Source: Bryobacterales bacterium (lineage in GTDB: Bacteria; Acidobacteriota; Terriglobia; Bryobacterales; UBA6623). Taken from it: DNA of 64,000 nucleotides. Each line of letters begins with the position of its first letter. Within the stretch, counting starts at the first letter, position 1. The notes below the pieces were generated by a model. The model did no database searches, had not been told where the DNA came from, and was given only the letters and a program-made list of their open reading frames with translations. Positions 1-64,000 of this stretch are shown here, in pieces. The stretch covers positions 3,488,001-3,552,000 of the forward strand of contig OY729428.2 in assembly GCA_963422375.2 (NCBI GenBank). Reading direction: 5' to 3'. Position numbers and translations under genes: made by a program.

Positions 1-520
1 CGAGCAGGCGGGCTGCCGCGCCCTGTGCCTGACGCTGGGCGACAGCCGGGGCGATGCGGGCCCTCGGCGCTACGGATGGGACAAGATCGAACAGCTCCGG
101 GACTCGACCGGGCTGCCTCTGGTACTGAAAGGCATCATGCATCCGGCCGATGCGTCATCGGCTGTCGAGCGGGGTGTCGCTGCGATTGTCGTGTCAACGC
201 ACGGCGCGGGCCGCGCTAGCGGGGCGAGCGAGCCGCTAGCGGCGCTTCCGGCCGTGACGGAAGAAATCGCGGGACGCATTCCGGTTCTCTTGGACGGCGG
301 CATCCGTCGTGGCAGCGACGTGCTGAAGGCGCTGGCACTCGGCGCGACGGCGGCGTTGGTCTGCCGCCCCGCGCTCTGGGGTCTGGCCGCCTACGGCGTC
401 GCGGGCGTGCAAAAGGTAGTCGAAATGTTACAGACCGAGCTGGCCCGAGACATGGCCCAGCTCGGCACCGCTAGCCTCCGTGCCATCCGGAGGGAGCACA
501 TCCGGATCCACCGTCGCTAG
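1..520 (+). CDS. FMN-dependent alpha-hydroxy acid oxidase family protein, C-terminal part (5' truncated by window)
   Basis: Frame is open from base 2 (EQAGCRALCLT...LPLVLKGIMHPADA). Motifs LVLKGI, VSTHGAGR (SNHGGR-like), LDGGIRRGSDVLKALALGA and RPALWGLA. Confidence 0.85.
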   Translation, partial: EQAGCRALCLTLGDSRGDAGPRRYGWDKIEQLRDSTGLPLVLKGIMHPADASSAVERGVAAIVVSTHGAGRASGASEPLAALPAVTEEIAGRIPVLLDGGIRRGSDVLKALALGATAALVCRPALWGLAAYGVAGVQKVVEMLQTELARDMAQLGTASLRAIRREHIRIHRR

Positions 521-661
521 CGTCGGCTTCCTCAAGCCCGGCGGCCTTGACGAGCGACGCACGAGAATTCGAGCTGGATCGCAGTGGGTCAACCGACGCC
601 GCCAGGGCCGGTCTCGGCTCGTCCTTGGTCGCTCCCGTCGAATTCAACGCGCCTAGGAAGA

Positions 662-1363
662 CTACCCAGCTACCGAACGAGCAATCGTCGCGCCGGGTGG
701 CCACGGTCCCGGGCCGGCATCGGATTGGGCCTTCGCTGCGCTCCGTTGGCTGTTGTTATCGTACGTGTCCCATGTAATCTCGTAATCCTCGGCTTGGTTG
801 CCCCAGCCCACCCAATTCTTGCGAGTGCTTCGTGCGAACAACTCGATGAACGGTCCTCGGCTGCAGCTTTCGATCAGATCGTACAGTTCGTCCGGTTTGC
901 GGCTGTGCTCGCGTTTCCTCGAGGCGATCATGTTGACCTGCCTCCTGCCGGGGGCGAGCGTCCGTGCATTCTTGCCCCGGACGCCGAACAGGACGAGCTC
1001 GGTCACGTTGCGAAAATAGAACCCGACACCCCGCCCGTCGGACCCGCCATCTCTTCGGACCTTGTGCCAGACGATGTTCGCCTTGTACTGAAAGCCCCAC
1101 GCGGTCAGGACGCGCAACCCGTCGGGCAGCAGCGCGTTAGGCACCCACAGATAGAGGTGCGCGGGCTCAGAGACGACCCGAGCGACGGGAAGTTCCATTA
1201 TCTCGCCAAGTCCCATGGTGGCGTACCGGCTCAGCCGACGGTGCTCGGGGGCCACCTTTCCGGTTCGGTTTGCAAACCGCCAAGGCGGGTCCGCCAGAAC
1301 AGTACGGAACCTAGTTCCATTCGCTAGGGACAGCAAGTCCTGTCCCGGGTCGGTCGCATCCAT
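662..1363 (-). CDS. MT-A70 family N6-adenine methyltransferase
   Basis: LADPPW catalytic motif, HLYLWVPN, REHSRKPDE and IELFAR are typical MT-A70 blocks. Start is ATG 1363 or TTG 1375. Confidence 0.9.
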   Translation of the reverse strand: MDATDPGQDLLSLANGTRFRTVLADPPWRFANRTGKVAPEHRRLSRYATMGLGEIMELPVARVVSEPAHLYLWVPNALLPDGLRVLTAWGFQYKANIVWHKVRRDGGSDGRGVGFYFRNVTELVLFGVRGKNARTLAPGRRQVNMIASRKREHSRKPDELYDLIESCSRGPFIELFARSTRKNWVGWGNQAEDYEITWDTYDNNSQRSAAKAQSDAGPGPWPPGATIARSVAG

Positions 1364-1710
1364 GCTTCGAACCAATACCTTAGCATGTCCGCACGCACGG
1401 CACCTAGTCCGGTCGCCGAGCCAGCGATGACTGGATGACGTAGTTCAGTTGCGACTCGAACCAACGTGCTTCGGCATCTCCCCGCTCTCCAAGTGTCAGT
1501 CGATCCTGAGGAAAATTCGGGATCCCTAGCTACGTACCATACTGGAGACCCCAATACATCGGCCATTGACATGTTTGTATAATAGACGAAGTACATAGGA
1601 GTGAACTTCAATTCAACAGTAGAATACTATCTTTGTATTGGTGCTAGGTTTCGATTGGAATCTTTCTGATGACTCGATTGAGATTCTCTGATGGTCCAAG
1701 AGGATCGATC

Positions 1711-3161
1711 CGCCCATTCAACTCCGAAGTGCGACACGCGGGTAAGGGGCGGTGGGCTGGGATACTAGGACCACAGTAGCAGATCCAGCGGCGCCGGACA
1801 AGCCGCTGCCGGGCCGAAGCGGGGGGCCGCGTCCCGGGCAGGCGGGCATGCGTGCCCCGTTTCCGGAACGGGGACCCTCCGGGCCTTGCGCAGGGAGCGG
1901 AGCGACCGCAGCAAGGCCCGGAGGGTCGAATCCGCGCCTGTCCGGGCGCAGCTCCCCCGCGCCTCTGTCCCCGCGGCGGGCTGCCAGCCCTGCCTCAGCC
2001 CCGCGGCACCCGCTCCCGCTCCGCCGGGAAGACTTCCTCCGGCGTGCGCCCGCCCGGCACCTTCCGCGGACGCCGGTTCAGGCGGTCCCGCGCCTCCCGC
2101 ACCCGGGCCGGGTCCACCCGCCGCAGGTCCGTCCCCTGCGGGAAGTACTGCCGCGGCAGCCCGTTGGCATGCTCGTTCAGCCCGCGCTCCCAGGAGTGGC
2201 AGGGCCGCGCGAAGTAGAAGCCCGCCCCCAGCCGCTGCGCCACCTCCCGGTGCCTCCCGGTGCCCCGCGAACTCCTTGCCGCGAACTCCTTGCCGTTGTC
2301 GGCCGTGAGCGTGTGCGTCACGGCCCCGCTCCCTGCGAGCATGGCCGTCATCGCCGCCCCGACCAGCTGCGCCGTGCGCCGGCTAACCGGCTGCACTAGC
2401 AGGTACTTAGAGAACCGATCCACCAGCGTCACCAGCGCCCCGCGGCGCTGCCCGCCGATCACGCTGTCGGCCTCCCGGTCGCCGACGCGCGCCTGCGCTC
2501 GCGCCTCCGCCGGGCGCTCCGCGATGTCCGCGCGCCCCGGGATCAGGCCGCGGCCCGCCGTCCGGCCGACCCGCCGGACGCGCTTGCGGCCGCCCTGCCT
2601 CGGGTGCCGGTACAGCCGGCCCCCCTGCCGCCGCTCCGCGCGCACCCGCTGGTAGATCCGTTCGGGGCTGATCTCCAGCGCCCCTTCCCGCTTCAGCCGC
2701 GCCGCGACCTGCTCCGGGCTCCTGCTCCGGGCTCCAGTCCTGCCGCAGGCAGTCCTCGCTCCGCGTCCGCAGCGCCGACGTCAGCTGGCGCGGCCGGCAC
2801 GACGCCGCGCGCCGCCGCCGCTCCGCGCGCTCCTGCGCGCTCCCCAAGCTGTAGCTCGCCGCGCGCTCGCCCTCCGCCGGTCGGCCGTTGCGGCCCACTT
2901 CCCGGTAGATCGTGGCCCGCTTGCGGCCCGGCTGCCCGGCGATCCTGTCCGCTCCCCAGCCCGCCCAGCCCGCGGCCCGCAGCGTCTCGCTCCGGCAGCG
3001 CTCCTCCTGCGTCACGTGCGTGTAGCTCTTCCGCATCTGCCTCCCTGCTCCTTCCAGCACCTACCAGCCTACTGCCGCGACACCACCGCTCGCTGCCCCC
3101 CCTCTCCCCTCCCTGCCATCTTGTGGCTCGGCGCCTGTCGCACTTCGGAGTTGAATGGGCG
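1711..3161 (-). mobile_element. IS30-family insertion sequence (degenerate)
   Basis: Perfect 26-bp terminal inverted repeats at 1711-1736 (cgcccattcaactccgaagtgcgaca) and 3136-3161. GC-rich element set in AT-rich flanks; cgatcc occurs at both junctions. Confidence 0.9.
1995..3036 (-). pseudogene. IS30-family transposase, frameshifted
   Basis: N-terminal HTH (YTHVTQEER...IAGQPGRKRATIYREVGRN, WSPEQ) in one frame and DDE core (GDREADSV, TADNGKEFA, SWERGLNEHANG) in another. The shift is caused by a 13-bp tandem duplication at 2708-2733. Confidence 0.88.
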
Positions 3162-3523
3162 CGATCCAGCATGAATTGGATTGTCATCTACGCGTGCATG
3201 AGGTACGGATGAATCTCAATCAACCGAACTATAGTGTGGACAGAATCTCTAATAGGATTCTTGTTGTGAGATTTGTGAATCTGCCTTTCTCTCTCGAAAT
3301 CCATGGAAATGATCCACAGATAATCTGCCTTCTTGTGCAAGACTCATGACGGAATTTGTATCGAATTCACTGTTGACCGATCATTCAATTTCGCGTTAGA
3401 AAATCAAGAATCAATATTCCAAAACACGAGATCGCAAAGATTTCTCTTTCGTCATCAGGGCGGAAAGGGACTCGAAATCCTTCGCAATCAGATGTCCTGC
3501 CGCCGCGCCTCGGCGTGTCGACG

Positions 3524-4957
3524 CTACTTCGCGTCCGGGTTCGGAACCGGATCCTGCGCTCCGACCGCGGCGCGCCATGCGTCCAGCGCGCCGAGCAGCT
3601 CTTCGGCCTTTTCGGGAAGTTCGCCGGCGAGGTCACTCGCCTCGCCTACGTCCTCGGCTAGGTTGTACAGCTCGACGCGGCCGTCCTCGTAGAAATGCAC
3701 GAGGCGCCAGTCCCCCTGCCGGATCGCCGAGTACGGGGTGGCCCCGCCCGGGTGGTAGTGCGGATAGTGCCAGTAGAGCGCGTCGCGATCCGGCACGGCG
3801 CTCGGGTCGCGCAAGTGAGCGGCCAAGCTCACGCCGTCCACCAGCTGGTTGTGCTCGACTTCCCCGGGGGCATCGGCGATTTCCAGGACCGTCGGATAGA
3901 TATCCATCGTGATCACCGGCACCTCGCTGACCGTGCCCGCTGTCGTGACACCGGGCCAGTAGTAGATCGTCGGGGTGCGCACGCCGCCCTCGTAGGGCGA
4001 TCCCTTTCCGGCCCGCAGCGGGGCGTTCTCCGTCGGGTTGCCCATTCGGCCGTCCCGGCCCTTGCGATCGAGCCCGCCGTTATCGCCGGTCAGAACGATC
4101 ACGGTCTCGTCCGCGATCCCCAGTTCTCCCAGCTTGGCGCGGACGCGCCCGACGCTGCGGTCCAAGGCCGCCAGCATGCCCGCGTAGGCCGGGTTGCGAT
4201 GGCGCTTCGCCGGATCGACCCGGCCCTCGAATCGCGCGAGGTCCTCGGGCTTGGCCTGGATGGGAGTGTGGACCGTGTAGAACGGGAAGTAGAGCAGGAA
4301 CGGCTCCTCGCGATAGCTCTCGAGGATGCCCAGCGCCTCGTCAGTCAGCCTGTCGGTCAGGTAGTCCCCCTCGGCCCCGCCCTCGGGCAGGGGGTACACG
4401 CGCCGCCCGGCTCGCTCGTACGGATGGAAGTAGCTGCCGGGCGCCCCCCATTCGTTGCCCGCCACGTTGATCTCGAAGCCGTGCCGGTCGGGAGCGAATT
4501 CGAGCATCTCGTCGGAGTCCAGCCGCGGCATGAGGTGCCACTTCCCCACGTGGGCGGTCCGGTATCCCTCGGCCCCGAGTGCCTCGGCCAGGGTCGTGTA
4601 GCGATGCTCGAGCCGCATGGTCCACTCCGGCGGCCGCAGCTTCGCGTCGGGCCGGCGGTGGCCCGGAATCCAATCCGTGACGTTCGTCCGCCCGGGGTAG
4701 AGCCCGGTGAGCAGGGCCGCCCGCGTGGGCGAGCACACGGTGCAGGCGGCGTAGCCGTGGGTGAACCGCACGCCGTCGGCCGCCAGCCGGTCGATATTGG
4801 GCGTCTCGAAAAAGTCGCTCCCGTAGCAGGCGAAATCCGTCCAGCCCAAGTCGTCGACCAGGAAGATCAGGAAGTTCGGCCGCTCGGGGGCGCCCTCCGG
4901 CGCGACGGCGCAACCTGCCAGCAGTAGGGCGGCGGCGAGTCCGTGCAGGATTCTCAT
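3524..4957 (-). CDS. Sulfatase (formylglycine-dependent, Cys type), probable lipoprotein
   Basis: PNFLIFLVDDLG, CSPTRAALLTG, GKWHL, GDNGG, YEGGVR and ELYNL motifs; N-terminal LLLAGC lipobox. Confidence 0.95.
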   Translation of the reverse strand: MRILHGLAAALLLAGCAVAPEGAPERPNFLIFLVDDLGWTDFACYGSDFFETPNIDRLAADGVRFTHGYAACTVCSPTRAALLTGLYPGRTNVTDWIPGHRRPDAKLRPPEWTMRLEHRYTTLAEALGAEGYRTAHVGKWHLMPRLDSDEMLEFAPDRHGFEINVAGNEWGAPGSYFHPYERAGRRVYPLPEGGAEGDYLTDRLTDEALGILESYREEPFLLYFPFYTVHTPIQAKPEDLARFEGRVDPAKRHRNPAYAGMLAALDRSVGRVRAKLGELGIADETVIVLTGDNGGLDRKGRDGRMGNPTENAPLRAGKGSPYEGGVRTPTIYYWPGVTTAGTVSEVPVITMDIYPTVLEIADAPGEVEHNQLVDGVSLAAHLRDPSAVPDRDALYWHYPHYHPGGATPYSAIRQGDWRLVHFYEDGRVELYNLAEDVGEASDLAGELPEKAEELLGALDAWRAAVGAQDPVPNPDAK

Positions 4958-5043
4958 GGCACGATTCTACCGTCGCGACGCCGCGTCTTTGCGACAATAC
5001 GAAGCAGGAGAATTTGGCGGACACTCGGCCGCCCGTCCCGGCG

Positions 5044-5745
5044 ATGCGCTTCCTTTCCCGCAGGACTCTCGCTGCCGGTGCCGCAGCCGCGGGGATCTCG
5101 GCCGTCGCCGCAGCCGCGTCGGTCTGGATGGTCAGCGTTCACGTCGATGACATCGCGAGCACGCGCCTCTACGACGACATCGCGAGCCTGCCGCGGAGGG
5201 AGGTCGCCTTGGTACTCGGCACGTCGCCCAACGCAAGAGGCGGAGCGGACAACGCCTTCTACGAGGCTCGGATCGACGCCGCTGCCGAACTGTTCCACAG
5301 CGGCAAGGTAGGGCACATCATCGTGAGCGGGTCCAATCCCAGCCGCTACTACAACGAGCCGTTCGTCATGAAGCGCGACCTCGTCCAGCGCGCCATCCCG
5401 GCCGGTTCGATCACCGAGGACCAGGCCGGTTTCCGCACGTTCGACTCAATCGTGCGCGCGGACAAGGTCATGGGCCAGCGCTCCTTCACGGTCGTCACGC
5501 AGCGCTCCCATGCGGCCCGCGCCCTATACCTAGCCATGCACTTCGATCTGGACGCGGTAGCTTACTGCGCCAAGGATCCGACGGGCGCGCCGACGTACAC
5601 GGCGCAGCTGCGCGAACTGGGCGCACGCTTCAAGGCGCTGCTGGACGTCAACGTGCTCGACACGCAGCCCCGCTTCCTCGGCGAACCGGTCGAGATCAGG
5701 CTGCGGCCTTCGGAGCGTCAGGGACCCGTCGGCGCGCTGGACTGA
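5044..5745 (+). CDS. sanA: SanA/YdcF (DUF218) family protein
   Basis: ALVLGTS...N.FYEARIDAAAELF, IIVSG, YNEP..MK, D.AGFRTFDSIVRA, VTQ..H..RALY and RE..AR.KA.LD; N-terminal hydrophobic anchor. Confidence 0.85.
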   Translation: MRFLSRRTLAAGAAAAGISAVAAAASVWMVSVHVDDIASTRLYDDIASLPRREVALVLGTSPNARGGADNAFYEARIDAAAELFHSGKVGHIIVSGSNPSRYYNEPFVMKRDLVQRAIPAGSITEDQAGFRTFDSIVRADKVMGQRSFTVVTQRSHAARALYLAMHFDLDAVAYCAKDPTGAPTYTAQLRELGARFKALLDVNVLDTQPRFLGEPVEIRLRPSERQGPVGALD

Positions 5746-5760
5746 CCCCTCGCGCCGGGG

Positions 5761-8544
5761 TCAGGGCGCGGCGAATTCGGACAGCCAGTTCAGCACGATG
5801 CGGATGCCCGGGTGCGACGGGCCACTCACCCACTCCGCGATCACGAAGCGGTCGCCGGGCCCGACGTCGTAGGTCGCGAATCGCCGTGGACCACTCAGCC
5901 TCTCGTGCGAGAAGAGCCGGAGCGGGTCTTCCATGCGAAAGCCTTCCTGCGTTCCAACCGGCACGGCGAACAGCGTATCGTCCCGGACGAAGTACAGAGC
6001 CCGGCCGTCGCTCCCCCAGCGGGCGAGCCGCCCGCCCTCGGTCGACACCTGCCAGTGCCGGTCGCCGGCCGGGAACGGCCTGACGTAGATGTTGAACTCC
6101 CCGGACTCGTTGCTCTCGTAGGCGACATACCTGCCGTTCGGCGAAAAGGCCGCGTTATCGACCGTGAAGGGGCCCTCCGGGAGGAAGTCCCCCATTTCCC
6201 AGTCCTCTCCGACCCGCTCCAGGTACGCGATCCGAGGGGACGCCCCCGGGACGACCCGCCTGCCCGGCCCGCTTCCGGCCGAGTCGGACGAGCTCCTGTC
6301 CCCCGAGCGGCGGCGCATCTGCACCAGAATATAGCGGCCGTCCCGCGACCAATCCAGAGGCTTGACCGCGCCGCCCGGCCCGGGGTACAGGGACCGCGCC
6401 GGGCTGTTCTCGTCGACGTCAACGACCGCGACCCCCGGCGTGCCGCGGTGCGAGAACGCGACCTGGCGGCCATCCGGCGACCAGACCGCGCCCGGCTCGA
6501 CCCGGTCGTCGAACGTCCGCCGCCTGATCACTTCGCGGCTCGACTCGTGCAGCCACAGTTCGACGGCACTCCCGCTGACTCCCGCGACGATTACCCGGTC
6601 GCCGGACGGCGACACGCGCGGCCCCAGAATCCGCGGCTGGGGGCGTCCCGCCGCCCCGAGCCGCCCGCCCCGACGGTCAAACCAGGAGAGGCGCATCTGC
6701 AGCGTCTCGGGAGTGTCGATGTACACCAGCGTGCCGTCCCTCGAGACCGACGGTTCCGTCGCGTCCCGAGCGATCACGAACGGCTCGCCCAAGGGCTCCA
6801 GGCCGTCCGGCGAGAACGGGAGCGCCGACAGCGCCGGCGTGAGGGCCGAGGGCTGGTACACAATGTGGCCGGACTCGGAGTAGACCGGGTCCGTGCCCTC
6901 GACCACGCGGACAGCGTCACCCGCCGCTTCGCTCGCCAAGCGGCGGGCCATGACGAAGTCTCCGTCGACGGTCCGCTCGGAATAGAGCAGCACCTGCTCG
7001 CCGTCGCTCGCGCCCACCAAGGCGAGGCTAGTGACGCTCGAACGGCGTCGCTGGGATCCCTCGAAGACGGGCTTGGGAATGCCTCCCAGCGCCGACACCG
7101 ACATCAGGGGCGCGCCCACGCGGCTGAAGACGATGGACTTCCCGTCGGGTGTCCAGGCTGCGCTGACGTGGCCAATGCCGGAATCCTCGACCAGCATCGT
7201 CGCCACCAAGCCCTCCACGGACACCCTGCCGATGCCTTGGCCGGTCACGAAGCCCACGAAACGGCTGTCGGGCGACCAGAAGACCTCCCGCGCCCCATCG
7301 GTCCCGTCGACGCGAAGGAGTTCGAGCCGGTCGAGCGGCTGCAGCCACAGGCTCCCTCCCGATCCGGTGGTGCTGAAGGCAATGAATCGCCCGTTCGGGG
7401 AGATCGCGAGCGACCCTATGCGGCGATCCGACATGCCGGCCTCGATCGGGCGCAGGGTGAAGCGTCGCAGCTGGCCGGGCCGGGCGCCGCCCCCGGTCGG
7501 AACCGCCAGGCCGGCGACGAAGGCGAGACCCACCGCGAACGCGAGACCGAGGCGCACCATCCAGCGGCGGGGCGCCACCGGGCCGCGCGCCGTAGCGGCC
7601 GGCGCCGGCGTCTCGGGCTTGCGGGCCGATGCGGAAAGGCTCCCCCCGGAAGGGACGGAGGGACGGTCCGCTTCCTCGCCTTCCCCGTCGATGAGCTGCA
7701 CGGACGTGCGCCCGCTCGCCGATCGGCGCTGCAGCAACTCGAGGTCGGCCACGAGCTCGCCGGCTTCCCGGTAGCGGTCCGCGGGCGACTTCGCAAGGCA
7801 TTTCTCGATGATCCACTCGAGCTCCATCGGCACCCGCGAGCGGAGCGAGGTGAGCGGGGCCGGAGCCTCGTTCAGGATCGAATACAGCACTGCCTGGTCG
7901 TAATGGCCCCGGAACGGCGGGTCGCCCGCCACCATTTCGTACGTCACCACGCCGAGCGACCACAGGTCGCTGCGGGGGCCGACATCCTCGCCCAGCGACT
8001 GCTCAGGAGACATGTAGGCGACCGTGCCCATGCGAGCGTCCGCCCGGGTCAGCTTGGACGCGCCCGAGATCTTGGCCAGGCCGAAGTCCATCAGCTTCAC
8101 GACGGGCCGCCCCGAGCCGTCCTGGCCGAGCATGATGTTGGACGGCTTGATGTCGCGATGCACGACGCCTGCCGCGTGGGCGGCCGCCAGGCCCTCCGCG
8201 GCCTGCCGGGCGATCTCGTAGGCTAGGTCCAGCGGCAGCGGCCCGCGCTGAATCCGCCGGTCGAGGGACTCGCCCTCCAGGTAGGCCATGGCGAGGAACG
8301 TCTCGCCGTCCTGCTCGTCGATCTCGTACACCGTGCAGATGTTGGGATGGTCGAGCGACGCGGCCGCCTGGGCTTCGCGCAGGAAGCGTTCGGCGTCGAC
8401 CCCAACGCCGGTGACTTCCTTGGAGAGGAATTTCAGCGCGACAGCGCGCTTGAGCCTCGTGTCCTCGGCCTTGTAGACGACTCCCATGCCGCCCTCACCG
8501 AGCGGCTCGAGAATCCGGTAGCGGGAGATTCGCCGGTCTCTCAT
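5761..8544 (-). CDS. Hanks-type Ser/Thr kinase with TM segment and TolB-like (PD40) beta-propeller
   Basis: GEGGMGVVY, VALKFL, HRDIKPSN, DFGLA and YMSPEQ; hydrophobic segment; repeated SPxGR/WSPDG propeller blades. Confidence 0.93.
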   Translation of the reverse strand: MRDRRISRYRILEPLGEGGMGVVYKAEDTRLKRAVALKFLSKEVTGVGVDAERFLREAQAAASLDHPNICTVYEIDEQDGETFLAMAYLEGESLDRRIQRGPLPLDLAYEIARQAAEGLAAAHAAGVVHRDIKPSNIMLGQDGSGRPVVKLMDFGLAKISGASKLTRADARMGTVAYMSPEQSLGEDVGPRSDLWSLGVVTYEMVAGDPPFRGHYDQAVLYSILNEAPAPLTSLRSRVPMELEWIIEKCLAKSPADRYREAGELVADLELLQRRSASGRTSVQLIDGEGEEADRPSVPSGGSLSASARKPETPAPAATARGPVAPRRWMVRLGLAFAVGLAFVAGLAVPTGGGARPGQLRRFTLRPIEAGMSDRRIGSLAISPNGRFIAFSTTGSGGSLWLQPLDRLELLRVDGTDGAREVFWSPDSRFVGFVTGQGIGRVSVEGLVATMLVEDSGIGHVSAAWTPDGKSIVFSRVGAPLMSVSALGGIPKPVFEGSQRRRSSVTSLALVGASDGEQVLLYSERTVDGDFVMARRLASEAAGDAVRVVEGTDPVYSESGHIVYQPSALTPALSALPFSPDGLEPLGEPFVIARDATEPSVSRDGTLVYIDTPETLQMRLSWFDRRGGRLGAAGRPQPRILGPRVSPSGDRVIVAGVSGSAVELWLHESSREVIRRRTFDDRVEPGAVWSPDGRQVAFSHRGTPGVAVVDVDENSPARSLYPGPGGAVKPLDWSRDGRYILVQMRRRSGDRSSSDSAGSGPGRRVVPGASPRIAYLERVGEDWEMGDFLPEGPFTVDNAAFSPNGRYVAYESNESGEFNIYVRPFPAGDRHWQVSTEGGRLARWGSDGRALYFVRDDTLFAVPVGTQEGFRMEDPLRLFSHERLSGPRRFATYDVGPGDRFVIAEWVSGPSHPGIRIVLNWLSEFAAP

Positions 8545-8644
8545 GCCGCGACGGGCCTCAACTCATTCTGGCGCGTGGGCCGCGAGCCGCGTTACGCTGG
8601 ACGGCATCCCGGCAGCGAGGAGGGCGGGCGGCGACAATGAATCC

Positions 8645-9045
8645 ATGGCCGCGCTCAAGACGAAGCCCACCGAGGCGAGCCCGCAGACCTTCATCGACGC
8701 GATCACGGACCGCGCGCGCCGCGCGGACTGCCTCGCCCTCTTCGAAACGATGCGCCGGACCGCCGGGGAAACGCGCATGTGGGGCAGCAGCATCGTCGGG
8801 TTCGGGTCGTACGACTACCGGTACCCGAGCGGGCGGACCGGCACGTGGTTCCGCACGGGATTCTCGCCGCGCAAGCGCGCCTGACAGTCTACCTCATGCT
8901 GGATCTCGACTCCCAGGCGGACCGGCTGGCATCCTTAGGCGACCACCGGCGCGGTCGCGGCTGCCTGTACATCAAGAGGCTGTCCGACATCGACATGGGC
9001 GTGCTGGAGGACCTGATACGGGCGTCGTGCGGCGGTTCCAGGTAG
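8645..9045 (+). pseudogene. DUF1801 (YdhG-like) protein with a single frameshift near 8880
   Basis: MWGSSIVGFGSYDY...GFSPRK in one frame continues as LTVYL...LG.H..G.GCLYIKRLSDID in the next. One base is missing at about 8878-8881 (real mutation or sequencing error). Confidence 0.8.
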
Positions 9046-9126
9046 TCGCGGCCATGCGGCCAGCTCCGCAGGACCTGCCTCCTGCCGTCGCGAGATCGGC
9101 GGGCAGTCCGCCAGCGAGGTCCTTCG

Positions 9127-10923
9127 ATGCGGGTCGGGGTTGACAGCGGCGGCACGTTCACCGACTTCGTCGCGTGGGACGGGTCGCGCCTGCGAAGCCT
9201 CAAGCTGCGGTCGACGCCGCGCGACCCGTCCAAGGCGATCCTCCACGGGCTGCGAGCGCTCGCGGTCGCGGAGGTGGTCCACGGCTCGACCGTGGCGACC
9301 AACGCGCTGCTGGAACGCAGCGGCGCACGCACCGCCTTGGTCGCCACGAGCGGCTTCGAGGACCTACTGGACCTGGCCCGGCAGAATCGCCCCGCGCTGT
9401 ACGACTTGCGGCCGCCGCCGCGACAGGCCCTCGTGGCCGAGCGGGACAAGCACGGCGTCCGCGAGCGGGTGCTGCACGACGGATCGGTCCTGTGCCCCTT
9501 GGACGAGAGCGAGGTCCGCTCGCTGGCCGCCCGCATCGGGGACGCGGACTCGGTGGCGGTCTGCCTGCTGCACAGCTACGCCAACCCGGATCACGAGCGG
9601 CGGGTCGGGCGGGCGCTGCGCGCGGCCGGGCACACGGTCTCCCTGTCCTGCGAGATCCTGCCCGAGTACCGCGAGTACGAGCGGGCCGCCACCACGGTGG
9701 TAAACGCCTACGTCTCCCCGCTCATGCGCCGCTACATCCACTCGCTGGAGCGCAGCCTCCCGGGCGCGCGCCTGCGCGTCTTCCAGTCGAACGGCGGCTC
9801 GATGTCCGCCGCGGAGGCCTCCGAGCAGGCGGTCCGCACAGTGCTGTCGGGGCCGGCCGGGGGTCTGGTCGGGGCGGCAGCCGTCGCCCGGCTGCTGGGG
9901 ATCGAGCGATTCGTGAGCTTCGACATGGGAGGGACATCGACAGACGTGGCCCTGTACAACGGCGAGCCCGGCCACACGACGGAAGGCGCGGCGGCGGGCC
10001 TGCCGGTGCGCGTTCCCATGCTCGACATCCAGACCATCGGAGCCGGCGGAGGCTCGGTGGCGTACTTCGACGAAGGCGCCGCGCTGCGCGTCGGCCCGCG
10101 CTCGGCGGGCGCCGCTCCCGGCCCGGCCTGCTACGGCATCGGGGAGGAGCTCACCGTCACCGACGCGGACCTCCTGCTGGGGCGCATCGACCAGGCGGCG
10201 TTCCTCGAGGGCACGATCCGCCTCGACGCCGACCGGACCCGCGAGTTCGCGGCGCGCGCCGCCGCCCAAGCCGGCATCGGCGTCAGGGAGCTGGCGGCCG
10301 CCATCGTGCGCGCCGCCAACGCCAAGATGGAGCGAGCCGTCCGGGCGGTCTCGGTCGAGCGGGGCCACGACCCGCGCGACTACGCCATGATCTGCTTCGG
10401 CGGCGCAGGGCCCCTGCACGCCTGCGAACTGGCCGAATCTCTGGGGATCCCCCGAGTGGTCGTGCCGGCGCGCGCGGGCGTGCTGTCCGCCCTCGGCATG
10501 CTGGTGGCCGACTGCGTCCGCGACTACTCGGAAAGCGTGCTCGGCGGAGAGGCGGGCGCGGCCTTCGAGCGCCTCGCCCGAACAGCCAGGCGGGACATGC
10601 GGGCCCAGGGCTTCGAGACCGTCGAGCTGGTCGGCACCCTGGACATGCGCTACGCGGGCCAGTCCTACGAAATCAACGTGCCCGCGGACCGCGCCGCCGA
10701 GTTCGAGCGGATCCACGAGCGCCGCTACGGCTACCGCCATGCGGGCCGCGCCGCCGAGGCGGTGACCGCCCGGATCCAAGCCATCGGGCGCACGGCGGGC
10801 AACGACAAGCCCGACCTGGCGGAAGCGACCGGGGAACCGCGCTTTGCCAGCATGCACGTGCCCGACGGCTGGCGGTGCCGCGAGGCACCCGGCTCGAACA
10901 TCATTCTCGAGCGGGCCGGCTAG
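9127..10923 (+). CDS. Hydantoinase A/5-oxoprolinase (ATP-utilising subunit) family
   Basis: GVDSGGTFTD, HGSTVATNALLER, SGPAGG, DMGGTSTDV, GAGGGS, GPACYG and FGGAGPLHA. Confidence 0.93.
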   Translation: MRVGVDSGGTFTDFVAWDGSRLRSLKLRSTPRDPSKAILHGLRALAVAEVVHGSTVATNALLERSGARTALVATSGFEDLLDLARQNRPALYDLRPPPRQALVAERDKHGVRERVLHDGSVLCPLDESEVRSLAARIGDADSVAVCLLHSYANPDHERRVGRALRAAGHTVSLSCEILPEYREYERAATTVVNAYVSPLMRRYIHSLERSLPGARLRVFQSNGGSMSAAEASEQAVRTVLSGPAGGLVGAAAVARLLGIERFVSFDMGGTSTDVALYNGEPGHTTEGAAAGLPVRVPMLDIQTIGAGGGSVAYFDEGAALRVGPRSAGAAPGPACYGIGEELTVTDADLLLGRIDQAAFLEGTIRLDADRTREFAARAAAQAGIGVRELAAAIVRAANAKMERAVRAVSVERGHDPRDYAMICFGGAGPLHACELAESLGIPRVVVPARAGVLSALGMLVADCVRDYSESVLGGEAGAAFERLARTARRDMRAQGFETVELVGTLDMRYAGQSYEINVPADRAAEFERIHERRYGYRHAGRAAEAVTARIQAIGRTAGNDKPDLAEATGEPRFASMHVPDGWRCREAPGSNIILERAG

Positions 10924-11486
10924 CCCCGACGGCGCTGGAGAGCGAGGGATTCCAGCTCGCTCAACGCCGCCTCGAGGTCGGGGAGCAGGGGGCTGCCGCC
11001 CGCCCGCCCGAGCGCGTCCGCCATGGCCCGGTAGTACCAGAGCGAACCGTCCCGCCCGCCGGTGAAGCGGTCCCAGATCCCGTCCCCGTGCCGGCGGAGA
11101 TCGACAAGAATCGAGCGCGCGTTGTGCAGCTTGTCGGCCGAGAGGACGAGCCGGGCCGACGCCCCGCAGCGCTCAGTGCGGCGCACGGCCGCCAGCTTGC
11201 GCTCGAGCCAGTCGAGAGCCTTGTCCTCGGAGCAGGCGGCGACGATCTCCGCGACCTCGCGGCCGAAGCGCCGACGGATTTCCGCCGCCGTGCGCGAGCC
11301 GCCCTGGTCCTCGACCGCGTCGTGCAGCAGGGCGGCGATGGACTCGTCCTCGCTGCCGCCGGCCTCCATGACAAGGGACGCCACCGCCATCAAGTGAGCT
11401 AGGTACGGGCAGCCGCTGCCCTTCCGGCGCTGCCGCCGGTGCAGGGACTCGGCGTAAGCCAGCGCCTCGACGAAACGGTCGCTCAT
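10920..11486 (-). CDS. Stand-alone RelA/SpoT-type HD hydrolase (Mesh1/small alarmone hydrolase-like)
   Basis: H..Q.RK....PY..H, AALLHDAVED and ADKLHN motifs; no synthetase domain. Confidence 0.85.
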   Translation of the reverse strand: MSDRFVEALAYAESLHRRQRRKGSGCPYLAHLMAVASLVMEAGGSEDESIAALLHDAVEDQGGSRTAAEIRRRFGREVAEIVAACSEDKALDWLERKLAAVRRTERCGASARLVLSADKLHNARSILVDLRRHGDGIWDRFTGGRDGSLWYYRAMADALGRAGGSPLLPDLEAALSELESLALQRRRG

Positions 11487-11511
11487 GGGACGCGAACAGT
11501 ACAATCCCAGT

Positions 11512-12693
11512 ATGGACATCACGCGCCGGCGCTGGGCCGTCGGTATGGCGGTCGCGGGCCTGGGCTGCGGCGCGAGCCGCGACGGCGGCTCCGAACCCGG
11601 GACGCCGGGCGACCGGGAGCGCGCCGGCGCGCTCCGCCCGGTGATCGACCTGCACTGCGACACGCCAATGCTCTTCCGCGACGGGGGCTACGACCTCGGC
11701 GCGCGGAACGAGCGCGGGCAGGTCGACATCCCGCGCATGCGCGAGGGCGGCGTGAACGCGGCGTTCTTCTCCGTCTACACCAGCGCCGCCCGGCGCAGCG
11801 AGCCGGAAGCCCTCCGCGAGGCACTCGAGATCATCGACTCGATCTATCGCGAGGCCGAGCGCTTTCCCGCCGACCTGGCCGTCGCGACGTCGACCGCCGG
11901 GATCGAGGCCGCGGTCCGCGAGGGCCGTATCGCCGTGCTGCTCGGGATCGAGGGCGGGCACATGATCGACAGCTCCCTAGCCGCGCTGCGCACGCTCTAC
12001 CGCCTGGGCGGGCGCTACCTGACGCTCACGCATAGCAAGGACACCGCCTGGGCGGGCTCCTCCGGCAGCGACGCCAACGCCGGCCTGTCGGAGTTCGGAC
12101 GCGAGGTCGTGGCGGAAATGAACCGCCTCGGGATGATGGTCGACATCTCTCACGTGTCCGACAGGACATTCTGGGACGCCTTGGCAGCGTCCGTCGCGCC
12201 GGTGATCGCGTCGCATTCCTCGGTGCGCGCCATCGCGGCGCACAAGCGGAACATGTCGGACGAGATGATCCGCGCCACCGCCGAACGGGGCGGGGTGGTC
12301 CACATCAACTACTACAACGCCTTCCTAGACGACGACTACGCTCGGCGGAGCCGGGAGTGGAACTCGGAGAACCCCCGGGCGGGCACGAGCGGCGTAGCCC
12401 GATTGCAAGCCAAGCTGGCCGCGATCGGCCGGCCCGCCATCGACGTGCTCCTCGATCACCTCGAGCACGCCGTCCGCGTCGGCGGGATCGAAGCCGTGGG
12501 CCTGGGATCGGACTTCGACGGCGTGGACGGCGAGTTGCCGGCCGGAATGGAGGACATCTCGAAAGTCCCGAATATCGCCGCGGGCCTGTCCGCGAGAGGC
12601 TTCAGCGACACGCAGGTCGAGAAGGTGCTGGGCGGGAACTCGCTGCGAGTCTTCCGGGACGTGGAGGCCGCGGCCCGGGCGGCAGCGGCCTAG
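11512..12693 (+). CDS. Membrane dipeptidase (peptidase M19), exported
   Basis: IDLHCDT, GIEGG, YLTLTH, VDISHVS, IASHSS, HKRNMSD and GLGSDFDG; twin-Arg-like N-terminus with GLGC. Confidence 0.92.
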   Translation: MDITRRRWAVGMAVAGLGCGASRDGGSEPGTPGDRERAGALRPVIDLHCDTPMLFRDGGYDLGARNERGQVDIPRMREGGVNAAFFSVYTSAARRSEPEALREALEIIDSIYREAERFPADLAVATSTAGIEAAVREGRIAVLLGIEGGHMIDSSLAALRTLYRLGGRYLTLTHSKDTAWAGSSGSDANAGLSEFGREVVAEMNRLGMMVDISHVSDRTFWDALAASVAPVIASHSSVRAIAAHKRNMSDEMIRATAERGGVVHINYYNAFLDDDYARRSREWNSENPRAGTSGVARLQAKLAAIGRPAIDVLLDHLEHAVRVGGIEAVGLGSDFDGVDGELPAGMEDISKVPNIAAGLSARGFSDTQVEKVLGGNSLRVFRDVEAAARAAAA

Positions 12694-13535
12694 ACGAGAC
12701 CCGCCGGATTCGACAGCGTGCCGATTTCCGGCACCCGGATGGAGCAGACGTCGCCGGGCTGCAGCGCGGCCTCCTGCCCGACGATGATCCCCGTGCCGGT
12801 CAGCACGACCGTGGGGGTCGGCAGGGCGTTGCTGCGTCGGAGGTAGCCGATCAACTCCTCGAAAGTACGGCGCAGCTTGTCCGTCGAGACGCTGCCCTCG
12901 AACGTGGACCGGCCGTTGCGGCTGATCGTGCAGGACATGCTCAGAGAGTAGGGATCGGGGACGTCGCCCGGCGTGACGAGCGCGGGACCGAGAGCGCAGC
13001 AGGCGGTGTAGACCTTCGACTGGGGCAGGTACAGGGCGTTTTCGCGCTCGATGTCCCACGCCGAGACGTCATTGCCCAGCGTGTAGCCCAAGATCGCGCC
13101 GGTGGATCCGATGACGACGGCCAGTTCGGGCTCCGGCGCGGTGAACGTGGAGTCCCGGCGAATGCCGATCATCTCGCCCGGGCCCACGCAGACGCGGGCG
13201 GTTCCCTTGAAGAAGATCTCGGGACGGTGGCCCTGCTTGTGGACGTAGGAGTACATGCCGTCTGTCGTCCCGAGCTCGCCGTCCCGGAAATCTGCGCTGG
13301 GGGCGTAGGTACAGCCGCAAGCCCACACTTCGGCGGGCCGCAGGGGCAGCAGCGCCGCGCCCTGCACGAGCTCGCCCGTGGCGCGACCCGCCACCAAGCT
13401 CTCCACGGTCCGGCCGCTCGCGTCGGCCTCCTCCAGCAGCGCGTTCACGGTCGTGCCCGGCAAGGTCAGGTATCCGCCCTCCCGCTGCAGGGCCGCAAGG
13501 GTCTCGCCCCCATGCGAGACTTGCGCCAGCTTCAT
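12690..13535 (-). CDS. Fumarylacetoacetate hydrolase family protein (2-keto-3-deoxy-pentonate dehydratase-like)
   Basis: EVWACGCTY, RPEIFFKG, PEPELA, GNDVSAWDIERENALYLPQSK and LTGTGI; SD ggagg upstream of ATG 13535. Confidence 0.88.
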   Translation of the reverse strand: MKLAQVSHGGETLAALQREGGYLTLPGTTVNALLEEADASGRTVESLVAGRATGELVQGAALLPLRPAEVWACGCTYAPSADFRDGELGTTDGMYSYVHKQGHRPEIFFKGTARVCVGPGEMIGIRRDSTFTAPEPELAVVIGSTGAILGYTLGNDVSAWDIERENALYLPQSKVYTACCALGPALVTPGDVPDPYSLSMSCTISRNGRSTFEGSVSTDKLRRTFEELIGYLRRSNALPTPTVVLTGTGIIVGQEAALQPGDVCSIRVPEIGTLSNPAGLV

Positions 13536-13633
13536 CGAACCACCCTCCAGATTACATGGTGGCACAGGCCCGCCGGCCGCCGCGGGACCGGCGACCAGCG
13601 GAGCGGACGCAGCGGACGGGCCGGCCAAGCACC

Positions 13634-15913
13634 CTAGGCCGAGCCCAAATCGAGCCGGTAGGCACTCTTCCCGATCCGCACTACGTCGCCGCTCCCCGCC
13701 CGCAAGGGCCTGTACGGCTCCGCGTCGAGCGCGCCGAGGCGCGTGCCGCAGGTGGAATCCAAGTCCTCGATCCAGATCGCCCCGTTCTCGAGCCGGAGTC
13801 TAAGGTGGCGCCGCGATACATTCAGGTCCCGGAGACTCACGTCGCACCGATTCCTTCCCCGCCCGACCACAAGCCCCTCGGGCGACATCAAGAGACGCGG
13901 GTCCAAGGGAATTCGGCCCGAGCCGTCGAGCGGGACGAGCGCGGCGGCCACCGCGGGAGCGGCCCGCCCGATCGGAACCAAGGCCGGGCCCTGGCGGTTC
14001 ACCGGCGCGGGGACCGGCGGCGGGGAGGCGGACGCCCGGCGCCGCGCCTGCATCGGGGATGAGAGCGCCCAGCCGGCTAGGGCCGCGACCACCAGCAGGG
14101 CGAGCGCCGCGCCGATCCACGCGCTTGCCCTCGAGTCGCCCGGGGGCCTGCCCGGCCCGCCGGGCGAGTCCTCCGGCGGTTCCGCGTGCGGGGGCGCGGG
14201 GCCGGGCACGGTCGGAGGCGCTCCCCCTCCGGCAACAGGGTCGCGGGGCGGCGCCGAGGCTCCCCTGCCGCCACCGCTCCGGGAGACGGTCTCCCCTTCC
14301 TCCGGATCCGATATGCCGTCCGGATCGGGAGCCGCCGGGAGAACCCACGTGCCCGGCACGCCGACCGCGTCCATCGCCTGGTGGGTCGAAACCCATTCCC
14401 GCGAGCCTTCGCCGTGCAAGAGCTCCGCAGCGAGGGCGAAACCGAAGCGAGCGTCGCCGAAGCTGGAGTTCGGCGTCAGGAGGTGAACGGCCGCGCGCCC
14501 GACTATCTCCAGAGCCTTGGCCATGCCAATACCGACGACCGCGGGGCCCGATCGCCGGTCAGGGTGCCGCCCGCCCGCCGCGAGCAAGTAAAGGCCTTGG
14601 TTCATGATCGAAGAGTTGACATGCACGCCGCCGTGGTCCTCGTGCATCCACCGGTAATCGCTGTAGTGGTTGGGCATGCGGCCGACCCGGCGGGGATTCT
14701 GCAAGTCGCGGAGCGGCCCGGCGGGCGACCGCAGGCGCCAGATCTCGTCCGGTATATCCAAGTCCAAGCGCCCTCGCGTCTCCAGCCACGCTCGAAATCC
14801 CGCGCCAAGCACATCGGAGATCGATTCGCCAAGCGCGCCGGGCTCGTCCCTTCCGATGAGACCGCTCCCGCTTTCGACGATCCCGTGGCCGAGCTCGTGG
14901 CCGATGACTTCGGGAAACTTCGAGCCTTCGTCGGTGACCGCCAGCAGCCGCTGGCCGCTGTACCAAACCGCATTGAACTGGTCTCCGTCGCATTGGGGCC
15001 ACGTGTAGGGATTGTGGAACTTCACGCCTACCAGCCCCTGCAAGGTCCCGCCGCGTCCGTCGAAGCTGTCCATTTGCAGCGTCGTGCGGAGATACCCGTG
15101 AAACTCGCCGAACAAGTCGAAGACGGCGTTGACGGGGGCGCGAGACGACCGGCCGGTGGACTCGCTCCTCCCGAGATGCCCCGAGATCGCCCTCATGACC
15201 AGGCGAGTCGAATCGCCAATGTCCAGCGGACGACCTCTTCCGTATCCCCTGCAGGCGTCCTCAAAGTCGTAGATCCGCCGGTCAACCGCCGTGAATTCCA
15301 TGGGAAGGCGCTCGATGACGCGGCCCGAGCGGGCGTCGAGGTAGACCCGCTCGAAACGCGCGCCCGACGGGTTCGCGAACGCACCTTCGACCTCGTAGGC
15401 GAGCACGAGATCGCTGCCCGCCGGCCAGAACACCAGCCTCTGCCCGAGAACGCGTTGCGCGGGCGAGCCGGAGGCCCGGATCGCCGCGGCGAGTCCGAGC
15501 CGCGGCTCGGACCGAGGGAGGCCCAGAAACGGGTCATGCCGGCCGAGCAGGCGCGCCTCGGGGCGGTCGTCCGCCGCAACCAGGCGGGACTCCCGATTGA
15601 TCACCGGCAGGCCGCCGGCGAACTGCCTGAGAGTGAAGACGGTGCCGCGCCCGAGGCGCGCGGGTTCCGGCTCGACCAGCAGGCGGTCGGTCCGCTCCAG
15701 TCCGAGCAGGCGATGCAGCTCCCGGTTCGCCCAGCGCTGCACGGCTGCCGCATCCGCGAGGCCCGGAGGGGCCGGGACAGACAGGACCTCGGCCTCCCGC
15801 GCGACGGCGCCGCCCTCCTGGCCGCGCGCCCGGTCCGCCCCGGCCGCGAAGGCGAGCATCGTGCCCAGCCCGATGCCGGCGACGCACCGGCCCCGCCGAC
15901 TCCGGGAAGCCAT
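13634..15913 (-). CDS. Thermolysin-family (M4) metalloprotease with propeptide, Pro-rich linker, TM helix and C-terminal FHA domain
   Basis: Signal peptide; FTP (LRQFAGGLPV) and PepSY (LAYEV...YLDARSGRVI) propeptide. Catalytic NAVW, HELGH, GALGESISD and GGVHVNSS. TM WIGAALALLVVAALAGWAL; FHA motifs VVGR, VSRRH and DLDSTCGT. ATG lies 4 bp after the PP2C stop. Confidence 0.9.
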   Translation of the reverse strand: MASRSRRGRCVAGIGLGTMLAFAAGADRARGQEGGAVAREAEVLSVPAPPGLADAAAVQRWANRELHRLLGLERTDRLLVEPEPARLGRGTVFTLRQFAGGLPVINRESRLVAADDRPEARLLGRHDPFLGLPRSEPRLGLAAAIRASGSPAQRVLGQRLVFWPAGSDLVLAYEVEGAFANPSGARFERVYLDARSGRVIERLPMEFTAVDRRIYDFEDACRGYGRGRPLDIGDSTRLVMRAISGHLGRSESTGRSSRAPVNAVFDLFGEFHGYLRTTLQMDSFDGRGGTLQGLVGVKFHNPYTWPQCDGDQFNAVWYSGQRLLAVTDEGSKFPEVIGHELGHGIVESGSGLIGRDEPGALGESISDVLGAGFRAWLETRGRLDLDIPDEIWRLRSPAGPLRDLQNPRRVGRMPNHYSDYRWMHEDHGGVHVNSSIMNQGLYLLAAGGRHPDRRSGPAVVGIGMAKALEIVGRAAVHLLTPNSSFGDARFGFALAAELLHGEGSREWVSTHQAMDAVGVPGTWVLPAAPDPDGISDPEEGETVSRSGGGRGASAPPRDPVAGGGAPPTVPGPAPPHAEPPEDSPGGPGRPPGDSRASAWIGAALALLVVAALAGWALSSPMQARRRASASPPPVPAPVNRQGPALVPIGRAAPAVAAALVPLDGSGRIPLDPRLLMSPEGLVVGRGRNRCDVSLRDLNVSRRHLRLRLENGAIWIEDLDSTCGTRLGALDAEPYRPLRAGSGDVVRIGKSAYRLDLGSA

Positions 15914-15917
15914 GCAC

Positions 15918-17468
15918 TCAGCGAACTGCCGGGCGACCGGTCTGGAGCACCAGCGGCTCGCGGAACAGGACCGCACCAGTTGCAGGATCCAGGATCACGC
16001 GCTCGGAGCCACGCCCCGTAGCGACACTACCCGACCAAGCGACGACGTCCGTTCGCCCGTCCATCCGGACGACCACGAGCGAACCCTCGTCGAGCGGATC
16101 GATGTCCTCTCCGCTCGCCCGTTCCGCCAGGGCCACCGTCTCCGGGTAATCCCTCGCGGGCGGGCCGTCAACCTCAATCCGGGACGCAAGATGGCCGTCC
16201 ACGCGAATCACGCGGCTCCCCTCGGTCGTGGCAACCACTTCCGCGGCGAACACCGGCATTCCCTCGTGAGTCTGGCCGAAGCGTGAAACGGTCGTCCCGC
16301 CGATGCGGCCCGGACTGCCCTTCGGCGCGAGCGTGTCCGCGGGGCCGATCCGGCCCGCCTGCCGCAATTCGTCCTCAATCGCGCTCGCGAGGGATTCCCC
16401 GGTCTTCAGCCTCCTGTCCAGACTGACGTGCAGGCTGTCGATCGGCACGGGAGAGCCCGGCCCGCCGCCGGACTCGCTGCGCCCGCCCGATTCCGACGCC
16501 CCCTCGGCGGGGGAGGCGCCGCCCTCCCGACTACCGCCCTCCCTTGCTCCGGCCCCCTCCCGGCCCTCGGCTTGGGCCGCCAGGGAGTAGCTCGGGCCCG
16601 CCCCGCCGGCGAAGAGCGCGGTCGCGCGGCCCGCGGCCGAGGTCGCCTGGCCGCGGGCGTCCCGACCGGCCGGCAGGAGCGCCGCGGCGAGGCCCGCGCC
16701 AACGAGAGCGGCCAGCGAGAGCCAGTACCACGCGACGCGGGGCCCCGGATCGATCACCGCGAGAATCGCCGTGGTGTTGTCATGTCGCTCGAGCTCGGCC
16801 AGCTTGCCCTCGTAGGCCGCGGCGACGGCAGTCCCCGGATCGGCGGATTCGAACAGCGCGACGATCTCGCCGTCGGAAAAAATCTCCCAGAAACCGTCGC
16901 TGCAAATGACGAAGCGAGTGCCGCGCGCAAGGCGCCACCGCTTGAATTCCGCGTCCGGAGGGGCCTCGCCTCCGACGTGGGTCAGCAAGTGCGTCTGGCT
17001 CGGGTGCGTGGCCAGCTCGGCCTCCGAGATCGCGCCGCGCAGCACGTTCAGCTGCGCCATGGAGTGGTCCAGGGTGCGCACGGCGAGGCCGGCCCGCGAA
17101 TACTGCATGACGCGGCTGTCCCCGGCATGGACCGAAACGGCCTCGGAGCCCCGCACCAGCAGGGCGGCGAGCGTGGAGCGCGGATCGAGACCCGCCGCCC
17201 TGCCCGCAGCGTTGACCCGCTCGTGGCACTGGCTCACCAAGGATCGCAGGAAGTCCTCCGACCGCCAGTCGCGTCCGCGCCGGGCCCAGAGATCGGCGGC
17301 GGTGTCCACGACAGTCTGCGCGGCAAGCGAGCCGCCGCGATGACCGCCCAGCCCGTCGGCAACCAGGAACAGGGATCCGTCGCCATCGCCGGACCGCAGA
17401 ACCGTCAACCGATCCTGGTTCTCCTGCCTCTGCCCGACGTGGGTGAAGGCATGGGCGGTTGCGTTCAC
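15918..17468 (-). CDS. PP2C-family Ser/Thr phosphatase fused via TM helix to an M4-type propeptide (FTP/PepSY-like) domain
   Basis: RQENQD, VADGLGG, HAGDSR, CSDGFW and HDNTT; TM WYWLSLAALVGAGLAAALL. C-terminal SRFGQTHEGMPVFAAEVV...V.G (FTP-like) and VILDPATGAVL (PepSY-like); no HExxH. Confidence 0.85.
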   Translation of the reverse strand: MNATAHAFTHVGQRQENQDRLTVLRSGDGDGSLFLVADGLGGHRGGSLAAQTVVDTAADLWARRGRDWRSEDFLRSLVSQCHERVNAAGRAAGLDPRSTLAALLVRGSEAVSVHAGDSRVMQYSRAGLAVRTLDHSMAQLNVLRGAISEAELATHPSQTHLLTHVGGEAPPDAEFKRWRLARGTRFVICSDGFWEIFSDGEIVALFESADPGTAVAAAYEGKLAELERHDNTTAILAVIDPGPRVAWYWLSLAALVGAGLAAALLPAGRDARGQATSAAGRATALFAGGAGPSYSLAAQAEGREGAGAREGGSREGGASPAEGASESGGRSESGGGPGSPVPIDSLHVSLDRRLKTGESLASAIEDELRQAGRIGPADTLAPKGSPGRIGGTTVSRFGQTHEGMPVFAAEVVATTEGSRVIRVDGHLASRIEVDGPPARDYPETVALAERASGEDIDPLDEGSLVVVRMDGRTDVVAWSGSVATGRGSERVILDPATGAVLFREPLVLQTGRPAVR

Positions 17469-17508
17469 CGGCGTTCCCCTCGCATTCTTGCAAACCCGCC
17501 GCGATCCC

Positions 17509-18621
17509 TCAGATCCCGAGAATGGCGAGCAGCACGCTGCCAGTGAAGGATTCCCCGCCCGCGGCGTCGACGAATTGGCCTTTGCCTACCTGCGCAAGCT
17601 GACGCAGGAACAAGTCGGCCTTCCGGCGATCTCGGTTGTTGTCGTTCAGGTTCGCCCTGACTGTGGAGACGAATTGGCCCGGGCTTGATGCGAACAGCTG
17701 GGCTGCCCGAATCGCGGCCGCCTCCCTGTCCGGATACGCCGCGTTGTCCGTGATCGCGATGACGTAGCGGCGCTCGCTCTCGGGTCTCCAGTTGGAGTTG
17801 ATCGCCATCTCCACGGCCGTCGCAACCATCTCGGGTCCGTCCCTGTTGAGTCTGTTCCTAGTTCGGTCCATTTCCGGCCTGAGCGTGGAGACGAACGAGC
17901 GGACCTCGGCAAGACGGGACGTCGGGACAATCCTTCTCTCGTAGATCGGCGGGACCCATGTGCGGTCACCGAACGCGATGACCCCGATGCCTACGGACGG
18001 GGCCAAGCTGTCCAGGAGCTGTGCCAGCGTCCCGATTTCATTCTTCAGGCCCGCGATCTGGTCGGTCATGCTGGAGGTCACGTCGAGGCAGATCACGAGG
18101 TCCATGTCGGGAATCCGGGCTTTTGCGAGAGCGGCCTCCAGTTCGCTCACATTCTTCCGCGATTCCGCGAGGCTGGCCTTGATCTCGTCGACTTCCCGCT
18201 CGAGGGCCCGTTCCCTAGCGAGGTTGCCTGCCTCCTTCTTCCTGCCCGCCTCTGCGGCCTTCCTGCTCGCCTCTGCCGCGGCCAGGACCTCCTGAAGTTC
18301 CGCGATCTTCTGCTGGGCTTGCTCGACTTGGGCGAGAGCTTCGTCCAGGGCTCCGGCCAGCGCATCGCTGTCTTCGGCGTCGCTCCGCACTTGCGCCAGC
18401 ACGGCCTCAAGGCTGCGCGCCCTCTCCGCGACACGGTCGCGGTCCCGGATCGCTTGGGCCAGCTCCGCCTGCACGGCCTCGACCTGGTCGCGCGAGTCAC
18501 CGGTATTCGGGAAGAACGGCAAGGCCATGATCGACAGCAGGATGAACGCGCCCATGCCTGAGGCGAACAGGTCCAGCGCTGAGATGGAGAAGACGTTGAG
18601 TTCTCGCCGACGAAATGTCAT
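17509..18621 (-). CDS. Membrane-anchored coiled-coil + von Willebrand factor A domain protein
   Basis: N-terminal RRR plus hydrophobic segment containing Asp (SALDLFASGMGAFILL); long Ala/Glu-rich coiled coil; MIDAS-like DLVICLDVTSSM and IAITD. Confidence 0.85.
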   Translation of the reverse strand: MTFRRRELNVFSISALDLFASGMGAFILLSIMALPFFPNTGDSRDQVEAVQAELAQAIRDRDRVAERARSLEAVLAQVRSDAEDSDALAGALDEALAQVEQAQQKIAELQEVLAAAEASRKAAEAGRKKEAGNLARERALEREVDEIKASLAESRKNVSELEAALAKARIPDMDLVICLDVTSSMTDQIAGLKNEIGTLAQLLDSLAPSVGIGVIAFGDRTWVPPIYERRIVPTSRLAEVRSFVSTLRPEMDRTRNRLNRDGPEMVATAVEMAINSNWRPESERRYVIAITDNAAYPDREAAAIRAAQLFASSPGQFVSTVRANLNDNNRDRRKADLFLRQLAQVGKGQFVDAAGGESFTGSVLLAILGI

Positions 18622-19284
18622 GGCCCCGTGCCGGGTTGCAACCGCCTCGTCATCTAGCGCCCCCGTCGAAGTCACGCCCGGGAGGGCGCGACGCCAAGCC
18701 GCGACTGCCTGCTCGACCAGCCAAGCGCCGAGCCTTGAGCTCGGTCGAGCAGGCGGGACGCACCGGTTTCCGAGTTTCCGCTTGGCACCATTGTGCGCAC
18801 CAGGACCGGGTCCCGCTGATTCGGCTCGCGGAACCGGCAGACGCCCGCATGGACCCGAAGCCGGAGCGCGTCGCCGCCAGGGGACCGGACCGGAATTCCG
18901 CGAATGGCGAGTCGAGCCCGCCTCGAAGGGGCCCGGCTACTTCGCCGGCAGTGCAAGCAGCGGGTCTCCTCCGCATGGAGGCGGCCGCGCGACGGCTCCG
19001 CCTGAACTGACACAGCGCCATCGCGACCTTTACGCTGCCACGCAGATCTCTGGCTCGGCCCGGCACTCGACCATCCCCCTTCAAGACGCACCGCACTGCG
19101 AGACGGTTTCTCAAGGGACTGCCCTGGCTTGGGACCTCGGACAGTCTGGGCTGGCGGCAGCAAGACGGACTCGAACGACCAACGCCGGCCCGGCGAGGAT
19201 CCAGTCGGCCTCTCGCGAAGCGGCGCTAGAAAGGATGTGTACGCAGAATCGGCGGCCGGTGCGTCTGATGGCACCGAGACCGGA

Positions 19285-21942
19285 ATGTCGCAGACGGGCC
19301 CCGAAGAACGCGGTCATCGCGCCGCCCCGCTCCCAACCGGACCGGATGCTCCGGAATCCGGCGCGGCGGAGGACTCCGGCCCGCCGACAGACGCCTACCG
19401 GCGCGGGCCGTACCTGCCCCCCGGCACGGTACTGAACCGGGCGTACGCCACTCGGTCCGTAGTGGGACAGGGTGGCTTCGGCGTCGTCTACGAAGCCACG
19501 CACTTGCAGCTGGAGCATCCGGTAGCGATCAAGGAGTACTTCCCGGAGGAATTCTGCGTCCGCGTGGGCGATGCCGTCCATGCCAAGAGCACGGTTGCCA
19601 AGGCTTGTTTCGACGACGGCATGAAGCGCTTCCGCGAGGAAGCGAAACGCCTGATCGAACTCAGGGGCTCGCCCAACGTCGTGGCGTATCGAGAGTTCTT
19701 CCTTGAGAACGGCACAGCCTACATCGTCATGGACTTCGAGGACGGCATGCCGCTGTCGGAACTTCTCGCGAGGCGGGAGGCGGCGGGCCGGGGATTCGAG
19801 GAGCGCGACCTAGTCGCGGTCATGGTTCCCGTGCTGAGAGGCCTGCAGAGGCTACACCAAGCCGGCATTTTCCACCGCGATGTCAAGCCCGGGAACATCC
19901 TGATCCGACGCAGAACCGAGCAGGCCGAGGAGGTTCCTGTCCTGATCGATTTCGGCGCGGCGAAGCAAGCGTTCGCCGAGCACTCCAGGACGAACGCACC
20001 GCACACCCCCGGGTACGCGGCCCTCGAGCAGGTCGGGGAAGGGGATCTCGGACCTTGGACAGACGTGTACGCGGCGGGGGCCGTCATGTGGCGAATGGTC
20101 GCTTGCGGGAGCTCCGCAAGCGGCTCCGATGGTCCCGTGCGTGTGGAGAGCCGGGTGATGGCGAGGTTGCGCGGGCGACCCGATCCGATGCCTAGGGCAG
20201 TCGAACTCGGGCGAGGGCGATTCTCTCCGAGACTTCTCGAATTGATTGAACAGTGCTTGGAGTTGAGGGAGTCCGACCGCGTAAAAGATTGCACTAAAGT
20301 CCTGCAAGTGCTCCAATCTATTCACAGAAATAGAGGTCCAGATTCCGGTTTAATAGATCTGAATATTCGTAACGATTGGACTGCTAAATCGGCAGTCTAC
20401 AATATGGATATGGACACCAAGTCAAGCGGAATATGGCGGTCAAAAATAATGGCATTAGCGCTTGTATTTGCAGTGATAGGATGCGTAGAATCAGCGGTTA
20501 TAATCAAGAATTCATGGCACGACTCGACCCGGACTGAGGCAGCCGACTCGACACCTTCCACGGTGGGGAGCGGAAACAAAGCAACGGACCTGCCGACTTC
20601 CTTGCCAGCGAAGTCCCAGGGAAAATCCTCGTCTGCGCCGAGCATCCCAAGCTTTAGAGTCGAAGTCGAACCTTCGGATGCCGCTGTGTTCTTCTCCAAC
20701 GAGGCTCAACCGTACACGGCGGGAATACCTCTGGCCCTAGGGACGTACGAGCTCGATTTCCGAGCCGTCGGGCACCAGCCTCTGAGTACGTCAATCCAGC
20801 ACGACGGGTCGGGCACGGTGCCGAGAGTCGCATTGCAGTCTCTGGAAGTGCCGCCGCTCACGCCAAGGGCTCGGAGCCCCTTCAAGCCGACTGTTCAGCC
20901 TCGCCCCGCAGAGGCCGCGCAGCGGCCGAAGCCCGGACAGGATCCCGAGCAGTCCAGACCGGCTTCCACGGACATACTCGGCACCGGCCCATCCAATGCG
21001 TCGACAGCTCCGAACACGCAGGCGATTCATGCCGGGCCAAGCCCGTCCGCTCTCCCGCCCGAGGTCGATCCGGCACCTGCCGCGCACGTCGTGCCGCCGA
21101 CCGTCGCCGAGCCGGACCTCGGCGAACTGGCGAAGGACGCATGGCAAGAAGCGAGGGATTCAGACAGCCCGGAAGTCCTGGGAGCTTTCATTGACACATT
21201 CGATGGCAGGCGAGGTGCCAGTCTCTGGGTCACACTGGCAAAGGACCGCCTAGCTAAGCTGCCGGCGTCGCCGGTGGCTCCGACGAACGCGCCGGTGCCC
21301 CCGAAGCAGCCGATTCGCATCGGAGGGAACATCGCAAGGGCCCGACTCACGCACCAGATCCGGCCGCGCTATCCTCCGCACGCCCGGCAGGCTCGTGTCG
21401 AAGGCACAGTCAAACTGTCGGCAATCATTGCACGGGACGGGACGGTCCAGAGTCCTCAAGCTACCTCCGGCCACCCGCTCTTGATCCCAGCGGCGTTGGC
21501 CGCCGTCAAGCAGTGGCGCTATCGGCCGACCCTGCTGAACGGAGTGCCCGTCGAGGTTCTCACAAGCATCGAATTGAATTTCACGTTGGGGGACAGGCCT
21601 GATACAACGACCCCGGACAAGAGGCAGTCTCCAAGTCCAAGGCCCGCTCCGAGGCTCGATCAGCCCAAGCGAGACTTCACCAAGCCGCAGCTAGCGGTTC
21701 AGGTCAAACCGTCGTACCCAATGACCGCTCGCCGGGCGCGAGTGGAGGGCACGGTTAGACTCCGCGTGACCATTGCAAAGGACGGAACAATCAAGGAGGC
21801 TAGGGCCATGTCAGGTCATCCTATTCTGGTGCAATCTGCGGTCAATGCAATGAAGAAATGGCGTTACTTTCCGACAATAAAAAACGGAATTTCCGTCGAT
21901 ATTGTCACGAATATAGACGTTAAATTCGAACTGAATCCATGA
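19285..21942 (+). CDS. Hanks-type Ser/Thr kinase with TM, PEGA-like segment and two TonB C-terminal domains
   Basis: GQGGFGVVY, AIKEYFP, HRDVKPGN, IDFG and TPGYAALEQ; TM IMALALVFAVIGC. Two YP..AR.ARVEGTV...DG...SGHP.L...A..A.K.WRY.PT..NG repeats. Start uncertain (ORF is open from 19129). Confidence 0.88.
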   Translation: MSQTGPEERGHRAAPLPTGPDAPESGAAEDSGPPTDAYRRGPYLPPGTVLNRAYATRSVVGQGGFGVVYEATHLQLEHPVAIKEYFPEEFCVRVGDAVHAKSTVAKACFDDGMKRFREEAKRLIELRGSPNVVAYREFFLENGTAYIVMDFEDGMPLSELLARREAAGRGFEERDLVAVMVPVLRGLQRLHQAGIFHRDVKPGNILIRRRTEQAEEVPVLIDFGAAKQAFAEHSRTNAPHTPGYAALEQVGEGDLGPWTDVYAAGAVMWRMVACGSSASGSDGPVRVESRVMARLRGRPDPMPRAVELGRGRFSPRLLELIEQCLELRESDRVKDCTKVLQVLQSIHRNRGPDSGLIDLNIRNDWTAKSAVYNMDMDTKSSGIWRSKIMALALVFAVIGCVESAVIIKNSWHDSTRTEAADSTPSTVGSGNKATDLPTSLPAKSQGKSSSAPSIPSFRVEVEPSDAAVFFSNEAQPYTAGIPLALGTYELDFRAVGHQPLSTSIQHDGSGTVPRVALQSLEVPPLTPRARSPFKPTVQPRPAEAAQRPKPGQDPEQSRPASTDILGTGPSNASTAPNTQAIHAGPSPSALPPEVDPAPAAHVVPPTVAEPDLGELAKDAWQEARDSDSPEVLGAFIDTFDGRRGASLWVTLAKDRLAKLPASPVAPTNAPVPPKQPIRIGGNIARARLTHQIRPRYPPHARQARVEGTVKLSAIIARDGTVQSPQATSGHPLLIPAALAAVKQWRYRPTLLNGVPVEVLTSIELNFTLGDRPDTTTPDKRQSPSPRPAPRLDQPKRDFTKPQLAVQVKPSYPMTARRARVEGTVRLRVTIAKDGTIKEARAMSGHPILVQSAVNAMKKWRYFPTIKNGISVDIVTNIDVKFELNP

Positions 21943-22090
21943 GATAGTCTCTTTCATATGCTTTATATAGTTCTTGTGACAGAACGCACAAGCCCTTAGT
22001 TTCCGGGCAGTTGCAGCAAGTCCGTGGGACGAAGATCGGGCCGATCCGGGTCGGCTTGCGCGTTTCCGGGGGTTGTGCGACAATCTTCGT

Positions 22091-22217
22091 CCTGATTACC
22101 CACAAGACTCAGCCAAGGTTAGGAGGCGGTAAGGCATGGGTGGGGTGCGCACGGAGGCGTGGAGCAGGCGGGGGACCAGCGCCTCCAGATCGTGGCGGCG
22201 TCTTGTGGGTAATCGGG
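22091..22217. mobile_element. Miniature derivative of the IS1595-family element at 24148-25180 (3' end plus inverted copy of the same end)
   Basis: 22091-22200 is nearly identical to 24148-24257. 22200-22217 is a 17/18 inverted copy of 22091-22108. Confidence 0.75.
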
Positions 22218-22486
22218 AAGATTGCCGCGCTTTGGGCCCTCGCACAAGGGCGGCAGTTGCACGATGCCGAGGCCCTCGAGCGCCGCCAGCAGGCGCAGGG
22301 CCAGCTGGACGCGGCTGTTGCCCCCGGGCGTCTGCCAGCGTAACTGCTCGCGGATCGTATGGCGCAGCTCGGTGCGTCTGAGGGCCGGGAACGTCTCCAC
22401 GGTTTCCTAGACGCCGGCGATCTGCTTGCGCGTCAGGCGGCACCCGAAGAAGGTGGTCGACTGAGCTTCTCGATGCGTGGGTCCAT
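22218..22486 (-). pseudogene. DUF4338-like (IS-associated) protein N-terminal remnant
   Basis: MDPRIEKL/(frameshift)STTFFGCRLTRKQIAGV*ETVETFPALRRTEL...W.TP.G...LEGLGIVQLPP; recognised from recalled family N-terminus. Contains a frameshift and an internal stop. Confidence 0.6.
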
Positions 22487-22628
22487 GCGATCCTGCTGCC
22501 GGGCTCGGCCATAGAATAGGCTGGCGAACGGCTCCGAAGAAGTCAGGTCCGTGTCGAGAAATTGTGGGAATCTTATACCCGAGTTCCGAGGCAACCGATT
22601 TGGCAAATTATCAATCCATAAATGAATT

Positions 22629-24139
22629 GGGAATTATATATCTGAGTGCCGACAACGCCATATCCGACTAGAACTGCTGTGAGCAGGGAGGTGGGTGTCG
22701 AGCTGGGGTCATGCGAGTGCGGCCGCGGCGGGCACAGAGGGGGGGTGGGGGGTGGGATCGTATCTGAATCGAGCCTGCCAGCGGATTGGACGAGGAAGGG
22801 ACTAGAGAGGCCGCCTCGCATGCCCCGGTGAAACCCGGTTGGCGGTGGCAGGGCACCCCTTGCAAGCCGCTTGCAGGCCCTGCGAGGGCCGAAGACAGCG
22901 GATCCCCGGCGCTCGACGGCCTGCATGGACGGTCCGGGCCGGACCGGGGTCGCGCCGGGGCATTCCGGATCCGGTGCGACCCTCGTACCGAGCGTGCAGC
23001 GCGCGCCCGCAGCGGGCTGCCGCGCTCGGCGCGGCGGGCGCCGCTCAGGCCGCGACCGCGGCCTTGCCGGTCAGCTGCCGGTAGGTCAGCGTCCGGCCGA
23101 CCAAGCCCCGCGCCATGCGCCGCATCCGTTCCGCCGTGTCGCAGTCGCGGTCGTTGCGCCGTCCCGCGAACTCCGTGAGGTAGCGGCCGAGATGACGGAC
23201 GCTCATCCGGTGATAGGTTCCGTACAGGCCGCGCTCGAACAGGGACCGGAACGACTCGATGCCGTTCGTATGCGCTGCCCCGCGCACGTACTCGCCGCCG
23301 GAGTGCCTGACGGCTTCGTGCGCGAACTCCGCCATGCCGGCGCAGGCCGCCGCCTCGTCGGAGCGGACCTGCGCGCCCGGCGCGACCCGGCCGCGCACGA
23401 AGCCCTGCAGGTCGCCCTTGGCGGTGGCCGGCAGCGGCCGCGCAGCCACTGCGTTCGTGGCGCGGTCCCGCGCCCCCGCCACGGGCGTCTTGCCGACGGG
23501 CCCGCGCCCGGCGCGGGCCTTCTTCCTCTCGTGCTTGTTGCGTTCCTTGCCGCCGACGCAGGTCTCGTCCACCTCCACCGGGCCGGCGAACAGGCCCTGA
23601 TCCCGCTCCCGGCACGCGCGGATGCGGTGCGCCAGGTGCCAGGCCGACTTCCGGCTGATGCCCGGGTCGCGGTGCAGCTTCATGCTCGAGACGCCCTTGA
23701 TGCCGGTGGTCGGCAGGAACAGGGCGACGGCCCGGGTGCGGTAGCCGAGCTTGGTGTCGGCCATCACGCTGCCGGTGCGCACCGAAAAGCGCTTGCCGCA
23801 GCCGCGGCAACGGTACGGCATCGAAGGGTGGGCCGCGTCGGACTGCACGCTGGAGCCGCGGCAGCGGGGGCACGCGGGACCGTCCGGCCAGCGCATGGAG
23901 GCGAACCACTTTTCCGCGGATTCGTCATCGGGGAACATGGCGATCACTTCGATCAATGTGATGCCTTTACGGAACCACTTTCCGGGACCTGATTTCTTCA
24001 TTTACGGTATCCCCTACTGGAACTATTCTACCAAGAAATACCACAGAATTTCAACGGAAAATCGGAAGAAATATGAAATCTTATAATGGCTTGATAATTT
24101 GCCGACTTGATTCCCTCGGCACTCAGATATATAATTCCC
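22629..24139 (-). mobile_element. IS1595-family insertion sequence
   Basis: Perfect 24-bp IRs at 22629-22652 and 24116-24139; 8-bp direct repeat AATGAATT at 22621-22628 and 24140-24147. Confidence 0.93.
23045..24001 (-). CDS. IS1595-family transposase (open frame but degenerate at conserved residues)
   Basis: RWPDGPACPRC...YRCRGC zinc ribbon, VEVDET, SDEA, HTNGIESF and HL.RYL.EF. Confidence 0.88.
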   Translation of the reverse strand: MKKSGPGKWFRKGITLIEVIAMFPDDESAEKWFASMRWPDGPACPRCRGSSVQSDAAHPSMPYRCRGCGKRFSVRTGSVMADTKLGYRTRAVALFLPTTGIKGVSSMKLHRDPGISRKSAWHLAHRIRACRERDQGLFAGPVEVDETCVGGKERNKHERKKARAGRGPVGKTPVAGARDRATNAVAARPLPATAKGDLQGFVRGRVAPGAQVRSDEAAACAGMAEFAHEAVRHSGGEYVRGAAHTNGIESFRSLFERGLYGTYHRMSVRHLGRYLTEFAGRRNDRDCDTAERMRRMARGLVGRTLTYRQLTGKAAVAA

Positions 24140-24147
24140 AATGAATT

Positions 24148-25180
24148 CCTGATTACCCACAAGACTCAGCCAAGGTTAGGAGACGGTAAGGCATGGGCGG
24201 GGTGCGCACGGAGGCGTGGAGCAGGCGGGGGATCAGCACCGCCAGATCGTAGCGGCGGTTGAAGCGGTAGCAGAACTCGGCGAGGTAGCGCGGCAGGTGC
24301 TTGCCGTCGAGTGCATGGCAGGTTCCCGCCAGGGACTGCTTGACGTTCGCCAGCATCGTGTTGACCCGGACGAAGCGGGAATCCCCGCAGCTCCGCTGCC
24401 CACCTGCGGTGACGGTCGGCACGTGCTCGCAGCCGGCGTCGGCCACGCCCCGCAAGCAGGCCAAGCCGTCGGAATGCACCTCCGTGCCGGGCTGCAGGTG
24501 CCGCCCGGCCCATGCTGCCAGCGTCTTCTTGCGGAAGCCCGCCACGCTGCTCAGGCGCATCCTTGCCGGCTGGCCGGCGGCGCTGACCTGCACGGCGGCC
24601 ACGAACGGCGTCTTGCCCGCCGCGCCGCGCCCGCGCTTGTCGCCGCTCCGCTCCCCGCCCCGGTAGGCGTCGTCCACCTGCACGATGCCGCCCGGCGGCA
24701 CGCGCTCGTCGCGCTCCTTCATCACTTGCAGGAGCTTGTGCTTCATCTTCCAAGCCGTGTTCCGGCTCACGCCCAGCTGCCGCGCCAGTTCCAGCGACGA
24801 AACGCCGTGCTAGCCCTGCGTCAGCAGGTGGAGCGCCAGGAACCAGACGGTCAGCGGCAGCTTGGTGGCGGCCAAGATCGTGCCGGCGACGAGGGAGGTC
24901 CGGCGGTGGCAGGCGTTGCACTGCCAGAGCTTGCGGGAGCGGATGCGGCAGTGCCGGCGGGAGCCGCACTCCGGGCAGCGGAAGCCGTCCGGCCAGCGGG
25001 CGTTGCAGACGGCCTGCTCGCATGGCCCCTCGCTGCCGTAGCGCTGCAGGAACTTGCCCAGGCTGAGTCCCTTCTGGAATTGCACGCGATTGCGTTTCAT
25101 CTGCTATCCCCTTTCCTAGCAGAGATTTCCGACCTCCTTCAGTATAGCATATCCTCGGCTGACGTTCGTTGGTAATCAGG
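24148..25180 (-). mobile_element. IS1595-family element (second subgroup, ISSod11-like)
   Basis: Imperfect 24-bp IRs cctgattacc...tcagcc and ggctga...ggtaatcagg; flanked by AATGAATT at 24140-24147 and 25181-25188. Confidence 0.9.
24153..25100 (-). pseudogene. IS1595-family transposase with in-frame TAG at 24810-24812
   Basis: ORFs 24810..25100 and 24153..24770 share a frame: RWPDGFRCPEC, QVDDAY.GG, KRGRGAAGKTPFV, SDGL and RYLAEFCYRFNRR. Confidence 0.9.
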
Positions 25181-25210
25181 AATGAATTTGATATTTATTC
25201 CGGAGATCTG

Positions 25211-25240
25211 TTGACAGTCAGTGGATATTCTTGATGGAAT
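25211..25240 (+). promoter_or_regulatory. Sigma70-like promoter of the IS1595 transposase
   Basis: TTGACA-18 nt-TGGAAT followed by AGGAGG and a TTG start. The paralog has TTGAAA-18 nt-TAGAAT at the equivalent position. Confidence 0.55.
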
Positions 25241-25263
25241 AGTTCCAATATAGGAGGTCTTCG

Positions 25264-26163
25264 TTGAAGACTTCGAAGCAGAACGGTCCCGGGAAGTGGT
25301 TTCGTAAAGGCATCACCTTGATCGCAGTGATTGCCATGTTCCCCGATGACGAATTCGCGGAAGAGTGGTCCGCCTCTATGCGCTGGCCGGACGGTCCGGC
25401 ATGCCCCCGCTGCCGCGGCTCCAGCGTGCAGTCCGGCGCGGCCCACCCTTCGATGCCGTACCGTTGCCGCGGTTGCGGCAAGCGCTTTTCCGTGCGCACC
25501 GGCAGCGTGATGGCCGACACCAAGCTCGGCTACCGCGTCCGGGCCGTCGCCATGGTCCTGCTGACCGCCGGCCTCAAGGGCGTCTCCGGCATGAAGCTCC
25601 ACCGCGACCCGGGCATCAGCCGGAAGTCGGCCCGGTGGAAGTGGACGAGACCTACGTCGGCGGCAAGGAGCGCGACAAGCACGAGAGCAAGAAGGGCCGG
25701 GCGCGGGCCGGCCGGCAAGACCCCCGTGGCGGGTGCGCGGGACCGCGCCACGAACGAAGTGGCCGCCCGGCCGCTGCCGGGCACGACCGAGGGCGACCTG
25801 CAGGGCTTCGTGCGCAGCCGGGTCGCGCCGGGCGCGCAAGTCCGCTCCGACGAGGCGGCGGCATACGCCGGCATGGCGGAGTTCCCGCGCGAGGGCGTCA
25901 AGCACTCCGGCGGCGAGTACGTGCGGGGGACCGCGCATACGAACGGCATCGAGTCATCTTGGTCCCTGTTCAAGCGCGGCCTCTACGAAACCTATCACCG
26001 GATGAGCGTCCGTCACTTGGGCCGCTACCTCGCGGAGTTCGCGGGACAGCGAAACGCCCCCAACTGCGACACGGCGGAACGGATGCGGCGCAAGGCGCGG
26101 GGCTTGCTCGGCAAGACGCTGACCTACCGGCAACTGGTCGGCAAGGCCGCGGTCGCGGCCTGA
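25264..26163 (+). pseudogene. IS1595-family transposase with internal deletion
   Basis: Paralog of 23045-24001. A deletion of about 61 nt between cggcc microhomologies near 25632 puts VEVDETY out of frame; a second indel near 25695 restores the frame. Confidence 0.85.
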
Positions 26164-26488
26164 GCACGGCCTTGCCGGTCCGCTGCGGCCTCTCTTCACG
26201 CTCAGCGCGAAGGGCGCTCCGGATCCGGAATCCCGCGCCGCGACCGCAGTCCAGCCCGGACAATTCCTACAGGCAGCCGGCCTGGAAGGGGAGCCTCTCC
26301 ACGGCAAACCGGGTTCCACCGGGGCGTCCGAGGCGGCCCCTCTAGTCCGTGCGCCTAGCCGGATATGGCGTCGTCGGCAATCAGATACATAATTCCCCTA
26401 GGAAACTGGTGCCCTAGCCCGCTCCATCCGCATCCCGGCGGTCTACCGCCCCGGGGATGCCGCGACGCTTCCCGTCGGGCGGCTCGGC

Positions 26489-27829
26489 CTACGGAGCAAG
26501 CGTGCAGGCGGCGCTCGGCTGGCTCGCAAGGACTCTGCTTCCCGGCACTCCGCCGTACGACAGTGGCTGCGGCACGCTCGCGAACTCGCCCACCGCCTTG
26601 AACAGCGGTCGGAAGTCCCGGTCCAAGTTGCCAATGAGACAGTCCGTCACGTCCCCGCGCAGATCCGGGTAGCGCCTCAGAAGGGCCCCGAAACTGAACG
26701 TCTCGTCGTAGAAGGCGTAGACCAGCTTGCGCATCGCCTCGATCCCCCTGCAGAGATCCGCGCCGTACTCCTTGAACCGGGACGCGCTAACGTCGCCCGC
26801 ACGGAGAGCCGCGTCGGCGGCGTGGGCGGCCCGCTCGCCGCCGAGCAGAGCAAGCAGGACGCCGGACGAGAAGACGGGGTCGAGGAAAGTGAAGGCGTCC
26901 CCCGCCAGCACGAGCCCGTGCCCTGCGCAGTAGCGCGACCGGTACGAGTACTCGGCCGTCACGCGGATCGGCTCGCAGCGATTCCCTTGCGCGAGGTGCT
27001 CCTTGATCCACTCGTTCGCCTGAATCTCGCGGCACCAGACCCGCTCCAAGTCCTTGCCCTCGCGGTACAGGTAGTCGCGTTCGGCAACCACGCCGACGCT
27101 GACCAAGTTGTCAGGGAGCGGGATGTACCAGAACCAGCCCTTCTCCGGCAGGTAGGCGACCGTAGTCGCACCCTCCCTGAGCCCCTCGTCCCGCATCGCT
27201 CCGTGGTAGTAAGTCCAGATGGCGACCTTGTTCAGCTCCGGGTCGGGCACGATCCAGCCCAGCTGCGTCGCGGCGAATCCGTGGCGGCCACCGCAGTCGA
27301 TGGTGACGGGCGCCCGCAAGGGGAAGGCTTCGCCGTCACGCTCGACCAGAAGGCCCTCGCACGCGTCACCGTTCATAAGGAGCCGCCTGGCCTTGGCCCC
27401 CATCATGGTGCGCGCGCCCTTCCTGACGGCGTTCTCGAGCATCATTCGGTCGAACTCGCTGCGCACCACTTGCCACGTCTGCGAGGCGGGATGGTCGAAG
27501 TGCTGGTGGAAATAGAAGGGCGCCGAAACCCTGCCGTCGATCAGCACGAACTGCACGCTGTACTTCTTCACGAAGCTCGAGGCGCGCAGCTTCTCGATCA
27601 TCCCGATGCGCTCCAAGGGGAAGTAACAGTAGGGCAGCAGAGACTCGCCGACCTTGTAGCGCGGAAAGCGCTCGCGCTCGACGACCAGTACCCGCCTGCC
27701 CTTGTCCGCCAGCACGGCCGCCGCCGTGGCACCGGCCGGGCCGCCGCCGAGGATCAGGACGTCGCAATCCGCCGGGGAGGATCGAGCTCCGCGCTCTCCC
27801 GCCGCCCCTTCGGCGCTGCCGTCACGCAT
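26489..27829 (-). CDS. Flavin-dependent halogenase-like FAD oxidoreductase
   Basis: GGGPAG, FPRYKVGESLLP, RSEFD, GWFWYIP (WxWxIP) and GDAFTFLDPVFSSG. Confidence 0.85.
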   Translation of the reverse strand: MRDGSAEGAAGERGARSSPADCDVLILGGGPAGATAAAVLADKGRRVLVVERERFPRYKVGESLLPYCYFPLERIGMIEKLRASSFVKKYSVQFVLIDGRVSAPFYFHQHFDHPASQTWQVVRSEFDRMMLENAVRKGARTMMGAKARRLLMNGDACEGLLVERDGEAFPLRAPVTIDCGGRHGFAATQLGWIVPDPELNKVAIWTYYHGAMRDEGLREGATTVAYLPEKGWFWYIPLPDNLVSVGVVAERDYLYREGKDLERVWCREIQANEWIKEHLAQGNRCEPIRVTAEYSYRSRYCAGHGLVLAGDAFTFLDPVFSSGVLLALLGGERAAHAADAALRAGDVSASRFKEYGADLCRGIEAMRKLVYAFYDETFSFGALLRRYPDLRGDVTDCLIGNLDRDFRPLFKAVGEFASVPQPLSYGGVPGSRVLASQPSAACTLAP

Positions 27830-29159
27830 ATCGGATGTTCGTGTGCTCGGGCAGGAAAAAGGCGTGCAGCAGGCGGTCGACCTGCAGCAGGCCCTCGCGG
27901 GTGAGGTCTATGCGGTCGCTGTCGAAATCGAGCATGCCGTGCCTTTGGAACAGCGCCAGTTCCTCGCCCCAGCGCTCGGTCACGTTCACGCCGAAGCGCT
28001 CCGAGAACTGTCGCGTGTCGAGGTGCCCGAGCTTCAATTTCAGAACGAACTGCCGGATCATCGCCTCCTGCGCGGTGACCGGCAGGGCCCGCGAAACCGG
28101 CAGCGCACCCGACGCGAGCCTGTCCAGATAAGGCTGCATGTGAGGCTCGTTCTGGTAGTGAACGCCATCTAGGTAGCCGAAGGCGGAAACGCCCAGCGCC
28201 AGCATGTCCGCTCCGTCCCACAGCTTGTCGCGATACACTAAGCGGATCGTCGACGAGTCGCGCACCGCGGTATAGGCGCTGCCTACCGCATAGCCTTGCG
28301 CCTCCAGCGCGTCGAACGCCTCGCGCGTCCAGCGCCGCTTGGTCGGCCAGTCGGCCACGGGCGCGGCCGCCGCGCCCCGCTCCCGCATGCCCTTGTAGAT
28401 GGTGGTGTTCAAGGGGATCTCCATCTGATAGACGGTGACCGCGTCCGGCGCGAGGCGCACCGTCTCCCCGACCGTGCGCGCCCACTTGGCGTCCGTCTCG
28501 CCCACCATGCCGGCGATCAGGTCGAGATTGACCTGATCGAACCCGGTCCGACGCAGCCAGTCCCAGGCGCGATAGATCTCCATGGAGCGATGCGCCCTGT
28601 TGTTCGCCGCCAGGATTTCGTCGTCGAAGTTCTCCACCCCAAGGCTGAGCCGGTTCACTCCGAAGCTGCGGATCGTCCGCAGCTTGCGCTCGGTCAGCGT
28701 CCCCGGCTCGCACTCGAAAGCCACTTCGCTGGGCTCGTGCCATGGCAGAGCCGCGCGCAGCCCTTCCATCAGCCGCGAGAGCTGCTTGCCGGAAAGGTAC
28801 GACGGCGTGCCTCCGCCGAAATAGATGAAATCGAGCTGCCGCCCAGATAGGAAAGGCTGGCGGGCAGCCAGCCGCGCCTCCCGCAGCAGCGCGTCCAAGT
28901 AAGCCTCGATCTCCGCGTGGTTCTTGTCCGTATAGACGCGGAAGTAGCAGAAATCGCAGCGCTTGCGACAAAACGGCAGGTGGATGTACAGGCCGAGCGG
29001 CGTCTCGGGCCGCCCAGGCCGCCCGAGCCGCTCCACGGCGCTGGAGGTCTTCTCCCGCCGCCAGACCGAGAACGGCGGGTAGTTGGAGACGAAGTAGTTC
29101 CCTGCCTGCGTGAGGTCCTGGCCGGACAGCACCGCCAGCGAATCAGATGCCTGTGCCAT
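27822..29159 (-). CDS. HemN-like (class C) radical SAM protein
   Basis: LYIHLPFCRKRCDFCYF (CxxxCxxC), YFGGGTPS, RLSLGVE and NLDLIAG; overlaps the next gene by 8 bp. Confidence 0.9.
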   Translation of the reverse strand: MAQASDSLAVLSGQDLTQAGNYFVSNYPPFSVWRREKTSSAVERLGRPGRPETPLGLYIHLPFCRKRCDFCYFRVYTDKNHAEIEAYLDALLREARLAARQPFLSGRQLDFIYFGGGTPSYLSGKQLSRLMEGLRAALPWHEPSEVAFECEPGTLTERKLRTIRSFGVNRLSLGVENFDDEILAANNRAHRSMEIYRAWDWLRRTGFDQVNLDLIAGMVGETDAKWARTVGETVRLAPDAVTVYQMEIPLNTTIYKGMRERGAAAAPVADWPTKRRWTREAFDALEAQGYAVGSAYTAVRDSSTIRLVYRDKLWDGADMLALGVSAFGYLDGVHYQNEPHMQPYLDRLASGALPVSRALPVTAQEAMIRQFVLKLKLGHLDTRQFSERFGVNVTERWGEELALFQRHGMLDFDSDRIDLTREGLLQVDRLLHAFFLPEHTNIRYA

Positions 29160-29224
29160 GCGCGAGAGTGCCCGACTGGGATCCCACCCTATTCTGACAC
29201 GCCATCCAGACTTGGACGGGACGG

Positions 29225-30979
29225 CTACTCGAGGTCCCCGAGCGAACTGTCGGGACAGCCACCCGGCTGCGAGGGATCCGCCATGGCGATGTACGCGCCG
29301 ACCTCCTCCGCAAGCATGTCGAGGGGCAAGGGACCGTGTCGCAGCACGGCCTCGTGGAAATCCCGGACGTCGAACGCGGCCCCGTACGCCTCGCACGCGG
29401 CGGACCTGAGCTCGAGGATCTTGAGCTGGCCCATCTTGTACGCGAGAGCCTGTCCGGGCCACGCGATGTAACGGTCCACCTCGCTTTCGTCGCCGAGGTA
29501 GTCAATCGCCTGCTGCCGCGTCCAGCCCTTGGCGTGGAGCCCGGTGTCCACGACCAGCCTGCGCGCCCGGAAGCGCTCGCTCTCGAGGGCACCGAAGCGG
29601 CTGGGCGGGTCGTCGTAAATGCCAAGGTCGCCGCCTAGCGTCTCGGCGTAGAGAGCCCAGCCCTCGACATACGACGTGGAATGGTAGATCTTGCGGAATT
29701 CGGGCAGCCCCTCGAGCTCCAGCTGGGACGCAATCTGCAGGTGATGCCCGGGGTTGGTCTCGTGCAGCACCAGGGCCGGCTTGTCGAAGCGCGACTGCCG
29801 CTCGGCCCGGTAGGCCTTCAGATTGAACCAGCCTGGCCGCGAGCCGTCGGCCGCGGGCGCGTTGTAGTTGGACGCCGAAGCCGCCTCTCGGTCAGGCGGG
29901 ATGGCGCGAATCCCGACCGGGTGCCGCGGCAGCTTGCGGAACAGGCGCGGCAGCTCTGGCGCAACCCGCATCGCGAGGTCGCGATGATAGGCCAGCATCT
30001 GCTGCTTGCTCTCGAACAGATACCGGGGATCGGTCATCAGGTGGCGTTCGTACTCCCGCGAGGTGCCGTCGAAGCCGGCGTCGCGCGCGATCTTCCCCAT
30101 TGCCCGGTCGATCCGCTCGACCTCGCGCAGGCCGATCTCGTGGATCTCGTCCGGGGTCAGGTCGAGCGAGGTGTGATGCCGGACGAAGAACCGGTAGATC
30201 TCCCGGCCGTCCGGCAGGCCCGTCACCGCGACCATCGGGCGAGCCGCCGGCGCGTACTCGTGCGCGAGGAAGTCGCGCAGCCTTTTCCAAGCGGGCTGAA
30301 ACGCCTCGCGATAGGCGTGCTCCGCCTGGCTGGCCAGCTCCCGGCGGCGGGCTTCCGGAATCTCGGGCGGAAGTCGGCGGAACGGCTCTATCAGCGGAGC
30401 CTGCTCCGGGCCGGGCCGGGCCTGCGCCTCGAGCTGTTGCACCACGATGTCCGTGACGAGCCTCGGCTGGACAACTCCGCTGGCGATCGCATCCCTCAGC
30501 GTGCCGATGCTCCGGTCAATGTAGGCCGGGACGGCGCGCAGGCGGGCGAGCATGTTCTCGTAATCCGCCTCGGTCCGAGCGGGCATCTCGCGCATCGTGA
30601 GGAGCACGTTAGTGTGAAGGCCGAATAGCTGGTTGAGTCGGACCAGGCGCGCTTCGTAGACGAGGCCTTCCCGTTCCGCTTCGAGCTGGCGCCGCAGGAG
30701 CTTCAGACCTATGCGGTCGTCAGCGCCCAAGTCCGCGGACTCGAATGCGGACAATTCGGCGAGATAGCCCTCGACCCTCCCGCTCCATGCCTCCAGCGCC
30801 GGGCGCGACCAGTCGCGCCAGCGCGTGTCGTGGTCGGTGCGCCCCAGCGAGGTCGCGACTTCCGGGTTTTCCCGAAGGTAGTCTTCGAAGTACCGGTGGA
30901 AGAGATTGGACAGCCCGGCGTCGGGCTGTTGGCAGCCGACGGCCATGCACAGCAGGGCTAGAGCGAGGCTGACGCGCAT
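29225..30979 (-). CDS. DUF885 family lipoprotein
   Basis: Lipobox AVGC; HETNPGHHLQ, EGWALYAE, RARRLVVDTGLH and EVDRY...PGQALAYKMG. Confidence 0.92.
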   Translation of the reverse strand: MRVSLALALLCMAVGCQQPDAGLSNLFHRYFEDYLRENPEVATSLGRTDHDTRWRDWSRPALEAWSGRVEGYLAELSAFESADLGADDRIGLKLLRRQLEAEREGLVYEARLVRLNQLFGLHTNVLLTMREMPARTEADYENMLARLRAVPAYIDRSIGTLRDAIASGVVQPRLVTDIVVQQLEAQARPGPEQAPLIEPFRRLPPEIPEARRRELASQAEHAYREAFQPAWKRLRDFLAHEYAPAARPMVAVTGLPDGREIYRFFVRHHTSLDLTPDEIHEIGLREVERIDRAMGKIARDAGFDGTSREYERHLMTDPRYLFESKQQMLAYHRDLAMRVAPELPRLFRKLPRHPVGIRAIPPDREAASASNYNAPAADGSRPGWFNLKAYRAERQSRFDKPALVLHETNPGHHLQIASQLELEGLPEFRKIYHSTSYVEGWALYAETLGGDLGIYDDPPSRFGALESERFRARRLVVDTGLHAKGWTRQQAIDYLGDESEVDRYIAWPGQALAYKMGQLKILELRSAACEAYGAAFDVRDFHEAVLRHGPLPLDMLAEEVGAYIAMADPSQPGGCPDSSLGDLE

Positions 30980-31601
30980 ACGTTCCTATCTTGCGTTATC
31001 GCCCGGTCATCGACGAATGCAGTGCAAGCGCCAAGGAGGTTGAAAACTGTCGGATCATGTCCGAAGGCCGGCCCGGGCCAGCCCGTGTCCGATCTTCGCA
31101 CCGAGCCCCCGTGCGGAAGGACCGGTCCGCGATCGACGACCTCGCCGTCTGGTGCCCCGAGGAGGTGCAGCCCCCGCTGCATGCATTCCGTCGACTTGCC
31201 GGCTTCTGCCCGCGATGCCAGCGGAGGCAGCGCAGGTCCGACTCCGCCGAGGACGGCGCGAGGCACTCGCCTTCCGTGCATCCGCGGCGGGCCCTGGCCG
31301 GGAGGCCCGCCCCTAATGGCTGCCTCCGGGTGCCGCGTCCGCTCGGTGTGGTCGCGCGTCCGGCATCGCGGGCCTGCGTCGCGGCAGTGCCTAGGCGAGA
31401 GATCATCCGGAACGCTCCGTTCCCGTGGTTCGCACACTCCTCGGCCGGGAGCTCTTGTCATAGGTCCCGCCGGGACGGGGCGGAATACCGACTTGCAGCA
31501 GGCAGCGCGCTCGCACCACGCGCCAGCATCTACGGAACCCGGCGGAGTCTTCGGTACACTCGGGGATTCGGCCGTCTGGAGCGGACGGACCGAGCGAGAC
31601 C

Positions 31602-32366
31602 ATGGCGGCTAGGCTGGACGGCAGGGTCGCTATCGTCACAGGCGGGGCGAAGGGGCTTGGCGCTGCCTACGCGAAGGCACTGGCGGCGCAAGGCGCGACA
31701 TGCGTAATCGCCGACATCGCGGACGGAGCCGGGGTGGTCGACGCGATCCGGAATGCAGGCGGGAACGCCTGCGCGATCCCGACGGACGTGACCGACGAGG
31801 CCGCTGTACAGCGGCTGGTCTCGGAAGTGCTGGGCCGTTTCGGGCGGATCGACGTGCTCATCAACAACGCCGCAGTCTACGCGTCCCTCGCTCCCGTCGC
31901 ATTCCAGGAGATCGAAGCCGACCTTTGGGACCGCGTCATGGCTGTCAATGTCAGGGGCAGCTTCTTGATGGCCAAGCACGTCGCCCCTGCAATGATCGGG
32001 CGCGGGTCAGGGAAGATCATCAACGTGTCCTCCGGGACAGCCTACAAGGGGCAGCCGACCCGCATGGCGCACTACATTACCTCCAAGGGTGCCGTCGTGT
32101 CCCTCACCAGGGCGCTCTCGAGGGAACTCGGCGAGCACGGCATCTGCGTGAACACGCTGGCACCCGGCCTCATTCTGAGCGACAGCATCCTAGAAAACGA
32201 GTCGCACCTCGAGATGTCGGCCGACTCGGTCCTGGCCAGCAGGGCCTTGAAGCGACATGGCCGCCCCCGCGACGTGCTCGGGGCCGTGACCTTCCTTGCG
32301 TCCTCGGAGAGCGACTTCATCACGGGCCAGACTATAGCCGTTGACGGAGGATCGATCAACACATAG
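31602..32366 (+). CDS. Short-chain dehydrogenase/reductase
   Basis: TGGAKGLG, NNAA, NVSS, YITSK (YxxxK) and FITGQTIAVDGG. Confidence 0.93.
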   Translation: MAARLDGRVAIVTGGAKGLGAAYAKALAAQGATCVIADIADGAGVVDAIRNAGGNACAIPTDVTDEAAVQRLVSEVLGRFGRIDVLINNAAVYASLAPVAFQEIEADLWDRVMAVNVRGSFLMAKHVAPAMIGRGSGKIINVSSGTAYKGQPTRMAHYITSKGAVVSLTRALSRELGEHGICVNTLAPGLILSDSILENESHLEMSADSVLASRALKRHGRPRDVLGAVTFLASSESDFITGQTIAVDGGSINT

Positions 32367-32901
32367 CGCCCGCCGGGCTATCCGCCTCAAAGGCAGCTTC
32401 GGCGCCGGGAGGTTTCCAGAGAGACCGGCCCCGGACGCGGCACTCCGATAGCTTGCCGGACGGATGCAGTGCCGGCACTTCGCGTCGGGACGAGACTCGG
32501 ACCCCGGTTGCACATACTTCGCCCCTGCCGCTCCTGAATCACGAGGCCAACCGCGACCACGGGCGATCTTGAGGTCAGCCATCGCGCTGGAGTATCGGGT
32601 CGGTGCTGGGAGGCCGGGCTAGGCCTGTTCGCTCGCCGTGTTTCGGGGGCACGGCTCCCATCACACAGGCATCCAACCGGATTCCCGCGGGCTTGCCGAC
32701 ACTAGAGCTGCAGCTACCCCGGCTGGCCCTGCAAATAGGCGCTCGAGACCGATCAACTACAACATGTGGACCGAGCGACGGTGGCTCGCCGACGCGACTC
32801 CGATGCGTCCGGCGGGATCCCAAGCGGACGCCAAGCTCTCGGAACGGCCATGCTAGACTGAATGCCGGGATCGGGTTCGTGGTGCGGGCTCGGTCGAGAA
32901 T

Positions 32902-33825
32902 ATGCCTGTTCCGCTCGAACGGGCAGGCCCCAAGAGAGGCTTGCCTGCCTGGCGCCGATGGCCTCGCTCACGCGTGCATGCCCTCAGCCGCGCCGTCATC
33001 TGCGTCTCGGTGGCAGGCAGCATGGGCGGGCTGTTCCTAGTACCGACCAGCGGCTGGCTCTATGCCATCGATATCTTGGTGCGCACCTGGCTCGTGTTCC
33101 TCGGGACGGTAATGGCCCACGAGGGCTCCCACGGGCATCTGGGCCGGTCCCGAGCCGCCAATCTCTGGTGGGGGCGCGTAGCGCTCGTGCCGAGCATGGT
33201 TCCGTACGCGAACTTTCGGAAGACGCACCTGGACCATCACCGCTACACCAACCTAGAGGACCGCGACCCTGATCTCTTCATCAAGCCGCGCAGCGAGTGG
33301 GAAATCCCGCTGCGGGCCGTCTTGATGCCCCATCACTGGTTCTTCTGGCTGCGGAGCCGCGGGAGGCTCGGTCGCGAGCACGCTCGAGACTTGCTGCTGA
33401 ACTATGCCGGTATCGCCGCCTGCTACCTTCCAGTTCTGGTCGTCGCGGGCCCCGGGAGGCTGTTATGGGGAATGCTCCCCGTACTGATTCTAGTGTCGCT
33501 CCTGCTGTGGTACCCATTCGCCTACCTGACGCACGAGGGCTTCTCGCGGGGGAGCGCCGCGGCCCGCTCGCACGACTACTTCGGGCTCCCCGCCTACTGG
33601 TTCTCGTTCGGCCTGTCCATGCATCGGGTCCACCACATGTTTCCTCAGCTCGCATGGATCGAGTTGCTGCAATTCGTCCGGAAGGCCGCTCCGGGGAGCC
33701 GGTCGTGGCTGCCCCGTCGCGACATCCGGTACGAGACCGTTGGTGGATCGGATGACCAACTCGGCCCCGCTCGGCACGCTGGATCTCGTGTGCCTGCTGA
33801 TGGACGGCAGGCCGAGCCCGCTTGA
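32902..33825 (+). CDS. Membrane fatty-acid desaturase family protein
   Basis: Three His boxes (HEGSH, HLDHH, HRVHH) with hydrophobic segments; start uncertain. Confidence 0.85.
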   Translation: MPVPLERAGPKRGLPAWRRWPRSRVHALSRAVICVSVAGSMGGLFLVPTSGWLYAIDILVRTWLVFLGTVMAHEGSHGHLGRSRAANLWWGRVALVPSMVPYANFRKTHLDHHRYTNLEDRDPDLFIKPRSEWEIPLRAVLMPHHWFFWLRSRGRLGREHARDLLLNYAGIAACYLPVLVVAGPGRLLWGMLPVLILVSLLLWYPFAYLTHEGFSRGSAAARSHDYFGLPAYWFSFGLSMHRVHHMFPQLAWIELLQFVRKAAPGSRSWLPRRDIRYETVGGSDDQLGPARHAGSRVPADGRQAEPA

Positions 33826-34978
33826 TTTCGCGCTGATCCTCGATTTCTCGAGGCCGCTCGACCTGAGGGCGCTGCGGAGAGGCTCCGCGAGCGCCCGAAA
33901 CGCTTTTCCCTCGACGGGATCGGCCGCGACCGGGAAACGCTGGCTCCGAATGCCGGATGCGGGCGGCGTGATCGAATCGCCTTGCCCGCCGGACGCCCGG
34001 ATCCGCGTCTTGGAGGCATTCGTCGATGCTCCCTTCGACGTGACCTCGGAGCCACCCGTGCGACAGATGCTCGTTCGCAGCGCTTCCGGCCAGGGAGCCT
34101 GCCTGGCAACCCGATTCCACCATTGCGCCGCCGACCTGCTGAGCGCTTGGGCGTGGCTCCGGCATCAGCTGCGGGTAGCCAAGGGAGCCGCCCAGCCCAG
34201 CCACCCAGCGCCCTTCCGTCAGCCGGTTCTCCGGGCGGCGCCTCCGGGGGCGCGACGGAATCCCTACCGAGGCCGCAGCGACCCGATCTGGACGCGCGCG
34301 GGCCGCCCGTCAGGGAAGCGCCGCTGGTCCGCGATCACCGTGCCGCCGAGCCGCTTCGCGGGCCTGTCGAAGGAGCGGGACGGCTTCACGTACAACGACG
34401 TCCTCGTTGCGGCGACGCTCGAAACGACGCGCTGGTGGAACTCCCGCAACGGAGCGCCCGACCGCCGCGTCGGCGTCTGGGTGCCGATGAACATCCGGCG
34501 CGAACAGTTCGCGGGGTTCGGGAACGGCTCCAGCCGGATCCGCGTGAGACTGAGGCCCTCCGGGGATGCAAGCCTACGGGAACGGTGCCTCGACGTCCGC
34601 GCGCAAGTAGACCGGGCGAGGCATGCAGGCGAGTGGACCGTGCCGTCTCGTCCGATTCTGCCGATGCTGCCGCTGGCGCTCGCCGCGCCCTTGATCCGGG
34701 CCTATCTCCAGCGCCCGTGGGCTGACATGGGCTCGCTTTCGTTCACTCACCTCCAGCGTTGGCCCGGCCAGGCGGGCGACTTCGGAGCGCTCGAGCGGCT
34801 GGAGCTCGTCGGAGCCCTGCACAAGCGGCATCCGCTGATGCTGGCCGCCGTAACCGCCCTCGATCGGACTTGGCTTACGTTGACCTTCGACCCAGCGCTG
34901 CTGCGGGAGAAGGACGTCGCAGAGATCGGCCAGCGATTCCTCGAGACCGCCCTGTCCGTCGCGGAGGCTCGGGAGTGA
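33752..34978 (+). CDS. CoA-dependent acyltransferase / condensation-domain-like protein
   Basis: FHHCAAD (HHxxxD), PFDVTSEPPVR, TYNDVLVAA and VPMNIR...GN. Confidence 0.75.
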   Translation: MTNSAPLGTLDLVCLLMDGRPSPLDFALILDFSRPLDLRALRRGSASARNAFPSTGSAATGKRWLRMPDAGGVIESPCPPDARIRVLEAFVDAPFDVTSEPPVRQMLVRSASGQGACLATRFHHCAADLLSAWAWLRHQLRVAKGAAQPSHPAPFRQPVLRAAPPGARRNPYRGRSDPIWTRAGRPSGKRRWSAITVPPSRFAGLSKERDGFTYNDVLVAATLETTRWWNSRNGAPDRRVGVWVPMNIRREQFAGFGNGSSRIRVRLRPSGDASLRERCLDVRAQVDRARHAGEWTVPSRPILPMLPLALAAPLIRAYLQRPWADMGSLSFTHLQRWPGQAGDFGALERLELVGALHKRHPLMLAAVTALDRTWLTLTFDPALLREKDVAEIGQRFLETALSVAEARE

Positions 34979-35514
34979 ACTGGCAGGCGGGCCGGGGCAA
35001 GTTCCAAACGTCGGGTCGGTCTCCCTGATCAGCCGGGCGGACGCCAGCATGCGCCGCTCGGCACCGACGCCTCCGCGGACGGAACGGACCCTCGCTCCGA
35101 ATCGGGGACTTGCTTCGCGACGGGACTCGGCAGCGAGGGCAGCGGCGGCCGCCAAGGCCGCGGGAGGCACGCCGCCCACTCGGTCCTGGGCCGAACCCGC
35201 CTTGCACGCTGCCGCACGAGCTGGCGCCGCACCGCGGGAAGAGCGCCGGCGACGAAGGTTGGCACCTGCGGTCAACCTACCCGACGGCCGGCAGCCGGAA
35301 TCCGGCATTCATGCACGCATGTCGCAACCTGCCGGATACCCCGTATCGCTCAAGGCCGAATGCTAATGTATTGTTGCTCCGGCCGCTCGGCGCGGCAGCG
35401 GGCCAATCGGCAATTCCCGTTCGCACCTGCAGTGCCCGGAGGCAAGCTTGGTCCCGCTAGGTGGTCCCAGCGCAGAAAGCCCCACTCCGGGGCAGAACTG
35501 GATCACTGCCCGAC

Positions 35515-36912
35515 ATGAACCGAATGCAATCCTTCCTCTCCCCTTTCCGAGTCTCTGGCATCCGAGGCTCCGCACTGGCCGTTCTCATGGCCCTGCTCGT
35601 TCTCGCATTTGCGCCGCCAGCGGCGCAAGCGGCAGTCGACGGCGAGGTGGGATACGTCCTGAATACCTTCGCCTTCCTAATCTGGGGGGCGCTCGTGATG
35701 TGGATGGCTGCGGGCTTCACCATGCTCGAGGCCGGCTCCGTTCGCACGAAGAACGCATCGGTGATCTGCCTCAAGAACATCGGGCTCTACTGCATCGCGG
35801 GGATCACCTTCTACGTGATCGGCTACAACCTCATGTACGTCGGCGTCCCGGAGGGCGGATTCATCGGCTCTCTCAAGTTCCTGTACGGGACAACGCCCGA
35901 GGAGGTGGCCCTGCTGGGCGGGTCGGCGGACGCCGCCACCGTGGTGGGCAGCGGTCACGCGGTGATGTCGGACTGGTTCTTCCAAATGGTGTTCGTGGGC
36001 ACGACGGCCTCAATCGTGTCCGGCGCCTTGGCCGAGCGAGTCAAGCTGTGGTCATTCTTCCTGTTCATCGCCGTGCTGACGGCCGTGATCTACCCGATCG
36101 TCGGCGCCTGGCACTGGGGCGAGGGCTGGCTCTACGAATTGGGCTTCAAGGATTTCGCGGGATCCACGATCGTTCATTCGACCGGCGGTTGGGCGGCCTT
36201 GGCGGGCGCCATCATCGTCGGGCCGCGATCGGGCAAGTTCCGCAAGGACGGCAGCGTCAAGCTGACGCCGCCCTCCAACGTCCCGTCCGTCACGCTCGGA
36301 GTGTTCATCCTCTGGCTGGGCTGGTTCGGATTCAACGCCGGATCGCAACTCTCGATGTCCGGCGCGGTCGACGCAGTGGCGATCAGCAATATCATCGTCA
36401 ACACGAATCTCTCGGCCGCTGCGGGTGTCCTCACGGCCATCTTCCTGTCACGCCCGCTCCTGGGCCGCGTCGACCTCCTCGCAGGCCTGAACGGGGGCAT
36501 CGCCGGCCTAGTCGCGATCACCGCCGGCCCGGACATCACGTCGCATACGTGGGCGATCGTCATCGGCATCGTCGGAAGCGCGATCTGCACGACAGGGTTG
36601 AAGCTGCTGGAGACAGTGAAGGTCGACGACGTCGTCGGCGCCATTCCCGCACACCTCTTCGTGGGCATCTGGGGGACGCTGGCAACCTGTATCGCCGGCG
36701 GCGGGAACTTCCTGGTGCAACTGGTCGGAGTGCTGGCAGTGGGTGTCTTCGTATTCGCCTTGTCGATGCTGGTCTGGCTTGCGATCGACAAGACGATGGG
36801 TGCGCGCATTTCGGCAACCGTCGAGGCATTGGGCCAGGACGCCGCCGAACTGGGAATCGACGCGTATCCGGAATTCGTGGTCATGCCCGACATGGACGAA
36901 GACGGCAAATGA
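35515..36912 (+). CDS. amtB: Ammonium transporter
   Basis: GFTMLEAGSVRTKN, FFQMVF, IVSGALAER, DFAGSTIVH, LWLGWFGFNAGS and DDVVGAIPAH (twin His). Confidence 0.96.
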   Translation: MNRMQSFLSPFRVSGIRGSALAVLMALLVLAFAPPAAQAAVDGEVGYVLNTFAFLIWGALVMWMAAGFTMLEAGSVRTKNASVICLKNIGLYCIAGITFYVIGYNLMYVGVPEGGFIGSLKFLYGTTPEEVALLGGSADAATVVGSGHAVMSDWFFQMVFVGTTASIVSGALAERVKLWSFFLFIAVLTAVIYPIVGAWHWGEGWLYELGFKDFAGSTIVHSTGGWAALAGAIIVGPRSGKFRKDGSVKLTPPSNVPSVTLGVFILWLGWFGFNAGSQLSMSGAVDAVAISNIIVNTNLSAAAGVLTAIFLSRPLLGRVDLLAGLNGGIAGLVAITAGPDITSHTWAIVIGIVGSAICTTGLKLLETVKVDDVVGAIPAHLFVGIWGTLATCIAGGGNFLVQLVGVLAVGVFVFALSMLVWLAIDKTMGARISATVEALGQDAAELGIDAYPEFVVMPDMDEDGK

Positions 36913-37265
36913 GAGCCCGGGACGGACGTACCCTGAGTTCCGTGCCGCGGGGCCCGTGGCGACGGCCGGTGCAGCGAACACCCCCGCCGCTCGCGCTGCC
37001 CGGCAGGCCGTCACATTCCTTCCGGGGGCGGAAGTCCTTGATTGCGCCGTAGAGAGGCGACGCGGGGTCCGAGAAGCCGGTCCGCCGAGGCGGGGCCGCA
37101 GCGTCGCGCGCGTACCATTGCCGCGCCGGACTACGGGACATCGCCAACGTCGGCCGGGGCGGACCGCCGGTCCTGATTCGGACCGACGGCCTCCCACGGG
37201 CTCGCCGCGAGCCAGCCCGCGCGCTCCCCTGCCGCCGCAGTAGGCTCACCGCGGGATCCGGCAGG

Positions 37266-39731
37266 TCAGTAGTTCACCCAGAACGGGCTGCCCCACGCCA
37301 CGTTGCCGTCGGACTGCTCGACTCGCACGTAGTAGTACTGCGGCCCCATGCCGGCCGTCGCGTCCTTGTCCAGAAACTCGAATTCCGCGGTCTGGCCGTC
37401 CGGCTGGTGCGCGTAGACCACGCTCTCGCCCCGAAACACGTTGACGCGAGAGAGGTCGGTCGTGCCACGGACCTTGACCGAAAGCGGCACGGGCTCGCTC
37501 GCGAGGAACTCGTCGCCCATGAAATGCTGGCCCATGCGCGCGTCCAGCAGGATGTTGTCGGTGGCGCCGTAGGTGTGCCGGCGGCGGATCGCATCGAGAA
37601 TGCCCTGCCGCGTGACGCGGTCGGTGTATACCATCGTGTACGAGTAGTGCGTTGAGCCGTGGTCCGAGCTCACGGTCACCCCGAGCCGGTACCCCTTGCC
37701 CCAAGCGTTTCGCACCATTCCGATCGGACGGTACCCTCCGGGCGCGTCCGCCGGTTCGGCGCTCTTGGCGGAGAGCGGCGCCCCGACGTACTCGTAATTG
37801 GTTCGGGCGCCCTGCATGATCTCGACGACGGGCTCGATTTCCGGGTCGTTGTCCCGCCAGTCAGTTCCCATCCTCGTGCCGGACGTGTGCGATATCGCGA
37901 TTCCTCCCATGCGGCGCAGCGCTTCGTAGAGGTGCTTCGTGTCGTCGCGCACGACGTTGGCCGTGGCAACCGCTGGCATGTCGCCGATCGGGTTCCTGCC
38001 GAGGGCGTAGCTCTCCTGCTCGCGCATGTAGAAAGGAACGACCTCGCCTTGCCGGTCGGCGAAGAACACGTTACGGTGCCCGTTCGGCTGGGTCACGCTG
38101 CGCTCGTAGCCGAAGATGCTCGTGTAGGTGCCGGGCAGGTGATGCATGTCCGTCATCTTCTGCGAGTACCACCACCAGTAGGGGTAGGCACCGCCTTGAT
38201 GATCCGTGGAGGCGCCGAAATCCATCGCGGCGGCATCGATCATGTAGCGGTAGAATTCCTGCAGGTTGCCGTCATTGCCGCCGCCGCCGTCCCAGCTCAG
38301 CTCGGTGTGCCGGTGGAAGTCCCCCCGCACGATCTGCACGGTCCGGCCGTGGACCGTCGTGCGGTACGAGCGCATCGCGTCGAGGTCGGCCGCCTCGTTC
38401 GGGTGCCAAGGCGCGATCTCGGCCTCGGGCAGGGCGAGCGGCTCCAAGGCGGGATCCGGGGCCTCGCCGGTGGATGCCAGCCTGCCGACCCAGACCTCCC
38501 CCCGAATCGGACGGTGGGCGTAGGCCGTGGTGCGATTGTCGGTCGGCCACGCTAGCCACGAACTCCCGTCAGGCGCGACGGCGTACTGGATCCGCGTGCT
38601 GGACCGCCCGAAGCTGTGCGGCAGCGGGCGCGCCGCGGTCCACCCCTGCCCGTCGTAGCGGGTCAGCCAGTACCCCCAGTAGCCGCGCGTGCCAGTTCCC
38701 CGGGCCGTGTGCCTGACAAGGCGCTTGGCGGCCACCAGCACATTCCCGCCCGCGTCCGCGAAGACGTGTGGCTGGTAGGTCCACTTCGGCATGCCCTCCC
38801 CTCCCGAGAACGGCTGCTGCAGCGGGCTGGCCGGAGCCTGCAGCCTCCCGTCGGCGAAGACCGCGGCGTTGACCGCCCGCTCCGCTCCGATCCGGACTCC
38901 CGGCTCCCGGTCGCGGATGTTGTAGCCGGTGTCCTTGCCCCAGTTCGCGCCGCCCTCTTCCCAGGCCACCCAGACGCGGTCGGCCGAGTCGACGGCTACC
39001 GTGGCCTTCGCCTCGTAGCGCCCCGTCGCCGCCACGGCGATCTCCGGGACCGCGACCGCGCCGTCCCGGAGGCCGGTCAGGAACACGTCGTAGTTTCCGT
39101 TGGCGTAGCTGTCGTAGGCGACCCACAGGGTCCCCTTCGAGTCGAAGGCGACCGCGGGCTCCCAGTCGTTCGCGGAACGGCCGGTGACCCGAGTCTCGTC
39201 GGACCAGCCCGCGTCGCGGGAGTAGGTCCGGACGAAGATGCCGGATCTGCCGTCGCGGAAGCCCTGCCAAGCCACGGCCAGGTTGCCGTCGGCGTCGGAA
39301 GCGAGGCGCGGATTGATGTCGGGCATGGGCGCGTCGGTCAGCCGGACGGCCGGCCCCCAAGCATCCTCGGCCGGATCCAGGGCCCGGGCGTACATGTCCC
39401 AGTTGCCGTCGAGCATCTGGCTCCAGACCACCCACAGGCGGCCGTCGGAGTCGACGGCGGCCTGCGGCAGCCACGCGTCGCCGCTCGTGCCCGGCACGAA
39501 GCGCAGGCTGCCCCACTGGCCGTCCTGCCAGCGCCGGAGCGCGATCCGGTCGCGCCTGTCTTCGTAAGCCAGCCACGCGAGCCAGACCGAGCCGTCGGGG
39601 GCGGCCGCGATCGCCGGCAGGTCGTCTTCCAGCATCTCCGTCCCGGCCATGGTCAGGTCCGAGATATCCTGCGCCGCGACCGGATTCGCCGCCGCCGCGC
39701 AAAGCAGCCCAAGAACAAGCAAGACAGGCAT
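37266..39731 (-). CDS. Exported protein with beta-propeller-like repeats and C-terminal PHP-like (DUF3604-like) metallohydrolase
   Basis: Signal peptide; repeated P..A.D..G..WVxW blades; GDFHRHT, TDH, YE, GHRNV, SSDHG and YGAT. Confidence 0.7.
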   Translation of the reverse strand: MPVLLVLGLLCAAAANPVAAQDISDLTMAGTEMLEDDLPAIAAAPDGSVWLAWLAYEDRRDRIALRRWQDGQWGSLRFVPGTSGDAWLPQAAVDSDGRLWVVWSQMLDGNWDMYARALDPAEDAWGPAVRLTDAPMPDINPRLASDADGNLAVAWQGFRDGRSGIFVRTYSRDAGWSDETRVTGRSANDWEPAVAFDSKGTLWVAYDSYANGNYDVFLTGLRDGAVAVPEIAVAATGRYEAKATVAVDSADRVWVAWEEGGANWGKDTGYNIRDREPGVRIGAERAVNAAVFADGRLQAPASPLQQPFSGGEGMPKWTYQPHVFADAGGNVLVAAKRLVRHTARGTGTRGYWGYWLTRYDGQGWTAARPLPHSFGRSSTRIQYAVAPDGSSWLAWPTDNRTTAYAHRPIRGEVWVGRLASTGEAPDPALEPLALPEAEIAPWHPNEAADLDAMRSYRTTVHGRTVQIVRGDFHRHTELSWDGGGGNDGNLQEFYRYMIDAAAMDFGASTDHQGGAYPYWWWYSQKMTDMHHLPGTYTSIFGYERSVTQPNGHRNVFFADRQGEVVPFYMREQESYALGRNPIGDMPAVATANVVRDDTKHLYEALRRMGGIAISHTSGTRMGTDWRDNDPEIEPVVEIMQGARTNYEYVGAPLSAKSAEPADAPGGYRPIGMVRNAWGKGYRLGVTVSSDHGSTHYSYTMVYTDRVTRQGILDAIRRRHTYGATDNILLDARMGQHFMGDEFLASEPVPLSVKVRGTTDLSRVNVFRGESVVYAHQPDGQTAEFEFLDKDATAGMGPQYYYVRVEQSDGNVAWGSPFWVNY

Positions 39732-39772
39732 TTGAGAATCCCTCCTCACGCGGGCCGCGCCCACATTACAAG

Positions 39773-39800
39773 AGGATACCCGCGATAGGATACCCGCGAT
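39773..39800. repeat. 14-bp tandem duplication (aggatacccgcgat x2) overlapping palindrome cccgcgatcgcggg
   Basis: Read directly at 39773-39786 and 39787-39800. Confidence 0.85.
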
Positions 39801-39847
39801 CGCGGGACGGAAGGCCGGCCGGGTTTCCGCGAATCGCCCGCGCGCGC

Positions 39848-42067
39848 CTAGGGGCGCCCACCTAACAACACCTCGCGCACGGCGTCGACGCGCGACAGCG
39901 CCCCCGCGACCCGCTCCAGCTGCGACTTGTCGGCGACCTCGACAACGAAATCGATCGCCGCCGTCCCTCCGGCGGGCCCCCTCCGGGACTCCATCGTGGC
40001 GATGTTCAGGCCTTCGTTCGCGACGATGCTGGTCAGGTCCTTGAGGACGCCCCGCCGGTCCTCCACCCGGGCGGTCAGCCTGGCTTGGTACCTAGTGCCC
40101 TCCTTGGGTGCCCAGCGCACGTCGATGCGCCGCTCGGCTTCGAACATCAGGCTCTGCACGTTGCGGCAGGCCCGGGAATGCACCGCGACCCCCTTGCCTC
40201 GCGTGACGTAGCCGACGATCGCCTCGCCGGGGATGGGATTGCAGCACTTGGCGCGGTAAATCAGCACGTCGTCGATGCCCTGCACTTCCAGCGTCGCGTC
40301 GGCTTCCCCCACGCGGGCGGGGTCCGCGGCGTCCGGGAGCGGGGGCTTGGAGCGCAGCTGGCCGGGATCGGGCGCCGCGCCTGCCGGGAACAGCTTGCGC
40401 ACCACCTGGCCGGCCGAGTAGCGGCCGTACCCCACCCGCGCGCGCAGGTCGTCACTGGTGGAGCAGCCGTACTCCCGGCAGACTTCCTCGAGGCGGACCG
40501 CGGGCACCTTGCGCAGCGGAAGCCTGGCCGCGCGGGCCTCCTTTTCCAGCAGGCGCTGGCCGATCTCGATCGCCTGCCGCCGACGCTCCGCGTTCAGCCA
40601 CTGCTTGATCTTGTTGCGGGCGCGGGAGGTCTTGACGAAGCTCAGCCAGTCCTGGCTGGGCCGGCCCCCGGGCTGCGTGAGCACCTCCACGATCTCGCCG
40701 TTCTGCAGCGGCTGGCGGATCGGCGCGATCTGGCCGTCGACCCGGGCCCCGCTGCAAGCGTGGCCCACCTCGGTATGGATCGCGTAGGCGAAGTCGACCG
40801 GCGTGGCGTCCCGCGGCAGCGCGACGACCTGGCCCTTGGGCGTGAAAACGTAGACCTCCTCCGGATAGAGCTCGATCTTGAGCGTGGAGAGGAAGTCCGC
40901 GGAGTCCTTCATCTCGCGCTGCCACTCGACCAGGCGGCGCAGCCAGGCCATCTGCCCGTCAGCCACGTCCGGGCCCTTGTGCCGTTCCTTGTACTTCCAG
41001 TGGGCGCAGATGCCCTCCTCGGCCATGCGGTGCATCTCCTCGGTGCGGATCTGGACCTCGAAGCGCTGCCCGTCCCGCGTCACGACCGAGGTGTGCAGCG
41101 ACTGGTACAGGTTGGGGCGCGGCAGCGCCACGAAGTCCTTGATGCGTCCGGGCACGGGATGCCACTGCCCGTGGATCACGCCCATGGCCGCGTAGCAGTT
41201 CGTCTTGGTGTCCGTGACCACGCGCAGGGCCAGCAGGTCGTAGACCATCTCGAAGGTCACGTTCTGCCGCCTCAGCTTCTGGTAGATCGAGAACGGCCGC
41301 TTGATGCGGCCCTCGATGCGCGAGGGGATGCCGGCCTGGGCGAGCTTGTCGGCCAGCTCGCGCTGGATCTCGGCTAGGAACTCCTCCGTGGCCTCGCGGC
41401 GCGACTCGACCTGCCCCCTGATCACCGTGTAGGCGTGCGGCTCGAGGTACGCGAACGAAAGGTCCTCCAGCTCGCTGCGCACCTTGCCCATGCCCAGGCG
41501 CAGCGCGACGGGAGCGTAGATCTCGCGCGTCTCGAGGGCGATGCGCCTCTGCCGGTCCCTGCCGAGGGCGCCCAGCGTGCGCATGTTGTGCAGGCGGTCG
41601 GCCAGCTTGATCAGGATGACGCGGATGTCCTGGACCATCGCCAGGATCATCTTGCGGAAGGTCTCCGCCTGGCGCGCCTCCGAGGAGTGGTAGCGCAGGC
41701 GGCCGATCTTGGTCACGCCGTCGACGCACCGCGCGACCTCCTGGCCGAACTCGCGCCGCAGGTCGGCCACCGTCGCCGCCGTGTCCTCGACGACGTCGTG
41801 GAGCAGCCCTCCCGCCAGGGTGGACTCGTCCAGGCGCATGTCCGCCAGCAGGTGGGCCACCTCGACCGGGTGCGAGAGATAGTCCTCCCCGCTCTTGCGC
41901 TTCTGGCCCCGGTGCCCCGCGGCGGCGAAGGCGTACGCCTTGGGCAGCAGCCGCAGCGGATCCCCGGGGCGGTACTCACGATACTTGCTCTCCAGCTCCT
42001 CGTAGCGACGCCGGGGCGGCCCGGCCCGCGCCTGCGGCGCTGCATTCGAACTGGTGGTGGCGGGCAT
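39848..42067 (-). CDS. relA: Bifunctional (p)ppGpp synthetase/hydrolase RelA/SpoT
   Basis: H.GQKRKSGE.Y..HP, LLHDVVED, KLADRLHNMRTL, YQSLHT and EVQIRT; TGS (FTPKG...DFAYAIHT), ZFD (AKCCNPIPG) and ACT domains. The ORF track start at 42601 is over-extended. Confidence 0.95.
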   Translation of the reverse strand: MPATTSSNAAPQARAGPPRRRYEELESKYREYRPGDPLRLLPKAYAFAAAGHRGQKRKSGEDYLSHPVEVAHLLADMRLDESTLAGGLLHDVVEDTAATVADLRREFGQEVARCVDGVTKIGRLRYHSSEARQAETFRKMILAMVQDIRVILIKLADRLHNMRTLGALGRDRQRRIALETREIYAPVALRLGMGKVRSELEDLSFAYLEPHAYTVIRGQVESRREATEEFLAEIQRELADKLAQAGIPSRIEGRIKRPFSIYQKLRRQNVTFEMVYDLLALRVVTDTKTNCYAAMGVIHGQWHPVPGRIKDFVALPRPNLYQSLHTSVVTRDGQRFEVQIRTEEMHRMAEEGICAHWKYKERHKGPDVADGQMAWLRRLVEWQREMKDSADFLSTLKIELYPEEVYVFTPKGQVVALPRDATPVDFAYAIHTEVGHACSGARVDGQIAPIRQPLQNGEIVEVLTQPGGRPSQDWLSFVKTSRARNKIKQWLNAERRRQAIEIGQRLLEKEARAARLPLRKVPAVRLEEVCREYGCSTSDDLRARVGYGRYSAGQVVRKLFPAGAAPDPGQLRSKPPLPDAADPARVGEADATLEVQGIDDVLIYRAKCCNPIPGEAIVGYVTRGKGVAVHSRACRNVQSLMFEAERRIDVRWAPKEGTRYQARLTARVEDRRGVLKDLTSIVANEGLNIATMESRRGPAGGTAAIDFVVEVADKSQLERVAGALSRVDAVREVLLGGRP

Positions 42068-42153
42068 AACCTCGCGCCGGCCTCCCGAGCCGCTAAGCGC
42101 AAGAAGGCTCCGAGCCGGATTATGCGCGAGACGAGCGCCCGTCGGGGACGGCG

Positions 42154-43026
42154 CTATTCGTCCTGGGTGATCATCTCGATGGTGCTCTCCTCGGCGAGCC
42201 GCTTGCGCGTGTCGAGCGCCTGCTGCACCCAGCCGTCGGCCTCGGAGATCATGTCGTTGTACTCGGCGTTGGTTTCGGCGAAGTCGGCGCGCTCGCGGTA
42301 CAGCAGGTTCACGTAGGCCATCGCGGCGTCGTAGTCGGGGTCGATCTCGAGCGCCTTCTCGAGCGCCTGCAGGCCCTGGTCGATCAGGGGCACGATCTCC
42401 CCGGAAAGGGAGGCCAGATCCTCGCGCTGCTCGCGATTCAGGCGCGCCCTGGTGCGGATCGGCCCCGGATCCTCCTGCCTCATGCCGAGCTCGGCCCGCA
42501 GCTCGAGGCGCGGCTCGTAGGACTGCGTCCAGCAGATGACGCCGATGGTGTAGTGCGAGTCCTTGTTGCCCGGCTGGGACTGCAGGACCTTGTTGTGCCA
42601 CTCCTTGGCATCCTCCATGCGCTTCATCTGGAAGTACAGGGAGGCGATGCTCTGCAGCGCCGTCGAATTCTCGGGATCGTCCTTCAGGACGTCCTTGAAG
42701 CCCTCCAGCGCCCTGTTGGCGATGTCGATGTTCTCCTGGTACTCGGCGCCAGGCTGGTACTGCATCATCGTGGAGTACGCCAAGTACACCCGGGCGGCCT
42801 TGAGCTCGTTGTCGAGGCTGGACGCCTGCCCGAACAGCTCGCCGGCCCGCACGAAGTCGCCCGCCGAGAACGCCTGCACCCCCTTGTTGAGCTGCATGCG
42901 CGCGCGCAGGGAGTCGATGTTCTTGACTCCCATCGCGTTCAGGCCGATCTTGCCGCCGATCACGATGAGCAGCACCGCGCCCAGGACGATGCCGCCGACC
43001 TTGTACACTCTCTTGTCGATCTTCAT
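42154..43026 (-). CDS. Membrane-anchored TPR protein associated with the ExbBD/TonB operon
   Basis: N-terminal TM; ARMQLNKGV and TPR-like helices (ALEKALEIDPDY); follows exbD. Confidence 0.8.
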   Translation of the reverse strand: MKIDKRVYKVGGIVLGAVLLIVIGGKIGLNAMGVKNIDSLRARMQLNKGVQAFSAGDFVRAGELFGQASSLDNELKAARVYLAYSTMMQYQPGAEYQENIDIANRALEGFKDVLKDDPENSTALQSIASLYFQMKRMEDAKEWHNKVLQSQPGNKDSHYTIGVICWTQSYEPRLELRAELGMRQEDPGPIRTRARLNREQREDLASLSGEIVPLIDQGLQALEKALEIDPDYDAAMAYVNLLYRERADFAETNAEYNDMISEADGWVQQALDTRKRLAEESTIEMITQDE

Positions 43027-43078
43027 GATTCGCTCCGTTGTCCCGCGCTATGGCGCACGCTCGGAATCCGCGTGTCGC

Positions 43079-43495
43079 TCACTCGATCTGCTCGGTAAGA
43101 AGACCGATCTTGTCGACGCCCGCGCCCTTGCCGATGTCGATGATCTTCGCGATGTCCTGGTAGTCTAGCACGGGGGCCCCGCGCACGAACATGACCCGCT
43201 CGGCGCGCGTCTTGAAGATGTCGCGCAGGTTGGCCTCGAGCGTGTCGAGGCTGGAGGGGTCGCGGTTGATCATTATGCTGCGGTCCGCGTTGATCGAGAC
43301 GACGACCGTGCGCGCGTTCGGCTGCGCCTGGCTCTCGTCCTCATTGGGCTGGGGAACGAGCGCCTCCAGCCCCTTCGGCGTGATCGGCGTGATGACCATG
43401 AAGATGATCAGCAGCACCAAGAGCACGTCGATCAGCGGCGTCATGTTGATGTACGGAACGGTCTTGCCTTCGCCGCCGCCCACTGACATTGCCAT
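43079..43495 (-). CDS. exbD: Biopolymer transport protein ExbD/TolR
   Basis: INMTPLIDVLLVLLIIFMV. Confidence 0.92.
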   Translation of the reverse strand: MAMSVGGGEGKTVPYINMTPLIDVLLVLLIIFMVITPITPKGLEALVPQPNEDESQAQPNARTVVVSINADRSIMINRDPSSLDTLEANLRDIFKTRAERVMFVRGAPVLDYQDIAKIIDIGKGAGVDKIGLLTEQIE

Positions 43496-43540
43496 GGTGA
43501 TAGTCCTCCTCGAGTCCCGAGTCGCGCCGTGCTCCGGCGG

Positions 43541-44035
43541 CTAGCCGCCGCTGAAGCCCGCGCGCTCCTCCTCTTTCTCGGTCAGCAAGCCGACCTGGTC
43601 GACGCCGGACGTGCGCACCGCGTTGACCACCTCCACGACCCGCTCGTAACGCGAGCGGGCGTCGCACTTGATGTACACCGTCTTGTCGATGCGGTTGGTG
43701 ACGACGTCGCCGACCTGCTGGGTCAGCTCGCCGACCGCCTCGAGCTTGTTCCGCCCGAGAAAGATCTGCCCGTCGCGGGTCACCGCGACCACCAGCGCGT
43801 CCTCGGCGTCCGCCTCGTCCATCGCGACCGGGTTGCGCGTGCGCACCAAGTCGACGCTGACGCCCTTGCTGAGCATCGGCGTGATGACCATGAAGATGAT
43901 CAGCAGCACGAGCATCACGTCCACCATCGGGGTCACGTTGATCTCGTTGATCGCGGCTTGGCCGCCGCGGGTGCCCTTCCGGACATCGCCGCTGTCGTAT
44001 TCGACGTCCTTGAGCCCGATTTCCTCTTTAGCCAT
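43541..44035 (-). CDS. exbD: Biopolymer transport protein ExbD/TolR
   Basis: INVTPMVDVMLVLLIIFMV. Confidence 0.92.
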   Translation of the reverse strand: MAKEEIGLKDVEYDSGDVRKGTRGGQAAINEINVTPMVDVMLVLLIIFMVITPMLSKGVSVDLVRTRNPVAMDEADAEDALVVAVTRDGQIFLGRNKLEAVGELTQQVGDVVTNRIDKTVYIKCDARSRYERVVEVVNAVRTSGVDQVGLLTEKEEERAGFSGG

Positions 44036-44137
44036 GTTCGTTTCCTCGCTTCCTAGCGACCGCCCGCCGGCAAGCCCTGCCGGGGGGCGGCCGCTGCACG
44101 ATCCTACAGCCGGTCAGCCCGCTGGCGCAGGCGCCGC

Positions 44138-44848
44138 TCAGCTGCTCCTCTTCAGGAAGTAGTCAATGAGCTCGGAGCCCGCGTTGTCCATCTCCACGTC
44201 GAAGCCTTCGACCTTGGAGTTGAAGTAGTTGAACATCCACACGGCGGGAAGCGCCACGAAGAGCCCGATGGCCGTGGCGACGAGCGCCTCGGAGATGCCG
44301 CCGGCGACGGCGCCGAGACCGGTGGAGCGTTCCTGGGAGATGCCCTGGAAGGCGTTGATGATGCCAACCACCGTGCCGAACAGGCCGACGAACGGCGCGG
44401 TCGACCCGATCGTCGCCAGCCCGCTGAGGCCGCGGTTCAGCTCGGCGTGCGTGATCGCCTGGGCCCGCTCGAGGGCCCGCTTGGAGGCCTCGATGGTCCG
44501 GCCCGGGACGTCGCTGCCGACGCCGTGCGACTTGAACTCCGCCAGGCCGGCGGTAACGACCTTGGCGAGGTGGCTCTTCTTGTAGCGGTCGGAGAGCTTG
44601 ATGGCGTCGTCCAGCTTGCCCTCCCGGAGCGCGCCAGCGATCGCCGGGGCGAAGAGGCGGGACTGCTTCCTGGCCGCGTAGTAAGCCAGTCCGCGGTCGA
44701 TCATGACGCCGATCGACCAAGCCGACATCAGGAACATGACGATGACGACGGCCTTGGCCGCGAACCCCATCTGGTTCCACATCGACATCATGTCGAATCC
44801 GACTTCCTGCTGCAGCAGGAACGCGGTGGTTGCGAATTGCGAAAGCAT
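44138..44848 (-). CDS. exbB: MotA/TolQ/ExbB proton channel protein
   Basis: LATIGSTAPFVGLFGTVVGII and GISEALVATAIGL. Confidence 0.93.
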   Translation of the reverse strand: MLSQFATTAFLLQQEVGFDMMSMWNQMGFAAKAVVIVMFLMSAWSIGVMIDRGLAYYAARKQSRLFAPAIAGALREGKLDDAIKLSDRYKKSHLAKVVTAGLAEFKSHGVGSDVPGRTIEASKRALERAQAITHAELNRGLSGLATIGSTAPFVGLFGTVVGIINAFQGISQERSTGLGAVAGGISEALVATAIGLFVALPAVWMFNYFNSKVEGFDVEMDNAGSELIDYFLKRSS

Positions 44849-44976
44849 CTGCTTGTTTTCCTCCTAAAGAAACAACGAGTTGCGTTGACCAACTGTTCGT
44901 GCCGGGTTTGCCGGGCGCCGACGGAGCGGCGACCTGGGCGCCCGACTCCCGCGAGGGGAGAGCGCGGACGCGGGCC

Positions 44977-45729
44977 TCACCCGCTGAGGGTGAAGTTCAC
45001 GTCGATATTCGTGAGGACCTCGACGGCCTCGCCGTTGAGCAGGGTCGGCCTGTAGCGCCACTGCTTCACGGCCGCCAGGGCCGCGGGGACGAGAAGCGGG
45101 TGGCCGGACATGACCTCGAGCTTCTGGATCGAGCCGTCCTTGGAAATGATCGCCGACAGCTTGACCGTGCCCTGGATGCGGGCCTGGCGGGCGAGTGGCG
45201 GGTACTGCGGTCGCACCTGGCGCGTCAGGCGCGCCTTGGCGACGTTGCCACCGACGCGAATGCGCTTGGGCGGCGCCTTTTTCTTCACCGGCGGCGGGGG
45301 GGGGGGCGGCGGGGCCGCCGTGGGCGCGCTCGATATGATGCTGCCCAGCACGCCGCCGACCGTACCGCCGACGCTGCCGCCGGGCACGCCGCCGACGACC
45401 CCGGCGATGCCGGCGCTAGGGGCGGCCATATCCTCTTCGATGATCGCGACCTGGTCGGGGATGGCGACCGGCTGGGTCAGCGCCCCGGTGTCGAACTCGC
45501 GCGGAACCGGCTTGACCTTCACCACGGCCGCGGGAGGCGGCGGGGGCGGGGGCGGGGGCGGGGGCGCCGTCAGGAAGCTGACGAACTCCGCGGCGGGCAG
45601 TTCGTAGTAGTTGAGCAGCGGGATCAGGAGCATGACCCCAACGAGCATCAGCTGGGCGACCGTGGACAGCACCACCGACCACCGCGAGGTGTTCTTGACC
45701 CTGTTCTCCATCAACGAGTCTTCAAACAT
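44977..45729 (-). CDS. tonB: Energy transducer TonB
   Basis: N-terminal TM, poly-Pro tracts, GVVGGVPGG linker and C-terminal YPPLARQARIQGTV domain. Confidence 0.93.
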   Translation of the reverse strand: MFEDSLMENRVKNTSRWSVVLSTVAQLMLVGVMLLIPLLNYYELPAAEFVSFLTAPPPPPPPPPPPAAVVKVKPVPREFDTGALTQPVAIPDQVAIIEEDMAAPSAGIAGVVGGVPGGSVGGTVGGVLGSIISSAPTAAPPPPPPPPVKKKAPPKRIRVGGNVAKARLTRQVRPQYPPLARQARIQGTVKLSAIISKDGSIQKLEVMSGHPLLVPAALAAVKQWRYRPTLLNGEAVEVLTNIDVNFTLSG

Positions 45730-45762
45730 GATTGCTAGCCCCTCCTAGGCACCGTGCCGGTT

Positions 45763-46944
45763 TCAAGCACGCCTCTCTCTCCGGCCGCCCGCCGACCTCG
45801 CTGCCATGCGTTCCTGGCCCCACAGCAGCACCGGGCTGGCGACAAAGATGGAGGAATAGGTTCCGACCAGCACGCCCACCACCAAGGCGAACGAGAAGCC
45901 TCGCAGAACCTCTCCACCGAAAACAAACAAGCATACGACCGCGATCAGAGTCAACCCGGAAGTCAGCACGGTGCGGCTGAGCGTCTGGTTGATGCTGAGG
46001 TTGAGCAACTCCGCCAGGCCGGAGCGCCTTGTGACCTTGCGGTTCTCCCGCACGCGGTCGAAAATCACGATCGTGTCGTTCATCGAGTAGCCCACAAGTG
46101 TCAGCAAGGCCGCGACGACTGTCAACTCAATCTCGCGCCCGACGAGCGAGAAGAAGCCCAGCGTGATGAAAACGTCATGGAAGACCGCGACCACGGCGGC
46201 AACGCCGTAGATCCACTCGAATCGAAACGCGATATATACTAGCATTCCCGCGAGCGCGAAGAGGGTGGCCTTGATGGCCTGCCACTGCAGCTCGGAGCCG
46301 ATCTTGGGGCCGACGACCTCGACCCCGCTGATATGGAAGGCGCCGGCCTCGACCTCGGCCACCGCGGCCGCGGCGACGCTGGCGTCGATTCCCGGCACTT
46401 CGGCGAGGCTGCCCGCGTCGCGGACGAGGCCGGAACGCGGCCCTTGGTCGCGCCAGGCGACGATCGCCGTCGCGGCTGCCCGCAGGTCCTGGCTGCTGTG
46501 CCCCGCGTCGCGCAGCGAGCGGTTCGCCATGAGCCGCTGGGCCAGGTCGTCGGGCACGGCGTTGTTCAGATCCAGCTTGCCGTCGGCGATCGGGTAGATC
46601 TCGCGCAGCGTGTCGAGCACCTGCGCCTTGCCGGATGTCTCGACGAAGTCGCCGGCCAGGTCCAGCTCGATCTTGAGCTCGTGGCTGTCGGCCGAGTCCT
46701 CGAAGGGCTGCAAGGTGGCCACGCTGAGGCCCTTGGACGTGAGAACCTGCCGCATCCGCTCGAGGTCGGGCGGATCCTGGAACTTGACGTACACCAAGGT
46801 GCCACCCTTGAAGTCGATGCCGAACCGCAGGCCGCCCCTGAGGGCCGCGCTGACCACTCCCGCGAGCAGCAGGACGGCCGACAGGGCGACAAACGCATGC
46901 CGACGCCCGATGAAATCGATTTTGGTCTGGCCGATCAGTTGCAT
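45763..46944 (-). CDS. secF: Protein translocase subunit SecF
   Basis: GIDFKGG, VGPKIG, HDV, GYSMNDTIVIFDRVREN and GTYSSIFVA. Confidence 0.96.
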   Translation of the reverse strand: MQLIGQTKIDFIGRRHAFVALSAVLLLAGVVSAALRGGLRFGIDFKGGTLVYVKFQDPPDLERMRQVLTSKGLSVATLQPFEDSADSHELKIELDLAGDFVETSGKAQVLDTLREIYPIADGKLDLNNAVPDDLAQRLMANRSLRDAGHSSQDLRAAATAIVAWRDQGPRSGLVRDAGSLAEVPGIDASVAAAAVAEVEAGAFHISGVEVVGPKIGSELQWQAIKATLFALAGMLVYIAFRFEWIYGVAAVVAVFHDVFITLGFFSLVGREIELTVVAALLTLVGYSMNDTIVIFDRVRENRKVTRRSGLAELLNLSINQTLSRTVLTSGLTLIAVVCLFVFGGEVLRGFSFALVVGVLVGTYSSIFVASPVLLWGQERMAARSAGGRRERRA

Positions 46945-47012
46945 TGCCGTTGTGACGCGATCCGACCCGGTCCTCTAGACACCGGCCGGGGGCCCGGTGT
47001 TCCCCGGAATCC

Positions 47013-48629
47013 TCAGACGCTGAGCTCCCTGACCTGCTTGCGCCGCCACGTGCCGAGATCGAAGATGAGGCGCGACACGAAGACCGAGGTGAAGAGGTTG
47101 GCGAGCAGGCCGATCGCGAGCGTGACGGCGAAGCCGCGCACCGCCCCGCGCCCGAAGAGGAACAGGAACGCCGCCGCGATGATCGTCGTCAGGTTCGTGT
47201 CGATGATCGTGAGGAAGGCCTTGCCGAAGCCGGCGTTGAGCGCGGCCACCGCGGCCTTGCCCGCGCGCAGCTCCTCGCGGATGCGCTCGAAGATCAGCAC
47301 GTTGGCGTCCACCGCCATGCCGATCGTGAGGATGATGCCGGCGATGCCGGGCAGCGTCAGGGTGAACCCGAACGCACTCAGCACGGCGAGCAGGATCAGA
47401 AGGTTGAAGAACAGGGCCACGTTGGCGTTCACGCCCGCCAAGCGGTAATAGACCAGCATCAGCACGACGATCAGCGCCACGCCGTAGATGGCGCTGCGGA
47501 CGCCCTGGCGGATCGAGTCGGCCCCGAGCGAGGCACCGACCGTGCGCTCCTCCAAGTAGACGACCGAGGCGGGCAGGGCCCCGGCGCGCAGTACCAAGGC
47601 GAGGTCGAGGGCCTCGGTCTGCGAGTCGATGTTGTTGATCACGCCCTCGGACTCGATGCGCGACTCGATCGATGCCACGCTCTGGATGCGCCGGTCCAGC
47701 ACCACCGAGAGGCTCCGCCCGACGTTGGCGCCGGTGTAGATGCCGAAGCGCTGGCCGGCCTGGCGCGAGAGGGTGAAGGAGACCTGCCACGCGCCCGGGT
47801 TCTGGGTGTCGCGGCCCGCGGTGGCCGCTCGCAGGTCGCGCCCGGTGACGACGGGATTCCGCTGGAGGAGGTACCACTCGTTGCGCCCCCGCTCGGCGTA
47901 GTGGGCCAGCTCGCTGTTGGCGGGCAGGATGCCGTTGTTTTGCGTGCGCGCCTGCTCCGGCGAGGTGAACGGGCCGCCCAGGACTGCCTTGATCTCCAGC
48001 TGCGCCGACATCTGCAGGAGGTTCATGACGCGGGCGGGGTCGCTCACGCCGGGGAGCTGGACGAGAATCTCGTGTTCGGCCTCGGCGCGCCCGTGTTGCT
48101 GGATGACCGGCTCGGTAAGGCCCAGGCCGTTGATGCGGTTCTCGATGGTGGACATCGACTGCTGCAGCGTCTCGGCCTTGAGGCGCAGCAGCTCGCTGGG
48201 CCGCAGGCTCAGCGCGAAGGAGCTGCCGCCGGTCGAGGAGGGCAGCCAGCTGGGCGCCTCCTCCTCGAGGATCGCGCGCACGTCTCCGACCCGGTCGGTC
48301 GGCGTGCCCTCCAGGAGGATCTGGATTGAATCGGCCTCCTCGATGGAGGCGGGATCCGTCCGCCGCAAATCCGTGTAGGCGATGCCCGCGCCGGCCAGGC
48401 GCGCCTTGACGCGGTCGATCGTCTGGTCGGCCTCGGACTTGAGCGAGTCCTGGACCTGGACCTGCAGGATGAGGTGCGTGCCGCCCTTGAGGTCGAGGCC
48501 CAGCGCGATGTTGTCGGCTAGGTTCCGGGTGACGGCCTCCCACGAAGGCGAGAGGCCGAAGACGCGCCAGAAGCACAGCGCGAACACGACCAGCACCAAG
48601 GCGATCTTGAGTCCGAAGCGGCTTTTCAT
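47013..48629 (-). CDS. secD: Protein translocase subunit SecD
   Basis: LGLDLKGG, VQLPG, LRAGALPA and GMAVDANVLIFERIREE. Confidence 0.96.
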   Translation of the reverse strand: MKSRFGLKIALVLVVFALCFWRVFGLSPSWEAVTRNLADNIALGLDLKGGTHLILQVQVQDSLKSEADQTIDRVKARLAGAGIAYTDLRRTDPASIEEADSIQILLEGTPTDRVGDVRAILEEEAPSWLPSSTGGSSFALSLRPSELLRLKAETLQQSMSTIENRINGLGLTEPVIQQHGRAEAEHEILVQLPGVSDPARVMNLLQMSAQLEIKAVLGGPFTSPEQARTQNNGILPANSELAHYAERGRNEWYLLQRNPVVTGRDLRAATAGRDTQNPGAWQVSFTLSRQAGQRFGIYTGANVGRSLSVVLDRRIQSVASIESRIESEGVINNIDSQTEALDLALVLRAGALPASVVYLEERTVGASLGADSIRQGVRSAIYGVALIVVLMLVYYRLAGVNANVALFFNLLILLAVLSAFGFTLTLPGIAGIILTIGMAVDANVLIFERIREELRAGKAAVAALNAGFGKAFLTIIDTNLTTIIAAAFLFLFGRGAVRGFAVTLAIGLLANLFTSVFVSRLIFDLGTWRRKQVRELSV

Positions 48630-48652
48630 GCGAGCGACCCGTTCCGTCGGCG

Positions 48653-48937
48653 CTACTTGCCGGCCTTCTCCGCCATGCCGACCACGGCGCTGCGCGCGAA
48701 TTGCAGCTTGACGCCGTCCGGCGCGATGCGCAGCGTGACGCTGCCCTCGGCCAGGCCGACCACGGTGCCGGTCAGGCCCCCGTTGGTGACCACCCGGTCG
48801 CCGGAGGAGAGATCAGCGAGCATCTGCTCCAGCTTCTTCTGACGCTTGCGGGCGGGCAGGATCACCAGCATGACGAAGATGCCGATCATCAGCAAGATCG
48901 GCATGAAGGCCTGCCAGCTCGACTGCTGCAGGAGCAT
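48653..48937 (-). CDS. yajC: Preprotein translocase subunit YajC
   Basis: TM followed by P.RKRQK...L..GDRVVTNGGL.G; located between tgt and secD. Confidence 0.9.
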   Translation of the reverse strand: MLLQQSSWQAFMPILLMIGIFVMLVILPARKRQKKLEQMLADLSSGDRVVTNGGLTGTVVGLAEGSVTLRIAPDGVKLQFARSAVVGMAEKAGK

Positions 48938-49089
48938 GGCCGTGACGGCCAGCCCGGGGTGGACTTGGTCCAAGGTAGGCAAATGCACGGAAATCAGAGT
49001 GGAGGAAGCAAGGGCCGCGCCGCTCGCCGGGCCATTCGACACTATAGCGAAGCCCGGGGCGCCAAGCCAGCAGCTGCGCGACTCGACAC

Positions 49090-50199
49090 TCAACGACTCG
49101 CGGCATGCTCGGCGGCGGCCTGCTTGAGATAGCTTGGGAAACCCCCAGTGACTATAGCATCTCGAATGCGGCGCATCCTGTCAAGGTAGTGCCGGAGGTT
49201 GTGCAGCGTCGCGAGGGTCCCGAACAGCATCTCCCGGGCCAGGAACAAGTGGCGGAGGTAGGAGCGGGAGAAGTTGCGGCACGCGTAGCACGCGCAGCTC
49301 TCGTCGATCGGCGCGTCGGACCGAGCGTGGGCCGAGTTCTTGATCATGAGCTTGCCCGAGGACGTGAAGAGGGATCCGTTGCGCGCGTTCCGGGTGGGCA
49401 GGACGCAGTCCATCATGTCGATGCCCAGGGCGACGTACCGCCCGATCTCGTGCGGCATACCCACGCCCATGGCGTAGCGGGGCCTGTCCCGCGGGAGGCT
49501 CTCGCCGCAGACGGCCGCCATCTCGTAGCTGAGCGCGCGCGGCTCGCCGACCGAGAGCCCGCCGACCGCATAGCCGGGCGCGTCCAAATCCGTCAACTGC
49601 AGGGCGCACTGGCGGCGCAGCCCCGGGTACATCGAGCCCTGGACGACGGGAAACAGCATCGCCCCGGAGTCCGGCGCGCCGGCGCGCCAGTGCCGGAAGG
49701 ATCGCTCGGCCCATCGCAGCGTGAGCGCCATCGAGTCCCCGGCCGCGCTCTCGGCGGCGGGGTAGGCGGTGCAGTCGTCGAGCACCATCATCACGTCGCT
49801 GCCCAGGGCCAGCTGGATGTCGAGGGCCCGCTCGGGCGTGAGGAAGCGACGCGAGCCGTCCAGATGGGAGCGGAACTCCACGCCTTCCTCGCTGATACGC
49901 CGCAGGGCCGCGAGGCTGAAGACCTGGTAGCCGCCGGAGTCGGTCAGCAGGGCACGGTTCCAGTGCATGAAGCGGTGCAGGCCGCCGACGTCGCGGACGG
50001 TGTCCTCGCCCGGCCGCATCCAGAGGTGGTAGGTGTTCGCGAGCAGCATACGAGCGTCCAGCTCCTCGACCAGCTGCTTGGGCGTGAGGCTCTTGACCGT
50101 CGCCTGAGTGCCGACGGGCATGAAGACCGGCGTCTCGACGGGACCGTGCGCCGTGTGCAGGATCCCGGCCCGCGCCTGCGTGCTCGGGCATTCGGCCAC
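49090..50199 (-). CDS. tgt: tRNA-guanine transglycosylase
   Basis: TPVFMPVGT, ANTYHL, TDSGGYQVFSL, DCVLPTRNARNG and CAC..C zinc site. Confidence 0.97.
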   Translation of the reverse strand: MAECPSTQARAGILHTAHGPVETPVFMPVGTQATVKSLTPKQLVEELDARMLLANTYHLWMRPGEDTVRDVGGLHRFMHWNRALLTDSGGYQVFSLAALRRISEEGVEFRSHLDGSRRFLTPERALDIQLALGSDVMMVLDDCTAYPAAESAAGDSMALTLRWAERSFRHWRAGAPDSGAMLFPVVQGSMYPGLRRQCALQLTDLDAPGYAVGGLSVGEPRALSYEMAAVCGESLPRDRPRYAMGVGMPHEIGRYVALGIDMMDCVLPTRNARNGSLFTSSGKLMIKNSAHARSDAPIDESCACYACRNFSRSYLRHLFLAREMLFGTLATLHNLRHYLDRMRRIRDAIVTGGFPSYLKQAAAEHAASR

Positions 50200-50776
50200 G
50201 ATTTCGAAACGCGGTGTCAGGGCCGATCCACCCTCATCAAGTGTGGCGCAGCCGGCGGCCCAGGCCCGCCTTGGCTAGCTGCGGCGCGCGAGACACTGCG
50301 GGCGGGAAGGCGGCGCGACGCGGGCCGCGCACGAGAAGAAGCGAGCTTGCGAGGAGATCTCGACTTGAATGCCGCGGGGCAATGTCCGCAATCCCCGCGA
50401 AGCACCGGCCCTACCGCTCCTCCAGCAGGCACAGGGGCGGATGGATAGGGTTCCTGGCATGCTGCCTCTGCCAGCGCATGTGATCGCAGATCGCGTGGGC
50501 CTCAGAACCGAGTCAAATCTGGATTCCCGATGCGAGGATCTACGCTGTTGCGCCTGCCGGAACCGGCCGGACATATAGGGAGGACAAACGGAACCGGTAG
50601 GGCTAGCGGCTCCGTCAATGAAATCGTAGTCCGTGCCGACAAGGGGCCGACGCGACTAACGCGGATCACCGCACCGCGTTGCGGCGGGAACGTCTCGCGC
50701 ATGTCGGCGCGGCCTCTGCTCGTGCCAGCGCGCTCCAGCACCGAGGGCAGCCGCGGGCCGGTCAGTCAGGAACTGT

Positions 50777-53760
50777 TCAGGCCGGCGCTCCGGGTTGCGC
50801 TTGCGCAAGCCTCTCGAGAGCACTGCGGCTGCCTCCGTGAATATGCGGCTCGCGGCAGAAGGCGTCCCGGAGATCATCGATGCCTCGCCAAGGCGCATCA
50901 TGCGCACCGGCCGTCCCGGGCGCCGCACCTTCAATCGCCCTGGAAGTCAGCCCCAGAAGCCTGAGAACTGCTCCATCTATCAGCTTGCGCGGGTAATCCG
51001 CGTGCGCTTGGCAGATGGGAAGCAGCGATCTCTGGGCCAGCCGGTCGAAGTCCTGGGAGGCATTCTCCAAACTCTCCGAAGCCAGGCTGGCAAGGTCCGG
51101 AACGGGTACCGCCTTGAGAGCTCCCACTTGGATCAGGGACCGTCCGATCTGCTGCTTGCCCCCGTGCGTCCAATGCACGAGCGCACCCAAGGTCGAGTTC
51201 GCCCACAGCGCGAACGCCTTGCGCACCCTCTCGTCGCGATGGCGAAGCGCTGTCCACGCCCTGACACCCATCGCGGCCCGTTCGGTCGTCGCCGCGACCA
51301 GCGCTTGCGACGTCCAGCGCAGGTTGCGCGCGTAGAACAGCGTGCCAGACCTTCCTCTCATCGCGTCCTGCTGGCTTCGGCTCGGACTCCCCGGGGCGAC
51401 GCCTCGGTGCGTCGGCTCGATCACGAGCCGGACCTGCTCGTTCGCGTTCGCCCTCCAGAGCGACAGATCCCGCACCGGACCCGCCAGGCCGTCAATCGGG
51501 TGCCGCTCAAATGCCCCGATCGGATCGTTCCCGGCTAGGTGGCCGATCAGATGATGCGTGGGGCCAACTTCGAACAGGTCACCCAAGCGCACCATCGGCA
51601 CGGGCAGGCGCGTCGTCCGACCCGACTGGAGGTCGACCAGCTCGCCCCGGAGCAGCCTCCCGGCCGCTACGGCAAGGTCGCCTCGCGCTGCTCCCAGTTC
51701 GCTCCAAGGGTCGCCGTTCCCGATCCGCTCCCGCCGGCTCCAAGTGCCGATCCTTTGCCGGCCCACGCGAATCTCCCCGGACTCGGCAGCAGCGTGCGTC
51801 TCGAGGCCCTCGAGCACCGCCCTAGCCGACTCGCGGGCGCACCCGAGTTCGGTAACACCTCCGTCCAGGTTCACGCAAACCACCCGCGAGGGGAGTGCTT
51901 TGTCGGGTTCGGCCTTCTGAGCCACCAGCAGCATCTCGTTCATCCCGGTGTCGCTCGAAAGCGACAGCTGACCGGACGTGCCGCCCGCAACAGTTACTGC
52001 CACGATTTCCGTGTAGGCGTTCTCAATCGCCTGGCGCATCCCGCTATAGGACGCTGCCGTCAATGGCAAGACGAACCCCATGCGCCCTCCCGGCCGCAGC
52101 TTCCGGTCCGCTTTCGTCACGAAGAACGTGGCCAGCCCGGCCTTCAGATTGGCGAACGTCTGCGCCCCCAGCCTAGACGCTCGCCGTTGCGACGCGACTC
52201 GCTCGGCGTCGGGCAGGCCGGCCACGTCGAACAGGCTCTGCCCGCCCCGCGTCCGCGAATACGGCGGATTCGCGAGGAAGTAGTGCAGGCTCGCGGAGGG
52301 AAGCGTCGCGCTCATCACGCGTCCCGTAATCTCCCGCCCCCGCGACGCCTCAAACGCGCTCTGGAATAGATCCCCGACGTCGTCGCGTTCTAGGCACTCT
52401 AGGGATCCGGTTCGGTCCGGCCCGCCGACCGGCACGCACCCGATCTGTACGTCGCCGTACGCCGCGGCAGGCTCCAGGGCGGACAGCGAGGTTGCTGTCA
52501 GGTGGGCGGCGATCGCGCTGATGTCGACTGCCAGCACGCCATGCTCCATGAAATCCCGGTGTAGCGCGGCCGTGTCCCCGCCGTGTCGCTCGTACAGGTT
52601 GCGAATCTGTCGATATCCGGCCCGCACAAGCGTGCCGGTACCGCTGGCAGTGTCCGCAAGCCGAACCTTCTTCCCCAGTTCCGGATCCCCCCAATCGACT
52701 TCGGCGCCCCGGCCGGTATGCTCGCGGATCGTTAGGCAGGCTAGAAACTCCGCCGTCGCGGGCCGCGTGTAAAACGCGGCCGCAGTCTTCCGGTCCTCGC
52801 TCAGCCGGGGGAACAGCTCCGCGCCGATATCGATATACGAGCCCAGCCTCGACGTCTCGATGGCTTCCACGGCCTTGAGCAGACTCTCAAAGCCTTCCGA
52901 CACGGCCCTCGCGCTGACCGCAGCCGCCGGGCGCAGCGCACCGAGGGCCGGGACGAAGATCGAGCGGAAATTCACCTTGAGGGCGGCCTCCCACGCGGCG
53001 ACGAACAGACTGGGAAGCGGGTTTCCGCTGTCGTCGACACAGGTCGAGGCAGAGGCGATCACGCGTTCGCGCGTCGCACGGACCCGATTCTGCGCCAAGA
53101 GCGCATCGAGCCACACAACGCTGGCGGTCGTCAAGCCTCGCCACGGCATCCGCTGCCGCACGCTGCGAGCGACCTGCTCCTGGTCATGTCATATGGGGAG
53201 ATTCGGGCCGCGAGACGGTCTGCGCAGTGCCTGACATGCATCGCGACGCCTTCCGCAAGCGCTGCAACGTAGAGGCTCGACTGGCATATTGCCGGAAGCA
53301 CCGCGACCAAGTCGTCGGCGCTCCCCGCGGTCCAACCGCTGAGGGGCCATCTTGGCGAATCCCGATCAGATTCCCCTTGGAGCAAGACGTACTGGATCCG
53401 GTTGCCCTGCAGGAGCCACGCCGTGACGTCCTCCACGCTCCGCAGACGCTGGACATGGCCGGGAATCCAGACCGCTACTCCTGCTCGGACCTTGGCTCCG
53501 CCAGCCCGAAGCGTCTGGCCGAGTCGTCCGCGCGCGTCCCGCTCGGCGTCGGCGGCCCCGTACGACGCTTCGATGACGACTGGCGGGGACACCGGGCCGT
53601 CGATCAGGATGTCGGGCCGTCGCGGGCTGCCCTCGAAGACACTGCGACGCTCTTCTTGGACGATATCTATCGTCGCCCCCGCGCCAAGACGGCTTTCCCG
53701 CCCGAATCGCCTCCGCCAGTCCGCTGTTGAATGTCTGCTCGTGTAGCTGCGATTTCCGTT
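50777..53760 (-). pseudogene. Fused restriction endonuclease/N6-adenine methyltransferase (type IIG/IIL-like), two frameshifts
   Basis: N-terminal HEQTFN...PDILI...VVIEAS (PD-(D/E)xK-like), FYTRP, DTASGTGTL (motif I) and ANPPY (motif IV). Frames join if the duplications at 53664-53671 and 53183-53192 are removed. Confidence 0.78.
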
Positions 53761-54238
53761 GCGAGTGGCAGGACTGAGGCGATTTTCCGGTTGATCAGGC
53801 GGTGCGTACAGTTCATAGTCGCACACTGCACCAGACTGACCTCGCGAGGCGATTCGACCACCGCTGGGCCCTACCGCGACAGCTGTGGCCGGACCAACGT
53901 AGGGCGCAGGGGGGCTCAATGCGGCCACCGAGGAGCGCGACTCCGCCCGGGCTCGGCTTGGCAGCGCGGTGCTGCGTACCGCATCGGAAGAAGTGAAGCG
54001 ACACCAGACCGGGCCGCATCCTCCGCATCGACTACCTCTGGGACGCTCGGGGCGAGGCGGTAGTAGTCGCATCCATGCCAGGGCACTGCTAGGCGAAACG
54101 GTCGGAGAGATCGAACGAATGCCCGCAGGCGGCCGTCGCAGAAAGCGCCCGCGCGAGCGCACGCCCCGGCCATCGAGCCAGTGCGAACGGCCCGGGGGCT
54201 GGTATATTGAAGCTTCATCCGGGATCTCCGGAGCGCAC

Positions 54239-54751
54239 ATGCCGGACCAGACTCCTACAGATTCGAAACGTCGCGCCGCCCGGCCCCCGAGGCCAATGCG
54301 GGCGGGCGGCGATGCGGCCGCGGAGCGTCGCAGGGCAGCCGCGGCGGAGCGGAAGCGCAAGGCCCGGGAGGAAGCGCTGCGCGTCGCGTCGCTGACGCCG
54401 CTGGAGGCCCCCCACCCCAAGGGATGGCCGTGGTCGGAAGGCGGCATGGCGGGTAACCGCAAGAAGAAGCCCGCGTTGCTCGCGATCACGAACGAGAATT
54501 GCACCGGGTGCGCGGGCTCCCCGGTCTGCATCAACTACTGCCCGGTCGACGAGTGCATGTACTGGATCGACGACGAAGACCACCCGCCGTTCGGCCGGAT
54601 CGAGGTGGACGGACAGACTTGCATCGGCTGCAAGCAGTGCATCTCCAAGGGGCCGGACGGCACCTTCCTGGACGGCTGCCCCTGGGACGCGATCGACATG
54701 GTGCCTATCGCCGAGGTCGAGTCGAAACTCAGCGTCAAGTACGAATTCTAG
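54239..54751 (+). CDS. 4Fe-4S dicluster ferredoxin-like protein
   Basis: CTGC...CINYCP and CIGCKQC...GCPWDAI; TATATT and ggag upstream. Confidence 0.85.
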   Translation: MPDQTPTDSKRRAARPPRPMRAGGDAAAERRRAAAAERKRKAREEALRVASLTPLEAPHPKGWPWSEGGMAGNRKKKPALLAITNENCTGCAGSPVCINYCPVDECMYWIDDEDHPPFGRIEVDGQTCIGCKQCISKGPDGTFLDGCPWDAIDMVPIAEVESKLSVKYEF

Positions 54752-54787
54752 GCCTCCCGCGCCCGTCCCCGTCCCGTCCGAATTACC

Positions 54788-55159
54788 GTGAATCACTCCC
54801 AGAGATTCCTCGCGATCGTGGACGAGGCCAAGTCGCGGATCCGAGAGACCACCGTGGAGGACGTTCAGGCGGATCTGGCCGCCGGGGCACCGTTCGAGTT
54901 GATCGACACCCGCGAGGAGTCCGAGTGGGCGGCCGCGCATGCCGCGGGTGCCTGCCACATGGGCAAGGGCGTCATCGAGCGCGACATGGAGGCCAAGTTC
55001 CCCGACACCGACACCAAGCTGGTTCTGTACTGCGGCGGCGGCTACCGCTCGGCGCTCGCCGCCGACTCCTTGCAGAGAATGGGCTACCGAAACGTGCATT
55101 CCCTGGCGGGCGGCTGGCGGGCTTGGAAGGGCGCGGGCCTTCCCGTCAGGAAGGGCTGA
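54788..55159 (+). CDS. Rhodanese-like sulfurtransferase
   Basis: LIDTREESEW...H..GA, LYCGGGYRSALAA and SLAGGW.AW. Confidence 0.92.
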   Translation: MNHSQRFLAIVDEAKSRIRETTVEDVQADLAAGAPFELIDTREESEWAAAHAAGACHMGKGVIERDMEAKFPDTDTKLVLYCGGGYRSALAADSLQRMGYRNVHSLAGGWRAWKGAGLPVRKG

Positions 55160-55177
55160 AGCTGCCGCGAAGCCTTC

Positions 55178-55933
55178 CTACGGACGGACGGCCTCCGAGC
55201 CTCCCGGCGCATAGAGCAACTCGACGGAGGCCGATTCCGGGGCGCACAGCAGGCGCGTTCCCTGGGGGAGCGGGATCCCGCGCAGGAACATGTAGGTCGC
55301 CGGTCCCGCGCGGCGGCCCGGCCGCAGCCAGAGAAGGTGTTCCACGCCGCCGTCCGGCAGGTGCGCCGTCAGCTGCAGCCAGTCGACGCCAGAAGCCCTT
55401 GCCGGGATGACACCCGTAGCGACTACGCTGCGGTCCAACCGGACCTCGCCGCTAACGGACAGGCGACCGTCGTCCGTATCCCCCTCATGCCGAGGAACTT
55501 CGTGGCCGTGGAACGGCTCGGCATGGACGGCGTCCCCCTCGGGCGCTCCGCCCTGAATCCAGCTGGAGATCACGGCGATCTCCGGCAGGGACAGGCTGCG
55601 GTCGTTGCGGAAGACGCCGAAGCCCTTGACCGCATCCCAAGGCGGCATCCGGCGGGCGAGGACTTCGTGCTTGATCGCCGCCGCCCAAGGACGAACCTCT
55701 GCGTAGGTCGTCAGCGGCATCGGCGCGGTCCCGCCAGCGCGATGGCATCCCGCGCATCGCTTGTACAGAATCCTCGATACGTCCCGGGTCCAAGTGAGCT
55801 TCGTCGCGATCGCCTCGTGGGCCGCTGCCGGGCAGTCCAACCAGAGTGCGCAGGCAAGTGCGCACAGCAACGGTCCGAGAAGCGCCGCCCGCCCAAACCG
55901 CCGCGGCCCCCTCTCGTTCGGCAGCCCGCGCAC
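55178..55933 (-). CDS. Exported CxxCH protein, short paralog of the adjacent monooxygenase-like protein
   Basis: Signal peptide; CAGCHR.G..APM.L.TY.E.RPWA...MPPW...W...GAPEG is shared with 55958-57256. Confidence 0.8.
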   Translation of the reverse strand: MRGLPNERGPRRFGRAALLGPLLCALACALWLDCPAAAHEAIATKLTWTRDVSRILYKRCAGCHRAGGTAPMPLTTYAEVRPWAAAIKHEVLARRMPPWDAVKGFGVFRNDRSLSLPEIAVISSWIQGGAPEGDAVHAEPFHGHEVPRHEGDTDDGRLSVSGEVRLDRSVVATGVIPARASGVDWLQLTAHLPDGGVEHLLWLRPGRRAGPATYMFLRGIPLPQGTRLLCAPESASVELLYAPGGSEAVRP

Positions 55934-55957
55934 GGCGCGCGACAGACCCGGCGGGAG

Positions 55958-57256
55958 CTAGTCCCCGCTCGCCTCGCCAGCCTTCATCTGGGTGACGTAC
56001 GGACGGACTTCGGCGGCGGCGTCGAATGCGACCTCAAAGAAGCCGATCATCATCTCCTCCCAGCTCTGGTCGCCCCAGCGGACTTCGGCGCTTGGGTCCG
56101 GGTTGTCCGGGTTGTTGGGCGAGTTGTCGAAGTGGGCCAGGCACTCGATGGCCGTGCCAGCCGCAAGCAGCCTAGGCTCCTTCAAGTAGTAGTAGAACTG
56201 CCAGTCGAAGTCGTACTTGGGCACTCTGAGCAGGACCTCCCGGCTGCCGTCGGGATGCCGGAGGTCGAATTGGAAATCCCTGCCCCGCAGATGCATGTGC
56301 GGCAGCAGGCTGACCAGCTCCACGTCGCGGTTCAGCACCCAGCGGGACCGCACGGGGTGAGCGCTCGCGCCGGGAGGAATGACGAACTTGCCGTTCGTGG
56401 CGCTCATGGTCACCACCCGCTTGGCGGGAGGCTCGTCGCGGAAGCGCAGGCCGATGCGCGTGCGATCGAGCACTTCCCTTCCGCTGGCCGTGTAATGCAG
56501 CTGCAGCACGATATCCGCCCCGGCCGGGAGAGCCTTGGCGTACTCGCTGCCATCCCACGAGACCGGCTCCTTGCCGGGAGCGAAGCCCGTGAGAATCTCG
56601 CGGTACTCGTTGGCCGACCGCCTGCGCTGCCTCTTCCGGGTGCGGCTCGGCACGAACACCTTGCCCGGAACGGCGCCCTCCAGCCACAGCGAGCCTTTCG
56701 GACGGACGAAGGCCAGAACGTGATGCACCACTTCGCGATTTCCGGGGCGAACCTCTGCCGCGCTTACCCACTTGTCCTCCCCGAAGTCCGTCGGAATCAC
56801 CAGGTACTGGTAGTCGATGACCCCTTCGGCGGGGACGCGAAACGCTTCCGGCAGCTCGAGCACCATATCGGGCTCCCCGATGTTCCAGCCGTCAAGGAAC
56901 TCCCGAGGCTCCGGCGCGTGGGTCGGGCTGCCTCGCTCCGCGCCGGTCTCGACCCATTCGGAGATCGCTCGCTTCTCGTCCGCGGACAGCACGTGCGCAT
57001 TCGACCACTCGCCGTACTGCGGGTCGGCGAACCACGGCGGCATGCGCCCCAAGGCCACCGCCTCGTGGATCGCCCGGGCCCACGGGCGGGCCTCGTCGTA
57101 CGTCAGCAGCGACATCGGCGCCGCCTCGCCCGGACGGTGGCACTGCTGGCAGTGGCGCTGCAGAATGGGCTCGATGTCGGCGTGGAATGTCGGACCGCCG
57201 CTCGCCAGCAGGGGCAGGGCGGCACACAGCAAGGCAGTTACGAGAATACGCGGCAC
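55958..57256 (-). CDS. Exported CxxCH + copper type II (PHM/DBH-like) monooxygenase-domain protein
   Basis: CQQCH; VVHH, QLHY, PHMHLRG, YDFDWQ and EEMM copper-ligand pattern; SD ggagga before GTG. Confidence 0.82.
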   Translation of the reverse strand: MPRILVTALLCAALPLLASGGPTFHADIEPILQRHCQQCHRPGEAAPMSLLTYDEARPWARAIHEAVALGRMPPWFADPQYGEWSNAHVLSADEKRAISEWVETGAERGSPTHAPEPREFLDGWNIGEPDMVLELPEAFRVPAEGVIDYQYLVIPTDFGEDKWVSAAEVRPGNREVVHHVLAFVRPKGSLWLEGAVPGKVFVPSRTRKRQRRRSANEYREILTGFAPGKEPVSWDGSEYAKALPAGADIVLQLHYTASGREVLDRTRIGLRFRDEPPAKRVVTMSATNGKFVIPPGASAHPVRSRWVLNRDVELVSLLPHMHLRGRDFQFDLRHPDGSREVLLRVPKYDFDWQFYYYLKEPRLLAAGTAIECLAHFDNSPNNPDNPDPSAEVRWGDQSWEEMMIGFFEVAFDAAAEVRPYVTQMKAGEASGD

Positions 57257-58035
57257 GGCAATCGCTCCTCCGCACAGTATTACACTGTGGGCTCGCGCGG
57301 CCGGCCCTATACCTACAAGCTGGGAGTCTCGGGGATTTGCGACACCAATTACCGGCCGGTCCTAGCCTGGCAAGCCGCTCGTAGGCGAGTGTAGCGTTGC
57401 CACAGAACCTGATGCCCGGGTCGTGCTTGGGGTTAAGATTGCCGCCAAGCATGGCCACCGTGCGCACGGCTGCCCCTCGGTTGTCCGGCGACGGAAGCCC
57501 GCGGTACCCAGCGAAGTCCCTTCGCTGACCCCGCAGGCCTGTCCGCGCTTAGTCCCGGCAGCCCCAAGTCGCCGATCCAGCCCGAGACGGCTGGAATCAA
57601 CTCTCGGGGGCAACTTGTTTAGTCCCTCGGCGTGACAACCAACACGCAAGCTCGCCGGCGACTCGCCGTGCCTCGGCGCGTCGCGACCGATGTACCTCCG
57701 CTTGGGATACGGCGAGAGGCCGCTGCCGTCAGGGCAAGCGGGGCTCGGGCCGGCACCGCCGGCCCGAGAGAGTTAAGCGGGAGACCGCGTTGTCGATCTC
57801 AATCGAACCCTTGATCGAACGGCCCCGGTGCCGCATATCCGGGGCGAGACCTCGGCCGACTACGGCCTCGGCTGCCCGCCCTGCGCCGCGGTGGCCATCC
57901 CGGTCGGCCGCCGCGGCCCGATCCCGGTGCGTTGCCGACGCTGAGCGCGGCGCCCGCGAATCTGCGTGACCGCGGCGGGCGCGCCTACGCGATCAGGGTC
58001 CGGGACCCGCGCTCGCGCCTGCGCCGGTAGCGTCT

Positions 58036-59210
58036 TCAACTCCCCTCCGCCCGCTCGAAGAGCACCGCCACCTTGGCCTTGAGCTTCTCGTGGGCCTCCC
58101 GGAACGGCTGCCCTCGCAGCTCTGGCCGCCGCGTCATGTCCCGCGCCTCCGAGCGCTTCAAGTCCAGCTTAGAGAGCTCCCCGGTGTCGTCCAGCCAGCT
58201 GTCCGTCCAGTCCGCCGGACGCATGTACTTCTTGCCGAGGTTCACGAAGTCGCGCCGCGCGTAAGTCCGGCAAAGGGCCAGATCGAAACGGCCCCGCGTG
58301 CATTCGCGTCAGCTTCACGCGAGAGCTGTAGCGGTCGCACACCAGCACCACGCGCCGCTCCACGCCCAGCGCCCCGAAGACGTCGGCCGCAGCCAGCGCG
58401 CTGCGCGGGCGCCCCACCTGCATCCACGCCATGCCCGCTCCCAAGCGCGCCCGCAGCCAGCAGCGGGCGCGGTCGCCCTCCTCGGCTAGGGCTTGGATCA
58501 TCCACGTGGTCTCGTCCCCGTGCAGCACCTCGGCCTGCTTCCGGCGGTCCCGCAGCGCCGCCGCGAACGGGCGGAACAGCTCCGGCATACGGTCCAGTTC
58601 GGCACATAGGGTGCCGGCCAGAGATTCAGCCCGAAGTCCGCGAGCGCCCGCTCGGCGGCCCGCTTGGGCCGGCACCGGGCTTGCACCATGACCAGCCCTA
58701 GAGCCTACACCGAGATGCCGTAAGGCGAGCCGCGGAACAGCCGCGGCGGGGCCGGCGCAGTCACCCCCTTGACCTCCGGGCACTGGCGTGTCGGCTTCCG
58801 CCGCTCGCGGAAGATGCGTCGCCGGTGCGGCTTGCCGGGGATCGCGATCTCTTCGGAGACGGTCGACCCTCTCTAGGCTTAGTCCAGGCCGCAGCTCGGG
58901 CATCGGCAGTCCGGCGCGTCCGGCTCCACCCGGTCCTCGATCACCACCAAGTGCTCGTGCGTCCGGCGCGGGGCGCCGGGCTGGTGCCCGCGCGGGCGCC
59001 GCTCCTTGCCCTCCGAGCGCTCCTCAAAGCCCTGGCCGCCGCCCTTGCCGGGCGTCCGCCGTTCGCTCCAAAGCCCGTACTTCATGGCCCCGTACTTGCG
59101 GCTCTTGGCCCGCGCCCGGCCCCGCTCCTTCTCTAGCTTCGCCTTGGTGCTCTCCAGCTGCTTGACGCGAGCGGCCCGCTCGTCCAGCTGCCGCCCGTGC
59201 CGTGTAGTTA
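58036..59210 (-). pseudogene. IS66-family transposase remnant, multiple frameshifts and stops
   Basis: Fragments YG..SERR, RG.QPGAP, C.CPSCG, LFRGSPYGISV, LHGDETTW and VLVCDRYS are spread over several frames. Confidence 0.8.
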
Positions 59211-59465
59211 GTGCTTGTGACAAAACCCCGGAATTCTGGCCTGATCAGCACTTCATACTACATCCCGATGTCGGACGGATCTCCAAACACAACATATAGG
59301 ACCCAAGGTCGGAAGTTGCTCAGCCGCCAATCGCGAAGATTTCCGCGCTCTACCCAGAATTGGCAGGATTTCGGACCAGTCGTAGCATTCCAGCGAAATC
59401 TTCGCCTTGAGAGATTGGACCTAAAGCCTTTGTTGTCAAGGGGATACGGGTTTTGTCACAGGCAC
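59211..59465. mobile_element. 255-bp MITE
   Basis: IRs gtgcttgtgacaaaaccc and gggttttgtcacaggcac (17/18); TAGTTA direct repeat at 59205-59210 and 59466-59471; lower-GC non-coding interior. Confidence 0.85.
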
Positions 59466-60102
59466 TAGTTACCGGCAGCGTCCAGCGTCCAGAAGGACCC
59501 TTGCGCGCCCGTGTCCGCGCACCGGGTCGGCTGTCCCGCTGGACTGGTCGCAGGGCGAGCCCGAGCATGCCGGCGGGAGGCGCAGATCCGTCACGGATCA
59601 TCCGGGCCCGGGCGCTCAATCGGACGCCAGGTCCATGCGACGCTCCAACCATCTGTTCAATCGCTCGCTTGAGGACTACGCCGGGGACCGAGGCCTGCCC
59701 GTTCCGGACGATCCGGGGCGGGCGGTGCGGACGACGGCGGCATGAGGCGGCTACATGAACCGGCGCCAGGACCTGCCGCCGGGGCGCCAGATCATCTGGC
59801 GAGACTAGTTGCGCCTAGCCGGCGCGGTGCAGACGTACGAGCGCCAGCTCCGTTTGGGAGTGATCGGGCCGGACCGGACGGAGGCGCATGAATCGGTGGG
59901 CCCGGACTAACCTTGTCGCTGAAGTTCAGGGCGCGGCTGCTTGGCCGTCGCAGGCGCCCCGACCGGACCGGCGCGGATGTCGAGTCCCCTTGGTGCGGCG
60001 GGCCGGCTGGCGCGCCAGCGCCTCCCGGAGAATCCAGCCAAAGCGAGTGCCGCAGCCTCGAGGAGACCGGCGCGCACTCTCGAGATGCGGAAGGAGGCCG
60101 AC

Positions 60103-63100
60103 CTATCTCAGCACCTCGACCGAGCCCCGGCCGCAAATCTCCTCGGCCTGCGCGCGGAACGCCTTGTTCGCCTTGACGCGTGCGTCGAGGTCGTAGACCA
60201 CTACGAAGTCCTTGGGACGCTGCAACCGCAGCCGCACGTCGGTTGGCCCGGGACTGCTGCGAACGAGATCGAGCAGCCGGTCGGCGACCCCTTCCGCCCG
60301 CTTGCCGCCGTTCAGCGTCACGGTGAGCGAAATCTGATCGGGCGGCGGGACGCGGGCGTTCTCGAGCGCCGTGACCTCCGCCACCGAGACCTTGCTCCCT
60401 CCCTCGTCCTCTGCACGCACGCTGCCCCGGACGACGATCGGCCGGTCTACGATGAGCTGGTCCTGGACCTGCTCGAACTGGTTGGCGAACACGAGCAGCT
60501 CGATGCTGCCGCGCTGGTCCTCGAGCACGGCCGACGCCCAGGTGCGGCCCTCGCGGTTCCTGCGGCGCTGGATGCTGTGCAGGATGCCGCACACGGTCAC
60601 CTCCGCGCTGTTGGGCTGGTCGCCGAGCGCCGTGCTCTCGATCGCCTCCAGATCCTCCACGGTCTCCGCGTAGCTCTCGAGAGGGTGACCGGTCACGTAG
60701 AAGCCGAGCGTCTCCTTCTCGCCGGCCAGCTTCTCCAAGTGGGTCCAATCGGCGATGTCCGGCAGGCTTCCGCTCTCGTCTCCCCCGGCCCCCCACATGT
60801 CTCCGAACAGGCCTTCCTGGCCGGTCTCACGGTCCCTGAACGCCCTCTGCCCGGCCTCCATCGCCGAGTCGAGCGCGCCTGTCAGCTGGGCGCGGTTTCC
60901 GCCCACGCTGTCCATCGCGCCGGCCCTGATCGCGCTCTCGAGCATGCGCTTGTTGAACTTGCTGCAGTCGACGTTCTCGCAGAAGTCGAACAGCGAGGTG
61001 AAGCCCGCCTTGCGGTTCGCGCGGGCTTGGATGACGGACTCGACGGCGCTCCGGCCCACGTTCTTGATCGCGCCGAGACCGAAGCGGATCGCCTTGTCCC
61101 CGGCCGGGGTGAAGTCCCAGTACGACACGGCCACGTCCGGCGGGAGGATCTCAATGCCCATGTCCCGGCACTCGTTCAGGTAGAGCCGGACTTTCTCGGA
61201 ACTGCCGAGCTCGGCCGTCAGCAGGGAGGCCATGAATTCGACCGTGTGGTGCGTCTTGAGGTAGGCGGTGACGTAGGCGACGAAGCCGTACGCGGCGGAG
61301 TGCGACTTGTTGAAGCCGTACCCAGCGAACTGCTCCATGAGATTGAACAGCTCGCCGGACTCGCGCTCGGGATGGCCCCGTTCCCTGGCCCCCTGCAGGA
61401 ACCGCATGCGCTGCGTGGCCATCTCGTCGGGCTTCTTCTTGCCCATCGCGCGCCGCAGCAGGTCCGCCTCGCCGAGGGAGTAGCCCGCGACGAGATTCGC
61501 GATCTGCATGACCTGCTCCTGGTAGACGATCACGCCGTAGGTCTCCGCCAGGATGGGCTCGATCTCTGGCAGCAGGTAGGTCACTTTCTTGCGGCCGTGC
61601 TTGCGGTCGATGAAGTCCGGGATCATGCCGCCCTGGATCGGACCGGGGCGGTACAGCGCGTTCAGCGCGCAGAGGTCCTCGAGGCGCTCGGGCTTGTAGC
61701 GGCGGCAGATGTCGCGCATTCCCTTGGACTCGAACTGGAACACGCCGCTGGTCAGCCCCTCCGAGACGAGCTGGAAAGTCTTGGCGTCGTCCAGGGGGAT
61801 CGTCTCCTGGGTCAGGGTCTTGTCCGTGCGCCGCTTGATCCACTTGAACGTGTCGTCGATGATCGTCAGCGTCGTCAGCCCGAGGAAGTCCATCTTGAGA
61901 AGCCCCATCTGGTCGAGGCTCTTCATGTCGAACTGGGTGACGATTTCGTCCTTGTTCGTCTTGTAGATCGGGACGAGGTTCTTGAGAGGCTGCGGCGCGA
62001 TCACGACTCCCGCGGCATGCACGGACGGATTGCGGGCGATGCCTTCCAGGCGCTTCGCCGTCTGCACGAGCTGGGCGACCTTGCCGTCCTCCTTGATGGC
62101 TGCCTGCAGGCGCGGCTCCTGCTCGATGGCCTCGTCCAAGGAGATCTTCAGGACGTTGGGGACGAGCTTGGTCAGGCGGTCGACCTGCCCGAAGCCCAGA
62201 TCCATCACGCGGCCCACGTCCTTGATGGCGGCCTTGGTCGCCATCGTGTTGAAGGTGATGATCTGCGAAACCTGCTCGCGGCCGTACTTCTCCGTGACGT
62301 ATTGGATCACCTCGCCGCGCCGGTTCATGCAGAAGTCGATGTCGACGTCGGGCATCGAGCGGCGCTCGACGTTCAGGAAGCGCTCGAACAGCAGGCCGTA
62401 CTGCAGCGGGTCGATGTCGGTGATCGCCATGGAGTAGGCCACGAGCGAGCCGGCAGCGGAGCCCCGTCCGGGGCCGACGGGAATGCCCTTGGAGCGGGCG
62501 TAGCGGATGAAGTCCCAGACGATCAGGAAGTACCCGGAGTACTTCATGCGCTGGATGACCTCGATCTCGTGGTCGAGCCGCTCCGCGTACTCGGGCAGCG
62601 GCCGGCGCAGCAGGCCCTTCTCCGCCATCGCTTCCAGGCGCGCGCGCCGCGCCTCGAAGCCCTGCCGGGCGGCGAACTCGAAGTAGGTGTCGATGCTCTG
62701 GCCCCGGGGCACCTCGAACTTGGGGAACGGATCCTTGACCGGCTCTAGGTTCAGGTCGCACATCTGGGCGATCTCCCAGGTGCGGTTGAGTGGCCCGTCG
62801 TCGCCGTCGAAGAGGGCGGCCATCTCCTCGCGGGTCTTGAGATAGAACTCCTGCGTGTCGAAGCGCAGGCGCTTGGCCTCGCTGAGCGTCTTGCCGGTCT
62901 GAACGCACAGCAGCGCGTCGTGCGCACCGTGGTCCTCCTTGGTGAGGTAATGCGCATCGTTGGTGGCGACGAGGGGGATGCCCGTCTCCTGCGCCAGGCG
63001 GAACTGCAGCGGGATCAGCTTCTTGTCGAGATCGAGCCCATGGTCCTGGAGCTCGAGGAAGAAATTCTCCTTGCCGAAAATGTCCTGATACTCGTAGGCC

Positions 63101-63570
63101 AGCCTGCGCCCCTCCTCGTAGCCTTGGTTGAGCAGGGCCTCCTGCAGGTCGCCCCGCAGGCAGGCGGACAGGCAGATCAGCCCCTCGGCGTGCTGCGCGA
63201 GCAGCGCCTTGTTGATGCGCGGCTTGTAGTAGAAGCCCTCCAGGTAGGCCGTCGAAACGAGATCGATGAGGTTGCGGTAGCCCTTCTCGTTCTTGCAGAG
63301 CAGGACGAGGTGGTAGTACCGCACGTCGGAGTCGCGGCGCCTGTGGTCGCCGTCGACGATGTAGATCTCGCAGCCGATGATGGGCTTGATCCCGACCTTG
63401 CGAGCGGCGTTGTAGAAGGAGACGGCGCCGAAGAGGTTGCCGTGGTCCGTGATCGCGATGGCCGGCCACTCGTGCTTGGCGGCGATCTTCATCAGCCGCG
63501 GGATGTGACAGGCTCCGTCCAAGAGCGAATAGTCGGTGTGGTTGTGAAGGTGGACGAACGGCTGGGGCAT
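60103..63570 (-). CDS. dnaE: DNA polymerase III alpha subunit
   Basis: FVHLHNHTDYSLLDG PHP domain, GPGRGSAAGS, PDVDIDF, SVHAAG, KMDFLGL, YGFNKSH and OB fold. About 1155 aa, no intein. Confidence 0.98.
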   Translation of the reverse strand: MPQPFVHLHNHTDYSLLDGACHIPRLMKIAAKHEWPAIAITDHGNLFGAVSFYNAARKVGIKPIIGCEIYIVDGDHRRRDSDVRYYHLVLLCKNEKGYRNLIDLVSTAYLEGFYYKPRINKALLAQHAEGLICLSACLRGDLQEALLNQGYEEGRRLAYEYQDIFGKENFFLELQDHGLDLDKKLIPLQFRLAQETGIPLVATNDAHYLTKEDHGAHDALLCVQTGKTLSEAKRLRFDTQEFYLKTREEMAALFDGDDGPLNRTWEIAQMCDLNLEPVKDPFPKFEVPRGQSIDTYFEFAARQGFEARRARLEAMAEKGLLRRPLPEYAERLDHEIEVIQRMKYSGYFLIVWDFIRYARSKGIPVGPGRGSAAGSLVAYSMAITDIDPLQYGLLFERFLNVERRSMPDVDIDFCMNRRGEVIQYVTEKYGREQVSQIITFNTMATKAAIKDVGRVMDLGFGQVDRLTKLVPNVLKISLDEAIEQEPRLQAAIKEDGKVAQLVQTAKRLEGIARNPSVHAAGVVIAPQPLKNLVPIYKTNKDEIVTQFDMKSLDQMGLLKMDFLGLTTLTIIDDTFKWIKRRTDKTLTQETIPLDDAKTFQLVSEGLTSGVFQFESKGMRDICRRYKPERLEDLCALNALYRPGPIQGGMIPDFIDRKHGRKKVTYLLPEIEPILAETYGVIVYQEQVMQIANLVAGYSLGEADLLRRAMGKKKPDEMATQRMRFLQGARERGHPERESGELFNLMEQFAGYGFNKSHSAAYGFVAYVTAYLKTHHTVEFMASLLTAELGSSEKVRLYLNECRDMGIEILPPDVAVSYWDFTPAGDKAIRFGLGAIKNVGRSAVESVIQARANRKAGFTSLFDFCENVDCSKFNKRMLESAIRAGAMDSVGGNRAQLTGALDSAMEAGQRAFRDRETGQEGLFGDMWGAGGDESGSLPDIADWTHLEKLAGEKETLGFYVTGHPLESYAETVEDLEAIESTALGDQPNSAEVTVCGILHSIQRRRNREGRTWASAVLEDQRGSIELLVFANQFEQVQDQLIVDRPIVVRGSVRAEDEGGSKVSVAEVTALENARVPPPDQISLTVTLNGGKRAEGVADRLLDLVRSSPGPTDVRLRLQRPKDFVVVYDLDARVKANKAFRAQAEEICGRGSVEVLR

Positions 63571-64000
63571 TGACGGGAGGGGGTAAACCCAAGTATAGGA
63601 ACGCTCGGTCGGGATCAGGCTGGCTTCCCCTTCGGACGGGCCGCGGAGGGCTCGGCCTTCGTGCCGAGGTCGCAGGGGCGGGCACCGCGGAATCGCGTTG
63701 ACTCGCAGCGGGCTGCGCATATTGCCGCAACCGCGGCCGCCACAAGTGCCTGTGGCCGATGCGCGACGGCCTCCAGCGTCCTGCCGACGACGCAACGGTG
63801 CCAATCCGGCGCCACCCGGTGGGACAGGGCCACGTGACGCGTGAGCCCGCCGCGCCGTCCATCAGCCGCCGGTGAATCCGCGTCCCGCCCGGGCCGTCGA
63901 AGAAGGCAACCGGCGCTACCCGGCGGTCGTTCCCTCCCGGTAGACCGCGGAGACTGAGCGGTGTCGGGCCGGCGCCGGACCCCGGGATTCTCGAGTCTCG

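Follow-up and report, generated by a model that had tools for sequence, protein, structure and literature searches.

Within the window, the 64,000-nucleotide stretch of DNA analysed here, positions 13634-21942 hold three genes on the minus strand, predicted to encode a vWA protein, a PP2C phosphatase and an M4 protease, together with a divergent gene for a predicted Hanks kinase (Table 1). As read from the open reading frames, the PP2C gene lies 40 bp after the vWA stop and the protease ATG at 15913 lies 4 bp after the PP2C stop, an order and spacing that match those given in the original prediction, and the kinase, PP2C and vWA genes fall together within 8.3 kb. The protease is referred to below in two forms, P0001, the ORF from GTG, and P0005, the database form of the same protein, which begins at the ATG at 15913. 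For the vWA gene, the ATG at 18621 is probably the start codon. A scan for promoters and terminators returned counts that match the shuffle level. IS1595 transposases adjoin the kinase gene.

Table 1. Window coordinates of the cluster genes and of the features recognised or predicted in their products
Feature	Coordinates	Strand	Details
Protease gene	13634..15913	-	759 aa from ATG at 15913; ORF open from GTG at 15976
FHA domain	13670..13870	-	Pfam 703-769; GR and SRRH motifs kept
Protease TM helix	14057..14125	-	residues 618-640; hydrophobicity scan; model helix at 595-626 of P0005
M4 catalytic domain	14342..15292	-	HELGH (360-364), GALGES Glu ligand, GGVHVNS His
Protease's own propeptide, FTP + PepSY-like	15293..15799	-	P0001 about residues 60-228
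Protease Sec signal peptide, predicted	15833..15913	-	P0001 residues 22-48; Arg-rich n-region, hydrophobic core, AGA, read from sequence
Phosphatase gene (P0002)	15918..17468	-	PP2C-TM-linker-FTP/PepSY, 516 aa
Phosphatase ectodomain, M4/M36-type propeptide (FTP + PepSY)	15942..16442	-	residues 343-509
Phosphatase TM helix	16668..16736	-	residues 245-267; hydrophobicity scan; model helix 245-263
PP2C (PPM) domain	16749..17468	-	residues 1-240; metal-binding Asp motifs NQD, ADGLGGH, SDGFW, HDNTT
vWA gene (P0003)	17509..18621	-	short N-tail, TM motif, coiled coil, vWA; ORF open from GTG at 18675
vWA domain, predicted periplasmic	17512..18105	-	Pfam; charge counts; variable linkers
N-terminal TM motif of vWA protein, nearly invariant	18493..18615	-	FRRRELNVFSISALDLFASGMGAFILLSIMALPFFPNTGDS; alignment of 17 sequences, two phyla
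Kinase gene (P0004)	19285..21942	+	Hanks kinase, TM, PEGA-like domain, two TonB_C; ORF open from TTG at 19129
Kinase domain	19444..20304	+	residues 106-392; Pfam
Kinase TM helix	20446..20505	+	hydrophobicity scan
Two TonB C-terminal domains	21343..21933	+	Pfam TonB_C, 130 bits, 4e-38 over two stretches

Domain composition and topology of the four proteins

Pfam, the structure model and Foldseek give the protease, in order, a signal peptide, an FTP/PepSY propeptide of its own, an M4 catalytic domain, a TM helix and an FHA domain; in the P0005 model a helix at residues 6-28 lies over the predicted signal peptide. By both its motifs and its modelled fold, the enzyme belongs to peptidase family M4 (thermolysin). 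Specifically, the Peptidase_M4_C model matches P0001 with 110 bits (E 1.3e-31, cut-off 24.4), the N-terminal Peptidase_M4 model reaches 16.9 bits, below its cut-off of 22.4, and a PDB profile search with the protease retrieved neutral protease and thermolysin at E about 1e-40, the same enzymes with which the modelled M4 domain aligns at TMt 0.66 (Foldseek). The HELGH, GALGES and GGVHVNS motifs are unchanged in 17 of 17 aligned sequences. Similarly, pThr-binding motifs and a modelled beta-sandwich identify the tail as an FHA domain, which scores 44.6 bits in Pfam (E 2e-11, cut-off 20.7) and resembles the FHA domain of FhaA (Rv0020c) at TMt 0.82-0.84 (Foldseek). GR and SR(R/Q)H are kept in all 16 sequences that reach this domain, P0017 ending before it, and Cys replaces the Asn of NGT in the window protease, a position that varies across the family. 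The M4+FHA architecture was encountered in 75 of the 171 proteins examined, and FHA-linked M4 enzymes are grouped together on one side of the catalytic-domain tree (91 of 103 rows, SH-aLRT 98).

The phosphatase encoded immediately upstream is built of a PP2C domain, a TM helix, a disordered linker rich in Gly, Ser and Glu, and an ectodomain. Asp motifs and predicted fold together assign the first of these to the PPM/PP2C phosphatases: PP2C_2 matches P0002 with 67.4 bits (E 1.6e-18, Pfam), residues D19, D38-G39, D191-G192 and D230-N231 are constant in 16 of 16 phosphatase sequences aligned, and the model aligns with STP, Stp1, PstP and PppA at TMt 0.78-0.88 (Foldseek) and with 6ihr_A at Z 29.4 (VIA-align).

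Sequence and model comparisons likewise identify the ectodomain of the phosphatase as a genuine M4-type FTP+PepSY propeptide, paralogous to the one within the protease itself. The two align by BLASTP (30% identity over 138 aa, E 6e-5) and by hhalign (97.8%, E 1.2e-12, 153 columns), and their models contain strands and helices in the same order. Among known structures, VIA-align matches the ectodomain to 3nqz_A, the propeptide chain of autoprocessed vibriolysin MCP-02 (Z 13.9, rmsd 3.1, 157 of 175 residues), and to 4k90_B, the prodomain of an Aspergillus M36 enzyme (Z 11.5). The Pfam FTP model scores 20.7 bits on P0002 (E 3.8e-4), just below its cut-off of 21, and passes that cut-off in the relatives L011 (26.2 bits) and P0018 (22.7 bits). 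When the ectodomain by itself was searched against PDB sequences, no match was significant (5a3y, a thermolysin precursor, had E 0.36), and the best 50 Foldseek matches of the whole phosphatase model are PP2C chains only, the ectodomain match having come from the wide VIA-align search. The chain ends 11 residues past the last PepSY strand, near the expected cleavage point of a propeptide in cis.

The vWA protein (P0003) is recognised by VWA_2 at E 6.7e-7 (Pfam) and contains a MIDAS-like DVTSS. Four K/R residues ahead of its TM segment and none behind it place the N-terminus inside, and the alignment displays, ahead of the vWA domain, spacers that differ in length and are coiled-coil, Pro-rich or Cys-rich. 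An Asp within the TM segment and an 'E-I-N-V' lead-in brought ExbD/TolR/MotB-like proteins into consideration, a candidate that was rejected: Pfam gave no ExbD match at E up to 10, and a profile of the TM motif run against 54,687 ORFs of the same genome recovered the vWA gene alone, the next entry (E 0.3) not being ExbD. In the Atlas, the vWA protein matched unnamed vWA clusters only.

In the divergently encoded protein P0004, the VAIK Lys, HRD and DFG motifs (as VAIKEY, HRDVKPGN and DFGAAK) mark the N-terminal part as a Hanks-type Ser/Thr kinase, which Pkinase matches with 124 bits (E 8.4e-36, Pfam). Beyond the TM helix, alignment with PEGA-bearing paralogues points to a PEGA-like region. P0004 shares with TonB the C-terminal domain, the first of its two copies being 71% identical in amino acids and 75.7% in nucleotides to the C-terminus of the TonB gene at 44977-45744 of the window, and has a kinase at its N-terminus. 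The presence of TonB_C in the outer part of the kinase, as first proposed, is borne out here by Pfam, but the feature is not conserved: the ectodomains of kinases neighbouring the other loci are PEGA, FGE-sulfatase, Sel1 or of no recognised type. Because the kinase ectodomain varies among loci, TonB_C is no core part of the conserved system.

With regard to topology, a hydrophobicity scan at a threshold of 1.6 gives one TM segment for each of the four proteins, plus the N-terminal signal peptide of the protease, with P0001 segment 665-683 (score 1.65) left uncounted. To this are added domain logic, in that PP2C, kinase and FHA require the cytoplasm and a signal peptide precedes M4, and the natural two-TM fusions described below; the residues flanking the PP2C TM helix show little charge bias. 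On these grounds the four proteins remain, as originally envisaged, single-pass, with kinase, PP2C and FHA predicted inside and propeptide, protease, vWA and TonB_C domains outside, and the domain calls themselves are supported by Pfam in all four cases.

Recurrence of the cluster in other genomes

A search of genome contigs with P0001 alone found no relative; an alignment query retrieved them. The comparison covers 25 loci from 21 genomes, MAGs or isolates, of Acidobacteriota and Gammaproteobacteria, and as these loci come mostly from related MAGs and are not independent, the following counts overstate independence: the M4-FHA gene directly follows the PP2C gene, or is fused to it, in 21 of 25, a vWA gene is present in 19 and a kinase gene in 23. 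Within 10 kb, PP2C is missing from four loci and vWA from six, among which are one 6.4-kb contig and one gene fragment. In L029 and L035 the M4-FHA and kinase genes abut, and in two Cellvibrionaceae genomes all cluster genes lie on one strand. The conserved neighbourhood that had been anticipated is consistent with this recurring gene order, and the proposed set of four genes does recur, but the full version elsewhere has two more genes, encoding a small PP2C and a trypsin-like protease-TM-FHA protein (Trypsin_2 was found in 6 of 11 scanned proteins of this type). The 6-Mb genome from which the window derives has nine Pkinase matches, three PP2C matches and one vWA of this type; given so few such genes, and given that the gene order recurs elsewhere, the clustering is, from genome content, beyond chance.

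Two further arrangements bear directly upon the propeptide of the phosphatase. Firstly, the entire series PP2C-TM-propeptide-M4-TM-FHA exists as a single chain (L036, L040, P0018, P0019, P0047, P0068 and P0071), and the fused proteins fall at three points of the catalytic-domain tree, each with its own support. Secondly, in L030, L037 and L038 the signal peptide of the protease is followed directly by the mature protease domain, and the only propeptide is that of the phosphatase. The single-chain fusions, and the phosphatases bearing the only propeptide, indicate that the phosphatase-borne propeptide belongs to the neighbouring M4-FHA protease. BLASTP, hhalign, VIA-align, the fusions and the propeptide-less proteases all agree with the original prediction in this respect, though with an amendment: the propeptide on the phosphatase is present but is not the sole propeptide of the protease, being a second, paralogous copy in this window. 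Since the window protease has its own propeptide, it would not depend on the phosphatase-borne copy to fold, and what that copy does is harder to judge than at loci whose protease lacks a propeptide. The phosphatase ectodomain may bind or inhibit the M4 protease, as the fusions and the propeptide-less proteases indirectly suggest.

The protease is found in 7 of 24 congeners, some genomes contain several copies, and rows from Acidobacteriota and Pseudomonadota are interleaved in the catalytic-domain tree. In a plasmid collection searched at the protein level, none of 244 matching records covers at least 80% of the protease, and all matches are to classical M4 enzymes at <28% identity. Regulators, sigma factors or other genes for a cytoplasmic output were not found to recur across the loci. 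Taken together, these comparisons of gene content and sequence describe the cluster as a conserved, horizontally spread membrane signalling module with a predicted periplasmic working end.

Comparison with known systems

Protease zymogens are controlled by their own propeptides. With classical M4/M36 zymogens (thermolysin, vibriolysin MCP-02, LasB, fungalysin), the proteins described here have in common the M4 catalytic domain and the FTP/PepSY propeptide fold; they differ in that the mature enzyme is predicted to stay anchored in the membrane and to end in a cytoplasmic FHA domain, and in that a second propeptide, in some genomes the only one, resides on a separate, anchored PP2C. A membrane-tethered PepSY domain partnering an extracytoplasmic enzyme or sensor is also a feature of YpeB (with SleB) and YycI, neither of which has a cytoplasmic enzyme domain such as that of the phosphatase; the structural matches of the ectodomain to 5boi_A (Z 7.8) and 2o3o_A (Z 7.5) are weak and in a range common for VIA-align.

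Bacterial Ser/Thr kinase-PP2C-FHA modules control cytoplasmic or membrane-proximal targets. The mycobacterial PknA/PknB-PstP-FhaA/FhaB(FipA) module is alike in its membrane Hanks kinase with an ectodomain, its anchored PP2C with an extracytoplasmic part and its TM-FHA protein. The PP2C fold here is close to that of PstP, and the FHA domain is closest to FhaA and also matches the NCBIfam FhaB_Rv0019c model, at 39.3 bits against a cut-off of 125. The mycobacterial module is not known to include a protease, propeptide or vWA and serves cell-wall growth genes, none of which were present among the window ORFs scanned. Similarly, T6SS loci contain a kinase/PP2C/FHA trio at the inner membrane (PpkA-PppA-Fha1), PpkA having a vWA-like domain in the periplasm. 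The closest matches to the PP2C fold include PppA (TMt 0.78, Foldseek; Z 26.4, VIA-align), but the FHA domain is here the tail of a protease whereas Fha1 is a soluble scaffold. The TagH/Fha model TIGR03354 scores 18.7 bits on the FHA protein, against a cut-off of 120.25, and neither the T6SS pathway nor any T6SS family was recognised among the window ORFs scanned.

A triad of vWA, PP2C and kinase also defines TerY-P. Neighbouring genes for these three proteins are found at the present locus; a vWA domain of TerY type inside the cell and a link to ter genes are not, the vWA domain being predicted periplasmic and the scanned ORFs including no ter genes, so that both absences noted at the outset, of T6SS and of ter genes, hold for the ORFs scanned. 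Co-located vWA, kinase, PP2C and FHA genes are additionally described in the accessible text of reports on Deinococcus DRA0331-0334, a vWA-STK-FHA-PP2C operon (preprint), and on archaeal ArnA-ArnB, an FHA-vWA pair (PMC6509490). In TerY-P and in both of these systems the vWA and FHA proteins are partners in the cytoplasm, whereas the vWA domain here is predicted to be periplasmic behind an invariant TM motif, and TM helices link FHA and PP2C to parts of a protease in the periplasm.

Proposed mechanism and competing explanations

The explanation that best accommodates these data, and in which we place about equal measures of confidence and doubt, is that phosphorylation inside the cell and protease latency outside are coupled, with control most likely running from kinase to protease. 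Specifically, the receptor kinase would detect a periplasmic cue, here by way of its TonB_C/PEGA-like domains, and autophosphorylate on Thr, and the FHA tail of the protease would dock on the resulting pThr. On the outer side of the membrane, the phosphatase-borne propeptide would bind the protease domain, serving both as chaperone and as inhibitor, and this contact would keep PP2C beside the FHA-bound phospho-site, where it would erase the mark; together these interactions would keep the system latched 'off'. If the kinase were strongly active, or if the propeptide let go, an active, kinase-associated protease would be freed to act on targets in the periplasm, which the vWA protein may present. 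The choice of the FHA tail's partner by phosphorylation, and the gating of proteolysis by it, both put forward in the original prediction, are hypotheses here too. The FHA ligand is most plausibly kinase pThr; alignments of the cytoplasmic linkers of protease and phosphatase and of the kinase flanks gave no conserved Thr as a ligand, the only invariant Thr being the structural Thr of the kinase P+1 loop. Kinase-to-protease control is considered likely because the kinase ectodomains vary and the other parts are conserved, because the second sub-module, too, has a periplasmic protease with an FHA tail, and because the loci share no recurring cytoplasmic output gene.

The same anatomy and the same fusions would also suit a reporter operating from outside to inside. 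In such a device the contact between propeptide and protease would be the sensor, and cleavage or degradation of the propeptide, by self-activation, foreign proteases or envelope damage, would uncouple PP2C from the FHA-bound phospho-protein and raise a cytoplasmic phospho-signal. Signalling across the membrane by regulated proteolysis is known from RseA/DegS and BlaR1. The lack of a recurring output gene in the loci and the resemblance of the variable kinase ectodomains to an input side nonetheless make this an unlikely reading.

Less is demanded of the phosphatase-borne propeptide if it is a tethered foldase or inhibitor only, with PP2C, FHA and kinase regulating something other than protease activity, for example where the complex is placed or how fast it is turned over. 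A chaperone role, which can be exerted in trans, is established for M4 propeptides such as those of LasB and vibriolysin, and the propeptide-less proteases beside propeptide-bearing phosphatases need a foldase. We regard such a maturation device as distinctly unlikely, however, as it leaves unexplained why foldase is repeatedly joined to phosphatase and protease to pThr reader, among others at three separate places of the tree, and why the sister trypsin-like protease has an FHA tail and a PP2C of its own.

The patchy spread among congeners, the multiple copies, the interleaved phyla and the transposases beside the kinase gene could alternatively reflect an anti-phage or inter-bacterial conflict system with kinase signalling and proteases as effectors. 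This is improbable in light of the PADLOC results, which were restricted to generic kinase (mad6, PD-T4-6) and PP2C matches with none for the protease, the plasmid coverage reported above, and a conserved core that is without nuclease, NTPase or toxin genes. A cytoplasmic switch akin to TerY-P or ArnA-ArnB, in which a cytoplasmic vWA domain would be the substrate of the kinase and the ligand of the FHA tail, with the protease as passenger, has precedent in the known triads and FHA-vWA pairs but is hard to credit given the charge distribution about the single TM helix of the vWA protein (leaving ~8 residues in the cytoplasm), its spacer-like linkers and the absence of ter genes among the ORFs scanned.

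To return to coupling between phosphorylation and latency, we tentatively raise the broader possibility that thermolysin- and trypsin-type periplasmic proteases, each one TM helix away from a pThr reader and each with its own PP2C, one of which carries the inhibitor of its protease on the outer side, constitute an unrecognised class of trans-envelope device, in which cytoplasmic phosphorylation would arm or disarm a membrane-bound proteolytic cascade with the vWA protein. By analogy, the logic of such a cascade would recall the vWA-serine protease zymogens of complement.

As the original prediction had supposed, no such layout was found in the literature searched, and a term search of the accessible text of a survey of bacterial PP2C architectures yielded no mention of PepSY, FTP or peptidase. 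The cluster joins the eraser of a phospho-mark to a protease inhibitor, and the reader of that mark to the protease, on opposite faces of the membrane, and probably couples protein phosphorylation with protease latency across it. The M4+FHA family is sizeable in metagenomes and is also represented in a cultured Cellvibrionaceae isolate, in which the operon is complete and lies on one strand (L042); this makes it amenable to testing at the bench. If the coupling is true, the cluster would represent a compact means of placing extracytoplasmic proteolysis under phospho-control, or of letting the cytoplasm register that proteolysis, with no second messenger needed, and would give PepSY/FTP domains a concrete regulatory role.

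Gene layout, domain content and surroundings

The four-ORF layout of the original prediction is borne out by the ORF coordinates and gaps in the window, and every one of its domain calls was confirmed by Pfam and NCBIfam. Specifically, Pfam places Peptidase_M4_C (1.3e-31) and FHA (2e-11) on a single protein, the protease, and finds PP2C_2 (1.6e-18) in the phosphatase together with an FTP match that, at 20.7 bits, lies slightly below the 21-bit cut-off; the third protein matches VWA_2, and the kinase contains Pkinase and two TonB_C stretches. As judged from alignment, the catalytic motifs of the cluster enzymes are intact, with the M4 HELGH, Glu ligand and catalytic His conserved in 17/17 aligned sequences and all four Asp motifs that bind metal in PP2C in 16/16. 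In the window sequence, the kinase has VAIK, HRD and DFG. The FHA GR and SxxH are conserved in all 16 sequences reaching that domain.

Coordinates of the cluster genes and of other features in the window
Feature	Position	Strand	Basis or remark
vWA gene	17509-18675, likely ATG at 18621	-	ORF
PP2C gene	15918-17468	-	ORF; 40 bp past vWA gene
M4 gene	ATG 15913 to 13634	-	ORF; 4 bp past PP2C gene
Kinase gene	19129/19285-21942	divergent from other three	ORF
vWA N-terminal TM segment	18493-18615		
Kinase segment around TM helix and juxtamembrane linker	20329-20628		GC 0.48, GC3 0.49
First TonB_C of kinase	21343-21651		
TonB gene	44977-45744		with exbB-exbD-exbD
Second Hanks kinase	5761-8562	-	933 aa
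rve-integrase ORF	1995-2780	-	
IS1595-family transposase ORF	23045-24001	-	DDE_Tnp_IS1595
IS1595-family transposase ORF	24153-24770	-	DDE_Tnp_IS1595
IS1595-family transposase ORF	25264-26163	+	DDE_Tnp_IS1595
Long high-GC3 ORFs (259, 467, 941 aa)	55178-57361 and 37266-40091	-	

The cluster borders an insertion-rich patch: three transposase ORFs, one of them without the zinc ribbon, lie just past the kinase, and an integrase ORF is located close to the window start. The second Hanks kinase, 5 kb off the cluster and bearing C-terminal PD40/WD40-like beta-propeller repeats, is only ~29% identical to the cluster kinase. The low GC content of the cluster kinase segment around the TM helix and linker compares with ~0.68 for the window, and GC3 of the whole kinase gene (0.69) is below the 0.83-0.85 of its neighbours. 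Pfam searches of the three long high-GC3 ORFs returned either no family or DUF3604 weakly.

The phosphatase ectodomain and membrane topology

In the phosphatase model (mean pLDDT 78.9), the PP2C domain is followed by a TM helix, and a linker predicted to be disordered (268-342) separates this helix from a confident ectodomain (343-507). The PP2C domain scores Z 29.4 against 6ihr_A and TMt 0.78-0.88 against STP, Stp1, PstP and PppA. The ectodomain (model 341-509) matches 3nqz_A, the propeptide chain from vibriolysin MCP-02 in its autoprocessed form (Z 13.9, rmsd 3.1, 157/175 residues aligned), as well as the Aspergillus M36 prodomain 4k90_B (Z 11.5). The ectodomain also matches the N-terminal region of the protease itself, both by BLASTP (E 6e-5) and by hhalign (97.8%, E 1.2e-12, 153 columns; the second profile held only 4 of 13 chosen sequences under a strict motif filter), and by these comparisons is a paralogue of that region. 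The phosphatase ends 4-14 residues beyond the last PepSY strand in 16/16 aligned members, at approximately the cleavage site of a cis propeptide. In autoprocessed M4 complexes, the propeptide tail occupies the active-site cleft. In the protease model (mean pLDDT 70, ordered domains ~80-90), TMt is 0.66 against thermolysin and neutral protease, and 0.82-0.84 for the tail against the FHA domain of FhaA.

A hydrophobicity scan identified a single TM segment in each of the four proteins, plus an N-terminal signal peptide in the protease; a weaker protease segment (665-683), scoring 1.65 against a threshold of 1.6, was left out of this count. Since PP2C, kinase and FHA domains are necessarily cytoplasmic, the FTP/PepSY, M4 and TonB_C domains are placed outside. 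Natural single-chain proteins lend independent support to this assignment: P0018 (1135 aa), for example, runs PP2C-TM-FTP/PepSY-M4-TM-FHA, with 7 K/R before TM1 and 4 after TM2. The vWA domain is most likely periplasmic, because the protein has 4 K/R ahead of its TM segment and none behind, and because the next stretch is a spacer of variable length, which may be coiled-coil, Pro-rich or Cys-rich depending on the relative.

The vWA TM segment itself (R-R/S-R-E-I-N-I-F-S-M-S-A-L-D-L-F-A-S-G-M-G-A-F-I-L-L...P-F-F-P-N-T-G-D-S), which includes an invariant Asp within the membrane, is almost invariant between Acidobacteriota and Gammaproteobacteria (vWA genes of the window and loci L011-L043), as compared with a freely varying spacer behind it. 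Such near-invariance suggests that the segment has a dedicated partner or role within the membrane; kinship to ExbD/TolR was tested and is unsupported.

Natural variants, distribution and sister sub-module

Several natural forms of the protease-phosphatase pair were found. Firstly, fused single chains (in loci L036, 1137 aa, and L040, 1159 aa, and as P0018, P0019, P0047, P0068 and P0071) each carry a single FTP/PepSY unit, which is the phosphatase-type one (43% identity in P0018). Secondly, in clean splits (L030, L037, L038) the protease consists of a signal peptide and, immediately after it, the mature domain, and the sole propeptide is on the upstream phosphatase. Thirdly, a split with duplicated propeptide is the form in the window and in the majority. 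PP2C is missing from the reduced forms L035 (TM-propeptide-M4-TM-FHA), L025 and L015 (first copy), and a further reduced form, L029, has a soluble PP2C of 266 aa. In a catalytic-domain tree (quick IQ-TREE, SH-aLRT support only; of 122 pooled proteins, 104 had 250 or more aligned residues, and the 103 of these that measured 270 aa or more are the rows used), a branch with support 98 sets the FHA-linked enzymes (91 rows) apart, and fused forms occupy three separately supported places. One Terriglobia row is nested among Pseudomonadota rows (support 99), which points to horizontal transfer.

A profile search of the whole library with an E cut-off of 1e-30 yielded 634 proteins. M4 and FHA co-occur in 75 of 171 examined proteins (P0005-P0175), and in five of these the chain begins with a PP2C; P0090, the sixth fusion, is fragmentary and lacks FHA. 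Of 24 other genomes in the genus, 7 have a strong full-length match to the protease; none was found in the 16 genomes searched from the order's other genera, where the best match (2.7e-20) covered the M4 part only. Scanning species-representative genomes with an alignment as query turned up 22 loci, with record titles of Bryobacterales, Terriglobia, Candidatus Rariloculaceae, Gammaproteobacteria, Candidatus Azophilus, Pseudomaricurvus and Cellvibrionaceae. Across 25 mutually related, non-independent loci in 21 genomes (the window, L017, the first copy in L015, and L022-L043), the protease has an FHA tail in 24, a family-type PP2C is upstream or fused in 21, and PP2C-type FTP/PepSY is detectable by tblastn in 18; a kinase is present in 23, a vWA gene in 19, an extra FHA gene in 16 and a second, small PP2C in 12. 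Among the loci with missing features, L041 is a contig of 6.4 kb, L033 a fragment of the gene and L027 a gene split by an insertion. In the congener with this split gene (G020; L018/L027), ~1.5 kb of inserted DNA divides M4-FHA into two ORFs, and in another (G001; L012/L028) the 735-aa P0017 stops short of the FHA domain; the module is in decay in some lineages.

In many loci a sister sub-module is ordered small PP2C, X-TM-FHA, vWA gene and kinase, and in two Cellvibrionaceae genomes all module genes are on the same strand; the window version is reduced, with four genes. Trypsin_2 was detected in 6 of 11 scanned X-TM-FHA proteins (L012, L024, L031, L035, L037, L040) and undetected in the other five (L020, L021, L030, L036, L042). 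The genome from which the window derives has only nine Pkinase matches, three PP2C matches and one vWA of the cluster type. A PP2C plus X-TM-FHA pair lies ~700 kb away (L021), with a second kinase-PEGA-2xTonB_C (L021 14733-16820). Five of the nine Pkinase matches fall within ~100 kb outside the window (G000:C2:2746647-2850721), a Ser/Thr signalling island that also holds the small PP2C, the X-TM-FHA gene and another FHA gene of L021.

Since kinases adjacent to the module variously have TonB_C, PEGA, FGE-sulfatase, Sel1 or no recognised ectodomain, the TonB_C domains are a peculiarity of the version in this genome. The first one closely copies the C-terminal end of the window's TonB gene (71% identity at the amino acid level, 75.7% at the nucleotide level over 292 nt). 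With such a borrowed domain, a receptor kinase might detect when TonB boxes are exposed on transporters of the outer membrane.

Proposed mechanism and relation to known systems

The data show how the four proteins are built and on which side of the membrane their parts lie, that the phosphatase ectodomain is a propeptide, and that it is genetically coupled to the protease. In the proposed mechanism, this ectodomain would bind the protease on the outer side of the membrane, and the FHA tail of the protease would bind a pThr site on the inner side; with both contacts formed, PP2C would be placed beside the mark it erases. No conserved Thr was found in the protease or phosphatase linkers of aligned relatives, making the kinase the most plausible carrier of the pThr site. 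Control may run in reverse, from the protease side to the kinase side; the direction from kinase to protease is favoured, because it is the kinase ectodomains, the input-like parts, that vary, and because the conserved non-signalling parts are all periplasmic, with no recurrent cytoplasmic output gene. Alternatively, the phosphatase-borne propeptide may be purely a foldase.

Among the closest systems are the classical M4 zymogens, in which no protease or propeptide is joined to a phospho-module. The others are the mycobacterial Ser/Thr phospho-module PknB-PstP-FhaA/FipA, the T6SS phosphorylation pathway PpkA-PppA-Fha1 and TerY-P, which like the module described here is a vWA-kinase-phosphatase cluster; none of them is known to have a protease or propeptide joined to it. 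The same is true of two further vWA-kinase-phosphatase(-FHA) clusters, Deinococcus DRA0331-0334 (preprint) and ArnA-ArnB (PMC6509490). No published description of the M4-FHA/PP2C-propeptide layout was found in the literature searched, and the terms 'PepSY', 'FTP' and 'peptidase' are absent from the main text of a 2025 survey of bacterial PP2C architectures. The cluster is classed among the membrane Ser/Thr signalling modules, as a variant form.

Follow-up and report, generated by a model that had tools for sequence, protein, structure and literature searches.

The gene at positions 13634..15913 (minus strand) of the window, a 64,000-nt stretch of Bryobacterales bacterium DNA (GCA_963422375.2, contig OY729428.2, positions 3,488,001-3,552,000 of the forward strand), encodes a thermolysin-family (M4) protease that is joined through a membrane-spanning segment to an FHA domain (here denoted M4-FHA). 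Directly upstream lies a gene for a PP2C-type protein whose predicted ectodomain is, by profile, an M4-type propeptide (denoted PP2C-propeptide). We propose, giving the idea about an even chance, that the two products form a two-protein transmembrane module, in which the propeptide would hold the protease outside the membrane, joining PP2C and FHA inside.

Results

An M4 protease linked to an FHA domain

The open reading frame of M4-FHA encodes 759 aa from its ATG; an alternative GTG start at 15976 would give 780 aa. The order of its parts is the one that the earlier note had observed: a signal peptide, a pro-like N-domain, the M4 protease, a Pro-rich stalk, a TM helix and a cytoplasmic FHA domain (all coordinates are on the minus strand unless marked). 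The signal peptide (15833..15913, aa 1-27) is predicted from its basic N-terminus and the hydrophobic stretch after it, and aa 7-29 form a helix in the AlphaFold2 model of the protein (mean pLDDT 74.7). The N-domain, a diverged M4 propeptide ('type B'; 15299..15784, aa 44-205), is followed by the catalytic domain (14330..15298, aa 206-528) and by an extracytoplasmic stalk (14126..14329, aa 529-596) that is predicted to be disordered, with pLDDT under 50 at aa 532-593; across the family the stalk has a median length of 75 aa and a median Pro fraction of 0.29. No NCBIfam model matched M4-FHA or the PP2C-propeptide protein at its cut-off.

That the M4-FHA fusion might be an artefact of assembly or gene calling is a reading to which we give practically no weight. 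Logan contigs from three runs of one study, possibly the source of the window DNA, cover 13600-16500 with 0 differences, and in a run of a second study one 2432-nt contig covers 13600-15113, including FHA, TM and the HELGH site, again with 0 differences; the M4/FHA junction is thus bridged by contigs of two studies. Both domains were found in 40 of 44 family matches of one search and in 42 of 47 representatives scanned, and 90 homologues have the same M4-TM-FHA architecture, each with a TM-like segment between the two domains. Misassembly, which the earlier note had named as one of the cases that would overturn its claim, is therefore excluded.

Pfam Peptidase_M4_C matches aa 351-519 of M4-FHA (E 1.2e-31, 110 bits, cut-off 24.4), while the Peptidase_M4 N-lobe scores 17 bits, under its cut-off of 22.4. 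The sequence aligns with thermolysin across chain residues 82-315 (E 3e-29), and the model compared with whole mature thermolysin-like enzymes gives TM-scores on target of 0.69-0.72. By profile match and predicted fold, M4-FHA is a thermolysin-like member of the M4 family.

An intact M4 active site had been claimed for this protein, and its three motifs are present: HELGH (14885-14899, aa 339-343, one base away from the 14884-14898 given before), GALGESISD (14813-14839) and GGVHVNSS (14609-14632). HELGH, Glu363 and Asp367 align with thermolysin His142, Glu143, His146, Glu166 and Asp170, giving the HExxH zinc motif and the third-ligand Glu in ExxxD, and the window protein also has Arg402, Asp426 and His431. 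The claim has to be qualified at one position: the equivalent of thermolysin Tyr157, which is Tyr in 85 of 90 relatives, is Gly354 here. We take the transition-state residues, in thermolysin numbering, to be His231 with Asp226, and Tyr157. Throughout the family the equivalents of HExxH, Glu166, Asp170 and Arg203 are present in 90 of 90 proteins and that of His231 in 89.

The TM helix lies at about 14057..14125 (aa 597-619, Kyte-Doolittle 19-residue mean 2.2) and is followed by RRR at 14036-14044, close to the 14065-14130 plus RRR reported earlier. Lys and Arg are richer just after than just before this segment in 82 of the 90 family proteins. A family-specific Cys pair within the protease part (present in 89 and 90 of 90 proteins) is consistent with an extracytoplasmic site. 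With the TM-like segment in every member, these signals support the type I topology suggested before, with the M4 domain predicted outside and the FHA domain in the cytoplasm.

The C-terminus (13643..13948, aa 656-757) carries an FHA domain, as had been proposed. Pfam FHA matches aa 682-748 (E 1.9e-11, 44.7 bits, cut-off 20.7), and the model of the domain gives a TM-score on target of 0.84 against FhaA (3oun) and 0.83 against 3poa. FHA domains use a Gly-Arg pair, a Ser-x-x-His motif and an Asn in phosphopeptide binding. The window protein has Gly684-Arg685 (13859-13864) and an SRRH motif with Ser700 and His703 (13805-13816), and these Gly, Arg, Ser and His residues are kept in every one of the 101 FHA domains of the family. 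Where an FHA domain canonically has Asn, the window protein has Cys722; just 19 of the 101 domains have Asn there. Full catalytic and peptide-binding competence of the window copy is not assured, because Gly354 replaces the Tyr157 equivalent and Cys722 the FHA Asn.

The earlier note suggested that phosphothreonine may position or activate the protease; no conserved phospho-acceptor was found. A Thr in the protease's own cytoplasmic linker was considered as an intramolecular FHA ligand and rejected, since 13 of 90 proteins, the window protein included, have no Thr there.

An upstream PP2C-type protein with an M4-type propeptide

The upstream gene (15918..17468) encodes 516 aa, with 4 nt between its stop codon and the ATG of the protease gene. 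The protein begins with a PP2C domain (16749-17468, aa 1-240), continues with a TM helix (16665-16736, aa 245-268) and a low-complexity linker, and ends with the M4-type propeptide (15933-16436, aa 345-512). This neighbour, with its propeptide outside the membrane and its fusion to the protease in relatives, did not appear in the earlier note.

Pfam PP2C_2 matches the protein with E 1.6e-18 and 67 bits (cut-off 24), and the model of the PP2C part gives TM-scores on target of 0.82-0.86 against Stp1/PstP. Asp19, Asp38-Gly39, Asp191-Gly192 and Asp230-Asn231 are nearly invariant among 28 sequences of this protein's family, and some of these acidic motifs are presumably metal-binding. Profile, predicted fold and acidic motifs thus identify it as a phosphatase of the PP2C/PPM type.

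The identity of the ectodomain was taken from profile searches; the Foldseek list of the PP2C model was filled by PP2C chains. Pfam FTP scores 20.7 bits (cut-off 21) on the window protein alone and 32.5 bits on the orthologue at locus L007. The family profile matches residues 78-140 of thermolysin prepro 5a3y (E 2e-7), the MCP-02 propeptide chain 3nqy_A (E 1.5e-6) and residues 53-193 of pro-elastase (E 6e-4), and, against a model made from the propeptide of the PP2C proteins, ordinary M4 propeptides reach 20-56 bits. As judged from these profiles, the ectodomain is a full M4-type propeptide (FTP plus PepSY-like) that stops at the pro/mature boundary; in 66 of 68 split PP2C-propeptide proteins the C-terminus lies no more than 15 residues from the propeptide end. 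A gammaproteobacterial clade differs, its PP2C neighbour P0136 (340 aa) apparently having no propeptide.

Natural fusions of the two proteins

In at least 13 homologues the two proteins are one, with the order PP2C-TM-propeptide-M4-TM-FHA (PP2C_2 was found in 11 of 44 family matches and in two more from the representative scan). One of these, P0034 (1109 aa), aligns over aa 26-519 to the full length of the PP2C protein of the window (46% identity, E 2e-128) and from aa 399 onward to the window protease (42% identity). On a quick IQ-TREE phylogeny with SH-aLRT support, the fused label requires at least 4 changes. Repeated natural fusions are a classic sign of interacting proteins, and they therefore provide a precise hypothesis for experiments. 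With the exception of P0187, the fused forms hold the PP2C-type propeptide (114-163 bits). Because the fusions place this type of propeptide directly before the catalytic domain, we infer that the PP2C-borne propeptide may bind and inhibit the protease in trans. An hhalign comparison of the PP2C-propeptide profile with the M4-FHA profile was confounded, because the latter contains fused forms, and was used just to see which residues align.

The protease's own N-domain resembles an M4 propeptide more distantly. Its model gives a TM-score on target of 0.58 against the MCP-02 propeptide 3nqy_A, which the M4-FHA family profile matches with E 3.9e-4. The pro-like N-domains of 30 split-type homologues score above threshold (12-38 bits) on the model made from the PP2C-borne propeptide, and the window protease's N-domain was not listed among the matches to this model. 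As a counterpoint to a paired module, a second propeptide is not obviously needed, since the window protease keeps a pro-like domain of its own; the two propeptides might compete.

The family is small, rare and patchy: of 400 further genomes sampled in the phylum, one had the M4-FHA system. Its members come from Acidobacteriota MAGs and, by record names, also from Gammaproteobacteria, among them Halioxenophilus sp. WMMB6, Pseudomonas sp. WN033 and Thioalkalivibrio. Pseudomonas sp. WN033 has the fused form (PAU89532.1) and Halioxenophilus sp. WMMB6 the split one (WP_317932712.1). These are named strains whose records are not labelled MAG, and the idea can thus be tested there. Among the matches listed in a genome-contig scan, the members are L006 and L007, and the other 78 end at or before query residue 582. 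Another locus, L008, was rejected as a family member, being an ordinary secreted M4 protease with an F5/8C domain. A metagenome-contig scan was dominated by ordinary M4 proteases, and among the 80 loci listed there was no match past query residue 581 and no family member.

Kinases and vWA proteins at the M4-FHA loci

Gene context was compared at five loci, namely the window, L006, L007, L168 and L175. M4-FHA is immediately preceded by a PP2C-propeptide gene in the window and at three of the four other loci; L175, a second M4-FHA copy in G401, is without such an adjacent gene. In the window, a divergent Hanks-type Ser/Thr kinase is encoded at 19129..21942 (plus strand; start codon uncertain), with a TM helix at aa 438-458 and two TonB_C domains. 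Kinases of one Ser/Thr subfamily lie at or near all five loci, with 35-51% identity between loci, compared with just 42-88 bits against an unrelated kinase of the window, and every locus has several paralogous kinases with differing sensor domains. This context, with the PP2C gene only 4 nt away and one kinase subfamily nearby, supports a tie between M4-FHA and Ser/Thr phosphorylation.

The same data could be read as a tethered protease that is just recruited from inside, its FHA domain placing an otherwise ordinary surface protease beside phosphorylated envelope proteins such as the kinases. On that view the propeptide is no more than a safety inhibitor or a chaperone for folding, and the pair transmits no signal. 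The invariant FHA core residues, the kinases that are always nearby, the conserved active-site residues and the protease's own pro-like domain all fit such recruitment. It leaves unexplained why a phosphatase bears the propeptide in 68 split proteins and why phosphatase and protease-FHA became fused, a state that changes at least four times on the tree, and we regard it as unlikely.

Upstream of PP2C-propeptide, the window encodes a membrane-anchored coiled-coil vWA protein (17509..18675), predicted to be periplasmic, with RRR before its N-terminal TM anchor. Its orthologues begin with 'MR(T/L)RRRE', and 18 extra residues of the window reading frame are therefore probably not translated; translation is likely to begin at the ATG at 18621. 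The N-terminal tail of this protein (T2, T4, T14, T20) had been a candidate FHA ligand and was dropped for this reason. A vWA protein is found in the window and at three of the four other loci but is absent from L168; vWA, PP2C and Ser/Thr kinase genes are co-located in the window, L006, L007 and L175, not L168. A second type of protease-TM-FHA protein (Trypsin_2, coiled coil, TM, FHA) is encoded in the same loci. Rfam gave no match in window positions 18000-24000, and no RNA holders were listed for the stretch.

These neighbours suggest another possibility, which we consider somewhat less probable still than recruitment: that the protease is a proteolytic switch, cleaving the ectodomain of a partner at the locus, be it the vWA coiled-coil protein, a kinase sensor region (TonB_C, PEGA or TPR) or the propeptide on the PP2C protein itself, and so toggling signalling, in the manner of site-1 cleavage in regulated proteolysis. 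These partners are all bitopic in the membrane and have domains predicted to be periplasmic, and both the recurrence of the vWA protein and the Trypsin_2-containing protease type agree with such a role; against it, no cleavage site or substrate was identified, and L168 is without the vWA protein. On present evidence such a switch is not separable from the two-protein module and may be part of it.

Gene sets of vWA, Ser/Thr kinase, FHA and PP2C include the 'TerY-P triad', and triads of vWA, PP2C and Ser/Thr kinase have soluble cytoplasmic products. Such combinations have been described for Deinococcus DRA0331-0334 (bioRxiv 10.64898/2026.01.23.701218), for ArnA-ArnB of Sulfolobus (PMC6509490) and, as sets of kinase, PP2C and vWA, by Kaur et al. 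2020 (PMC7159879). In the portions of these sources that were available, the same four domain types are co-encoded, FHA reading the kinase mark and PP2C erasing it; there the domains, vWA included, are described on cytoplasmic proteins. At the M4-FHA locus, by contrast, PP2C and FHA form the cytoplasmic ends of membrane proteins that expose a propeptide and a protease outside, and the predicted location of the vWA protein is the periplasm.

Conflict and threat-sensing systems that combine vWA, kinase, PP2C and FHA genes have been described (PMC7159879; PMC13622651), and the locus might itself be such a system, with the surface protease as an effector against invaders or competitors. The several paralogous kinases with differing sensor domains and the rare, patchy distribution would suit this, but the protease matches 0 PADLOC models, the PP2C and kinase matches being to generic domains, and the loci read contain no MoxR ATPase or nucleic-acid effector. 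The predicted periplasmic location of the vWA protein also speaks against it, and thermolysin has 0 occurrences in the eLife paper (PMC7159879). We hold this reading to be very improbable.

Discussion

We return to the paired module as the reading we prefer. Outside the membrane, the PP2C-borne propeptide would bind the protease as a tethered chaperone-inhibitor, like the cleaved propeptides of classical M4 zymogens, and this binding would put PP2C beside the FHA domain at the inner membrane face. There the FHA domain may dock on a phosphothreonine that the membrane Ser/Thr kinases encoded alongside have made, most likely on the kinases themselves, and PP2C would afterwards erase that mark. 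If the propeptide outside were lost, displaced or degraded, the protease would be freed and, at the same time, PP2C would be parted from the FHA-bound targets; proteolysis outside would thereby be coupled to phosphorylation inside. As a more tentative extension, for which we see a smaller though real chance, the propeptide-protease contact could be the extracellular sensing or switch element of a new transmembrane device that sets the proximity of PP2C to FHA-bound phospho-targets; surface proteolysis would then change Ser/Thr phosphorylation, or the reverse, and the single-chain relatives might become a two-part switch by autoprocessing.

Classical M4 proteases (thermolysin, Bacillus neutral protease, vibriolysin MCP-02, pseudolysin LasB) share with M4-FHA the zinc site, catalytic residues and two-lobe fold, and their zymogens likewise carry an N-terminal propeptide of the FTP/PepSY type. 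They are soluble and secreted, whereas M4-FHA appears to be tethered by a C-terminal TM helix with a cytoplasmic FHA domain. M4-FHA differs further in its family-specific Cys pair and in that another membrane protein, the one with PP2C, carries a second propeptide of more canonical type; the window copy also lacks the Tyr157 equivalent. The M4 propeptide acts as an intramolecular chaperone and stays bound as an inhibitor after cleavage, according to the background given in the available part of PMC6490944.

Parts of the proposed scheme have precedents. In RhpC-RhpP of Pseudomonas savastanoi, an M4 protease is inhibited by a separately encoded, co-transcribed binding protein that mimics propeptide function; as far as the accessible text of PMC6490944 describes it, this pair, unlike that of M4-FHA, has no membrane tether, FHA domain or PP2C. 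In YpeB-SleB of Bacillus subtilis, PepSY domains hold an enzyme in a membrane complex, a precedent for a separate chaperone-inhibitor; in the available portion of PMC13556211 the enzyme under control lyses peptidoglycan and is not a protease, and neither partner bears a cytoplasmic signalling domain.

Among solved structures, the PP2C and FHA parts come closest in fold to PstP (1txo) and FhaA (3oun) of Mycobacterium tuberculosis. PstP consists of PP2C, a TM helix and an extracellular domain, and the outer parts of PstP/FhaA are not known to be a protease or a propeptide. In literature searches, which had subscription journals outside their reach, no paper was found that contains 'FHA domain', thermolysin and PP2C together or that joins Peptidase_M4_C with FHA. 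In the main text of a 2025 survey of bacterial PP2C domain arrangements, peptidase, thermolysin, FTP and PepSY have 0 occurrences. The domains are each familiar; their arrangement is not. We came across no account of a protease zymogen divided between two membrane proteins, one bearing the propeptide and ending inside in a PP2C eraser of phosphothreonine, the other bearing the catalytic domain and ending inside in an FHA reader.

To our knowledge, the input mechanisms of Hanks-type kinase signalling are undefined for most kinases. The arrangement at the M4-FHA locus suggests an undescribed link from proteolysis outside the cell to protein phosphorylation inside it. If contact between propeptide and protease controls the proximity of phosphatase and reader, it would be a new coupling of extracytoplasmic proteolysis to Hanks-type kinase signalling.

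An M4 protease joined to an FHA domain

The protease gene of the window is an open frame of 759 amino acids counted from the ATG (13634-15913, minus strand), in which we found all the M4 and FHA motifs named in an earlier note: HELGH (14885-14899, one base off the position first given), GALGESISD (14813-14839) and GGVHVNSS (14609-14632), all on the minus strand, and the FHA Gly-Arg and SRRH motifs. Pfam assigned Peptidase_M4_C to residues 351-519 (E 1.2e-31); the M4 N-lobe profile stayed under threshold (17 bits, cut-off 22.4). A strongly hydrophobic segment (residues 597-619) precedes RRR, as had been described, and the C-terminus matches the FHA profile at residues 682-748 (E 1.9e-11).

An AlphaFold2 model built with 22 homologues as input (mean pLDDT 74.7; low confidence in the N-terminus, the Pro-rich stalk and the inner linker) was compared with known structures by Foldseek. 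TM-scores on the target were 0.69-0.72 for thermolysin-like enzymes over the entire mature fold, 0.83-0.84 for the FHA domain of FhaA and 0.58 for the MCP-02 propeptide chain. Alignment with thermolysin showed that the equivalents of His142, Glu143, His146, Glu166, Asp170, Arg203, Asp226 and His231 are retained and that Tyr157 and Asn165 are replaced by Gly354 and Gly362; the active site, first reported as intact, keeps HELGH and further catalytic residues but lacks the tyrosine. Similarly, alignment with FhaA confirmed the phosphothreonine-binding GR and SRRH residues, with Cys722 in place of the canonical Asn. The zinc site, the catalytic His and Asp and the fold place the window protease in peptidase family M4, with one atypical residue, and profile, fold and core Gly-Arg and Ser-x-x-His residues identify its FHA as a true FHA domain.

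Misassembly had been named as the case that could undo the fusion. Three runs of one study, possibly the source of the window DNA, each contain a 9930-nt Logan contig that covers 13600-16500 with 0 differences; a 2432-nt contig from a run of a second study covers 13600-15113, also with 0 differences. Because contigs of two studies span the fusion without differences, an assembly artefact is ruled out.

The architecture and its topology are shared by a family

A word-indexed search returned 44 relatives at E 1.5e-87 or better, 40 of them with FHA in the precomputed Pfam column, followed after a gap by ordinary M4 proteases at E 5e-19 or worse. When 1.84 billion cluster representatives were searched exhaustively, 114 matched at E 1e-30 or better. 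Among the 47 that were scanned against Pfam, 42 carry M4_C together with FHA, as the suggested architecture search had sought, and the remaining five are M4 enzymes of the ordinary secreted type; 6 of the 42 contain two or three FHA domains. P0202, P0204-P0207 and P0215 form a diverged family branch with two or three FHA domains C-terminal to the TM helix.

Conservation was assessed in 90 proteins in which an FHA domain accompanies a near-complete catalytic domain. HExxH and the Glu166, Asp170 and Arg203 equivalents are present in 90/90, His231 in 89/90 and Tyr157 in 85/90, with Gly in two, one of them the window protease. A family-specific cysteine pair is likewise retained (Cys221 in 89/90, Cys308 in 90/90). 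Across 101 family FHA domains the Gly, Arg, Ser and His are invariant, and the canonical Asn occurs in 19. A TM-like segment of median hydropathy 2.63 separates protease and FHA in all 90, and Lys/Arg are more numerous in the 15 residues after it than before it in 82; therefore the type I topology proposed for the window copy, protease outside and FHA inside, is predicted from sequence to be common to the whole family.

The family is rare: two true members were among the best 80 loci in a scan of 185,579 species genomes, and at least 1 of 400 other sampled genomes of Acidobacteriota, the phylum of the window, has one. The phylum samples of the window genome and of the Bryobacterales MAG with locus L006 have one genome in common. 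Public records name its members 'M4 family metallopeptidase', 'hypothetical protein' or 'protein phosphatase 2C domain-containing protein'. The window protease matched no PADLOC defence model, and no NCBIfam model reached its cut-off.

The upstream gene encodes a phosphatase with an M4 propeptide

The gene at 15918-17468 (minus strand, 516 amino acids) ends 4 nt upstream of the protease gene. Its product carries PP2C_2 at residues 10-204 (E 1.6e-18, Pfam), a single TM-like segment at residues 245-268, a low-complexity linker and a C-terminal domain that falls just short of the FTP cut-off (20.7 bits against 21). In the model (mean pLDDT 80.7) the PP2C part resembles the Stp1 and PstP structures and the C-terminal domain is folded with confidence. 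A profile built from 28 homologues of this protein and run on solved structures matched M4 zymogens in their propeptide parts, namely residues 78-140 of thermolysin prepro (E 2e-7), the propeptide chain of MCP-02 (E 1.5e-6) and residues 53-193 of pro-elastase (E 6e-4). The phosphatase family comprises 87 matches at E 3e-53 or better. In 66 of 68 split proteins, which have PP2C and propeptide on a gene separate from M4-FHA, the chain terminates within 15 residues of the propeptide end; therefore the phosphatase gene stops at the start point of a mature protease.

Scored with a model of the PP2C-borne propeptide, PP2C-borne and fused copies reached 114-185 bits and the propeptides of ordinary M4 enzymes 20-56 bits; among split M4-FHA proteins, 30 had an N-domain above threshold, at 12-38 bits, and the N-domain of the window protease was absent from the matches. 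Judged by these scores, the PP2C-borne copy is the more canonical of the two propeptides, and the N-domain of the protease itself is a diverged one.

Natural fusions of the two proteins

PP2C, M4_C and FHA occur in one chain of ~1020-1190 amino acids in 11 relatives from the word-indexed search, and in two further chains among the 47 scanned representatives. One such relative, P0034, aligns over residues 26-519 with the entire window phosphatase protein (46% identity, E 2e-128) and from residue 399 on with the window protease from residue 87 (42% identity), in the order PP2C, TM, propeptide, M4, stalk, TM, FHA. A quick, midpoint-rooted maximum-likelihood tree was made from 108 catalytic domains. 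In it the 13 true ordinary M4 enzymes group as a single clade (support 98), and the fused state requires at least four changes on well-supported branches, each of which may be a gain or a loss: fused P0034 lies beside split P0020 (support 100) and fused P0187 beside split P0186 (support 98).

The two window genes are co-oriented neighbours, and the fused form would arise if the stretch between the phosphatase-borne propeptide and the catalytic domain were deleted in frame. Conversely, a fused protein, if autoprocessed at the pro/mature boundary like M4 zymogens, would give the two membrane proteins of the window.

Kinase and vWA genes at the locus

Upstream of the phosphatase gene lies a gene for a TM-anchored coiled-coil vWA protein (17509-18675, minus strand); its listed GTG start adds 18 residues that are probably untranslated, orthologues beginning at the position of ATG 18621 with 'MR(T/L)RRRE'. 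A divergently transcribed gene (19129-21942, plus strand) encodes a Ser/Thr kinase that also has a TM helix and a pair of TonB_C domains. Between it and three successive IS1595-type (ISXO2-like) transposase ORFs (23045-24001 and 24153-24770, minus; 25264-26163, plus) no high-GC3 ORFs are seen (~21950-23040).

Four other loci around M4-FHA genes were read. L006, from a Bryobacterales MAG, has the order kinase, kinase, vWA, PP2C-propeptide, M4-FHA, kinase. L175 lies in that genome too, 10 kb upstream, and has MotA/ExbB, FHA, PP2C, a TM-FHA protein of 571 aa, kinase, vWA and another M4-FHA, which has no adjoining PP2C-propeptide gene. The two M4-FHA genes of this genome lie 10 kb apart (L175:11421-13970 and L006:9407-12073), the former directly behind a vWA gene. 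L007, from a second Bryobacterales MAG, has MotA/ExbB, FHA, PP2C, a Trypsin_2 protein with coiled coil, TM and FHA, vWA, PP2C-propeptide and an M4 gene (9746-12058) whose FHA end is cut by a DDE transposase gene (12121-13944). L168, from an Acidobacteriota genome, has kinase, MotA/ExbB, FHA, PP2C, a 472-aa TM-FHA protein, PP2C-propeptide, M4-FHA and two kinases; the vWA protein is absent there.

The kinases of the window and the four loci are one subfamily (35-51% identity, 221-306 bits between loci), against 42-88 bits with an unrelated window Ser/Thr kinase outside it (5761-8544, minus strand, 927 amino acids, with PD40/WD40-like beta-propeller repeats). For 11 of the 32 split-type matches of the word-indexed search the longest contig is exactly as long as that of a PP2C-propeptide match, which suggests, as a weaker indication, that these are the same contigs.

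The MotA/ExbB-FHA-PP2C module directly adjoins the M4-FHA module in L007, L168 and L175; in the window genome the two are ~700 kb apart, the former in a second envelope phospho-signalling cluster (L169, G000:C2:2784000-2801000), which encodes MotA/ExbB, PP2C/SpoIIE and two FHA proteins, one small and the other a TM-FHA protein of 554 aa; a paralogous kinase encoded nearby has PEGA and two TonB_C domains. Another protease-TM-FHA architecture, in which a signal peptide and a Trypsin_2-like domain are followed by a long coiled coil, a TM helix and a cytoplasmic FHA domain, is found at L007:5523-7010, L168:6704-8122, L175:4063-5778 and L169:5341-7005; its Trypsin_2-like domain has a Pfam match in L007 only, and in L007, L168 and L175 it is co-encoded with M4-FHA genes. 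The divergently transcribed window kinase and that at L169:14745-16820 both have a periplasmic part with two TonB_C domains, which, with the MotA/ExbB-type genes of the linked module, hints that the kinases may receive an energised, TonB-like input that spans the envelope.

A possible mode of working

According to PMC6490944, the propeptide of an M4 zymogen folds the enzyme and, once cleaved, remains bound as inhibitor. Beyond the observed domains, topology signals, propeptide identity, adjacency, fusions and kinase setting, the scheme for the window pair is a proposal. The phosphatase-borne propeptide would bind the tethered protease in trans outside, which would place PP2C beside the FHA domain at the inner face. 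FHA would dock on phosphothreonine made by the locus kinases and PP2C would remove it; once the propeptide was released or degraded, the protease would become active and PP2C would be parted from the targets bound by FHA. Against this reading stand the pro-like domain that the window protease itself retains, its lack of the Tyr157 and canonical FHA Asn equivalents, some M4-FHA genes without an adjoining PP2C-propeptide gene, and the PP2C neighbour of one clade, which appears to lack the propeptide; also, no conserved phospho-acceptor was found. There is a real, though less than even, chance that the pair embodies a new signalling principle.

In its possible mode of working the system resembles classical M4 zymogens, the separately encoded chaperone-inhibitors of YpeB-SleB (PMC13556211) and RhpC-RhpP (PMC6490944), and gene sets of vWA, kinase, FHA and PP2C (the Deinococcus preprint, bioRxiv 10.64898/2026.01.23.701218, DRA0331-0334; ArnA-ArnB of Sulfolobus, PMC6509490; Kaur et al. 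2020, PMC7159879). Our searches, whose reach stopped short of subscription journals and supplements, found no literature on the architecture. Unlike in all three kinds of known system, the phosphothreonine reader and eraser are here the cytoplasmic ends of a protease and of its propeptide, and the finding is a variant in which known kinds of component stand in a new arrangement.

Follow-up and report, generated by a model that had tools for sequence, protein, structure and literature searches.

A PP2C-type protein phosphatase encoded on the minus strand of the window (the whole 64,000-nt stretch of Bryobacterales DNA analysed here) carries as its ectodomain a propeptide of the kind found in thermolysin-like M4 proteases. 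This PP2C-propeptide architecture is real and conserved and, apparently, undescribed. From comparative sequence analysis and complex modelling, we favour the reading that the propeptide domain, termed proP, is a membrane-tethered, in-trans propeptide of the protease encoded by the adjacent gene and that the resulting pair bridges the membrane; we put the probability of this explanation as a whole at roughly 60%.

Architecture of the phosphatase gene and its ectodomain

The open reading frame at 17468-15918 (minus strand) specifies a 516-aa protein in which a PP2C domain is followed by one hydrophobic segment and, beyond a linker, by ∼170 C-terminal residues that form a further domain. Pfam, hydropathy and the sequence itself thus bear out the initial annotation, which had described a PP2C domain followed by a transmembrane segment and a G/S/A linker. 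The PP2C/PPM Ser/Thr phosphatase domain covers residues 1-240 (16749..17468, minus strand) and matches Pfam PP2C_2 at residues 10-204 with an E-value of 1.6e-18 (67.4 bits against a cut-off of 24). All of its metal-binding Asp motifs (D19, D38, D117, D191 and D230) are present, and D38, D117, D191 and D230 are kept in at least 90% of alignment A2. The phosphatase did not reach the curated cut-off of the Stp1/IreP equivalog model NF033484 (111.9 versus 230), no match above 0.78 was obtained in the ESM Atlas, where all were generic PP2C clusters, and the NCBI name of one homologue is merely 'protein phosphatase 2C domain-containing protein'. No FHA domain was found in the window phosphatase (P0001), FHA and PP2C occurring in one chain only in the M4 fusions described below.

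The single hydrophobic segment (residues ∼247-266; 16671..16730, minus strand) is, by hydropathy, a signal anchor, although it may instead be a signal-like sequence that can be cleaved. Its best 19-residue Kyte-Doolittle mean, within residues ∼245-268, is 1.89, and values of at least 1.6 were obtained for the segments of 35 of 39 family members. Lys and Arg residues average 3.0 before and 1.1 after the segment across the family; the window copy has one before and three after. Since 35 of the 39 segments are this hydrophobic, with basic residues before and acidic residues after them, we infer that the PP2C domain is cytoplasmic and that proP lies outside. Several homologues have weak, signal-peptide-like segments (Kyte-Doolittle 1.3-1.7, their cleavable look being judged by eye), and cleavage there would uncouple PP2C from proP. 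A low-complexity linker of ∼70 aa, rich in G, S, A and E and variable in length across the family (16452..16670, minus strand), leads to proP (15918..16451, minus strand), which profile and fold comparisons resolve into an FTP domain, a half with the PepSY fold and a short tail that ends at the TGA stop codon (15920-15918). Contigs of three sequencing runs, possibly the window's own source, match the stretch without a differing letter; a further run, made in a second study, yielded contigs that cover the stop junction and likewise show no differences from the window. The stop after proP is real, and no catalytic domain follows in the same chain. The canonical cis arrangement, with the propeptide N-terminal to M4 in one chain, is absent from 15918-17468 and is found only in fused homologues; from its sequence, proP would work like an M4 propeptide, yet it is not a canonical cis propeptide.

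The initial annotation had assigned FTP- and PepSY-like motifs to the last ∼130 aa. The assignment of fold stands, but the domain is longer, as folding begins near residue 340 (nt 16451) and the domain therefore spans ∼170 aa. The FTP part (PF07504; residues 391-426, nt ∼16298-16191) scored at about the cut-off of 21 bits, with 20.7 when the full protein was searched and 21.6 with the ectodomain alone, and an FTP match at E ≤ 0.01 was obtained for 33 of 40 proP members of the family versus 2 of 33 of the proteases' own propeptides (proM). PepSY (PF03413) gave no Pfam match at E ≤ 10 in the window protein, nor in the 40 members of A2; a weak match was obtained with one homologue (P0008, E 0.002). 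A profile built from 34 homologous ectodomains (A1) matches both halves of the propeptides of thermolysin (E 1.9e-11), MCP-02 (2.7e-10) and elastase (1e-5). The PepSY half is covered by profile and fold, on which its assignment rests. The AlphaFold2 model of proP (pLDDT 93.7) has the two-domain fold of solved M4/M36 propeptides, the closest structure being the MCP-02 propeptide (3nqz_A; Foldseek E 8.6e-7, TM 0.64; VIA Z 13.8, rmsd 3.5, 158 residues aligned); 4k90_B has a Z of 11.5. The FTP+PepSY fold proposed at the outset was thus recovered by Foldseek, VIA and profile comparison alike. Residue 170 of proP aligns with MCP-02 residue 204, the last of that autoprocessed propeptide chain. This position is reached by all 50 parsable tails (of 68, duplicates included), 11 of which end there. 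Matches of the single ectodomain sequence to a methyltransferase and a succinate-CoA ligase are considered chance, given the profile and the fold. Searched by word index, the ectodomain retrieved no homologue besides itself.

The neighbouring protease and the modelled complex

The downstream gene begins with an ATG at 15913, 4 nt past the PP2C stop, and encodes a 759-aa protein consisting of a signal peptide, a propeptide, an M4 domain, a Pro-rich linker, a transmembrane segment and an FHA domain. All of its features lie on the minus strand. The probable signal peptide (15821..15913) was recognised by eye, similar N-termini being present in homologues, and is followed by proM (15293..15802). 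That this gene has a signal peptide and propeptide of its own had been noted before and holds, the second propeptide being different from the first: proM and proP share a fold (hhalign probability 99.4) at 22% identity, and proM forms one separate clade with a support of 100. The mature, thermolysin-like domain (14342..15292; E 3e-29 against thermolysin) has the HExxH motif, the third-ligand Glu and the catalytic His, all kept in all 47 family rows. The Pro-rich linker, transmembrane segment and C-terminal cytoplasmic FHA domain occupy 13634..14341, with the transmembrane segment at nt ∼14134-14069 (19-residue Kyte-Doolittle 2.2) and the FHA domain at nt ∼13870-13670 (Pfam E 2e-11); a cytoplasmic FHA domain is present on the protease in 33 of 33 aligned members. 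Three substitutions in the window protein are each unique among these 33: Gly at the position of thermolysin Tyr157 (Tyr in 30), Gly at the position of Asn165 (Asn in 27) and Asp at the conserved Asn of the FHA domain (Asn in 27). With these rare substitutions in protease and FHA domain, the window copy may be attenuated. Near the N-terminal end of the mature domain, two cysteines (C221 and C308 in P0097) are invariant in alignment A3 and probably form a family-specific disulfide.

Modelling of proP together with the mature M4 domain of its neighbour and zinc gave a complex with a score of 0.91, whereas the best of three controls scored 0.34; the mark applied to such scores was reached by 116 of 157 solved pairs and by 2 of 215 mismatched pairs. 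Contacts agreed between runs to at least 86%, and the pLDDT of the partner was 91. In the model the interface comprises the proP tail (residues 165-174) and protease residues H339, E340, H343 and H431, with the proP C-terminus sitting in the active site of the neighbour and touching its catalytic residues. In the autoprocessed MCP-02 complex, the propeptide C-terminus binds zinc. The modelling lends support to the proposed binding of the ectodomain to the neighbour's mature domain and places the tail in the active site. The model may merely reproduce a like complex that has already been solved (3nqy/3nqz), and what it shows is likeness to that solved complex, not binding.

Distribution, history and operon context of the pair

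A HMMER search of 1.84 billion representatives with the ectodomain yielded 93 clusters. Besides the cluster of the window, 35 (at 50% identity) are PP2C proteins that end after the propeptide and three are PP2C-propeptide-M4 fusions. A set of 46 loci (the window, L019-L051 and L096-L107, some of them near-duplicates) was collected with the protease as the query and was therefore not selected for proP. The phosphatase-type propeptide is found in 43 of them. Both genes and both propeptides are present in 32 loci; in four (L028, L036, L037 and L099) PP2C-proP is followed by a signal peptide-M4 protein without a propeptide; in two (L050 and L051) a stand-alone TM-proP precedes a propeptide-less M4; four are PP2C-proP-M4-FHA fusions and one is a proP-M4-FHA fusion. 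The three loci without proP comprise two that retain proM and one that is fragmented. All six propeptide-less proteases of known context have proP encoded directly upstream, and HExxH, the Glu ligand and the catalytic His are retained in nine of nine propeptide-less M4 sequences; one propeptide-less protease cluster has eight members. The seven full fusions (P0023, P0045, P0129, L032, L034, L044 and L100) all bear proP-type propeptides. The initial annotation had the ectodomain acting in trans on the neighbouring protease, and this is supported by the propeptide-less proteases immediately behind the proP gene, together with the fold and the predicted complex.

The associations are not without exceptions. 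PP2C is missing from L031 and P0021, which are proP-M4 proteins, and L038 is a PP2C protein without proP; proP is missing beside the protease in L024 and beside the second copy in L023. In L036 there is a premature stop in proP though its protease has no propeptide. Decay is frequent in the genomes of L020, L033, L036 and L043 (L020:8831-9973, L033:8449-9510, L036:8335-9756 and L043): transposases disrupt the pair or the protease in two of these genomes, the proP stop affects one and a protease copy is in fragments in one. At L050:9162-11641 and L051:1536-4039, the membrane-anchored propeptide gene directly before the propeptide-less M4-TM-FHA gene amounts to a naturally split zymogen, and L050 also encodes a PP2C-TM protein with a different, short ectodomain (16492-17907).

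The closest loci are from Bryobacterales and the others from marine Gammaproteobacteria, among them the cultured Alteromonas lipotrueae MD_652, Halioxenophilus sp. WMMB6 and Pseudomaricurvus sp. HS19. The spread is patchy: matches were found in 8 of 30 genomes of the same genus (single-sequence search), in 11 of 76 of the family at 198 bits or more, and in 1 of 400 sampled genomes of the phylum. The weaker phylum matches are mostly ordinary pre-pro-M4 genes, M4 lying in the same frame in 24 of 28 examined and PP2C in none of the 28. At one ordinary M4 locus (L192:408-2136), propeptide and catalytic domain lie in different frames, by a frameshift or a split gene. The protease is encoded within 1.5 kb of the phosphatase in 10 of 11 relatives, a transposase lying between them in the eleventh, and in the control a PP2C gene was nearby in 2 of 112 ordinary M4 loci, counting the PP2C, FHA and vWA matches listed, with many flanks being short.

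On the M4 tree, the propeptide-less state requires at least four changes and fusion at least three (starred branches); near-duplicate loci and the broken L043 were omitted from one of the analyses behind the architectures, and the split L033 protease from the change-count tree. Single origins were rejected by AU tests (p 3e-9 for the propeptide-less state and 1e-3 for fusion) on a tree pruned of 13 of 50 rows (near-duplicates plus a single long outgroup). The change counts alone give no direction, but as proM is spread over all branches, the tree is read most simply if proM was lost repeatedly while proP was kept. The dN/dS of proP was 0.10-0.36 in 11 of 12 pairs, the twelfth (L022/L033) being uncomputed for both PP2C and proP; dS was saturated in two pairs. 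We conclude that purifying selection acts on proP also at loci that have proM. In all seven pairs computable for both, which share loci, dN/dS was lower for proP than for proM. Stronger conservation of proP than of proM throughout the family was not supported, since in 23 two-propeptide loci mean identities were 29.0% and 29.4%, respectively, and proP was higher in 132 of 253 pairs; greater constraint on proP is thus pointed to only by dN/dS in close pairs, with family-wide identity against it. proP is conserved down to 15% identity and in two phyla, and its identity tracks that of M4 (Spearman 0.67, kin not being independent).

Upstream in the operon, a gene at 17509..18675 (minus strand), conserved beside the pair, encodes an N-terminal hydrophobic motif, a coiled coil and a vWA domain (Pfam VWA_2). 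Divergent from it is a Ser/Thr kinase gene with two TonB_C domains (19129..21942, plus strand; Pfam), probably the cognate kinase; related kinases occur within the examined flank in 38 of the 46 loci. Across Bryobacterales and marine Gammaproteobacteria, the PP2C-proP/protease pair recurs in kinase/FHA/vWA/MotA-like operons. The larger cluster in relatives includes a small FHA protein, a MotA/ExbB-like gene, an FHA protein, a second PP2C, a trypsin-like TM-FHA protein, vWA and several kinases, and a conserved FHA, MotA-ExbB-like, FHA, PP2C, trypsin-TM-FHA, vWA and kinase cluster is seen at L041:2395-8027 and many other family loci. The same operon system contains a second protease-TM-FHA architecture. 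The hydrophobic N-terminus of the vWA protein may partner the MotA-like protein. Relatives, L020 among them, have the cluster in one contiguous block; in the present genome its other half lies ∼710 kb from the window (G000:C2:2789343-2793674; L176:4343-8674) and encodes the small FHA protein, the MotA/ExbB-like protein, the FHA protein, the second PP2C and a trypsin-like coiled-coil TM-FHA protein. A TM-FHA open reading frame at L176:11088-12086 is close to the C-terminus of the M4 protein, has no protease domain and adjoins a second kinase with TonB_C-like ends; it may be what is left of a second M4 copy. Alteromonas-type loci (L029:12369-14822, L047, L098, L101-L104 and L106) have a double-FHA protein behind the M4 gene, given by Pfam as FHA-FHA-ABC transporter in L029, and the M4 proteins at L046:9734-12649 and L048:9779-12472 contain two FHA domains. 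Elsewhere in the window, insertion-sequence genes lie to the right of the kinase (23045-26163, with an IS1595-family transposase at 23045-24001 and a similar one at 25264-26163), and an unrelated Ser/Thr kinase with a PD40 beta-propeller is encoded at 5761-8544.

Proposed mechanism, alternatives and known systems

Taken together, the synteny, fold and modelling suggest that proP very probably binds and inhibits the neighbouring protease in trans. The PP2C gene would contribute an additional M4 propeptide, tethered to the membrane, which would bind the neighbour's mature domain in the periplasm and act both as a folding chaperone and as an active-site inhibitor. Where proM has been lost, proP would be the sole chaperone; where proM is present, it would be a replacement inhibitor, probably taking the same site once the protease has cut proM off. 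Because the protease is anchored by a C-terminal transmembrane segment with a cytoplasmic FHA domain, such a complex would bridge the inner membrane, with the propeptide on the protease outside and the phosphatase by the FHA domain inside. That PP2C is held beside the FHA domain, as the initial annotation also suggested, and so coupled to phosphorylation has, in our estimate, a little less than an even chance; the loci that part proP from PP2C (L050, L051, L031 and L038) and the signal-peptide-like segments of several homologues speak against it. If so, the clamp would keep the protease off and hold PP2C near phosphothreonine proteins caught by the FHA domain, probably the kinases of the operon. 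Displacement or degradation of proP (by a substrate, the operon's trypsin-like TM-FHA protein or envelope stress) would turn the protease on and free the phosphatase from the FHA domain. The single-chain fusions would yield the same two-chain complex upon self-cleavage. We tentatively propose a proteolysis-gated transmembrane phosphorylation switch, in which a periplasmic clasp links the cytoplasmic phosphatase to a cytoplasmic reader of phosphothreonine, so that its opening would at once set the protease free and increase signalling by the kinases. With equal caution, this switch could belong to an operon of marine bacteria, of MotA/ExbB-vWA-trypsin-kinase make-up, that surveys the envelope.

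A simpler possibility is that proP is an in-trans chaperone and inhibitor only, its fusion to PP2C being incidental, with the hydrophobic segment serving as an export signal and the two domains working independently. The stand-alone TM-proP genes beside propeptide-less proteases (L050 and L051) fit such an arrangement, as do the proteins in which either half occurs without the other (L031, P0021 and L038) and the signal-peptide-like segments of several homologues. However, PP2C and proP remain joined in 35 further clusters (50% identity) from two phyla, 35 of 39 segments look like anchors, being strongly hydrophobic and having the charge pattern of an N-in orientation, and a purely extracellular role would not need the FHA domain that is cytoplasmic in 33 of 33 proteases. 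We regard this alternative as rather unlikely, though far from remote.

It is more doubtful still that proP is a receptor for foreign proteases, a bait for thermolysin- or vibriolysin-type enzymes of competitors or hosts that signals via PP2C, with the neighbour as a secondary partner. Cross-inhibition does occur between M4 propeptides, and proP is nearer to ordinary M4 propeptides than proM is, both in FTP matches (33/40 versus 2/33) and in profile scores, the proP profile giving the best score for each of 10 outgroup propeptides (one of which proved to be a family member). Against this stand the strict synteny with the family's own protease (10/11 within 1.5 kb), the tracking of M4 identity by proP identity (Spearman 0.67, among kin that are not independent) and the fact that proP is the only propeptide in the fusions and the propeptide-less loci. 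It is very improbable that proP is a leftover without function from a PP2C-M4 fusion that was truncated. Full fusions do exist, but they are scattered and nested among two-gene loci, have several origins and are all of the proP type, while the two-gene form is widespread. Considering also the intact fold and the conservation to 15% identity across two phyla, and since proP is under purifying selection, it is no truncation relic; on these sequence comparisons the recent truncation of a PP2C-M4 fusion, raised in the initial annotation as an alternative origin, is excluded.

A signalling phosphatase here retains an M4 propeptide as its ectodomain which, in several lineages, is the sole propeptide of the protease and comes from a separate gene. 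If our reading is true, thermolysin-type proteases that depend on another gene for their sole propeptide would exist in nature. The arrangement offers a testable in-trans folding system and a candidate route linking periplasmic proteolysis to Ser/Thr phosphorylation. Clamping of an adjacent membrane-anchored protease could in this way tie envelope proteolysis to intracellular protein phosphorylation in some marine bacteria, and because cultured hosts carry the locus, direct testing is possible.

M4 propeptides are usually cis chaperone-inhibitors that are discarded after export. proP differs from them in being encoded in a separate gene, at the C-terminus, behind a phosphatase and a membrane segment, and its partner differs from ordinary M4 proteases in being membrane-anchored, in having a cytoplasmic FHA domain and, usually, in having a second propeptide of its own. 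With propeptides of the MCP-02 type (3nqy/3nqz), proP shares fold, length, chain end point and modelled binding over the active site. In the mycobacterial phosphatase PstP, a membrane-anchored PP2C, a cytoplasmic PP2C domain is joined through one transmembrane segment to an extracellular domain; the ectodomain here is instead a protease propeptide. M4 propeptides are described as chaperone-inhibitors that stay bound even after self-cleavage (PMC13556211, section 11; PMC5078317). PMC13556211 also covers the YpeB-SleB pair of Bacillus spores, in which a PepSY protein with a gene of its own has been proposed to act in trans as both chaperone and inhibitor of the hydrolase next to it. YpeB ranks third to fourth among the fold matches of the proP model (Foldseek, VIA). 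The target of YpeB is a peptidoglycan hydrolase, with no phosphatase or FHA domain in the passages of PMC13556211 on the pair, whereas proP is a full FTP+PepSY M4 propeptide.

In the searchable full-text literature, with subscription journals mostly outside it, the PP2C-propeptide fusion and its operon are undescribed, though the supplementary domain tables of PMC7159879 and PMC1262709 could list it. A kinase-PP2C-vWA triad is mentioned in PMC7159879, and the KKP module of PMC11341870 is a different module. The nearest operon is that of Deinococcus (DRA0331-0334), a vWA-kinase-FHA-PP2C operon in which, according to the preprint (bioRxiv 10.64898/2026.01.23.701218), FHA docking steers the phosphatase. 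The window family likewise co-locates vWA, Ser/Thr kinase, FHA and PP2C genes and, compared with that account, adds MotA/ExbB-like and trypsin-TM-FHA genes. The Deinococcus phosphatase, as described there, carries its FHA domain in cis; in the window family, PP2C and FHA reside on two membrane proteins that would be joined through a periplasmic propeptide-protease contact. The parts are known; their arrangement is apparently new.
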